A stretch of DNA of 45,140 bases, the filler included, from Jimgerdemannia flammicorona (Eukaryota): assembly GCA_003990765.1 (NCBI GenBank). It is 2 parts of 2 records of this genome, joined end to end, with 100 filler letters (N's around TTAATTAATTAA, not from the genome) between each part and the next. Parts side by side here need not be neighbours in the genome. Positions count along the whole stretch, not along the records: positions 22,624 to 45,140 come from RBNJ01001257.1; 1 more part is not named here. The stretch is one strand, 5' to 3'. The notes below the pieces were generated by a model. The model worked only from the letters and a program-made list of their open reading frames with translations, did no database searches and was not told the DNA's origin. Made by a program: the position numbers and the translations under genes. Below are positions 1 to 45,140 of the stretch, piece after piece. How positions within the stretch are numbered: position 1 is the first letter of the stretch; each line of letters opens with the position of its first letter.

Positions 1-1444
1 ATATCTCTTAGACTAACTCAAGTTGTTATAAGCAAGTTCTTATTGGAGTGCCTTCCCAAGGTCTTATAGTTCTCAAACTTCTTATCTTTAACTGTCTTGT
101 TATCTCTTAGATTGCTTGCAAGGAAGTATGTGTAAGTGAAACCAGAACTGACTTTATTTCAGAGGAAATAAGAGGGGTATTTATACAAAATACAATTCAA
201 TAGTTACTAAGATATAAAGCAAAATATAAATTCCAATAACTAAAACTACTAAGTTTCAGAGTCGGTACTGATGGTTGTATAGGTTCAGGATGCTGGCATT
301 ATTTAGTGTCATATCAAAATGCCGGTGCTGGAACAATTTTGTGTCATCTCAGAATACTAGTGCTGGCATTATCCAGTGTAACAAAGAACTTAGAGCAGAA
401 AGTTCAGGATCATGGGGGCTTTATCATCATCATCACTAAAGGAGATGAGATCTGTGAATTCATCATGCAGGTCGCGTGTTTCGTATATGTCGCGCAGGAT
501 GACATCATTGCCAATGACGTCATCACATTCGGCTGTGGCGGGGAAATCAGGAACAAGGTCTGGAGCTCTCCAGTCTATGAGGTTCTCTTCTACAAAATAA
601 GAGACAAATGTGGAGTCTTGGGGAGATCTAATCCAGATGCTTGGGCCTTGGAATACTGATATCAATCCTTGCAGGAATTGGTCTGGGTTGTCCTGAAGGA
701 TAGGGTTCCAGAAGTCTTCTACTTCTTCACTGTTGAGGGTGATAGTGGACCGGGCTTCTGTAGCCACCCTGGCTTCTAGTGCATTGATACAGTGAGATGA
801 TAGGTCTCTGAAGTCTGAGACTCTAACATACTCCAAGTTGGGGATCAACCATGGTGCATGCCTGAAGATCTGATAGATCTTCTTAGCTGTCCTTGTTTTG
901 TGTATATCTATGGGAGTGGCATCTTATAGCTCTTGGGTGCTGGCTTGTGGGAACTCCCAGCAGAGGAGGTTTCCTATTTCGTACTCCTGCCATATTTGAA
1001 GGCATTCGGTAGCAATAGTGATTCTTGTTTCCATTTCACAGCGGTAGAGAATGAAGTAATAAGGGTCTGCAGTACCCAGGTTGACACTAGGAGTCCTTCT
1101 TGAGCAGGTTCTCATGGCTCTTCTGATGTCTTGGAACATCCTCTCCTTGACCGAGATACCTTGGTGATTCCTTGACCTTGAGATTTGGCGAGCAGCAGAC
1201 ATTTTATTTGTGGTAAGTCTTTGAGCTATTTTGGGATTGGTGGTTCTTGTTGGTTACTGCTACTGCAGTTCCTTGATCCTTCTTTTATATTCTTCAGGAT
1301 GCTTGTGCTGTGGTCACAATGACTCACAGTTGGTCATCATTGCTCATCTTGTATGCTGTAAGATCTTCTTGTGCTCCGATCTGGTGACTTGTAAGGAAAA
1401 GCTGTCTCTGGTACTGATGTCATCATTCTGGGGTCACCATTATA
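1..1444 (-). repeat. Long LTR of Gypsy family A (third copy, left end cut by the window edge; 5' LTR of another copy or a solo LTR)
   Basis: Colinear with 27734-29283 and 42968-44521. Ends ...GGGTCACCATTATA versus ...CACCATTACA in the 5' LTR. Minus-strand TATAAATA near 178-185 and AATAAA at 153-158. It abuts the pre-RT region of the family B element. Confidence 0.93.
390..1202 (-). pseudogene. LTR-internal ORF ('ORFX'), 270 aa, unknown function, one internal TAA at 924-926
   Basis: ORFs 924..1202 and 390..848 are in the same frame, and the gap reads through without further stops (DATPIDIHKTRTAKKIYQIFRHAPW). The same frame is present in the other two LTRs, and a protein-level homologue lies at ~26470-27230. 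Confidence 0.8.
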
Positions 1445-1639
1445 CTATATTATGATAATAGTATAGAGTCTTTTCTTTGATATTCTTGAAGTCTGTGGCT
1501 AGGATATTCTTGAATTCATAGAGTATCTCTTGAGCTCCTTTTTGAGTGGGAATTTCTCTCCAATAATATAGCTATACTTGTTTATTATTTTCTCCTTTCT
1601 GTAATCTAGTTTGGTGATCTTAGTGCTAGCAAATACTCC

Positions 1640-3280
1640 TCTTCCTATAGATCTGAATTCTTTCTTTCCTCTTTCTGTTTCCTTTAACTTCTTGACTTCT
1701 ATAATCTTTAGCTAAAGAACTGGAAAGATCAACATCTGCACCAATCAGTCCTTCTTCTTAATTGGAAATAGAATTATAGAGTTGTGGTTCCTAGTAATTA
1801 GTAGTATTTCTCTAATATAGTCTGAATCAATTTTTTTTTTTTTTTTTTTTATGAACTCAGAGTTCTGTGGATTTTTATTAGAAGAGAACCTAGTCTATAT
1901 AGGGCAAAACCCTCTCTCACTACCTATTGAGTACTACTCCCCTATTAAATCTAGACTAGCTATTGTTCAGTAGCTTGACCATACTAGATGCAGCAGGGCC
2001 TAATGTGGCCTATACCTCATTCTGTACACCATGCTCTCCCTACTACTAGAGAGAACTCAGCCATATACTAATGATCAAAAATGTATGCCCAAAATCCCAA
2101 TATATATACAAGGCTATGTCTGAGCTAAATAGAATAGCCTCTGCTATCCCAAGTGGAATAAAAGATAAAGAAAAAACCCTCCTTAAAATATAGAATGGTG
2201 GATAGAGCTTAGTTCTCCTAAGCAAGATGAGTAGAGAACTTATATATAAGGCAGGAGGAGACCCTCAATATCCTACTACTCAAGCCTGTAGGCCTCAATC
2301 ATATTGCTATATCAGCTCTCAGTTCTAGTTAAAGATAGCCAAGATATCTGACCTAGATAGCCTCAGATCCTCTAGCTACTTCCAACAACTGGGGCCCAAT
2401 CTCACAAATTACCAAAAGTAGCCAAAAGTGATATCTATTACCTAACTGTCCTATATCAATCAAAAGGCCCCACTAAAGCAACACCTGCTCCAGCTCTGAT
2501 GATTGCCCTCAGCCTAGCATCCTACTGGTCTATCATTATCATTCTTCTACCTATCTGTGATGACCATCTCCTCTCCCATCCTGACTCTATCTAAAAAGCA
2601 GTTATATATGCTAGAACTATACTTGCTGGGAAGCTTACTAAAGCTCAGAGAGCTCTATTATAAGTACTAAGGACCTATAGGTAACCTATACTAGTACTTG
2701 ATATCTAAGGTCAGCCAACTCTATATATAGTCTATAATATATCAGATGATATCTTATTGATAATGGCAAAAGAAAAAAGATGCCATACTAAAATAAGTAT
2801 ACTTTAGATACAGTCAAAGGTATTAGAAACTATAAAAAAGTAAAGAAGATACTGATCTGACACTGATAAAGGGGCAACTCATCACTATTGCCTCCCTTCC
2901 ACTATGTCCTTATAGGTACAACTAACCAACCTAAGATAGAAAAGGTAATAATAGAGAAAAAAAGACTTAGAAGATTGTCTACCAAACTTTGTAACTGGTA
3001 AGGTAATAGAGAAAGGGGTGCTAAATGGCTTATAGTCTGAATCAACAACTTCTCTTTCAATTATAATCTCACTCTTGGCTAGACTACTTCTTATCTTAAA
3101 AATTCTGGTATAGTCTTTTGGAATAGCTATTTCCAGACCAATTATAAGTAAGATAGTTATCTGGAGCTTGAGTATGGTTTCTTTTATTATAGTGATATCT
3201 ATTATAGCTGTATTCTCTGACTTATATTCTGATAGAACTGCATCAGAATAGATCAACTGAATCTTGATCTTGATTTCTTC
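1640..3280 (-). pseudogene. dUTPase domain of family B pol, split by the LINE-like insertion
   Basis: IRSSLAKSEIIIEREVVDSDY (right of the insertion) continues as YIREILLITRNH...D*LVQMLI...ERGKKEFRSIG (left of it). These are decayed dUTPase motifs II-V. Confidence 0.8.
1831..3030 (-). mobile_element. 1.2-kb poly(A)-tailed retroposed insertion, probably a 5'-truncated LINE
   Basis: T20 run at 1831-1850. Exact 15-bp TSD TATAGTCTGAATCAA at 1816-1830 and 3031-3045. Removing it rejoins the dUTPase. I could not recognise a protein motif inside it. Confidence 0.85.
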
Positions 3281-5390
3281 TTTATCATCACTGTTCTTTA
3301 GGAGGGCTGGTGGTTTATCATTCTCTTCTTCCTCCTTTTCTTGTATTGCCTATTTCTCAAGAGCCTTCTGTCTTCTTTTATAATAGATTTTCTTGATTCT
3401 ACTGATATACTGGTAGCAATTATCAATATATTTCATATAGTACATCTTGATTCTATGAGAGTGGACTCCTTATAGTATATATTTTTTAATAATTCTTTTG
3501 TACTATTCTTTTTCACTAATCTATCTGATTTTCTTCTTCTTTTTCTGAGTAGTTATCATATAGACTTCTTCTTACTCACTTTCTTCTTTCTTTATCTCAG
3601 GCAGTACTCCTTTATTGATATTGACGAAAATTCATATCTTTTGATCTCAGTAAATGATCTGTATCTTCTGGGCATTGAGGTCAATTACTGCTCTGGCTTT
3701 ATAAAGTCACTGATTGCTAATGAGGATATTATAGTTAGTAGTATTGGTTATAATCATATCTACTGAGATGGTTGCTCCTCCAAACTTGATAGAAATATCT
3801 TAGATCTTTTCTAGAGGTGTGGCTCTTGTGCCATCTGCTGTGATAAATACCAATTTAGTTGCTTCTTAAACCTCCCAGCCTAGGCAGTCTGCTGCTTTCT
3901 TACTAAGGAGGCATCCTCCTACTCTAGTATCAATGATGGTCTTAAAGATTCTGACTTTAATTTGACAGATTGCATAGATAGAGATCTTGCAATTGTCTTC
4001 ACTTTCTTCTCCAAAGTCTTCTTAAACATTGTTAGCCTTGGTTATCTTCCAACCTTACTCCTTGGTTGTCTTGATAAGTCTATATCTTATTTGCTGTCTG
4101 AATGTAAGAATTTCTACCAGCTGGCCAAAGGCTGCATTGATATTCTATTGGCTAAGATTCTTGAAGATGTCATACTTGAAAGTCTTGGTCTTGTAAAGCT
4201 TTTTCTCTTTTTCTCCTTTACTGGCTGAAGTAGTTTCTCAAATGATATCTTGAATAGTCTATTTCAGTTCTATATCTTGATTCATTTCTTTACCTTGGCT
4301 TTCTGTAGCAGTTTCTATTTATTTTTCCACAGAGTTCTTCTTGGGTCTCTCTGGTGGTCTCTTGTAGAGTTACTTATAGACATTCTTCTTGATAGTCTCA
4401 GTGAAGTAGATTTTTTATTTTTCTTCATCTGATTCTCTAATTTCTTCAAAGGTAATAGTATTGGTCTATTTCTTATTTTGAGTAGCATTGCTTGACTAAA
4501 CCTTGTGCTTGGTTTTACTCATATATTTATATGAATAGTGGCCTTCTTTACAAGTGTAGCAGATATCTCTCTTCTTGTCTAAGGTGGCAGCAAACTTCTG
4601 AACTAGGCAGTGGTCTCTTCTTTTAATTTTCTTTACTATATCTCTAAGATAGGTAGTTATTTTAGTAAACTTTTTAGCAAGTTCCTCTATAGGGTTGCTG
4701 TTTCTCTATTGCTCTGTAGTTTTTGGCTAAGGTGTATTTCAATTGATTACTATGGTAGAAATTACACTAGTTGTCTTGAGTACTTTGATTCTGACTCCAG
4801 TGACTCTTTTCATTGTATAGTCTGTAGATGTCTGGCTATCTAGTATTACTAGATATAGGTGATCTTTTGTACTAGATCTAGGACTACTGGTGATGAGCAG
4901 ATGGCCAGAGCTATCTCTGGGTAGACTCTTTTCATAAATATTGCTTCTACTACTTGATCTCAGATAGCAGCAACATAATCTATAAGAATTATCTAATATC
5001 AGATTCTGGTATAGAATGTATTTAGATTCTTACTTATTTTTTGACATATTATATTGAGCTGATCTTTCAGGGCTTACTTGATCTCATCTATATAGTAGGT
5101 GGTTCAGAGCCAGGCCTTCTGTACTGCTAGTATGGTATCATCATTATTTCCCATATAGATTGCAGTTGTGAATACTGCTCTTATTAGTTCTTAGAGACTA
5201 AAGAACATGAGAGCTACTTGCTGTCTTACTATCAGAGTTCTTATAGCAGTATACTGCTTAAAGATATCAATGAATATAATGATTAATTCATCTAAGATAT
5301 ATCTATAGAATACTAGTAATCTCATATCTATTTTATTTCAGCTTAAAAGTAAGAGATTTGTCTTAAATCACCAGTTAATAGACACCAAGT

Positions 5391-5802
5391 TGTAATATAG
5401 TAGACACATAACTATATAAGTATGTTAGATTTCTGTTTCTTGAAAACTTGATCTTTTTTAACTCTACAGAGTTCTTAGGATATAGAATGGGTGAGTTCAA
5501 AGTATATCTACTTATAGGCTTACTAGTTTTCTTACTTTCTCTTTACTTTGAACTATTTCAATCTGAGGTTTATTCACTCTAGATACTGGGGATATTTATA
5601 CAAGTTTGCTAGCTATAAGGTGACTAAGTTATGACTATATTTTCTATGAGTTATTTTTTACAAGTATAGATTCTCTACATCTATGAAAATTCTATAATTA
5701 TGAAGATTCTATATTTATATTTGTAAAGTTTTTATATTTGTGAAAATATGACTGCTATTTGTAAGGCTATACTATATTTGGTAATTGGATTCAGGTACTA
5801 CA
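5391..5802 (-). repeat. Short (~410 bp) putative 5' LTR of family B
   Basis: Starts TGTAATA directly after the PBS-like CACCAAGT and ends TACTACA. Minus-strand TATAAATA (~5593-5600) followed by AATAAA (~5570-5575). The right boundary is inferred only from TG...CA termini. Confidence 0.6.
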
Positions 5803-5857
5803 ATCAAATATCTATTCTTCTGATTCATGTTACTAATTCAGACAACATATATTAGAC

Positions 5858-6128
5858 TAGAGATCTCAAATGGCTGACTATATAGCCAATGGCTGGCCAG
5901 GATAGCTCAGCCTTAAATTTACAGCCAACTGGCCTTAAATTTAGCCTGGCCAGCTAGCCAATCCATAAATTTAAGACCTAGCCACCCTGTCTTGGCCTTA
6001 AATTTACAGCCAACTAGTCAAGTGGCATTTACAGACCTTTTATTTAATTTGGAAAATTTGGAATAAATTTTAAGGCCGAGCCACCCTGGCCAGCCATTGG
6101 CCATATGGCCAGCCATCTAGGATCCCTA
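5858..6128. mobile_element. 271-bp hAT-like MITE
   Basis: ~60-bp imperfect terminal inverted repeats (TAGAGATC.../...GATCCCTA). 8-bp TSD TATTAGAC (5850-5857) / TATTGGAC (6129-6136). Internal GCCTTAAATTT repeats. An 8-bp TSD is typical of hAT elements. Confidence 0.8.
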
Positions 6129-7302
6129 TATTGGACTAACATGCCCTATTGGCTATTGATAGCCAATGCACATGTAATATTTCCTTTTAATCGTTTATAT
6201 AGTTTATATAGTCCTTTCTTTCTCTTCGCTGCATTTTGGTGTAAAAATGACATGCCATACCGCTGATCTGTGTATCTAGATAGCCCTTAGTTATATCTGA
6301 GCATAAATACTCTGAGGGGGGTTATCGCTCACCATATCCGCTTCACCTTGACTAGCTATCGGTGAGCACAAGCGCACGCCACCATGGTCCAAACAGTTAT
6401 TGGCATCTTCCAACACACACCAAGTAGATTCGGGTATTCTATAATTTTTCCTCATCGAACCGCTTTATGCATGCGACACCGCCTCCTCGTTCTACCGGCG
6501 ATTCATCACCAACAGACGCGCCACGCGGGCATAACAGGAGTCACGCCGTGACTTTTGAGGGTTGGAACAAAAGCTATACAGCATCATTTCAAGGAGCAGC
6601 TCCAGTGGGCAGCGAGCATTGAACGGCGAGCGATCATTGAAGCTGATTATATCAAACAACACATTTGGAGGATTTTGCCTCTGGGTTTTGTTGGATATAG
6701 CTGTCCTTAGAACCTTTGTAAGGGCGACCCATTGGACATATAATGATTTAAGGCAGTGGTGGGCTAGTAATGGCCAATTCTATCTTTCTGAATCCGACTC
6801 AAGCCATCCACAGATCATCGCAGCATGGTGGTGGGGATGCCGCAGGAACAGCAGTTGATGAAGCGGTCCCACAACCACGGAAACTGCACGCTCTATCACA
6901 ACACCCCGCCGGTATGGTGATTGCCAACCATATCCGAGATAACCATCGAAGCGGCTTCGTTGCCCTAATATATTATAAACCTGACGAGGTGTATAAACTA
7001 CATATATGCTCGGGACCAATCTATCTTACATTAACACGCACACCCCGCCAAGGAGGCCCATACCAAGCCGCAGAATCACATCCCCTCAATGTCCTCCCCA
7101 ACCCTGGCGAATATATATATACTACAAACGGCTCGATTCCCACCTCAGCGACGGTACAAGACCAATCTGCCAGACCCTTCTACACGTAATAAAAACCATT
7201 GATTTATTCGCCAGCTCGGCCAACATATACGTGACCGGCGCCCTCCAGCTACCGCATCGTATCGCCAGCTCTGTCCGCACTGTCCCTGCTGGTATACTAA
7301 TT

Positions 7303-8954
7303 CTACTGCGAGTACTGTCCCTGCTGAGGGTACTGTCCCTGCTGCGGGTACTGTCCCTGCTGCGGATACTGCCCTTGCGGATACGGCGAATACTGTCCCT
7401 GTTGTGGGTATTGTCCCTGTTGTGGGTACTGTCCTTGCTGATGTTGCCCCGAGTTAATTTGTCCCTGCGGGGGGTATTGTCCCTGTGGCGTGTATTGGCC
7501 CTGTTGCTGGTATTGGCCCTGTTGCGGGTACTGGCCCTGCTGCGGGAACTGACCCTGCTGCTTGTACTGGCCCTGCTGCGGGTACTGGCCTTGCTGCTGG
7601 AACTGCCCCTGCTGATTCTGATATTGTACGGGTTGCGCGGCAGTGATATTCGGTGACGGGGAGGCGGAGTAAGGAGCGGAGGAAGGAGCGACGCTGGTGG
7701 TGGGCGACGCGGGGTCCTGAAGGTTTGGCTTGTTGACCGTTGGTTCAACGATGTCCGGTTTCTGGAATCCGGCCTCGGACGGATCTGACTTGTAGACCAG
7801 GGACGCTCGGCCGTCGCTGTTTGGCTTGTGCTGCGGGTAGCTGGGTAGCTGGGTGGGAGAGGGAGGAGCGGCGATGGCGGCAGCCTTGACGGCGAGGACC
7901 GGGTCGGGGGTCGGGATCGGAGTCGGGGTTTCGTTCTGCAGGTTGACCGGCGGCTGGTGTGGGTAGGTCGGGGGGGGGCTTCGGGTTTCGTGATCGACGG
8001 CGGGCTGAATGGGAGGTTGCGGTTGCGGCTGTTGTTGATATCCCTCCTGGTTCTGGAAGGATGCTTGTGGCTGAGGGTTGACATGGTGGGGCGGGACCCC
8101 TCCCGCGCCGGGGCCGGCGAAGGCATTGGGGCCGGGCTGGTTGTTGTACTGATACTGTTGCTGCTGCTGGGTGTAGTACGGATCTCCTTGTATGGGTATG
8201 CGTTCGGGGCCGCCGGGACCACCGGGCCCGCCGGGGTTCACGTTGTTGAGCGAGTAGCTAGTTACGGGAGGCGGGAGCGGGGTGGCACGTTTCTTCTGCT
8301 GGGACCTCCGGTAGAAAAGGAAGCCAGCAACAGCGGCGATTAGGACGATGACGCCCGCGACGATGCCGACGATAGTCGGGATCCCGAGCCCACTAGAGGA
8401 AGAGGAATTAGAATTGTAATTGTAATTGTAATTGTAATTAGAGGTGCCGGTCGGGTAGTTGTTGTTGCTAGTGTAGCTGGGAATGTAGTAGTTGCTGGTG
8501 GCGGTCGCGTCCGACAAGTAGGAGGAGAGCAAGGGTTTGTAGTTTTGGCCTATGATCGGCGTGAAATGCCAGTTGGTGCTGGGGTCGACGAGGCCCTTGT
8601 TGCCGAATGTTTGACATTCTTGGAGAGCGATTGTCGTATACTGGCGGGTATAGGGAGTAGTTGTTGCGAGTATTTAGTCATCACGAAAACTGGGGGGTAT
8701 AAGAGGTAGTTGGTACGAGTACGGTCACTTCTTTGTTAAATACTCACGCTCGGCATCCCTGCACAATAGAAGCATAACGCGCAATCGTTTATATATTGTT
8801 GGGTACAGAAGATATCAGCCGACGCTGCACTGCACGCTGCCGAAGCCGTATTACAGCTGGTTTGGCCAGACGCCGGCGCCGGTGCCAGAACGGTGGCAAG
8901 GGTCAAACTCAAGGCGAGGGAGAGCGGCAAAGACGAGCGCATACCGCGAGTCAT
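7303..8954 (-). CDS. Type-I membrane protein (~514 aa): signal peptide, Cys-rich and Ser/Thr/Asn/Tyr-rich ectodomain, one TM helix, Pro/Gln-rich tail ending in QQGQYP repeats. Exons 8954-8748 and 8640-7303
   Basis: Hydrophobic N-terminus (LPLSLALSLTLATVLA). A GTGAGT donor at 8747, TGACTAA branch site and CAG acceptor at 8641 join the two ORFs in frame. TM segment IVGIVAGVIVLIAAVAGFLFY followed by RRSQQKKR. Confidence 0.85.
7306..7612 (-). repeat. Coding 18-bp tandem repeat (QQGQYP hexapeptide, about 15 units)
   Basis: Repeated TACTG(T/G)CCCTGCTGCGGG-type units on the + strand. Confidence 0.95.
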
Positions 8955-10350
8955 TATGGGGGGAGGGAGGGAGGGGGTGAACGAACAAAGCAAAGTCTGT
9001 CGATCTCGGTGGATTATTAAATGAGTGGCTGTTTACTCCAAGTCAAGCCTGCTCCTCGGAAAGAAAGAAAAAGTTTGATTGATCCCGTTCCTCGTCCTAC
9101 ATATTTTTAAACAACCAACATGTGGTAACACCCACATCTGAATTCGTAGCACGTGGTCCTTGACTGCGGCTTGGTGAGAAAGGGGAGGCCCTGCTCCTAA
9201 CCATTTGGGGTTTGTAGTTAGTTGGCAGGCCACATTTATAACTGGAGCCTCCCGACTATTTTAACACATCATCAGTATCGTGATTATCGAAGGACTTTTT
9301 GACCGTCTAGTATTGGTGTTGTACAAGCACGTCACTTTAGGCACATTTTAATTATAACTACGAACATCCCGAATGTTCCGGGTTTCGTTGCTGATCATTG
9401 GTCCTGACTCAACAGGGCAATAGGATCGCCCAAGCCCCAGAAAAATTCGGCCCAGCCGTGAATCTGGTTGCTTAGCCGTGAATTCGATTTGCTCGGCCGT
9501 CGTAATGGTGAGGTCAAATCAAGTGATGCATTGGGACGAGTTTTCTAACAAATATTTTTCTGCTCGGTTCGAAAACATGTATGAGCTGAGATTGTTACTT
9601 TGACAGTGCAGATTTGATGCAAATTTCATATCATACCGCTAAAGTTGCATATACATATAGCAGCAACCGATCTACTTATGCTTTTTTTTTTTACAGCCAC
9701 ATATATAAATATGTTTAATGGAATTCGGCGCATATATAACAAAGTCTTGGAGTACCATTGAGTATATACCTGCGCCATACATCTGTGCACCAAGTATGCC
9801 ATGTACGTGACATGGTTCTGTGATTTAAATTGACAAGGTGCCAAAGTCCATCTTAAGGGGTATTCGAGCAACAAGGTGGAAGCAAGTGCTACCAAACAAA
9901 TATCCTCAGATTATTCAGCTTTCCTCAACTACATCTTCAAGTTATACTCGAGAATTAAATAAAACAATTCTTCAAGGTCAATCAAAAGTACCGAATCCAT
10001 CTTGTTGCCTAAGTCCACTTTGGTGACTTGTCGATTTTTGCGCCGATTCCATTAAGCCAACAAAACTTGCAACATACCAAACAAAGAACGAAATAAAAAA
10101 AATAAAAAAAAACTGGTTCCAAAGTTTATCTAATCCTCGAAGCATTTAGAAAAACTAAAATTGCATCATGCACGCTTTTGTTTCTCAGCCCAGACAAGTT
10201 GTCAGACCTAAAGATGAGGCATGCTTTGAAGCAATGCATATCCTCCAGCATGTTGTGTCTCGTGCCCACACATGAGAATTGAAACTTTATCTTGCGAGCA
10301 CCTCCCTTCTTCTTAACTGTCCTCTTTCATTCCTTCGAAACGCAACCATC

Positions 10351-12645
10351 ATGAATGCAATCCATTCCAACCTAGGCACGCCCTCGTCCCTCAACACAAC
10401 CTTTACCCAAACAACGCCCTACAAAGCAACCGTCAGTGGATTCGCGCTCCTGGCGGCGCTAGAATGCGTCGTTTTCGGCACGCTCTATTTGTACAACCTG
10501 TCAGTAGCCGCACGACATCCCGAAGTCGGCGCCCCGCGCAGTCTCTGGCGCTTTCTGGTGCTGGTCGTCGTCCTCGCACTGCGCTTGTGCCTTGTCTCAT
10601 TTTACATTTCGTTCGACCCGTATGATCAATACCCAGACTTTGTAGCATCCGTTTACCGCGTCGTCTTTGTCACTGTCACCGTCTGGTTCACCATGTTCTT
10701 GTGCATGCCAGCACTCCTGATGCCCCTCTGCTGGTACTACTATGGGCTAGGCGATAAACGGCTCGGAGAGGCGGCGACGAGTGGAACGCTTGGCTTAAGC
10801 GTGAGGCGGATCGTTGGGCTGAAGGATACTGATGCCCATCACGAGCGGAAGTACCATGTTATCGTCATTGTGCCCATTTACAACGAGGAACCTGAAATTT
10901 TGTGGAAGGGAATCAGCGCGCTCTTAAACTCAACGTTCAGCAAGAGACGGCTGGAAATCCACCTTTCATTTGACAACCCGGAGATATCCGACTTATTCAA
11001 GGATTTACTTCGACGCTTCCGCAACGCGCACGACGCGACGCACATCCGCGGTGAGATGTTCGGCTACCGGCACGTGACGGAGACGACGATCCAATTTTAC
11101 CACCACGGGGCGATGATCTTCGTGCACCGGTGGCTGCACGGGGGCAAGCGCCCAACCCAAGCCAAGACGTTCAACTTCATCCGTACGCACATGAACGCGC
11201 ATGCGGACGACACCGTGATCCTGCTGATCGACTCTGACAACGAAATTCACCGTAACGCGATTAACAACTTTGTCGTCTCACTGAACCGCAACCCGCGCGT
11301 GCAAGCTCTGGCAGGCTACATGACGTGCGTATCCTCCAGCTACGGCGCATGGAACCCAATGCGCGTGCTCCAGGACGCCGAATACACGTCGTGCGAAATC
11401 AACCGCGCGCTTGAGGTCATCATGGGCTCCGTCATTTGCCTTCCTGGCGGGCTCACCTTGGTCAAATACCTGACCCTGCTGGCTGTTGCTCCCGTCTACT
11501 TCGGCGACCTCCCGACCGAGGCCCTGATCGACTACCACCGCAACCATCTGGGAGAAGACCGCTACCTGACCCACTTACTACACCAGCGCCTGCCGAGTGG
11601 ATCGCTAGGGTTCTGCCCGAGCGCAAGATGCAAGACCGAGCCACCCACGAACCTGTCACAGTTTCTCAAGCAGCGGCGCCGGTGGCTACTGGGGGCGGTG
11701 AGTAACGACGCTTATATGTTGATGGATGTAAGCTTGTGGAAGAAATTCCCGCTGCTCATGACGTACAAGTGCTTCCAGACCGCCTGGCGGTCCACCACTG
11801 TATGCCAGTACCTGCTGTTGTTTGGTGCCGTTCTCGGGTTTATTCGCATAACCCCGGAACAGTTCGGCCTCAATATCCCCACAGTCACCGTCCCGTTCGC
11901 AATTGCGTGGTTCGGAATTTCAATCATTGCCATTCGGCTTCGAAGGTATAAGGTACCTTTTCTCTGGCCGCTGTTGATGTTCATCTGGCCCGTTGGCCAG
12001 TGCATGGTCGACGTCTACACGTTGTTCACGTGGTCGAAACGCACATGGGGCGGCCCGCGAACTGTGGGGTCGGACGAGGCGAACGGGGCGGACGAGGCAA
12101 GCGGGTTGACAGGTGGGGGTGGGGGGTGCGACGAGGCAAGTATATCAGAGGGTCGGAACGCTGCGGAGGTGATCCGCACCATCTTGTGGAAGGATCACGA
12201 CTCCGAAGACGACGACAAAGCCGTGGCAAGCTCTCCTGTCATACGTGTCCAAGTCGAGCGCGACGACAGCAATTGCGAAAGTAGCAATCTCAAAGACGAG
12301 GACCCGTTTAATCCGCCGCCGATGCTGGCGCCCGCCTACTTGCACCGGTACGCGTCCACGTCCGGCAGCAGTGACACTCTCAGCGTCACCATGCACGACG
12401 ACGACGACGACTCATCGACCATGGCCGCCACTCCCACTTCGACTCACCTTGGGCCGGCGCCGTATCATCTTCCGAGGCCCGTCCGCGCCATCATGGCGCG
12501 CGTGGTCAGCCCTGGCGGCCGTGATTTCCCTAACAGTCGCCTCTATTATGGAGACGAAGTCAGTTCAAACGAGGACCTTTTGCATCCCCCGCAATCATCT
12601 CGATGGGGATCAGTTGCTAGTTCGCGCGGCGCTGGAATGTCGTAA
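10351..12645 (+). CDS. CHS: Chitin synthase (GT2, Chitin_synth_2-type), intronless, ~764 aa, with no myosin or cytochrome-b5 domain evident
   Basis: Motifs PIYNE, GGKR, LLIDSD, QDAEY, CLPG, LGEDRYLT, QRRRW and TWG. N- and C-terminal TM segments. The first in-frame ATG is at 10351 (the ORF-track start at 10279 is TTG). Confidence 0.92.
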   Translation: MNAIHSNLGTPSSLNTTFTQTTPYKATVSGFALLAALECVVFGTLYLYNLSVAARHPEVGAPRSLWRFLVLVVVLALRLCLVSFYISFDPYDQYPDFVASVYRVVFVTVTVWFTMFLCMPALLMPLCWYYYGLGDKRLGEAATSGTLGLSVRRIVGLKDTDAHHERKYHVIVIVPIYNEEPEILWKGISALLNSTFSKRRLEIHLSFDNPEISDLFKDLLRRFRNAHDATHIRGEMFGYRHVTETTIQFYHHGAMIFVHRWLHGGKRPTQAKTFNFIRTHMNAHADDTVILLIDSDNEIHRNAINNFVVSLNRNPRVQALAGYMTCVSSSYGAWNPMRVLQDAEYTSCEINRALEVIMGSVICLPGGLTLVKYLTLLAVAPVYFGDLPTEALIDYHRNHLGEDRYLTHLLHQRLPSGSLGFCPSARCKTEPPTNLSQFLKQRRRWLLGAVSNDAYMLMDVSLWKKFPLLMTYKCFQTAWRSTTVCQYLLLFGAVLGFIRITPEQFGLNIPTVTVPFAIAWFGISIIAIRLRRYKVPFLWPLLMFIWPVGQCMVDVYTLFTWSKRTWGGPRTVGSDEANGADEASGLTGGGGGCDEASISEGRNAAEVIRTILWKDHDSEDDDKAVASSPVIRVQVERDDSNCESSNLKDEDPFNPPPMLAPAYLHRYASTSGSSDTLSVTMHDDDDDSSTMAATPTSTHLGPAPYHLPRPVRAIMARVVSPGGRDFPNSRLYYGDEVSSNEDLLHPPQSSRWGSVASSRGAGMS

Positions 12646-13558
12646 GGACTTTTGGAGTATCGGGGAATGCCTAGTTCTGAATTTACATTAGTGATAAGTG
12701 TGAGTAGGGAGCGGATTCGGCATTCCAAAAGACAAGAACGATAAATGATTAGTCGGCTCCGGAAAAAGCATTGAGACTTACTTTGTACAACTACGTTCCC
12801 AAGTCCATAATTAATACCCTTCGCAGTGTGGTACAGAAACAACATAGATACCCATATTGTATCCGATTATGTTGTTTTTCAAATTTTCAAGGAATAGACG
12901 CGTTTTTTGAAATAATGCCTGAGATATCAAAATGTCTTTTTGCAGGATACATCCCTGTTGTCGTCGTTTTCAGCGTTCTAGGGAGGAAAAGAAAAGAAAA
13001 ATATTATAATACGGCTCGGTATCAAACATCGGATTCGTGGAATAAGGAATCAGAGTCTGTGACGCCATGCCTGTGTTAACATTTCAAGATCGATTTAATC
13101 ACTGAACATTCAAAGGACTCATTGTAATCCCGACATCAAACTCTGTTGTAATATTTAACTGCAAAGGGTGGATCTTCATCAGTTAGCACTCCGAGCCGGC
13201 CTTGAACAAGGTAGTTGCATGAATTACGTTTATGCGGCATATCAACCTTGACTGTTAGCACCAGCCTTGGAGAAAGTTGATTCACACGATCTGTGATGAA
13301 CATCCTGTCGTCTATCCGAATTTGGCGTTCTGATCTAAAATACTGTCCTTGACTTCCGAGGTTCCCAGCAGAAAAACTGACAGCGGAGCTTTTGCATGAT
13401 TGATATTCTACGACATCAATCTTCCGGGACAAAATAATAAGATGTCCGGATAATTCAAGGACAGGTGAGATCGATAAGATTGCAGAAACGCAGGTCCACA
13501 CTGTTCCGCGTAAGCAACAGAGGCTTCCGCGTTCCAGCCGTTCGGTGCATTCATTGAC

Positions 13559-13780
13559 CACGGAGCGAACATCCTGATTGCGGACGGCAACTACCCGCTT
13601 GAAACGCGCTCCTACAAGGGTGTCACGTACGTGCACCTGAACCTGCGGCCAGGCCAACTGCCTGTGACGGACGTGCTGGAGGAAATCCTGACGGCGGTGC
13701 CCGTCGAGCGGACGTACATGGTGTCGCCGCCCGTGGGATTGGACTCGACTCTCATCTTCAAGGAATTCAACCAGCTGCTC
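13559..13780 (+). pseudogene. RbsD/FucU-family (ribose pyranase / fucose mutarotase) gene fragment
   Basis: HGANILIADGNYPLETRSYKGVTYVHLNLRPGQLPVTDVLEEILTAVPVE...IFKEFNQLL resembles the family's GHGDx(I/L)xIADxN(Y/F)P N-terminal half. There is an in-frame stop at 13511-13513 with no ATG between it and the motif, and the family C-terminus is not seen. Confidence 0.7.
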
Positions 13781-13914
13781 AAGGGAAAGGAATTTCTACG
13801 AGATGGCAAAGGCAGAGGATACCATTTTGGCGATCGCAACAGGAGAGCAGAAGATTTTCGCCAACATCCTCTTGACAATCGGTGTCAGGCATGCTTGAAG
13901 GATGGGACGTTAGT

Positions 13915-14160
13915 AAATAAATATAAAAAATAGTTAAAATAAGAATATTTATAATAAAATTTATGTTTATACATCTAAAATATATAATCATTTATAGATA
14001 TAGATATATAAAAACTATATATAAAATTGATTTATTTATTTAATGAATAGTAAAGATTACGTATTATTATTATTATTATATTAAAATTATTAATTATCTT
14101 TATTATACTTATAATAAGTATATCCAATTCTTATTTTTATATTTGTTTATTTATTTTATT

Positions 14161-14199
<39 letters not shown>

Positions 14200-14350
14200 T
14201 TAAATAAATATATTATAAACCTTAAACCTCTACTTGAGCTATTTGAATGAATAGCTAGTAGCTTGGATTTTAATAGATATTATTTGCTTAAAGGCTTTTA
14301 AAGTATTGATAAATACTACTTTATCTGAGCTTTGTATTTCATATAAAATT
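13915..14350. repeat. Extremely AT-rich tract with a (TTTA)n microsatellite (~14150-14201)
   Basis: Composition is directly visible. It may be a fully decayed TE remnant. Confidence 0.8.
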
Positions 14351-14788
14351 TCTTCTTCCAACGGGTGTAATTGTAATTGCATAGAACTTCGTGCACATAC
14401 ACTAACTATAGAAATATGAATCGGCAATTTCAATCATGTCGCAAAAATTCAAATGTTGTCTGCAAAAGTGGTGCCCCTGAGGATCGACATGTTGTGGAAC
14501 CCTATTTGATTTTGCAACTCCGGCCCGAGTGTCAAAATTGAATTGATTTATATTGGTACCGAAAGCGAGATAAGGCAGGATTTATCGAATGTATAAATAT
14601 GTAGTGGGCTGAGTCAACGGACATATGCCGGGACCAAGAAAAAGGAGCAAAGTGAACGTGCAAGAAGGCCAAAGGAGGGGGGGGCACAGTCTGGATGAGG
14701 AAGAAATGATCGGCGTCATGTGACGTTGTGATCTGTCTTGTTTCGGTTTGTCGCCTTTCTCTGGCTTCCCCCTCCACTATCCCACGCC

Positions 14789-16694
14789 ATGACCTCCACC
14801 AGCCACGCCCTGGAGATCCCGCTAATCCTGACCAACATTTTCACTTATCTCTCCTGCCAATCGCACCTCCTGTCCTGCACCCTCGTCTCGCGCAACTTTT
14901 TCTCTGCCGCGATTCCGATCCTCTGGCGCCGCCCGCGAATCTACAAACCGCGCTTCTTCTCCGCTTTCACCTCCGCCCTGCAACCTTCCACCAACGCACA
15001 TACTCTGCGCTCCTATAGGACGTACGTTCACGAGCTCGATGTCGCTTACCTGATCCGCCAACGTCGCTCAGACCAGCACGCTCTCCTCGTCACCTGCCTC
15101 CCTCTCCTCCCAAACCTCGCTTCCGTCGACCTCCGCGACTGCTCCATTCTCACCGATGATGCACTCGCAATTCTCGCCGAAGCATGCCCGCACCTCAAGA
15201 CCCTCTGGCTCAACATCAACACCGCAATCACAACACAGGGCGCAATCGATTCCATCCCGCGCTTTGCAAAACTCAGAACACTTCACGTCGACGGCGCGCC
15301 CTGGTGCACGGACGAATTCATTGAATGCATCTTTGGGTCGTGTCGCCTTCTACGTGCGCTCAATATTACGGGATGCAGGCGCGTCACGGGAGATTCCCTA
15401 CGTCTCGTCCGTTCTACCCAGCTGCGATCCCTCGTCCTAAGACAGGTCGGATGCATGACCCGCGAGCAGGTCGCCGAGATCATGGCCTGCCGTACGCTCG
15501 AGGAGGTTGAGCTCGTCGTCGAGGGCGACTGGGATCTTTGGGCACTGATAGAAGACCCAAGCCCACCACCAGAAAGTGATGCGATCTCAGAGCTCTCAGA
15601 CTCCAGCCTCCGTGTTCGCACCATTTCCGCCGTCTCATCCCGCCGCACCCTTCGCAAGCTCTCTCTCAACCTTGCCAAAGGTGCACGCGAATCATCCCTC
15701 GTTGCGTTACTCGACCGCCTCGGTAGCAGTGATGCCTTGGTAGACCTAAACCTGCACCTCTGGCGCCCGAGCGAGACGACCGCAACACTTGACGGCATCG
15801 CCTCGCACTGTCACGCCCTTCGACGACTTCGACTCGAGAGATGGGACGGTGACTGCACTGGAAATGAAGCGCTACGTCGGATTCTTGAGTCATGTTCGAA
15901 GATCGAAGTTCTACACCTGTGCGAGTCGTCGTTTACAGACGGAGGTTTGGAAGCCGTGGTGGAGGTGTGCGGCGGGAGGTTGCGCGAGTTGACGATCGAG
16001 GACGTGCTGGTCACGGACGCGGGCGTCGCGAGGGTTGTGAGGGAGTGCACCGGGCTGAGAGCGTTGGTGGTCAAGTATTGTCAGGTGACCGATGCACCAT
16101 TGAGGGAGTTGAAGGCGTGCGGGAGCGGGATGAAGAGGCTGTCGTTTGAGTGTGAGAGCGTTGGCGAAGAGGCGTGGAGAAGCGTGTGTGAAGGATGCCC
16201 CCAGTTGGAGTTTTTGGAGCTGTGGACTATCGCAGAGGTGCCGAAAGAGGTATGTTTGGTGTCGAACCTTTGATTGCATCTCTCCTCATCTCTCACGCTA
16301 ACATTTCATTTTCTCCACCCCCACGCAGCACCTCCACCTTATCGCTCACCTCCGCCACCTCGAAACCCTAATCTGCTACGGCCTTGGCGCCCTCCCCGAA
16401 GCAATTCTGCTTCTCCTGGCACGATGGCTCCCCTCGCTGCGCGACCTCATCGTGCAGAAGAGCACGCGCTGGGACGAGTGGCTAGGCCCGTGGCTTAACA
16501 GCGGCGAGGTTCAGCGGCATCAACCCACGATGCTCAGCATTGGCCTTCAGTACCAGGAGTGGGTCCGGCGCGAAGAGGGCATTCATGTCGAGTTTGAGGG
16601 CAACATCGCGGGTGGGGTCGGGCCGTACGTCAGGGAGGAGGTCATTAGGGGCATGCCGTTGTGTACAGTGTTGTCAATGTATTCGAGAAGTTAA
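14789..16694 (+). CDS. F-box/leucine-rich-repeat (RNI-like) protein, ~608 aa. Exons 14789-16249 and 16329-16694
   Basis: N-terminal F-box-like LEIPLILTNIFTYL...LLSCTLVSRNFFSAAIPILWR and repeated LxxLxLxxCxxxTD units. An intron GTATGT...GCTAAC...CAG joins ORF 14738..16273 to ORF 16452..16694 in frame. Confidence 0.9.
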
Positions 16695-16721
16695 AGGGGG
16701 GGGGAGAAGAGAATGGAGGTA

Positions 16722-16754
<33 letters not shown>

Positions 16755-18055
16755 GTCATTTGGGTGTCGCTTTTGAATATACGCATATATTGCATTTGCG
16801 AAATAATTCGAAGTAGATGATTGATTCACAAAACCCGCAAAGCTGAATAGCAGAGAGCCACTTTAAAGGCGGCCAATTCCGATTGCTTAGCAATATCTAT
16901 AGACATGGACATGACTACGGCCATCTTTCACTTCCCGTTATTATGATAGGACGACGCTGTCTTGTCTAATTCTCGCCCCTGGCATCACGTTGCTCACCAG
17001 TCCAAGTCCTAGACAGGCGATTAAGCGACTGCTCAGCCACGGGCAGGACGACTATGGCCGCGTTGGTGCGCGGGAATGTAAGATTTTTGAGGACTAGGAG
17101 CGGCGCGTTTGCCGTCCGCGGAAGTTTGTTATCTGAATTTATGAGTTGGAGTTCCTTGCGAAATTGACCTGGCCAATGATCCTCTTCAAAAATTGACGTC
17201 ATGTGCTTTGGGGTGCGGTAGGAGGATTGCTGCAATAAGAAATTTCCGAAGTTATATATTGCATTTAATATTGTCCAATCAAATGAGATACACGTCAGAT
17301 AGCATCATCACAGGATCCACTTTTTTAATTACCATTTAGCCGCAGATCGTAAAATCGAATATTCTGAGTCACATAAAGTGGCCTGGCCCCTCAAAAAGCT
17401 GGCGGATATGCCTCAGAAGCTGGCGGATGATCACTTTTCGACAACCTTAATATCGAAGACTTAAAATGACGACATTGATAGGCTCGAATTTAGACTCCGT
17501 ACTCGAGAATCGCGTCCACAAGCAGTTCAGGTGACGTCGTCAACGAGGAGCGAATATTATGGGAGAAATCCTCATTGGAAAAGCTAGGATCGAACTCTTC
17601 TTTATGATGTCATTGAAGTCCGTATTCGATTAGCAGACATGTCAATTTGTTTCCTTCGAACTTCCTTCTAACGTCAGGCAGGTAGCCACACTTGTTCTTA
17701 CCCCTGATTCGTTTTGTGCAGACCATTGTTTGCCGAGAGGGATTGCGCCATCGATACGCCTGATGGGCATGACAGACACATTTCATTTCCCTTTCGGCTC
17801 CTCTGGCCTGTTAATTTCGGCACAGTGTTTTCACGCCAATCATAACGGTCGCTGTGGTTCTTAGAGTATGCAGCCTGGTCATATGTCTCCTAGACGACAG
17901 TGAATCGTGCATACTGTAAATGAGGTTGCGGTGCCGATTACAAGACTCGTAAGATTTAAAGTATTGACATCGCATACATTCCCCCAAGACCCAAAGAGCC
18001 TTCCTCCTAGCGTACGTAAACTTCATCAAACTTCGAAACCAGCTTTTCCAACGGC

Positions 18056-19264
18056 ATGCCTCTTTTTCCGAACGAGATTTACTACTTCCGTTGTTTCTTC
18101 CCGGCATGCCCAATGACCTTCATCGCTGAAGGTATGGACACGATTGTCCTTAATCACATCAACGATATTTACGTCGACATACCTATGCACCTCCTTTGTG
18201 CTTTTCCCGCATGTACGAAGGATTTTAAGAGCATAGAGAATCTCCTCGTTCACTGGGAATCTCATCGCGTTAGCGTACCGCAGAATGATAATCCAGTCAA
18301 CCAAATCACAGCAAACCGTGTCGACCACCCACAAGCTCAATTCATATATGATGCAAGCACGCACAGCTGTATGAGTATCCTCCCAGCCCAGCCCAACTCG
18401 AAATTCCACTACATCATTCCAAGTGACGTATCCAATTGGCGCGCCTACGACCACATGAATACCTCCCCTGTAAACTCCAACCCGAGCACCCACTGGTCAC
18501 CGAGTAGCGGCAACCCCCCTGAAAATATGCCAAACCTGTCGCCGACGATTTTCTATGCCACGCTCGCTTGTCAGGATTTCTCCTCGCCTCCTTCATTACA
18601 GCCGCCGACCGTGTCCACAACCGAATACCTCAAGTACAAGGATTGCACAGATTGTGGGAAAAAGAAGAAACGGTGTCGCGTCCACGCCACCATAAGCACG
18701 ACAACGCGTATTCCACCTAAAACGGCATGTGCTGGATGCAGTTACGATAAAAAACGATGCCTCGGAGACGCTCCTTGTGCTCGCTGTATCCAGCTACATA
18801 GGCCTTGTTTCGGGAACGACACATACCGCACCGTCATCGAATCTCGGTGCAACCTATTAACCTCGGCAGACAAAAGTGAAGTCATGAAAGCAATCGACGA
18901 CCTCAAAAAAATTCTTCCGATGGGCGACGTTGAGCGCCGAAGTAAACGCTGGGCTAAAGTCAACCACTACGCGGTATGCGTTAAGGAGTGTAATGGCGTG
19001 AAGTCGCTCCGCTCCCTTGAGATTCACGGGGGATCGATTGGCAGGGAAGTCCGCTACGTCTTACGCAAATGGTTTGGTGATGAGCAGAGAGTGAGGATGG
19101 ATGCCGCGCCGGTTATAGTCACCAATGTAGGCGACACCGACTTGCAGAGAAACGCGAATGAAGGGGGCGATCCTCAAATTTTGTGGGAAATCTCGCAGAG
19201 CGCGCCGCAACAACATTCACAGTTATCATTGTGTGAGATCCACGAGGAAGCGCCGAATGTGTGA
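18056..19264 (+). CDS. Putative transcription factor with a C2H2 finger and a Zn(II)2Cys6 cluster, 402 aa
   Basis: CAFPACTKDFKSIENLLVHWESH (C2H2) and ACAGCSYDKKRCLGDAPCARCIQLHRPC (Zn2Cys6). Uninterrupted ORF. Confidence 0.8.
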   Translation: MPLFPNEIYYFRCFFPACPMTFIAEGMDTIVLNHINDIYVDIPMHLLCAFPACTKDFKSIENLLVHWESHRVSVPQNDNPVNQITANRVDHPQAQFIYDASTHSCMSILPAQPNSKFHYIIPSDVSNWRAYDHMNTSPVNSNPSTHWSPSSGNPPENMPNLSPTIFYATLACQDFSSPPSLQPPTVSTTEYLKYKDCTDCGKKKKRCRVHATISTTTRIPPKTACAGCSYDKKRCLGDAPCARCIQLHRPCFGNDTYRTVIESRCNLLTSADKSEVMKAIDDLKKILPMGDVERRSKRWAKVNHYAVCVKECNGVKSLRSLEIHGGSIGREVRYVLRKWFGDEQRVRMDAAPVIVTNVGDTDLQRNANEGGDPQILWEISQSAPQQHSQLSLCEIHEEAPNV

Positions 19265-19335
19265 ACTGATTTCGGGATGGTGTTTGTGCTGGGAAGCACG
19301 GCAACATTGAGTGAGCCGGCTTTGAAATAACCAAC

Positions 19336-19445
19336 CGATATATGCTTAAACATTCAGCGATATGCTTGAACTTTCAACGATATGATAGAACCTTCAACGA
19401 TATGCTAGGACCCTCAACGATATGCTTGAATCTTTAATGATATGG
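19336..19445. repeat. Short degenerate tandem repeat (CGATATGC... units of ~20 bp); an A50 run follows at 19549-19598
   Basis: Five to six CGATATG cores at ~20-bp spacing. Confidence 0.75.
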
Positions 19446-19543
19446 TCGCGTTTAGTAACCATTCTGTGTTTTTTCTTTTTCTTTTCTTTTGCTTTCTTTC
19501 CTTTCATTTTCTTTTCTATTCTTTTCTTTTTGCAGACCTCTAT

Positions 19544-19600
<57 letters not shown>

Positions 19601-20408
19601 TTGTTTCAATCGCTCGATCACACTGCATTAATGCCTGTTCATAAGATCTGTTGCCACCACAGTATATTAGTTCATTACGGCACTCATTTCCTCCAATAAA
19701 AAGTGATTAAACAATCTTCCGAGTAGGAAATGGGATCAAGGCCTTTACGTGAAACACATGCAGACTCGAGCTACAGAAATAGGGTGAATTTACATACAGA
19801 AAGTTGTATGTGATTGTCGGCTGACAATGTGTATATACTTATATAGCCCGACACCTGTTATACACGTACTGCTGCTACCCTGGCGGACGCTGTTTGCTCC
19901 TATCTGGGGTTACCATGCCGATGCTTTTTGTAGCTCTAGTTACCCCTACGGTACGCTCGAATGAATATCTTCTGCTTGAGTCGGTACGATCCTACTCACT
20001 TGCACCTTTACTATCTCAGAAATCGACGAGTTTTGCCCCTCATTTGTGTTATTTTATCAGCCCTTTGAACCTAGCTTGGTGAACCTACTTAACCCTCAAA
20101 GTAACCCGCCATTTGCAACATAGGGCTGCCGGTATGGCCCGAACTCTCATAGAATAATAACGACATAAGGATGGGTGACTGGCAGCAAAGGATCTGGGGC
20201 CAAATAAGGCAAAGGTGCTTTGTGCCATTTGATCATGCACTCCTTGTTATGCTATAATACAACGCATTCTCTCGACCGCAAACTGACAATTCTTCACACC
20301 CGCACAGCTTTCTCCGCACGGTTGCAGCAAGCCTTCCAGCGCCACCGCTCCGCCAGCACGACATTTTTATTTTTTTTTCAGTCGAAACCCCACACCACCA
20401 CCTCGAAA

Positions 20409-21769
20409 ATGTCCGTAGTCGAACCTCCAAAGAAGAATAGGTGAGCTGCCCGAGCTACGCGGTTTCCAGTAGGAAACGCGGAACCAGTTTTGTTGTACGG
20501 GCGTCGCTAGCACGCTTCAGACTTCCTCGCTGGTGGTCTATGCTTTTATGCTCGTACTCGGGCCCAACCCTCCTCGAGCCCTCCTTGGACCACCTCCTTT
20601 TCACCCGTTGAGTTTGTGACGTGGAACTCTCACACTCTCTTACCAGCGAAACCTATTACCCTACCCCCCCCTCTCACCACTAACACCCGCTACGTCATTC
20701 CAGCTCGCCCGGCGTAATTATTAAGGTCGGTATGGTCGGTGATGCGCAGATAGGGAAGACGAGTCTGATGGTCAAGTACGTGGAGGGATCGTTCGACGAG
20801 GATTACATTCAAACGCTAGGTAAGAGGTGGGGATGAGGACTAGGGTCTTTTGGCCTCTCAATGGCGTCAACCTGGCGCTGGAAATACCTCATTTCGAACG
20901 GACGAACCCCTCCATCGGCACACTCACCGTAGGCGTCAACTTCATGGAAAAGACCATCTCGATCAGGAACACGGAAATCACGTTTAGCATCTGGGATTTG
21001 GGTGGTAAGCTCTTGAAGATTTGTATCTCGGTTTCGTAAAAATAAAAATAAATAATTAAAAAAAAAAAAAAATCCGTTTCTAACGCTCGCATAGGCCAGC
21101 GGGAATTCGTCAACATGCTCCCGCTGGTGTGCAACGATGCCGTCGCCATTCTCTTTATTTTCGACCTGACGCGCAAGTCTACGCTTAACAGCGTCAAGGA
21201 GTGGTATCGGCAGGCGAGGGGACTTAATAAGGTGAGAAGTTCTTTCGAGTTCAGATGGGCTATTACATGCACAAATCAATAAAAATCTGACTCATTTGTT
21301 TCATTTCCCTTTCCCCAACTCAGACAGCTATTCCGTTCCTCGTCGGCACGAAATACGACCAGTTTGTAAACTTTCCCAAGGAAGAACAGGAGGAGATCAC
21401 AAAACAGGTACAACGAGCCATGCTCTCTCCAGTCATGCTCTCTCCAGCCATGCTATGCACGGCTTTGACCCAGCCACTATTTTGTCCGTCATGCGGATCT
21501 GAAATAGCTAAACCAAAGACCGATCGTACTGGCACCGATAACTAACGCACATAGAAAAAGAGAAACCATTTCTAACATCTCCTCTCCCCTTTTTCCCTCA
21601 GGCACGTAAATTTTCCAAGGCAATGAAGTCGCCCCTGATCTTCTGCTCGACGGCGGCCTCGATCAACGTCCAAAAGATCTTCAAGATCGTTCTATCCAAG
21701 GCCTTCGACCTCAAGTGCAATATCCCAGAGATTAAGGACGTTGGCTCCCCCGTGCTCGAGTACCTGTAG
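20409..21769 (+). CDS. spg1: Septation/mitotic-exit small GTPase Spg1/Tem1, 202 aa. Exons 20409-20440, 20704-20819, 20933-21004, 21095-21231, 21324-21407, 21602-21769
   Basis: Spliced product: [81 protein letters not shown]...VGTKYD...[19 protein letters not shown]. All five introns are GT-AG and the exons sum to 609 nt. Confidence 0.97.
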
Positions 21770-22053
21770 ATACTGGGTAGCGTATATAGATTGAAAGTGA
21801 TGCCAGAGGGACGGTGTGGTAAATGGAGGGATGAAAGGTGGATGGGTCCGTCGATGGGTGCGTGGTTGTGTAGTGTTTCATTTTCGGGGTCATATTTCTT
21901 TTCTTCTCTTTTTTCCGGTATTTCTCAACCGGCGTACCAATGTAACCGACATAGTCTATTGTATCGCGTTATGGTTGTATTTTGCACCATCGCTTCTCGT
22001 TTGAAATCCAGTTCCTCGTGTATGATATTAAACCTGTATTTTTTTTTTTTTTT

Positions 22054-22523
22054 GCTCGTCCTCAACCACTTGCATGATATATCTTCAGCTTCGATAGTGT
22101 CATAAGATATCGTAGAATTACTCCGCATTTTTATCCGTCGCATTTGGCACGCGCTTGCGAGGCCTAAGCATCATGGCGAGTCCTGGATTCGGCGGAAGGA
22201 GATCCGAACTCCATATGGCCGATTACCAAGCAAACCAAACCGGGAGATTGGAAGATTCAACTCAGAAGACCCGATTTTTTGTGGTTTAAAATCGTTTATG
22301 TATATATGATACAGCGCGAGAAGGGAGTAGAGCAGAGCGATATGCGCGCAAAAAGTTCGGCTGCAACGTAAAGTTGAAAAACTGGCCTTTTTTTTTTTTT
22401 TTTTTTTTTTTGCTCGTCCTCAACCACTTGCATGATATATCTTCAGCTTCGATAGTGTCATAAGATATCGTAGAATTACTCCGCATTTTTATCCGTCGCA
22501 TTTGGCACGCGCTTGCGAGGCCT
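22054..22523. repeat. Exact 112-bp direct duplication (22054-22165 and 22412-22523), each copy preceded by poly-T
   Basis: The sequences are identical. The second copy abuts the gap, so it may be an assembly artefact. Confidence 0.9.
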
Positions 22524-22623
22524 NNNNNNNNNNNNNNNNNNNNNNNNNNNNNNNNNNNNNNNNNNNNTTAATTAATTAANNNNNNNNNNNNNNNNNNNNN
22601 NNNNNNNNNNNNNNNNNNNNNNN
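22524..22623. other. Artificial 100-nt contig spacer (Ns with a TTAATTAATTAA six-frame stop linker)
   Basis: N44 + TTAATTAATTAA (22568-22579) + N44. Confidence 0.97.
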
Positions 22624-25052
22624 TTATAGTCACTTGGACTTCCACTTTATTACCAATTACTAATCTATAGATATAGTTACAGTACCTCCTCCCACTACCC
22701 AATCCCCCTAGAGGGGCTCTCCTCTAACTCATCATACTTGAAAGCCATTCTATCCTCTACTACTCTAACTCTCCTCTTACTCTGCTCATAGATTTTCTCT
22801 ATCAAACTATACTGCTAATCACTCTATAGTCTCTAACCAAGTTACCAGTCTATCAAGATGTCCTCCATTAACTCTTTCTATCTCAGCAATTGCACCCTCA
22901 GTCCTAGACTCCTTCCATTCTCAAAAACAAATAACCAGTGATCTGCCAACCTCATCTATATAGTCAAAACCCACTCTAAAGTGAGCCACTCCTTTCTAAC
23001 TCTCTCTATCAATCTATCCTGCAAATTCTCCCATTAGCCTCTCACACCATCTCTCCTATATACTACTCCTAATTGAAACTTAACTACCAATCAGAAATTG
23101 CCCAGCACCTTACACTCTCTTAGCCAATGTTCAGACATCTATATAAAATTCCCTTCTTGCTCTATATTATAATACTCTTCACAGTCAAAACTTCCCCCCT
23201 CTACCAGATAGTCTGAGTGAAAGGAGTATAATATTTCTCTACAACATATACCACCAGACTACCTAGTACTTTAGTGGCAACTACTACCTGATCTCAGCAC
23301 TCTAGGCCCAGACTCTATTCTAGTCTCACTCCTCCCTAATATCTATCTGCTGCTACCCACTAGGCCATAAATTCTGTCCTAACCCTCTCTGATACTTGAC
23401 CCCATTACTAATATTGAAGTTGATTAATAAGATGCTCCTCAATAGTACATAGTCCTATCTCTATATTATGGGGCCCCAAGGCAACTCTCCTTCATTTCCC
23501 CACTATTGAATTCTAATACAATATACCCCATCTATAACTCTCTATCAGAAACTCTTATATTGCATGTGCCCATTGTTCTGAAGCCTGACTAAGGACAGTA
23601 GATTGCCTGTAGAGCCTCTTAGTATAGACTTCATCTTCCAAACCCTTTTCATCAGGAGAACCCAGCCACTGTCTCTCAGCTCTACCACTCTCTTCAGCCA
23701 CCATGCTCACAGACAGTATAGCCTCTTCATAAAATCAACTAGTCCAAGTTCTTCCCTAGCAACTGATAAAGACAAGATTTCCCAGCTAATCTCCTCCCAG
23801 CCCAGATCTACCCCTTAGCTAGTTTTAATAATCTCTTTACCACCCAAGCTGGGAAGTCCAAATGATAGACTAAGTACTATAGCTTTGGTAGCCAGTAGAT
23901 ATTCAAGATAGAAATCTGCTCTACTAGAGATATATGGCAGTCACTCCAACCCTGCAGAGCCTTCTCCCAGATTGTAACTCACTGTTCTCACTAAGCTCTC
24001 AGTAAGACTGATCTATACACTGAGAGATAAATATCTAAGTATTGCACTACCTCTCCAGCTGAGACAATTGTTCCAATAACATCTCCCCCCACTAGACCAT
24101 TACCTAATACTATTGTCTCATACTTGTGTCAATTGAGTTTGGCCCCAGAATATACCTTATACTACTCCACCATTACCTTGAGTTCTTCAACATTAGTGAT
24201 TAATTTCAGACCAACTACCATATCATCAGCAAAGGCTCTAATCTTTTATTCTATATCTAATACTGAGAGCTCCACTATTTTCTGCCTAATCCTATTCCAT
24301 CAATGGCTCCAATGAGAGTATATACAGAATAGAGACAATAGGTTCCCTTAGAGAACCCCCCTACCTAGAGAGAAGACTCCCTCTCAGTGATCATTACACA
24401 TAAGCACAGCTCTACTCCCTTTCAGTAGGCTGATCATCACTACTCAGAATTACTGAGGAACACTAATCCTATCTAGGACCTTCACCATTTAAACCCACCA
24501 GACATGGTCATATGCCTTCTCTTGATCAAGAAAAACCAGATGTCCATTTAGTCCACAGGTATATATCCCCTCAATAATACCATACACCCAAGCTGTGCTA
24601 TCCCTAATGAGCCAGTCTCCTACAAAACCCTACTGCTCCTCCCCCAAGACCTGCTAGACCACCTTCTGCAACCTTACTACTACTAACTTAGTAACCAACT
24701 TTCTGTCTATATCTAGCAGCATGATCAGCCTCCAGTTCCTCCAGTTCTCTCTCCTGTCTTTATTTTTATAGAGCAGTGCCACCAGTTTCAGATCCTGCTC
24801 ACCCACCCAACTATCTGACCATAGTACTAAGTTACACATTGCTATCAGCTCTCCCATTATATTGAGAATTCCCACCATCTTCTTCTAAAAGTCCCAGAGT
24901 AGACCATCCTCTCCTGGTACCATGCCCAATATAGTTGTAGTAAGAACTTAGTAAATTTCTTTCTCTTATACTGGTAATATCAGACTGTCCAGCCCTTTTA
25001 TTAGTAGTAAGTATCAATCCTCCAAAGTCTGATTAATAGTAGCACTATCAGC
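22624..25052 (-). mobile_element. 5'-truncated, degenerate L1/Tx1-like LINE (RT region to 3' end)
   Basis: Minus-strand NWRLIMLLDIDRKLVTK, FLDQEKAYD and AFADDMVVG. Its 3' end TTATAGTCACTTGGACT matches 37524 onward. The poly(A) tail probably falls in the gap. Confidence 0.88.
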
Positions 25053-25597
25053 TCAGTATCTTTTACTGTTACAAGTAGAATAATTGGGACAAGTACCTAG
25101 CCTATACTGAGTTTGTCTACAATAATAGCCAGCAAATCTCTACAAAGAAGACTCCATTCTTTCTGAACCATGGTCAATACTTAAGGACCCCAAGCACTAC
25201 TATAAAATTAGCAGTCTCAGTATCTCAAGATTGGTTGAGATCATTTCTGACCTTATCTGAATGATAAGAGATACTCTCATAGAAGTACAGGACTACTCAA
25301 GTACATGAACTTAAAGCAAAGGAAAGTCTCTTATGATATTGGTGATATAGTTATACTTAGAACAGATTACTTCTACTCAGATACTCTGGTATAACAATTA
25401 GTCAAGAAACTCTATACTAGAAGAATTGGACTATACAAGATTGTGGAAAAAGTCAGTAAAGTCAACTATAAGTTACCACTTTCCTACAATATTTGAGTAC
25501 ACCTAGTATTCCATATTAGTCAACTGGTGGACTACTATGAGAACTTATTCTTTAAGTATATAGTTTTACTACCACTTCTAATTAGGATCAATGATTA

Positions 25598-25745
25598 TAA
25601 GAAATTCGAAATCAAAAAAGTACTTGACCACAAGGTCTACAAATATTCTAAAACAGTCAAGCAGTTTTTCCTCATCAAGTAGAAGAGTTACTCTACCCAT
25701 GACACTATTTGTGAAAAAGAAAAAGCTTAAGAGAATATATGTAAA
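25598..25745 (+). pseudogene. Integrase C-terminal chromodomain remnant
   Basis: KFEIKKVLDHKVYKYSKTVKQFFLIK*KSYSTHDT matches the chromodomain pattern (Y/F)EVEKILDH...YLVKWKGY. Confidence 0.75.
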
Positions 25746-26469
25746 GCCCTCTAGGACTATATGGAAATACTTACTCTCCAGCAAAGAAAGAAACTGTAGC
25801 TCTAAGACTTAGAGTATATAGTAATGAAAAAAGGCATCATATATTTATCTGGAATATATAATACCAAACATTAACAGAAAAAAAGGAATATAATATCTAA
25901 TCAACAAGAAAGATACTTAAGCAAAGAATAATTCAGCATAGTATAGTAAAATATATTTGAATAACTCCATTTTATACCATCTGTTTCATCTCTACTAGAT
26001 GATAATGGATACTTTATATAGAACTTAGGAAAGCTGATAATGTCAAAACCAATCTAAGTCCATTTATATAACAGATATTATTATTAGAAATTGTCTCAGA
26101 TTATAAGAAATACTATTTCTGAGAGATTTGAACTCCTAGCCATAACAATGAGAGCTCTTGCTCTAGATAAGAATGGTCAGTCCTTGCAAATATACCAGCC
26201 AGACAAAAAAAAAGAGAATCAAGATCTATCAACTCTGTATAACCACAACTATAAGTAGTGATATCTTTGAAATTAGGATTTTCTCATGTGATCAGTACAT
26301 GCCTTGCTTATAGTAACAGATCATACATTCTGCTAGAAAGCATGATCATATCAAGGTTATATCAGACTAGTGAATAAGTATAAATATCCAAGATAAGAAT
26401 ATACTACAACTCTTATCTCTCTCTCTCTATAAAGAAAAGACAAGATAAGAATACCTACTACCTGCCACC

Positions 26470-27230
26470 AAACTGTCTACTATAGCTAGCCCCTCTCAAG
26501 CCAGGTTGATCACCTCTTTGGATATATTCAGGTTACTATCCAAGAAAGGAACCACCACTCTGAGGCCCTTAATCTCTCTAGCCAGAACCTAGAACAGTAT
26601 GTTCTTGACTGCTGTAAATTCATCAAAAGGGCCTACCTTGCTACCAGTTGCCTAGAGATCTGACATGAATATGAAATTGGTCACCAACTCTCTAATGTAC
26701 AAAAGATTGGACTAACCTAGACAGACATAAGCAAAGACTAGCTAAGAAGATCTATCAAATTATATACCATATATTTTTTACAATCTCCAATCTCAACTAT
26801 GTATAACTGAAGGATTTCCAGAACCTCTTCTTCCCCAAGGTTGATGAGCTAGAGATCAAGGTAGCCCAAGAAGTCAACTCCTGGATTACCCTCAAGTTTA
26901 CTAATATTGAACTCCACTGGAGCCCCTTTTTGAATAATAATCCAGACCAATGGCTCTAGGACCTCTCTGATCTCTTTAAAGGACTATCTATCCAAATGGA
27001 TATCTCTAGACATAAGAATTAAGAACTCTATTTGAATGGTTCCAACCATATTAGATGAAGAATCTCTACACTAATATCTATTCCAATTAAGAACTATTTG
27101 CAGACCTCATTGACTTCTCTATCCTAGACACTGAGCCATCAGTAACTATCCCCCTTACTACTGAAGGAGAAGACAACATTACTGAGAAAGATTCTCTACC
27201 TTTTTCTCTCCTGGTTCTCAATTTCTGAAT
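26470..27230 (+). pseudogene. Diverged homologue of the LTR-internal ORFX (stops and at least one frameshift near 26730)
   Basis: LATSCLEI*HEYEIGHQL, AKKIYQII...ISNLNYV*LKDFQNL, LEIKVAQEVNSWITL, HWSPFLNNNPDQWL*DLSDLFKGLSI and DLIDFS align in order with ORFX. The ends are approximate. Confidence 0.8.
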
Positions 27231-27263
27231 TAACAAGAATATTTATTTTTAAGGAGGAAAATA

Positions 27264-27733
27264 TATAATAGAACAAACAGACAAGCAAACAGATGAGCAA
27301 ACAGATAAGATACAACAAGTGATTACATGACCCAGTAATGATGTAATATGATTGAGCATGATATATAATATTATGAACAACAGATATAATAGATGATATG
27401 TATGAATGATGTAAAAAATGATATCTAGTTTATCTCCAACAATCAGTACCATAGCAACTATTACCACAGCAGCTGATTATTACCTAGTAATTGAGATTCT
27501 GATCACAAAGTGTTTTTTTGTTACAAACTACCTGATAAAGGTTATAATCACAAACCTTACTATAGTTATCAAATTAGTCACTCATACTTAGTCAGAAATC
27601 ATAGACTAACTTATATAAATACCCCCCAGTTTCCATTCAAAATAAAGCAGTTTTAGTTCAGTTCTTGATATACATAAGAATCAAGTCTCCTCCACACATA
27701 CACATTTTCTTGAGTCTTAGTAATGATATCTAA
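27264..27733 (+). repeat. Putative 3' LTR of family C, interrupted at CTAA by the family A element and probably resuming at 44522
   Basis: Follows the PPT. Contains TATAAATACCCCCC (~27614) and AATAAAGCAGTT (~27641), a module resembling that of the family A LTR. The far end was not determined. Confidence 0.55.
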
Positions 27734-29283
27734 TGTCACATAGTGGTTGCTGAGTCCTTCAAATATACCAGATTCTCTTCAAGGTATATCTCTTAGACTA
27801 ACTCAAGTTTATTATAAGCAAGTTCTTATTGGAGTGTCTTCCTAAGATCTTATAGTCCTCAAACTTCTTATCTTTAAACTGTCTTGTTATCTCTTAGATT
27901 GCTTGTAAGGAATTGTATATATTGTACTAAGAGGAACTGACTTTATTTCAAAGAAAATAAGAGGAGTATTTATACAAAATATAATTTGATGGTTGCTAAG
28001 ATATAAAGCTAAATATAAATTCTAATAACTAAAACTACTAAGTTCCAGAGTTGGCACTGATGGTTGTACAGGTTCAGAATGCTGGTATAATTCAGCATCA
28101 CATCAGAATACTGGAGCTGGAACAATTTCATGTCACCTCAGAATATCAGTGCTAGTATTATCCAGTGTTATGTCAAAATATTAGTGCTGGCATTATTCAG
28201 TGTAACAAAGAACTTAGAGCAGAAAGTTCAGGATCATGGGGGCTTCATCATCATCATCATCACTAAAGGAGATAAGATCTGCGAATTTGTCATTTTGCAG
28301 ATTGTGCATCTCGCATATGTCATATGTTTCATATGCTTTGATATCATATGGGATGACATCATCGCTGATGATATCATTATGTTCAGTGGCAGGGAAATCA
28401 GGGGCTCTCCAATCTATAAGGTTCTCTTCTACAAAATAAGGAACAAATATGGGGTCTTGGAGAGATCTAACCCAGATGCTTGGGTCTTAGAATACTGAGA
28501 TCAATCCTTGCAGGAATTGATCTGGGTTGTCTTGGAGGATGGGGTACCAGAAGTCTTCTACTTCATCACTATTGAGGGTGATAGTAGACTGGGCTTCTGT
28601 AGCCACCCTAGCTTCTAGCACATTGATGTGGCAGAATGATAGGTCTCTGAAATCTGAGACTCTAACATACTCCAAGTTGGGAATTGACCATGGTACATGC
28701 CTGAAGATCTGATGGATCTTCTTAGCTATTCTTGTCTCACGTATATCCATGAGAGTGGCATCTTATAGCTCTTGAGGGCTGGCCTGTGAGAACTCTCAGT
28801 AGAGGAGGTTTTCTATTTTGTACTCCTACCACATTTAGAGACATTCAGTAGCAATAGTGATCCTTGTTTCCATTTCATAGCAGTAGAGGATATAATGATA
28901 GGAATCTGCAGTACCCAGGTCAATACTAGGAGTCCTTCTCAAGTGGGTCCCCATGGCTCTTCTGATGTCTTGGAACATTCTTTCCTCAACTGAGATGTCT
29001 TGGTGATTCCTTAACCTTGAGGTTTGATAGGCAGCAGGCATTTCATTTGTAGTAAGTTTTTGAGCTATTTTGGGATTGGTGGGTCTTATTGGTTGCTGCT
29101 ATTGCAGTTCCTTGATCCTTCTTTTATATTCTTTAGGATGCTTGTACTGTGGTTACAATGACTCACAGTTGGTCATCATTGCTCATCTCATATGCTATAT
29201 GATCTTCTTGTGCTCCGATCTGGTGACTTGTAAGAAAAGGCTGTCTCCTATGCTGATGTCATCATTCTGGGGTCACTATTACA
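27734..29283 (-). repeat. 3' LTR of family A (1550 bp)
   Basis: TGTCACA...ATTACA, a direct repeat of 42968-44521. Confidence 0.95.
28214..29041 (-). pseudogene. ORFX copy in the 3' LTR (276 codons, several stops)
   Basis: ORF-track pieces 28835..29041 and 28487..28750 share one frame. The span equals that of the 5' LTR copy (828 nt). Confidence 0.75.
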
Positions 29284-29293
29284 TCTTCCTCCT
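29284..29293 (-). other. Polypurine tract
   Basis: Minus-strand AGGAGGAAGA immediately before the TGTAAT of the 3' LTR. Confidence 0.85.
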
Positions 29294-29468
29294 GAATAAG
29301 GATCTTTCTGAGCATCCTTATTCATTGGTCCAGTTCTGAAAAATTTACTGATTCCATAACCTCTGGCAAGGGGTTGAAAAGTGATGTTTATGGGCTGGTG
29401 TCTTTTCTTTGTATTTTGGCATGATGGTGAAGAGTCACTCCCTTCCATCTTTCTCTAGTATCATTCAG

Positions 29469-32400
29469 GTTACACAACCTTTGGAGAGTACTTACAATAG
29501 CATTTTTGGAGAAAAGAGACTAACAACATGGCAACCAACAGGCAATCTGAGGTGCATACTGGGCAGAGCAGCCCAAGTGCTTTCAAATGGCAGTAGGTGG
29601 GGAAGAGCCTGGGCCTGGGGAGGAGCATGAGGGGACTGCTGGCAGGAGGACATGGAAGAGGTGGAGGTATTGATGACAGACAAGGGTCTGGAAGAGCAAG
29701 CTTTGTGGAGATGGTGAAGGGGAGGCAGTAGGCATCAGGGCTGGAGAGCTGGCTGAGGAGAGGCAAGGAGACTGAGAAGGTGGCAGTGCATGATGGAGTA
29801 GCCCTTGGAAAGGGGGGAAGTAGAGCTGGGGGAGTAGCGGCTGGGGGGAGTGTAACTGCTGATGGTGATGGGACTGCTAATCTGGAAAAAAATCCATATA
29901 TAATGACTGTTGGCAAGGCTGAGTAGCTGAGGCTTGGAAGACAAGAGAATTTGGCAGATGGCGTGATGGGCCTAGTGGTGGCTCCATTACTCAAAAAATT
30001 AATCTCAGCATTTGCAGTTACACTGTGCTTCCAGGGCTTAGTGATGACAGCAAAAATAGTACTAGGACTTATCACTAAGCAAGTGGCAGGAGCTATGTCA
30101 GTAAAGTTTTTGAAGGGACTAGAGGGTGTAGAGGTGGGTTTTGAGGAGGCTGAGCCGCTGGAGGAGGCATTGAAGGTTGGATTGGTGGTTGGGGAGATGT
30201 GTGTTCTGATGGCAAGGTGTCTGAAATGGGACCCAAGGGTGGTCCAACTGCTGGTAAAAGGAGTGCCCATAGTGATGGTGATGGAGACAAGAAAGAGAAT
30301 TGAGGATGTCATGGCAGAGTATGGAGAGGTAGTGGATATCAGATTCAGGGTCTGGGAAGGGACCTTGCTCAGAACTGGGGACATGGATATGAGAATTCGG
30401 CTAGCTGGGAAAGAAGCTACTGGGAAGACAAGGGACTGGCCTTCAGTAATGGTCTGAGGAGTGATCTTATACAAGGTAACAAGGGTGAAAGGAAGTGAAG
30501 AGGAGGAAGAGGATTTATTGGAAGCACTGGAAGAATTGGATGGGGCCATGGAGTAGTGAGCAAAGGCTTGGAAGGTTTTCGTGGAGTCGATGCACCTGGA
30601 GGTGGTGGATGGAAAGAGGATTCGAGTGGACAAGGTGCAGTAGGAAAGAGCTCAGGGGCATAAAAGATAGAAGAATCTGCTGGCTAAACTGGGGAACAGA
30701 CCACAGGAGGATATGAGTAAGATGATGGGTGGAGAAGGGGCCAAAGTGAGTGTCTGGGCTAGCGAGAGGAGTGGGAATGCCGGGGAGGAGATGGGGATGG
30801 CGAAGGAGGTAAAGATTACTGACCCATATGCTGATGGCACCTTGGAGGTTTGGGAGGAGGTCTGGGAGGATTCTCCCACTCCTTCTCCTCTTATCAGGCG
30901 AGGCCCAGCTTCCAGAAATAAGATGGTGGAGGACATGACAATGCTGGGGATCCATCAGGTGAAATTTGGCATTCCGAAGGTGATGGATGGGAGACATGTG
31001 GTGGCAGCCGGGGAGGAGGAACTGGTAGATGTCCCGGAGGTATGGGATGAGGCTGCAAGTGCTGGGGCTGACACCATAATGCTGGATAGAGGGAGGCCAG
31101 TGACCTCTGGAGGAAAGAAGGTGGGGAACCTACTTTGGATGTGCAGGATGATGAATAACCTGGCAGTAGAAGAGTTGGGGGAGGTGGACTTGTGAGTGAT
31201 GAGTGATGAGCACTGGGCATGGATTTTGCAGGGGGATGGAGTGATGATGGCACTGAAGGTGGAAATTCTCACAGTATATCTGGAGGAGGAAGGGTATGAG
31301 GTGGACAAGGAGCAGGAGATGGAGATGGCAGTTATCACTAGGGAGAGGGCTGAGTACTGTTAGAACAAGCATCATAGATTACAGCTTTGGCAGGAGGCTT
31401 GCATTAAGTACCAGAAGGAGTTTGAGGAGAAGGCAGATGGGGAGATAAATGAGCTATTGGCTGGATTGAAAGCTCAGAGGACTGAAGAGGAGGAGATGAT
31501 GGCAGAACATAATTTAGATATAGTACAGGAGGAGATGAGCATGGAGCAGTAGAGATCGACTGATAACAAATCGTATTTATTATAAACAGTACAACCAACA
31601 TTTTTTCTATGAACGTGAATGGGCTATGGGGCACTGTTAGATATAGGAACATTTTTATTTGGCTAAAGGGATTAGAGGCCAATCTCTTCCTCTTGCAGGA
31701 TGTCAGGTGTGAGGATGACTCTAATAGGATAGAATAGACAAAGGAATGGGGTGGCATGGTGATTTGGAATAGCAAGGTCAGGATTCTGGTTTGGAAAGAC
31801 AGAGGGGAGATAAGAGATGTAAGGAGCTGGGGGGAGAGGCTGGTCTGGGGTAAATGGATTCATGCAGGCTGGGAGCCAGTTACAGTTGGCTCCTGTTACT
31901 GCCCTGCCATAAGGGGGGAGCATGTAGATTGGGTGAAGGGTCTCTAGGAGAGTGGGATCCTGGCAGAGGCTGGCATGGATATGCTTAGGGGAGATTTCAA
32001 TATGGTTCGGGATGTACAGATGAATAGAACTGATAGAGGATGGAGTGCTGAGGGAAGGAGTGGGGGGCTGGCAATGTGGGAGGAAGTTGAAAGACTAGGA
32101 GCACTGGTAGATACTGGTAGAGAGTACTGGGGGGATAGGAGGGTATATATGCATTGGGCTGGAGGCCTAGGGATAAGGATCAACTGGGTTCTGATGGCCA
32201 ACTGTTGGGGCTGAGATGTTTGGAAGTCGCTGGAGGTAGAATGGTGTCCATGGTTGGATCACTGGGGCCTTTTAGGACAGGGGTGCTTTGGGGGAAGTGG
32301 GGATGGGCCTGGACATTGGTGCCTAAATTCCTCATTATTAGATGATGAGTCCCAGTGGGAGGAGTAGGCTAAAGACATTCAGCTGAGAGTGGCGACCTGG

Positions 32401-35318
32401 TAGCAGAAAGGTGCCTCAATTGGGGTTTGGTGGATGAGGATAAAAGAGATGGCCAGGATGTACTAGAGCAAAGCTGACAAGGTGGCAGGGAAGCAGTAAT
32501 AGCAGAGAGTGTACTGGGCCTCTACTAGATTGGCCAGGCTTCTGGAGGATTGGGCAAGACTGGCGATGGTGGAGGGAGAAGAAGATTGGAGAGTAATAAG
32601 AGCAAAGATGGAGGTTGGGAAACTACAACAGGTGCTGCAGGAAGAGGAAGAGGCAAGGGTGCAAAGCTTAGTAGCATGGCTTCGTTGGCAGGGGCTGGAG
32701 GAAGGGGAGAGGCCTTCTAAGTTTCTCACGAGGACCCTTAGGGCGAGAAGGGTACAGCAATGGTGGGAAGGGGTACTTGACTCTGATGGTATACTAGTGC
32801 ATGGTGTACAGAATATTCTTAGATTACTGAAGGAGTGATAGAGGGAATTGTGGAGTGAGGAGGAGGGTGGAGCAGATGCTACTGCCATTGACTATACATT
32901 GGAGGATTGGTATCCACCATATGTTGCAGAACTAGATGACCTGATGATGCCTGTAAAGGAGGATGAGATCCACCAGGTTCTTGCCATGACAGCCTCAGGT
33001 ACTGCTCTTAGGGAGGATGGCCTACCCTGGGACTTCTGGAAGCGAATGGTTGGAGTCCCAGATATGATGGGAGAGTTGATGGCATTGTGTGACTCTATAT
33101 TGCAGACAGGGAGATGGGTGGGGGAGCAGGATCTTGGGCTGGTGATGCTGCTTTATAAGAACAAAGAAAGGTGAGAGGATTGGAAGAACTGGCGGCCGAT
33201 AATGTTGCTTGATATGGACAGAAAGTTGGTGACTAAGGTGGTGGTCATGAGGCTACAAAAGGTAGCCCAGCAAGTTGTAGGGGTTGAGCAGAGGGGATTT
33301 GTAGGTGGTTGGCTCATTAGAGATGGCACAGCCTGGGTACATGGAGTTATTGAAGGGGCTAGAACCTGTGGACTGGATGGGCAACTAGTCTTCTTGGACC
33401 AGGAGAAGGCTTATGACTAGGTGTGATGAGTCTGGCTGGTGAAAGTATTAGATAGAATGGGGGTTCTGATCCAATTCAGTTAGCAATGATCAGCCTACTA
33501 GAAAGGAGTAGGGCTGTGCTCATGTGTAATAGACATAGAGGGGTAGCATTCTCTCTGGGTAGGGGGGTGCCCCAGGGGGACCCACTGTCCCCCATCTTGT
33601 ATGCACTTTCCCTGGAACCCCTAATGGACAGAATTAGGCAGAGGATAGGGGGGCTCTCTATCTATGGCATTGGGTAGAAAGTTGAGGCCTTTGCAGATGA
33701 CATGGTGGTTGGTTTGTGATCAATTGCTGATGTCAAGGAGCTCAAGAAGGCAGTGGAGTGATATGAGGAGAACTCTGGGGTGAAGCTGAATTGGCACAAG
33801 TGTGAAACAATGGTACTAGGCAATGACCTGGTGAGAGGAGAAGTTATAGGAATAATTGTTCCCACCAATAAGGCAGTGCAGTACTTGGGCATCTATTTGT
33901 TAGTCTATGGGTCAGTTCTGCTCAGACTTTGGTGGGAGCAGCAAATTGGAATTTGGGAGGAGGACCTGTGAGGTTGGGGGGGAAGACACTTCTCTCTGGC
34001 AGGATGGGTCTTGATTTTGAATGTATATTGGCTGCTGAAGCTGTGGTATTTGGCTTATCATCTGGACTTCCTGGCCTGAGTAGTGAAGAGATTAGTGAAG
34101 GTGGCCAAGAGATGGATTTGGGCTAGCAGATAGAGCCAGATTAGTTGGGAGACCTTGTCCCTAATGGTGGCAAGAGGTGGTCTTGGGCTGGTAGACTTTC
34201 CCAAATGACTACACTGCTTGAGAGCATAGTGGCTTAAGAGAGCGGTAGAGTTGCAAGGAGGGAGTTGGGTTCCCCTGCTGCAGAAGGTCTGGGAGAGGCA
34301 GTCATCACTGAGAGGCTCAACTGGTGATCTTCTCTCTTTGGTTAGACTTCAAAATACTGCACAATTACATTATAGAGGTTTCTGGTGGGGGATTGTGGAG
34401 GGGGCACACCACATTGGTATTTGCTGGCAGGGGAATGAGGGGGAGGAGGCTTGGGACCCAGCGATGTAGAGATGGGAAGGCATACTGCTGGGTGGTATGC
34501 CTTTACTTGAGTTCGACATTGGTGATGGAATAGAATACCAGAGGGGACCAGGCCAGGATCTGTGGCCTAGCAGTTGGCAAGGAGTTGGAATTGGAGAAGA
34601 GTGGGACTAGTATGGTGTTTGGATCTGGAGTGCTGCAGTATACAATTGGATGCTACCAAAGTACTGAGTGGTCTGGTGGTACATGCTGAGGAGGAATGTA
34701 ATGCTCAACTTCTGCTCAGGGCACCTTATCATAGAGGGTTGCTTTGACTGTGAGGAGTGCCACAATGTAGGGTAGGAAGGGGACTTTATACAGATGCCAG
34801 AACATTGGCTAGGAGAGTGTGAGGTGTTAGGAGACTTTTGGCAGATCATCGGGGACCACTTGGGGGTGAGGTGCAGGAGAGATGAAGCAGGAGGGAGGTG
34901 GGAGGACTTGAGGGATCAATTAGTAGGAGGGGTAGGAAAGGAGTGGATTACTTTAGGTTGGGCATTGGCTATCTAGGTTGGGCTGGCTGGTCACTGGCTA
35001 TTTGTTTTTGAGGATAGGAGGTGACAGAGCTTGGGGAGTTGATTGTCACAGTGGCAGGGACTTATGGAAGATACCTTGACAGGCTGATGGCTTGGCTGGG
35101 GGCTGCAAGGAGGTCAGAGGTGCTGCTTGGTGGAGAAAATCTGTAGACAGAGTGGGGGAGAGTTGGAGTCATTGGTGAGCAGGTGATTTTTATTTGTGAA
35201 GGAGTGGGGAGGGGCTCCTCTATGGGAATCAGATAGTTGGTGGTGATATTGTATACTTATTCATAAACTGAAAAGGGTTGCTCCCTTCATATAGAGCAAG
35301 GGCCTGATTCTGATCTTA
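29469..35318 (+). mobile_element. Near full-length degenerate L1/Tx1-like LINE (ORF1; ORF2 with APE endonuclease, RT and C-terminal Cys/His)
   Basis: ORF1 frame from ATG 29528 with RRM-like LLVKGVP...MAEYGEVVDI. APE motifs MNVNGL, GDFNMV and LDH (~31600-32330). RT motifs WRPIMLLDMDRK, QRGF, LDQEKAYD, GVPQGDPLSP and AFADD. CEEC...EHWLGEC near 34750-34820. The boundaries rest on a weak TSD (ATCATTCAG/ATCAATCAG) and are tentative. Confidence 0.88.
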
Positions 35319-35489
35319 ATCAATCAGTTGATAGTTTGAACTCCTCTGACTTTAAAAGTCTCACAGATGAGTAGTTGCCAGTGCTATATTCCTTAGAGAA
35401 TGGTTCAGACAGATAGCCTACTGGTCACAAGATATGCTGTTACAATTCATGGACTAGAACCTTGCAGGCAGTCATTATATTTTGCTTCT

Positions 35490-39552
<4,063 letters not shown>

Positions 39553-42500
39553 AGAGGCCATGCTTCTTGAGCTTCTTGAGGGCTAGCTGTATATGATTGA
39601 TATGTTCCCATACAGTATTGCTGAAGATGATCACATCATCAACATAGACAAAGAGCTATTTTCCAATCTCATTGCTGAAGACTCTGTTCATCATTTGCTG
39701 AAAACTTGCTAGGGTATTATACATTCCAAATGGCATTCACAGGTAGATATAGGTGGCATCAGGTGTGATGAAGGCTGATTTCTCACTGGTATCTTGAGTG
39801 AGATCAATCTGATGGAAGTCTAAGAACAGATCCAAGGTGGTGTAGTATTTGGCTTTGCTTCCAAGGGTGGTAAGAATTTCTTAAATATTTGGTAAGGGCT
39901 GTCTATCCTTCTTGGTAATGGCATTGAGTTTCCTATAGTCAATGCAGAGTCTTGGTGCAAATTCTCCAGGCTTGCTTCCTTTCTTCGAGACAAGGACAAT
40001 GGGTGAGGTCCAGGGGCTGATAGCTTGCTTGATAATTCTGGCTTCTTCCATTTTCTTGAGTTCTGCTCACAGCCACTCTCTGTAGGCAGGTGGTATCGGT
40101 CTGGCTTTCTGGTAGATGGGCTTGGTATCACCAGTATTAACTTCATAATAGTACTTGAGTTCTTGATTGTGAATATCCCTAAAGTCTGTAGCAAGTACTC
40201 CTTCATTCTGATGTAGGATCTTTAAAAGTTATTCCTCTAGGGGAAAGTTTTCTCCAATGGTATATATGTGCTTGTTCTGGTCCTTGTCTTTCTTGTGTTC
40301 AAGTTCGGTAATCTTAGTGGTAGTATAGGCTCCTCTTCCAGTAGATCTAAAGTCTTGTTCTCCTCTCTTGGTCTTGATGAGTTTGATGGCTTCAATGATC
40401 TTAGGTTTCTTGATTTCATGGATCAGCATCTGGCCAATCCTGTCATGCTTCTTGACTTTGAAGGGGGTGGTGTAGTTGTGATTTCTGACTATGAGGAAGA
40501 TCTCGCCAGTATAATCTGGGTCAATTACTCCTCCTTCAACTGAGATTTCGCTTTTGGCCAGACTGCTCCTGGTCTTGATAATTCCAGTATAGTTCTCTGA
40601 CAGCTTGACTCCAATTCCAGTACAAAGTAGGGTGGTGGTCTGTGGTTTGAGGGTAGCATCTTGAATGCTGGCAAGGTCTATTTCTATAGCTTCTTCAGTC
40701 TTGTATTCTGGGATCTTGGCTTTGGGGTGAAACTTCTTGACCTTGAGGGTGATGTCTGATTCTTATTCCTCCTCATTATCGCTGTCAGCTTGGAGCTCTG
40801 GGGGCTGGTCATCTTCTTCAGCTTTCCTTTTTGCTTCAGCAGCTTCTTGCTCATATTTCTGTTGGCAGATTTTCCTGACCTCACTGATACAGGACCAGCA
40901 GTCATTCAGGTATTCTGAGTAGTATATCCTAGTACCATGAGAGCATCTTCCTTGAGGGGCATAGCCATTGATGATCTTATTATACCACTGCTCATCTGTG
41001 AGCTTGGGTGCCTTGTTCTTGTTCTTGTTCTTATTCACTGAGTGCATGAAGACCTCTGTGTCCTCTTCATCTCCTTCCTCCATGTCTGGTAGAACTCCTT
41101 TGTAGATATTGATAAAGACTCATACCTTTTTTCCTCTATAGTTGATCTGCATCTTCTGGGCATTGAGATCAATAATGGCCTTGGCCTTGTGAAGCCATTG
41201 GTTGCCAATGAGGATGTCATAGTTGGTGGTACTTATAACAATCACATTAACTAGGATAGTAGCTCCTCCTATCTTGATGGAGACTTCTCAGATTTTGCCA
41301 TGGAGAGTAGCTTGTATACCATCTGCTGTGATATAGACCATCTTGGTGGACTCTTCAATGTTCCAACCTAGGTAGTCAATTGCCTTCTTGCTCATGAGGC
41401 ATCCTCCAGCACCAGTATCAATGATGGCATCAAAGATACAGTCTTCGATCTGACAGGGTGTATAGGCTGATGTCTTGCACTGGTCTTTGGATTCTTCACC
41501 TGAGTTCTCAGATTCTTCCTATACATTGTGAGCTTCTACAATCTTGTACTCTTGATTCTTGATGATAGTTATAAGTCCTACTCTTAACTGCTGTCTGAAG
41601 GCAGGAACTTCAGCTAGTTGTCCAAAAGTAGCATTGACCTTCTGTTTCTTAAGGTTCTTATAGATATCATACTGGTGGATCTTAGTCTTGTACAGCTTCT
41701 ATTCCTTCTTGCTTTCACTTTCTCCTGAGACTGGAGTAGTGCCTTCAATGATTTGGCAGATAGCTTCATCTAACTCCATATCTTGATCAATCTCCTCTGG
41801 TTGAGTCTTGCTTTGAATAGTGATAGCTGGGGTCTTCTTTGGTCTTCCAACTGGCTTGCTGTTGCTCTTCTTATCATAGGGCTTGGACTGGGTTCTGGTA
41901 CCTTCAGTAGCAGAGTAGAATTCAAGCTCCTCATAGTATTCTTCATCATCAGTATCACCAATCTCCTTGATGACTACTGTATTGGTTTGTTCTCTGGTTC
42001 TGCTAGTATTGCTTGGTTGGGCTTTGTATCTTGTTTCAGTCATGCAACTCTTTGTATAGTGGCCTTCTTCTCCACATCTGAAGTATGTGATATTGCATTC
42101 TTCTGTAGCGGCTGCAAATCTCTACACTGGTCTCCTGTTGGCACTTCAGACTTCTCTAACAACATCACCAAGGTGTACAGTCATCTCAGTGAACTGCTTG
42201 GTGAGTTCTTCCACTGGGTCAGCTTTGGCTATCTTGGGGGTAGGTGGGGTTGGTTGTCTGTTTACAACTGTGGTGGATATGATACTAGTTGGCTTTGATG
42301 GCTCCATCTTGATGCCAGTTATTTTTTCCATTGAGTATTTGGCAGGGTGTCTGGCAGTCCAATATCTCTGTACAAAGATCACTTTCTAATCAAGGGTCAG
42401 TGCAGCTAGGGTAGACTGGATTGCTAGGGCAATTTTAGGGTGAACTCTTTTGAGGAAAGTTGAATCTACTATTTGTTCCTTGAGGCAGTCATCATAGCCA

Positions 42501-42911
42501 GCCAAGACAATCTGGTGACAGATTCAGATATAGAATGAGTTGGGATCTTCACTAAGTCCATGGCAGATAGTATTGAGTTGATCTTTGAGAGCTTGCTTGA
42601 TCTCTTTGGTATAATATGTTGTTCTGAGAAAGACCTTCATGTTGGCAAGTTTGGCTACACCAGCATCAGCAATAGTGGCTGCATTGAACTTGTCTCTGGC
42701 AGATTCTCTGAGGCTGACTGGTAGAAGGGCCAATTGAGTATCTACACCAAGGGCTCATATGGCAGCAAATTGTTCAAAGTCTTCAATGAAGATCAGAATT
42801 GACTCTTTAGTAATATATCTATAGAATGTGAGGGGGCACATTTCTATCTTGTCTTGAATTCTTGCAGGGGTGACTCTTGTAGTCAGGGTAGTTGTTGTGG
42901 AGGTTGTTCAT
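39553..42911 (-). pseudogene. Family A gag and 5' pol (gag, CCHC knuckle, protease, dUTPase, RT to YVDD)
   Basis: ATG at 42911, YFRCGEEGHYTKSC (~42043-42087), AIIDTGAGG (~41403-41428) and LFVYVDDVIIFS (~39622-39657). Stops and frameshifts are present. Confidence 0.9.
40337..40760 (-). pseudogene. dUTPase domain between protease and RT
   Basis: IDL...TGIGVKL...KTRSSLAK...GGVIDPDYTGEI...DRIGQML...RGEQDFRSTG corresponds to trimeric dUTPase motifs I-V (motifs I and V decayed). Confidence 0.92.
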
Positions 42912-42947
42912 TTTTCAGCTTGAAAGTGAGGGATTTGTCTTAAATCA

Positions 42948-42964
42948 CCAGCCAATGGGCACCA
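42948..42964 (-). other. Primer-binding site
   Basis: Minus-strand TGGTGCCCATTGGCTGG starting 3 nt after the 5' LTR. The priming tRNA was not assigned. Confidence 0.75.
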
Positions 42965-42967
42965 AGT

Positions 42968-44521
42968 TGTCACATAGTAGTTACTGAGTCCTTCAAATAT
43001 ATCAGATTTTCTTCAAGGTATATCTCTTAGACTAACTCAAGTTTATTATAAGCAAGTTCTTATTAGAGTGCCTTTCCAAGGTCTTATAGTCCTCAAACTT
43101 CTTATCTTTAAACTATCTTATTATCTCTTAGATTGCTTGCAAGGAATTGTGTATATTATACTGAGAGAAACTGACTTTATTTTAAAGAAAATAAGAGGAG
43201 TATTTATACAAAATATAATTCAATAGTTGCTAAGATATATATAAAGCTAAATATAAATTCCAATAACTAAAACTACTAAGTTTCAGAGTTGACACTAATG
43301 GTTGTATAGGTTCAGAATGCTGGTATAATTTAGTGTCACATCAGAATACCAGAGCTGGAACAATTTTACATCACCTCAGAATGCCAGTACTGATATTATC
43401 CAGTATTATATCAAAATACTGGTGCTGGCATTATTCAGTGTAACAAAGAACTTAGAGCAGAAAGTTCAGGATCATGGGAGCTTTATTATCATCATCATCA
43501 CTGAAGAAGATGAGATCTGCGAATTCATCATTTTGCAGGTCATACGTCTTGTATATATTGCATATTTTGCATGCTTCGATATCACATGGGATAATATCAT
43601 TGCTGATGACATCATCACATTTAGCGGCAGAAAAATTGGGGGCTCTCCAATCTATGAGGTTCTCTTCCACAAAATAAGGGACAAATGTGGAGTCTTGGAG
43701 AGATCTAACCTAGATACTTGGGCCTTAGAATACTGAGATCAATTCTTGCAGGAATTGGTCTGGGTTATCTTGGAGGATAGGGTGCCAGAAGTCTTCTACT
43801 TCATCACTATTGAGAGTGATAGTAGACTGGGCTTCTGTAGCCACCATGGCTTCTAGTATATTGATGCAGTGGGATGACAGGTCTCTGAAATCTGAGACTC
43901 TAATATACTCTAAGTTGGGGATCAATCATGGTGCATGCCTGAAGATCTGATAGATCTTCTTAGCTATCCTTGCCTCATATATATCCATAGGAGTGGCATC
44001 TTATAGCTCTTGAGGGCTGGCCTGTGGGAACTCTTGGCAGAGGAGATTTCCTATTTCATACTCCTGCCATATTTGGAGACATTCAGTAGCAATGGTGATC
44101 CTTGTTTCTATTTCACAGCAGTAGAGGATATAATGATAGGGATCTGCAGTACCCAGGTCAATACTAGGAGTCCTTCTTGAGCAGGTCTCCATGGCTCTTC
44201 TGATATCTTGGAACATTCTTTCCTCAACTGAGATGCCTTGGTGATTCCTTGACCTTGAGGTTTGGCAGACAGCAGACATTTCATTTATAGTAAGTCTTTA
44301 AGCTATTTTGGGATTAGTGGGTCTTGTTGGTTGCTGCTACTGTAGTTCCTTGATCCTTCTTTTATATTTTTCAGAATGCTTATACTATAGTCATAATGAC
44401 TCACAGTTGGTCATCATTGCTCATCTTATATACTGTATGATCTTCTTGTGCTCTGATCTGGTTGCTTGCAAGGAAAGACTATCTCCTGTGCTGATGTCAT
44501 CATTCTGGGGTCACCATTACA
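42968..44521 (-). repeat. 5' LTR of family A (1554 bp)
   Basis: TGTCACA...ATTACA, adjacent to the PBS. Minus-strand TATAAATA at ~43201-43208 and AATAAA at 43176-43181. Confidence 0.95.
43452..44279 (-). pseudogene. ORFX copy in the 5' LTR (276 codons, internal stops)
   Basis: ORF-track pieces 44001..44279, 43725..43925 and 43452..43670 all lie in one frame. Confidence 0.78.
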
Positions 44522-45140
44522 CTAAGTAACTTTAGTATTTCTAACTAAACTTCAGAAGCCTAGCTAACTTCTGCCAGAACTGAGACCAGTATATAAATTC
44601 CCAAAGACTTAAGTAAACTCATTGAATCTGAATTCCAAGGTTCAGTCTATATATAGTAAAGAATAAGACTCTTAAAAGATAGGACAAATGAGAAAGACCT
44701 TTGAAAAATAAAGCACTACCACTACAATTACTTTCAAGTGAGTACTTCCTCAAACTAAAGGCTTCTTGGTACACATTGTACATATATTAAGTCTCTAAGT
44801 AATACCTTATTTTTCTAAGTATCCAAAGGATCAGAGAGAGATAGAAATAAAAGTTATTATATTCTGTAATATTAAATAGTTTAGAAGAATTAATAAGAAT
44901 TATATATTATAGCTTTATACAGACTTAAGTTACTTTATATTTGCTAGTTTGTCTCTGATTAGATTGATAATATTAATAGACTCAAACTACTTATTAAGGA
45001 CCTCATTAAATATTATCTAATCTTCAATTCTTATTTCTTAGTAGACAATAGTAGTTATATATGACATAATTGTGATTAACAATATTGATCACTCCTTTAT
45101 CTTTAAATTTGAGTTAAACTATTAAAAAGATATATATCTT

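Follow-up and report, generated by a model that had tools for sequence, protein, structure and literature searches.

Whether the long terminal repeats (LTRs) of a fungal Ty3/Gypsy element can hold a protein-coding gene is the question raised by a 45,140 nt stretch of Jimgerdemannia flammicorona DNA (GCA_003990765.1), referred to below as the window, which is drawn from two records (positions 1-22,523 are RBNJ01001256.1) and whose host genes, a chitin-synthase-like gene and a Zn2Cys6 gene among them, indicate a fungal host. The first-pass annotation had reported that one sense frame is carried by all three long LTRs and fills more than half of each, and this frame, here called the LTR-ORF, was found on the minus strand in every one of them (Table 1).

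The LTRs of copies 3 and 2 are the pair belonging to one minus-strand insertion, running from 44521 to 42968 and from 29283 to 27734 respectively. They begin TGTAAT and end GTGACA, giving TG..CA ends, and the full element is bounded by a target duplication of 4 bp (CTAA; 27730-27733 and 44522-44525). Its polypurine tract is at 29284-29293, and a PBS-like TGGTGCCCATTGG occupies 42952-64. Reading along the minus strand, protease, dUTPase, RT and RNase H follow one another between the two LTRs. In the gag frame of this element 8 of 486 codons are stops, whereas the two alternative frames have 25 and 39. Pfam detected no integrase in the full element, whose 3' part is broken up by another RT-bearing fragment; at 29.4-32.9 kb there are long C-rich frames on the minus strand, without a Pfam match and antisense to an RT-bearing fragment. 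LTR copy 1 shares 83% and 82% identity with the two other LTRs across some 1.5 kb, and upstream of it on the same strand are gag/PR remnants (3582-4201) and PBS remnants (5336-5403).

Table 1. Coordinates of the LTR-ORF copies, of the LTRs and elements that carry them and of the associated signals, counted along the whole window.
Feature	Position	Strand	Basis or remark
LTR copy 1	1-1444	-	3' LTR of a deleted relative; last ~50 nt lie off the window start
AATAAA	153-158	-	LTR module, 153-185
TATAAATA	178-185	-	TATA part of LTR module
Three tandem 35-nt repeats	291-395	-	directly past stop codon of copy 1; candidate enhancer repeats of genomic promoter
LTR-ORF copy 1	390-1202	-	270 codons + stop; single internal stop; least decayed
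TAA, codon 93	924-926	-	in-frame, after ...QEL, copy 1
TATAAAAG box	1282-1289	-	87 nt upstream of ATG; candidate promoter
Integrase C-terminal SH3 domain, Tf2-1 type	25341-25535	+	PF24626, E 7.9e-12, 45.6 bits vs cut-off 30
Subgroup-B copy, divergent, heavily decayed	26451-27228	+	tblastn P0007, P0022, P0009, E 1e-35 to 5e-52
TATATAAATA	27612-27621	+	~385 nt past subgroup-B ORF; layout as in A-type LTR
AATAAA, subgroup-B module	27641-27646	+	module 27612-27646
LTR copy 2	27734-29283	-	3' LTR of full element
LTR-ORF copy 2	28214-29041	-	5 internal stops; in 3' LTR
Full element coding interior	36981-42958	-	Pfam
RNase H	36981-37379	-	Pfam
RT	38904-39494	-	Pfam
dUTPase	40229-40762	-	Pfam; between PR and RT
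Protease	41288-41518	-	Pfam
Gag frame with zinc-knuckle remnant	41500-42958	-	Pfam, stop counts
LTR copy 3	42968-44521	-	5' LTR of full element
LTR-ORF copy 3	43452-44279	-	4 internal stops; in 5' LTR

Counted along an LTR of ~1,554 nt, the LTR-ORF of about 271 codons occupies positions 243-1070, its ATG being at position 243 in all three copies, and its 813-828 nt amount to 53% of the ~1,550-nt repeat; the TATA/AATAAA module, at about 1317-1349, follows about 200 nt after its end. Being part of the LTR, the frame occurs at each end of the element; past the polypurine tract, 242 nt of LTR precede its first codon. Its place is not that of an internal additional ORF, which would lie between the LTRs, either before gag or from pol to the 3' LTR; it is a sense ORF within the putative U3, as judged from the position of the module. 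The 35-nt repeats past the stop codon, which Tandem Repeats Finder missed and another repeat search revealed, number four units in copies 2 and 3 (43319-43458). Two other readings of this region were rejected: a plus-strand stop-free frame (240-659, 28091-28498 and 43329-43736) is a by-product that in copy 1 has no early start codon, and the LTR-ORF is not itself a gag, as the full element has a gag frame of its own with a zinc-knuckle remnant.

Fixed differences that separate copy 1 from the common ancestor of copies 2 and 3 are distributed over codon positions 1, 2 and 3 as 18, 8 and 45 (chi-square p=1.9e-7), whereas the private changes that followed insertion are spread about evenly, as 19, 21 and 16 in copy 2 and 10, 7 and 17 in copy 3. 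Nei-Gojobori ratios of 0.16-0.25 between lineages and 0.45 within the LTR pair of one insertion were set aside because nearly all changes are transitions, and the codon-position contrast was used instead. The five indels by which copies 1 and 3 differ had been described as whole codons (+4, +1, -8, -1 and -1) and the same values were recovered, these being 12, 3, 24, 3 and 3 nt in length; outside the frame the indels of the same LTR measure 35, 4, 2, 1 and 1 nt, the 35-nt indel being one repeat unit. All five indels in the ORF are thus divisible by three and none of the five elsewhere in the LTR (Fisher two-sided p=0.008). The LTR-ORF is very probably a real, selected protein-coding gene, and the first-pass interpretation stands in so far as it proposed a selected sense accessory gene within a fungal Ty3/Gypsy LTR, upstream of the TATA/AATAAA module, on the strength of codon-position bias, indels and the relatives described below. 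All four copies in the window are dead, having decayed after insertion by RIP-like C-to-T hits; purifying selection would have kept the gene intact during transposition of the element.

The fourth of these copies, assigned to subgroup B, has ATA in place of ATG and, in a three-frame reading, two frameshifts and many stops, and it retains the motifs WHEYEIGH, AKKI.Q, NPDQWL, ADLIDFS and LVLNF-stop. It begins about 900 nt downstream of the integrase SH3 domain of a plus-strand Gypsy element. The LTR-gene architecture appears to be ancestral to the A and B types, because an integrase precedes the subgroup-B copy on its own strand and the TATA/AATAAA module recurs behind it. When the window was searched in six frames with family proteins, matches were confined to the LTR copies, and the location of the family in LTRs refers to these two types in this window.

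About 20 database proteins, all unnamed or called 'hypothetical protein' and all from short contigs, are related to the LTR-ORF and form four subgroups with identities of 27-89%. Five were found at E<=0.01 in the first search, five at E<=0.001 among 1.84 billion representatives and 13 by a profile search. P0003 is open across all 271 residues, and P0009, P0011, P0017 and P0021, from sister subgroups, are open across 324-342 residues; open frames of 271-342 codons have been maintained at 30-45% identity together with a common start, which is of the MPxxR type in all five sequences with a complete N-terminus, and with core motifs and an acidic tail that are present in all four subgroups. No cellular homologue turned up among the 1.84 billion representatives, no longer or fused forms were seen among 8000 candidates (weak evidence), and a scan of viral contigs and genome contigs found no family DNA. 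One metagenome locus (L001, 35% identity over 78 residues) was discarded as spurious, its contig neighbours looking unrelated.

The predicted product appears to be an orphan, a protein without known family. As the first-pass annotation had noted, it has no gag, pol or env motif, Pfam, PDB-sequence and database searches having yielded no known family, and it has no TM segment, no 19-residue window rising above 1.09 on the Kyte-Doolittle scale. Pfam returned for nine members at E<=1 only ATG5_HBR, in two of the nine and with a best E of 0.088, which is chance level, and there were zero matches to PDB sequences at E<=10; by these two routes the protein belongs to neither the Sag nor the Nef family and matches no already described TE accessory family. 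The suggested structural check for a known family was run as Pfam, PDB-sequence and AlphaFold2-model searches and nothing matched: the AlphaFold2 models had a pLDDT of 47.5 (9-row alignment) and 42.6 (17-row alignment), and the first of them, compared with 48,161 PDB representatives, gave a best Z of 3.9, with zero at Z>=5 and no nameable fold. The best feature score in the ESM Atlas was 0.83, with TM<=0.33, both at chance level. The family has a conserved core of ~145 residues, weakly predicted to be mostly helical, followed by tails with a net charge of -15 to -26 and a pI of 4.1, which are probably disordered and which contain short hydrophobic motifs (DLISF, DLINF, DLIIF and VLNF). Two of the four subgroups have a basic N-terminal stretch of ~70 residues, with a net charge of +7 and +4 in the two complete sequences; in the others it is about neutral. 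The N-terminal pI reaches 11.5.

Two sets of contigs labelled 'RNA?', X1 and X2, were taken as transcript assemblies because two host introns (8641-8747 and 16248-16326) have been removed from them at GT..AG. Contigs from transcripts of this organism lie over the LTR-ORF at 573-841, 929-1204, 732-1081 and 733-1136, and the LTR gene is transcribed. As U3 is part of any full-length element RNA, transcript cover alone is no sign of a separate mRNA, and the X1 and X2 contigs give neither starts, ends nor strand of the RNA; contig depths and uncovered stretches were left out as evidence. Among 23 listed contig variants, 12 are at third and two at second codon positions, and most of the amino-acid changes restore the family residue.

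It could be argued, from the broken state of all four window copies and from a tiny family that has only 'hypothetical protein' names and no confident fold, that the LTR-ORF is a chance or relic frame, or a captured host fragment, which has been conserved by recent descent or cis-regulation. Such an origin would seem very improbable, however, in the face of a third-position bias that is present between lineages and absent from post-insertion changes, of whole-codon indels, of long open frames kept by distant relatives along with their start, motifs and tail, and of the failure to find a cellular homologue among 1.84 billion representatives. A further caveat had been attached to the TAA after ...QEL, that it is either a recurrent or ancestral C-to-T hit or else the boundary between two ORFs, and this TAA is indeed present in-frame in each of the three copies. 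Since intact relatives have Gln at the codon 93 position (P0002, P0003, P0004 and P0013) and the transcript contigs mostly read CAA (window position 926 A>G, word depth 835/835 in X2 and 14/21.7 in X1), the shared TAA is regarded as a derived C-to-T hit. The frame is considered to be one ORF rather than two because there is constraint on both sides of the stop, the counts over the three codon positions being 8, 2 and 20 in the N-part, 4, 4 and 15 in the core and 6, 2 and 10 in the tail, and the two-ORF caveat is largely resolved. Division into a 92-residue peptide and a downstream protein might be read from the occurrence of the TAA in all three A-type copies and from a Met five codons past it in copies 2 and 3, at which point some database entries, P0005 among them, also start; with full-length relatives reading through the same position in a single frame, with CAA in the transcripts, and with no Met in copy 1 from the stop until the last 8 codons, we find it hardly credible. 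The TAA shared by the three copies may be ancestral or recurrent. In a protein tree the three copies form one group (support 86/97), which fits an ancestral TAA, yet an ancestral TAA would clash with later selection; parallel C-to-T hits, which copies 1 and 3 share at 10 or more amino-acid sites where copy 2 keeps the family residue, are common and may have misled the tree into this grouping.

The expression of the gene can be envisaged in more than one way. The carriers would constitute a fungal Ty3/Gypsy lineage with the order PR-dUTPase-RT-RNase H and an accessory gene in the LTR, of ~271 codons here and of 325-342 in sister subgroups, and each LTR would be its own transcription unit, made up of the TATAAAAG box, the ORF and the LTR AATAAA. 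Upstream of the box, six or seven ATGs are contained in the first 130 nt of the LTR. From the box to the start codon there is none in copy 1, and in copies 2 and 3 an ATG in another frame stands 5 nt ahead of the start codon. TATA-like strings are frequent in AT-rich DNA, which counts against the box as a promoter, and an LTR-internal transcript of the gene's own is a possibility that we put a little short of an even chance. Expression could instead be retrovirus-like, with a spliced subgenomic RNA whose 5' leader is joined to an acceptor lying shortly before the ATG of the 3' LTR and with no LTR-internal promoter: like sag and nef, the LTR-ORF is 3'-terminal in the genomic RNA, and the upstream ATGs would block translation of an unspliced RNA, so that a shortened one is needed. 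A contig joint from leader to LTR is, however, absent within the 20 kb compared, although this is weak evidence as contigs easily miss such RNAs, and the joints seen in the LTR (239 to 387, 461 to 559 and 1036 to 1111) have no GT..AG and match copy-number or indel differences, so that this route seems unlikely. It would seem quite improbable that transcription starts past the first TATA box (LTR position 156), placing the ORF in a very long R as the 5'-proximal cistron of the genomic RNA and of further RNAs that end early at the AATAAA of the 5' LTR. Such a start would suit the TATAAAAG box, which is invariant and at position 156 in all three copies, and the 242 nt before the ATG, where conservation is the highest in the LTR (fixed differences of 2-5%, compared with 3-18% in the ORF); against it, a further TATA box, 27 nt ahead of the AATAAA, and the 35-nt tandem repeats that precede it resemble a classical U3 promoter and enhancer, and word depth in X2 is 5178 in U5 against 835 in the ORF, the reverse of the expectation for a long R, although this is only a hint as contig depth is a poor measure.

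Returning to an LTR-internal unit, the gene would encode a nuclear factor that serves the element in trans as regulator or adaptor, a reading suggested by the basic N-terminus and by the acidic tail with its hydrophobic motifs, and the tail would serve as an activation region in transactivating the LTR promoter with its 35-nt repeats. A transactivator-like function is tentative and rather doubtful, and from charge pattern and short motifs the clathrin-box, SUMO-interaction or export-signal readings are equally open. The combination of a selected LTR gene, a transcription unit of its own and a nuclear regulator has about an even chance of being the right explanation. Its position in the LTR would mean that the gene is present twice per element and that it persists in solo LTRs.

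There are likenesses to accessory genes of retroviruses. The sag gene of mouse mammary tumour virus (MMTV), a vertebrate retrovirus, is a superantigen ORF in the U3 of the LTR and encodes a type II membrane glycoprotein. Like the LTR-ORF, whose own U3 placement is putative, it is a sense ORF of ~300 codons that lies wholly in the U3 of an LTR of more than 1.2 kb, upstream of promoter and poly(A) signal and in both LTRs, but the fungal protein has no TM segment and no Sag match in Pfam, and its host has no adaptive immunity. The foamy-virus genes tas/bel1 and bel2/bet and HIV/SIV nef are 3' accessory genes that reach into U3; these begin internally and overlap U3, whereas the LTR-ORF is entirely within the LTR, and database, Pfam and PDB-sequence searches gave no sequence similarity to them. 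Tas, which acts in the nucleus as a transactivator, has ~300 residues and an acidic activation region, and it resembles the LTR-ORF product in its charge layout and in being encoded by a 3' accessory gene that overlaps the LTR.

Among fungal elements, the brtn gene is reportedly antisense, going by the title of a paper by Zhao et al. from 2011. By description, which is how the two were compared, brtn and the LTR-ORF are alike as additional genes in fungal Ty3/Gypsy elements and differ in that brtn is reportedly antisense and has no LTR placement in the excerpts available, whereas the LTR-ORF is sense and within the LTR. It belongs to the Boty-like element (BcGypsy1) of Botrytis cinerea, where it is of unknown function and outside standard annotation (10.1101/2021.04.13.439636). 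A structure legend of Novikova et al. 2010 lists for fungal chromoviruses additional ORFs ('add. ORF') of unknown function, which differ in that the excerpted text does not place them in an LTR, and the same excerpts describe a Gypsy element of Postia placenta, PosPlaTy3-5, with a dUTPase between PR and RT as in the window element (PMC2864245). Lineage-specific accessory ORFs of plant and rotifer LTR retrotransposons include Ogre ORF1, Athila env-like and bdelloid ORF3 (PMC6431247, PMC5408684), and the bdelloid rotifer paper, one of these two, has no 'within the LTR', 'into the LTR' or 'overlap' wording. A phrase search of an open-access library returned no paper describing an ORF encoded inside an LTR.

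Retrotransposon LTRs are treated as non-coding and are masked before genes are called, and a conserved LTR gene is therefore invisible to standard annotation. Doubled in each element and left behind in every solo LTR, such a gene alters thinking on dosage, trans-complementation and domestication, and it provides an independent non-animal parallel to the LTR-embedded accessory genes of complex retroviruses, as well as a new orphan family with which to study fungal transposons against RIP, methylation and RNA silencing. In its furthest form, which we consider unlikely, each LTR of a fungal chromovirus-like clade would be a self-contained gene, with promoter, ORF and poly(A) signal, for a Tas/Tax-like trans-activator or silencing antagonist. 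Were this true, solo LTRs would stay coding and would supply the factor in trans, transposition would be switched by the use of either the gene promoter upstream or the genomic-RNA promoter downstream within one LTR, and these elements would be 'complex retrotransposons', an independent fungal counterpart of the complex retroviruses.

The repeats qualify as genuine Ty3/Gypsy LTRs: a single minus-strand insertion has copy 3 as its 5' LTR and copy 2 as its 3' LTR, is flanked by a 4 bp target duplication, CTAA, and has a polypurine tract, AGGAGGAAGA, adjoining the 3' LTR and a PBS-like sequence, TGGTGCCCATTGG, coming after the 5' LTR. The interior runs from a gag frame, which has a zinc-knuckle remnant and 8 stops in 486 codons where the two other frames have 25 and 39, through protease, dUTPase and RT to RNase H. 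Its 3' part (~29.9-35.5 kb) is taken up by an RT-bearing fragment on the opposite strand, and the presence of this inverted fragment accounts for the 15.2 kb spacing of the LTRs. The fragment contains RVT_1 matches, is ~70% similar, inverted, to 22911-24911, which in turn shows ~67% similarity to the RT region of the element itself, and has a strong GC skew that tracks the sense strand of its RT sequences. Copy 1 belongs to a deleted relative (LTRs 83% similar, gag/PR remnant 70% similar to the full element) that retains only ~3.9 kb of interior and, of its 5' LTR, no more than the final ~13 nt. Host genes in this DNA, which encode a chitin-synthase-like GT2 and a Zn2Cys6 protein, are of fungal type. 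At 22039-22165 and 22397-22523 stand the two units of a perfect 127-nt direct repeat, next to undetermined bases (~22523-22567) over which an ORF translates as a string of X; an assembly gap whose edges were duplicated is the probable cause.

Coordinates of LTRs, LTR-ORF copies and associated features in the window
Feature	Position	Strand	Remarks
LTR copy 1	1-1444	-	3' LTR of deleted relative
LTR copy 2 (3' LTR)	29283->27734	-	starts TGTAAT, ends GTGACA
LTR copy 3 (5' LTR)	44521->42968	-	starts TGTAAT, ends GTGACA
LTR-ORF copy 1	390-1202	-	ATG start, ...ILNFLL-TAA end
LTR-ORF copy 2	28214-29041	-	ATG start, ...ILNFLL-TAA end
LTR-ORF copy 3	43452-44279	-	ATG start, ...ILNFLL-TAA end
Target duplication	27730-27733, 44522-44525
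Copy-1 element	1445-5403		gag/PR remnant 3582-4201; PBS and 5' LTR end 5336-5403
RT region of full element	38001-39553
Inverted RT-bearing fragment	29900-35500		RVT_1 fragments 33175-33677 (+)
Older Gypsy element	25341-27733, 44522-45140	+
Integrase SH3_Tf2-1 domain	25341-25535	+	E 7.9e-12; B copy ~900 nt downstream
Subgroup-B LTR-ORF copy	26451-27228	+	six-frame window search with family proteins
TATATAAATA then AATAAA	27612-27646	+	~385 nt past B copy; same module as A-type LTR
Host intron	8641-8747	-	within 6965-9221; canonical ends
Host intron	16248-16326	+	within 14793-16700, at 3' end of F-box/LRR gene; canonical ends

In the A-type LTR, the type to which these three copies belong, the ORF occupies 53% of a length of ~1,554 nt. 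Conservation is highest over positions 1-242, where each of the three copies has TATAAAAG at position 156; the ORF then spans position 243 to ~1070, tandem 35-nt repeats (3 or 4 units) start at its stop codon, and downstream of these come TATAAATA, an AATAAA 27 nt later and ~190 nt of U5.

The frame that the first-pass annotation had placed in these LTRs is present in all three, on the minus strand, and is very probably a real gene. As the two LTRs of one insertion, copies 2 and 3 started out identical, and a change private to one of them represents neutral decay; the fixed differences that set both apart from copy 1 arose in part while the lineages were transposing. Across codon positions 1, 2 and 3 the private changes number 19, 21 and 16 in copy 2 and 10, 7 and 17 in copy 3, the fixed differences 18, 8 and 45 (p=1.9e-7), and since both classes are nearly all transitions mutation bias is no explanation for the contrast. 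All three copies have an in-frame TAA after ...QEL, with none, four and three further internal stops in copies 1, 2 and 3; the third-position bias is found in the 92 codons before this TAA (8, 2, 20; p=2e-4) and in the core that follows (4, 4, 15; p=5e-3), and is weaker in the tail (6, 2, 10). The five whole-codon indels claimed earlier were also recovered (12, 3, 24, 3 and 3 nt), against five of 35, 4, 2, 1 and 1 nt elsewhere in the LTR (Fisher p=0.008).

A fourth copy, of the divergent B type, has a start codon mutated to ATA, two frameshifts and many stops, and keeps the motifs WHEYEIGH, AKKI.Q, NLNYV, NPDQWL, ADLIDFS and LVLNF-stop. It lies in a second, older Gypsy element with an integrase SH3 domain, a weak chromodomain hit and a B-type LTR, which was later split by insertion of the A-type element into its U5. 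A-type and B-type proteins are only ~45% identical, and two LTR types as distant as this thus have the layout of ORF, spacer and TATA/AATAAA in common. The B copy, which stands alone of its type in the window and whose LTR status is inferred from its position, shows the ORF-in-LTR arrangement to be old.

A first search found five related proteins, one of which, P0003 (271 residues), is 72% identical and has no stop over its entire length. Exhaustive HMMER searching of 1.84 billion representatives gave five at E<=0.001, down to 33% identity, and a profile search 13 family proteins, whose clusters contribute a few extra. No cellular or named homologue was found in any of these searches, that of the 1.84 billion included, and no Pfam family or PDB sequence was matched, in agreement with the earlier claim that gag, pol or env motifs are not recognisable; nor was a membrane segment found, again as claimed. 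AlphaFold models are of low confidence and mostly helical with a disordered tail, and neither fold nor language-model searches rose above chance level. The family comprises subgroups A (the window type, 271 residues), B (P0007, P0022), C (P0009, 342 residues) and D (P0011, P0017, P0019 and P0021, 325-331 residues). An MPxxR..QTS-type start is common to all five sequences with a complete N-terminus, and variants of W(Q/H)(E/D)YEI, AKK.HQ.FRH.P, NP(I/L)LQDNPDQ(F/W)LQ and F(Q/E)GP.I occur across the four subgroups. Over its first ~70 residues the protein is basic in subgroups A and D (in the complete sequences net +7, pI 11.5, and net +4, pI 9.9, respectively) but close to neutral in the other two; a conserved core of ~145 residues is followed in every subgroup by a strongly acidic tail (net -15 to -26, pI 4.1) with short hydrophobic motifs (DLISF(E/S)D, DLIIFED, DLINFS, DLITFS, VPIFEEE, DDWPLF, (I/V)LNF). 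The C-terminal 45 residues of a further database relative, P0006, resemble the antisense translation just past the ORF stop (cf. + frame 272-439), which suggests that it may come from a palindromic or chimeric contig.

ORFs within or overlapping U3 are known from retroviruses, as MMTV sag, HIV nef and foamy-virus bel2/bet. Additional ORFs of LTR retrotransposons, in the literature consulted, are placed between the LTRs. Those described from fungi are brtn of BcGypsy1 from Botrytis, absent from current annotation (10.1101/2021.04.13.439636), and the "add. ORF", with no function assigned, of several fungal elements (Novikova et al. 2010, PMC2864245). The latter paper also places a dUTPase between PR and RT in PosPlaTy3-5, the same order as in the window element. 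A search of a collection of open-access papers found nothing relevant on a retrotransposon ORF within or encoded in an LTR, and the LTR-ORF is therefore rated as founding an orphan protein family, itself new, at a location for which Ty3/Gypsy elements offer no precedent in that collection.

Contigs from two sequencing runs, X1 and X2, have the character of transcript assemblies from the window's own organism: they are without two host introns, cut at GT..AG, and one of 2,173 nt is identical to the host gene with zero differences. Contigs from both runs cover the LTR-ORF, and at window position 926 they have G, thus CAA (word depth 835/835 in X2, 14/21.7 in X1), at the codon where relatives have Gln and the window TAA; it follows that members of the family in which codon 93 is open are transcribed. 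The 23 best-supported contig variants in the ORF include 12 that affect third codon positions and two that affect second ones, and most of those that change the protein restore the family residue (Y49H, stop93Q, Y110H, L119S, C138R, I191V, S197P), with R5C and R54C going away from it. Transcription is thus shown at the contig level, from which RNA strand, ends and level are unreadable, and as any full-length element RNA includes U3 this cover is no proof of a dedicated mRNA.

The simplest route to translation would be a short mRNA that starts past the TATAAAAG box and stops at the LTR's own AATAAA, in which case each LTR, solo LTRs included, would act as a gene. The first 130 nt of the LTR hold six or seven upstream ATGs; between TATAAAAG and the start codon copy 1 has none, and a single out-of-frame ATG stands 5 nt before the start in copies 2 and 3. 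Such an LTR-internal mRNA, a tentative reading of the sequence that could well prove wrong, is ranked ahead of a spliced sag/nef-like RNA, which is unlikely, and of a long-R model, which is a little less likely still. As to function, the basic head (in two subgroups), folded core and acidic tail with bulky hydrophobics make a charge layout like that of many transcription activators, and the 35-nt repeats that precede the second TATA box would make an obvious candidate target, on which grounds the protein might, as a rather doubtful proposal, be a trans-acting regulator. The same tail motifs may instead be clathrin-box, SUMO-interaction or export signals, and the anti-silencing role raised by the first-pass annotation may also apply.

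The decay of the copies consists of C-to-T changes, chiefly in CpA context (36/81 of LTR-wide private changes in copy 2, 33/65 in copy 3), which fits a RIP-like process, and CAA to TAA is in keeping with this. CpG observed/expected over the whole length of the three LTR copies is 0.07-0.28. The TAA had been proposed to be a recurrent or ancestral C-to-T hit, or else to divide two ORFs. Parallel hits are frequent, with 18 ORF sites having T or A in copies 1 and 3 and C or G in copy 2, which retains the family residue at at least 10 of the protein-changing ones, and recurrence is therefore plausible; against it, the protein tree joins copy 1 to copies 2 and 3 (86/97), a grouping perhaps itself caused by parallel hits, and the TAA may alternatively be the mark of a subfamily. 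Parallel RIP-like hits between independent copies can thus mislead trees built from decayed transposon copies.

Follow-up and report, generated by a model that had tools for sequence, protein, structure and literature searches.

Retroviruses and some LTR retrotransposons of plants and animals are well known to carry accessory genes. Plant Ty3/Gypsy elements (Athila, Tat/Ogre) and insect errantiviruses have env-like or extra ORFs between integrase and the polypurine tract (PPT). A protein gene, sag, lies inside U3 of the retroviral LTR of MMTV; to our knowledge, no sister lineage carries a counterpart of it outside the LTR. In foamy viruses, an internal promoter drives the 3' regulatory genes tas and bet, which overlap U3. 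In bdelloid rotifers, extra ORF3 genes are shared among diverse LTR retrotransposon lineages, according to the available part of Rodriguez, Kenefick and Arkhipova (2017, PMC5408684). The gene analysed in this study, ORFX, is an undescribed accessory protein gene (270-340 aa) of fungal Ty3/Gypsy retrotransposons. The literature excerpts surveyed mentioned neither an LTR-borne protein gene in a fungal LTR retrotransposon nor a name for the ORFX protein.

The window, the whole stretch of 45,140 nucleotides from Jimgerdemannia flammicorona that was analysed, is fungal and carries a chitin synthase, a Zn2Cys6 protein, and an F-box/LRR gene. An N44-TTAATTAATTAA-N44 linker at 22524-22623 is the join of two contigs, so the contig bearing the C-type ORFX remnant starts at 22624. 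Comparison of the window with itself revealed a 1.5-kb repeat, LTR-A, in three copies that all lie on the minus strand and share 82-89% mutual identity. These copies and two coding regions of the associated element, family A, were placed as follows.

1-1447, minus strand: LTR-A copy 1 (LTR1), truncated by the window start, with the best-preserved ORFX at 393-1202
27734-29283, minus strand: family A 3' LTR, 88.75% identical to 42968-44521, with ORFX at 28217-29041
42968-44524, minus strand: family A 5' LTR, with ORFX at 43455-44279 and followed by the primer binding site
41518-41123, minus strand: family A protease, between the LTR pair
40762-40232, minus strand: family A dUTPase (E 5.9e-25)

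The copies at 27734-29283 and 42968-44524 are the LTR pair of one Gypsy element, family A. Between them, RNase H (E 5e-33), an integrase zinc finger, and an integrase core were also found on the minus strand, and the interior is broken by two LINE-like insertions. A domain search of the element detected no chromodomain. The 3' LTR is preceded by the PPT AGGAGGAAGA (29284-29293), after which the LTR starts with TGTAATAGTGACC at 29283, and the primer binding site after the 5' LTR is TGG-type. The 4 nt TTAG are common to both outer flanks and may be the target-site duplication of the element. Within LTR-A, ORFX occupies positions ~245-1058 and the second TATA lies at ~1262-1316, which places the ORF wholly between the LTR start and the core promoter. 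The location of family A ORFX inside the LTR (U3), with a copy in both LTRs of one element, is proven. The order given for family A by the sequence-only reading (integrase without chromodomain, PPT, LTR containing ORFX) was thereby borne out, with the PPT before the 3' copy, the primer binding site after the 5' copy, and ORFX in both. In LTR1, ORFX comprises 270 codons (393-1202, minus strand), is interrupted by one TAA, and is 86.5% identical to the database protein P0001.

Homology to ORFX was also identified on the plus strand, in the second contig. The remnant begins at 26451 and is slightly longer on its 5' side than the limits of 26470-27261 suggested earlier. The peptides quoted by the sequence-only reading were each found at the place it gave for them on the plus strand, and their ORFX partners on the minus strand in the three LTR-A copies.

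26451-27252, plus strand: decayed C-type ORFX gene, from tblastn and a DNA alignment to positions 398-1300 of the metagenome contig L001
26640-26660, plus strand: quoted peptide ATSCLEI
26741-26761, plus strand: quoted peptide AKKIYQI
26786-26803, plus strand: quoted peptide SNLNYV
26849-26893, plus strand: quoted peptide LEIKVAQEVNSWITL
26918-26956, plus strand: quoted peptide WSPFLNNNPDQWL
27103-27120, plus strand: quoted peptide DLIDFS

In tblastn of LTR1 ORFX (stop as X) against 25000-27733, the best match covered 26705-26992 with 46.9% identity over 96 aa (E 3.2e-22), and a second match covered 26508-26774 with 28.1% identity over 96 aa (E 3.6e-7). The database protein P0007 matched the remnant with 50.9% of 116 aa and 58.1% of 74 aa (E 5e-52), and the L001 ORF matched it with E 1.5e-50. 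The protein alignment on which the sequence-only reading rested is thus significant, both to A-type ORFX and to P0007. Identity of the remnant to A-type ORFX amounts to 42-43% over the core, and similarity extends over the family core WxEYEIG ... AKKIHQxFRH ... NPxLxDNPDQ[FW]L ... FxGPxI. Judged by these similarities, the remnant is C-type ORFX, the second of two subfamilies. It reads ATA at 26451 where ATG is expected, and it ends either at a stop at 27226-27228 or at 27250-27252, where a TAA is aligned to the stop codon of the intact relative. The homology is spread over two frames by a frameshift near 26695, and several stops interrupt it. No frame is open from start to stop, and the remnant is a pseudogene of the ORFX family; all four ORFX copies within the window are dead.

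Intact relatives were recovered from databases. A word-indexed protein search returned 5 proteins at E<=0.01 among 479 candidates, and a profile search of 1,835,955,588 representatives returned 5 at E<=0.001; the use of the C-type ORF as query added 2 further matches. The profile matches are only 138-342 aa long, so none of them is a pol fusion. Ten database members are stop-free (P0001-P0011 without P0005), some of them fragments, and they lie on contigs of 778-4848 nt, with P0008 on the 4848-nt contig. P0001-P0006 and P0011 belong to the A-type subfamily and P0007, P0010, and P0008 to the C-type, and P0009 forms a distant third branch. L001 (1535 nt) carries an intact, likewise stop-free C-type ORF of 291 aa at 376-1251 and was the sole related locus confirmed among 93 pattern matches in metagenome contigs. 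None of 49 pattern matches in viral contigs and none of 15 in genome contigs were confirmed as related loci, and no sequencing runs, RNA included, were listed for 25075-27733.

Differences at codon positions 1, 2, and 3 numbered 70, 37, and 100 between L001 and the remnant, and 122, 90, and 143 between L001 and LTR1 ORFX, respectively. From this pattern and the database matches, ORFX is a genuine, rare protein family that was once under coding constraint. The claim that the homology on both sides of the internal stop represents one protein also held, as stop-free relatives read across the site and differences are most frequent at the third codon position, followed by the first and the second. 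P0001, P0002, and P0003 all read straight across the LTR-A stop site, and the residue there is Gln, as in the 271-aa P0002.

The copies in the window have decayed in a directional manner. Among 276 differences between L001 and the remnant, 123 were C>T or G>A and 38 were the reverse. When LTR1 served as outgroup, the two family A LTRs showed 153 polarised changes, of which 113 were C>T or G>A, 73 of these at CpA and 4 at CpG. The mutation spectrum of the window copies is RIP-like, and such a spectrum accounts for the CAA>TAA and TGG>TGA/TAG stops. A programmed read-through of the internal stop was considered and rejected, as intact members carry Gln. On the evidence of the spectrum and the intact relatives, the internal stop in the A copies is RIP-like damage and no feature of the gene. 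Nor is it shared between the two families as had been claimed: the three A copies carry TAA where intact relatives have Gln, and the remnant has a deletion and a frameshift there, with its stops at other codons.

Upstream of the remnant, the following features were identified.

22624-25074, minus strand: LINE-like (non-LTR) retrotransposon fragment (RVT_1, E 3.9e-15)
25075-25535, plus strand: C-terminal remnant of the family C integrase, with an NWDKYL motif at 25082-25099
25341-25535, plus strand: integrase SH3 domain (PF24626 SH3_Tf2-1, E 6.3e-11)
25605-25724, plus strand: weak chromodomain remnant (PF00385, E 0.01, 16.2 bits against a Pfam cut-off of 25.1)

The LINE-like fragment is related to 33013-35021 (plus strand), with which it shares ~69% DNA identity in inverted orientation, and to 37991-39553 (minus strand); a minus-strand LINE-like copy at about 37425-39600 terminates in a run of 75 A. 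The stretch 22911-24911 was rejected as family C pol, being a LINE-like RT on the opposite strand. A domain search of the plus strand of 22624-25074 detected no Gypsy RT, RNase H, or other domain of the gag-PR-RT-RNase H-IN core. Apart from the weak chromodomain, whose stretch holds three stops, with stops at Trp codons, the SH3 domain is the sole domain call on the plus strand of 22624-27733. Just the integrase tail remains upstream, everything else having been lost to the LINE-like element and the contig edge. The name family C therefore stands for ~0.7 kb of integrase tail plus the sequence after it, with no RT left for classification or a tree. In tblastx, the integrase tails of families A and C shared a 6-aa NWD.YL match alone (E 0.51), and because both integrases are decayed, this comparison lends weak support to different clades. 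Between the two families, the similarity of ORFX far exceeds that of the integrase tails. The likeness of ORFX and the LTR core block, set against the unlike integrase tails, would be compatible with 3'-end recombination between clades. Adjacency is what suggests the link between the chromo-integrase remnant and ORFX.

Downstream of the remnant, a border resembling that of an LTR was identified.

27251-27261, plus strand: polypurine tract AAGGAGGAAAA, overlapping the aligned stop codon, in the position and motif of AAGGAGGGAGGA in L001
27262-27733, plus strand: 5' part of the putative family C LTR, which starts with TATATAATAG (compare TGTAATA) and ends at the family A insertion at 27733
27612-27650, plus strand: TATA/AATAAA block of the putative family C LTR, homologous to LTR-A

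In L001, the stop codon of the ORF overlaps AAGGAGGGAGGA, and TTGTAATAAG comes next. The DNA alignment of the window with L001 spans 26465-27298 and includes the ORF, the stop, AAGGAGGAAAA, TATATAATAG, and ~30 nt beyond; no alignment was found beyond 27298 or upstream of the leader. The pair AAGGAGGAAAA/TATATAATAG of the window is kept in L001 as AAGGAGGGAGGA-T/TGTAATAAG, and the conserved non-coding island after the stop measures ~50 nt, including the first ~40 nt of the putative LTR. In form it resembles the proven family A junction AGGAGGAAGA/TGTAATAG, a PPT followed by a TGTAATA-type start, except that the window reads TA and not TG. In the Podospora element crapaud, RIP can change the G of the terminal TG to A, as stated in the available part of PMC10787394. 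The reading of TA instead of TG in TATATAATAG fits this precedent. Position 27262 is a candidate LTR start, as judged from motif conservation.

Comparison with LTR-A gave further points of likeness. The segment 27611-27653 matches the LTR-A block TATAAATAC...AAATAAAG with BLAST E 0.003-0.03, a likeness reached by 1 of 300 shuffles. The sequence 13-39 nt past the tract, both in L001 and in the window, resembles LTR-A positions 87-114, with shuffle fractions of 0.040 and 0.053, respectively. A search with the family A junction across 25800-27733 placed the best match at 27246-27271, a level reached by 24% of shuffles. The LTR-A tail gave a shuffle fraction of 0.17 against the LTR part of L001. 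Self-comparison of the window detected no second copy of the putative family C LTR, and a search for its end beyond the family A insertion (44529 onward) yielded no placement. The order ORFX-PPT-LTR in family C, with ORFX last before the candidate LTR start at 27262, is favoured by the island conserved between L001 and the window, the likeness to LTR-A positions 87-114, and the shared TATA/AATAAA block, and we consider it somewhat probable. The sequence-only reading had given the order integrase-chromodomain, ORFX, PPT, LTR. The SH3 domain, ORFX, the tract at 27251-27261, and LTR-like sequence do follow one another in that order, but the chromodomain stays below its cut-off.

Family C ORFX might instead also lie inside the LTR, whose start would then come soon after the chromodomain or near 26250, and the tract after ORFX would be an internal vestige or a cis element of another kind. 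Immediately behind the chromodomain, at 25875-25897, a second purine-rich stretch with TATAATATC after it scores almost as well as the tract (12 for the PPT-like site at 25884-25926 against 13 at 27246), and chromoviruses usually have the PPT directly after the pol stop. The segment 26250-27733 is also colinear with LTR-A in leader, ORF, and TATA/AATAAA block, and in L001 a 28-nt direct repeat flanks the cassette on both sides (0 of 500 shuffles), which could be a U3 enhancer repeat pair in one long LTR. However, besides the ORFX leader, the sole non-coding island kept between L001 and the window is the ~50 nt after the stop, with the PPT and TGTAATA. Moreover, 25790-26445 matches neither the first 250 nt of LTR-A (shuffle fraction 0.35; 25800-26470 scanned) nor the sequence after the PPT, where a duplicate of the post-ORFX junction was sought in the pre-ORFX spacer (0.15 and 0.37). 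With these points taken together, an LTR location of ORFX in family C keeps an appreciable but minor chance.

The integrase/chromodomain remnant and the ORFX-plus-LTR could also derive from two elements joined by nesting or deletion, in which case the link of ORFX to a chromodomain Gypsy would be false. Nested insertions do pile up here (LINE-like at 22624-25074, family A at 27734-44524), 650 nt between chromodomain and ORFX are unassignable, and the 375 nt 5' of ORFX in L001 contain no pol-like reading and no match to the window spacer. This origin is nevertheless improbable, for the two parts share their strand, follow each other in the expected order, and are alike in composition (GC 31% and 34%, G-poor), and the interval between them showed no sign of a repeat boundary, a target-site duplication, or another element. 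ORFX as a host or orphan gene fragment among repeats, or as non-coding repeat homology, would suit a very small family with no known domain and no fold match. Yet ORFX occurs in all three LTR-A copies, and two C-type sequences have it next to an LTR-like junction. Wherever the surroundings of a copy can be seen, as for L001 and the four copies in the window, ORFX is located within or adjacent to an LTR, and the codon-position bias indicates coding sequence. Such an origin is therefore very improbable. The whole is best explained by a dead C-type ORFX as the last gene before PPT and LTR and an A-type cassette inside U3, an explanation that we hold with moderate confidence.

The ORFX cassette consists of a TATA-like box, a leader, and the ORF. 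One further plus-strand feature belongs to this cassette.

26378-26389, plus strand: TATA-like box, candidate ORFX promoter, ~70 nt before the ORFX start

In alignment, this box corresponds to ATATAAAAG in the three LTR-A copies and to TATAAAAG in L001, and it lies roughly 70-85 nt upstream of the start in all copies; TATA-like words are frequent in the AT-rich DNA here. The leader directly 5' of the ATG, AAAGACTTACCACAAA, is common to LTR-A and L001 (0 of 300 shuffles). In family A, the order runs from PPT and LTR start through ~150 nt, TATA, leader, ORFX, ~200 nt, and the shared TATA/AATAAA block to the LTR end. The C-type order comprises TATA, leader, ORFX, PPT, candidate LTR start, ~350 nt, and the shared TATA/AATAAA block. 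Since PPT and LTR start precede the cassette in family A and follow it in the C-type, a block would have been moved or duplicated, and the simple shift of the PPT/U3 boundary proposed by the sequence-only reading does not account for the two layouts.

Under the preferred reading of a C-type ORFX before the PPT and an A-type cassette inside U3, C-type ORFX would have been the last gene of a plus-strand element, ending at the polypurine tract and the TGTAATA-type LTR start (27251-27270), and the later insertion of family A would have split the family C LTR at 27733. A TATA box of its own would drive transcription of ORFX, and the LTR signal would serve for polyadenylation, giving a 3'-coterminal mRNA of about 1.1-1.3 kb. 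Each family A LTR, solo LTRs included, would then be a complete ORFX gene. A wider reading joins these steps: ORFX would be a retroelement regulator not described before and would form a gene complete in itself (own TATA, ORF, and LTR poly(A)), inside the LTR in one Gypsy lineage and so duplicated at each transposition, and before the PPT in a chromovirus lineage. A move or duplication of the PPT plus LTR end, together with 3'-end recombination between co-packaged RNAs of different Gypsy clades, would connect the two layouts. Taken as a whole, this wider reading is doubtful.

The ORFX protein is rich in Arg at its N-terminus and helical in its core; its C-terminal tail is acidic, contains repeats of the DLI[S/N/T]F motif, and closes with a conserved ILNFLL. 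Pfam returned no family for any of four intact ORFX proteins at E<=5. In the ESM Atlas, the best feature score was 0.83 and the best TM 0.33, both under the useful range. AlphaFold2 with 9 sequences produced a poor model (pLDDT 55.3, pTM 0.49), in which helices extend to about residue 185 and the acidic tail is disordered, and a fold search of 48,161 PDB chains with this poor model as query returned no chain at Z>=5, the highest Z being 4.4. The Arg-rich N-terminus, the acidic DLI[S/N/T]F tail, and ILNFLL prompt the tentative and rather unlikely proposal that ORFX might act in trans as a regulator of the expression of its own element, in the style of Tas or Tax.

If ORFX works as proposed here, an LTR can be a complete gene, and solo LTRs could go on expressing ORFX. 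One module found before the PPT/LTR border in one element and after it in a related one would be a natural experiment on border movement, and the protein would be a new one to test for the control of retrotransposon expression or for evasion of genome defence in fungi. As the copies in the window are dead, functional work calls for the intact relatives.

Among known systems, MMTV sag resembles family A ORFX in being a complete ORF inside U3 with a copy in both LTRs. Host and element class differ, however, and sag has no sequence relation to ORFX, for which no Pfam family was found. With the env-like ORFs of Athila, Tat/Ogre, and errantiviruses, C-type ORFX would share its place as the last ORF, ending at the PPT. 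It differs from them in that Pfam finds no glycoprotein family in ORFX, and the predicted model is helical with a disordered acidic tail. The likeness to foamy viruses lies in a 3'-terminal accessory gene with its own promoter, here a candidate one, and an LTR poly(A) signal, and the acidic tail of ORFX would be compatible with an activator. Unlike in foamy viruses, the ORFX promoter is deduced from the conserved TATA box and leader, and no homology connects the genes. The ORF3s of bdelloid rotifers are env-like or encode a GDSL esterase or a DEDDy exonuclease in the available part of their description (PMC5408684), whereas ORFX matches no family. In that same part they are not described as lying inside the LTR (PMC5408684), where family A ORFX is located, and their hosts are bdelloid rotifers and not a fungus. 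What ORFX and these ORF3s have in common, as far as that part of the source extends, is an additional ORF downstream of pol that occurs in different Gypsy-type lineages, some of them with a dUTPase, and points to modular gene sharing (PMC5408684).

The element carrying the two long terminal repeats (LTRs) at 27734-29283 and 42968-44524, here called family A, is a Gypsy element that encodes a dUTPase.

40232-40762, minus strand: dUTPase of the family A Gypsy element (PF00692, E 5.9e-25), placed between the protease and the reverse transcriptase (RT)

When the two LTRs of this single element were compared, C>T/G>A accounted for 113 of 153 polarised changes, of which 73 lie at CpA sites and 30 at CpC sites; the mutation spectrum of the LTR pair is RIP-like. 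All three A-type copies of the accessory gene ORFX on the minus strand (393-1202, 28217-29041, and 43455-44279) carry a TAA at the same glutamine codon, and the codon replaced is CAA, whose first two bases form a CpA. The stop either came down from a source element whose ORFX was already broken when it transposed or arose through repeated RIP-like mutation of this one CpA.

A LINE-like RT element is present three times.

22624-25074, minus strand: LINE-like RT element
~29360-35270, plus strand: LINE-like RT element
~37425-39600, minus strand: LINE-like RT element, ending in a run of 75 A

GC content is retained at ~50% in the copies near the family A LTRs. The coding strand of the LINE-like copies is extremely skewed, with ~35% G vs ~14% C, which results in long spurious ORFs on the opposite strand; Pfam returned no match for these ORFs (up to 393 aa).

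22524-22623: linker N44-TTAATTAATTAA-N44

This linker shows that two contigs were joined. Directly to its left, within 22039-22523, an exact 127-nt duplicate (22039-22165 and 22397-22523) is probably an assembly artefact.

Beyond the family A insertion, the DNA continuing the putative LTR of family C, the element with the decayed C-type ORFX, includes 44835-44880. Here, TTATTATA-TTC-TGTAATATT comes after a purine run, AGAGAGAGATAGAAATAAAAG, an arrangement that looks like an LTR end adjoining an LTR start or a polypurine tract junction.

In L001, the metagenome contig with an intact C-type ORFX, a 28-nt direct repeat (GTCAGGCGGAAC...) lies on both sides of the ORFX cassette, at 170-197 and 1481-1508. 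This repeat was reached by none of 500 shuffles and could represent a duplicated promoter or enhancer element.
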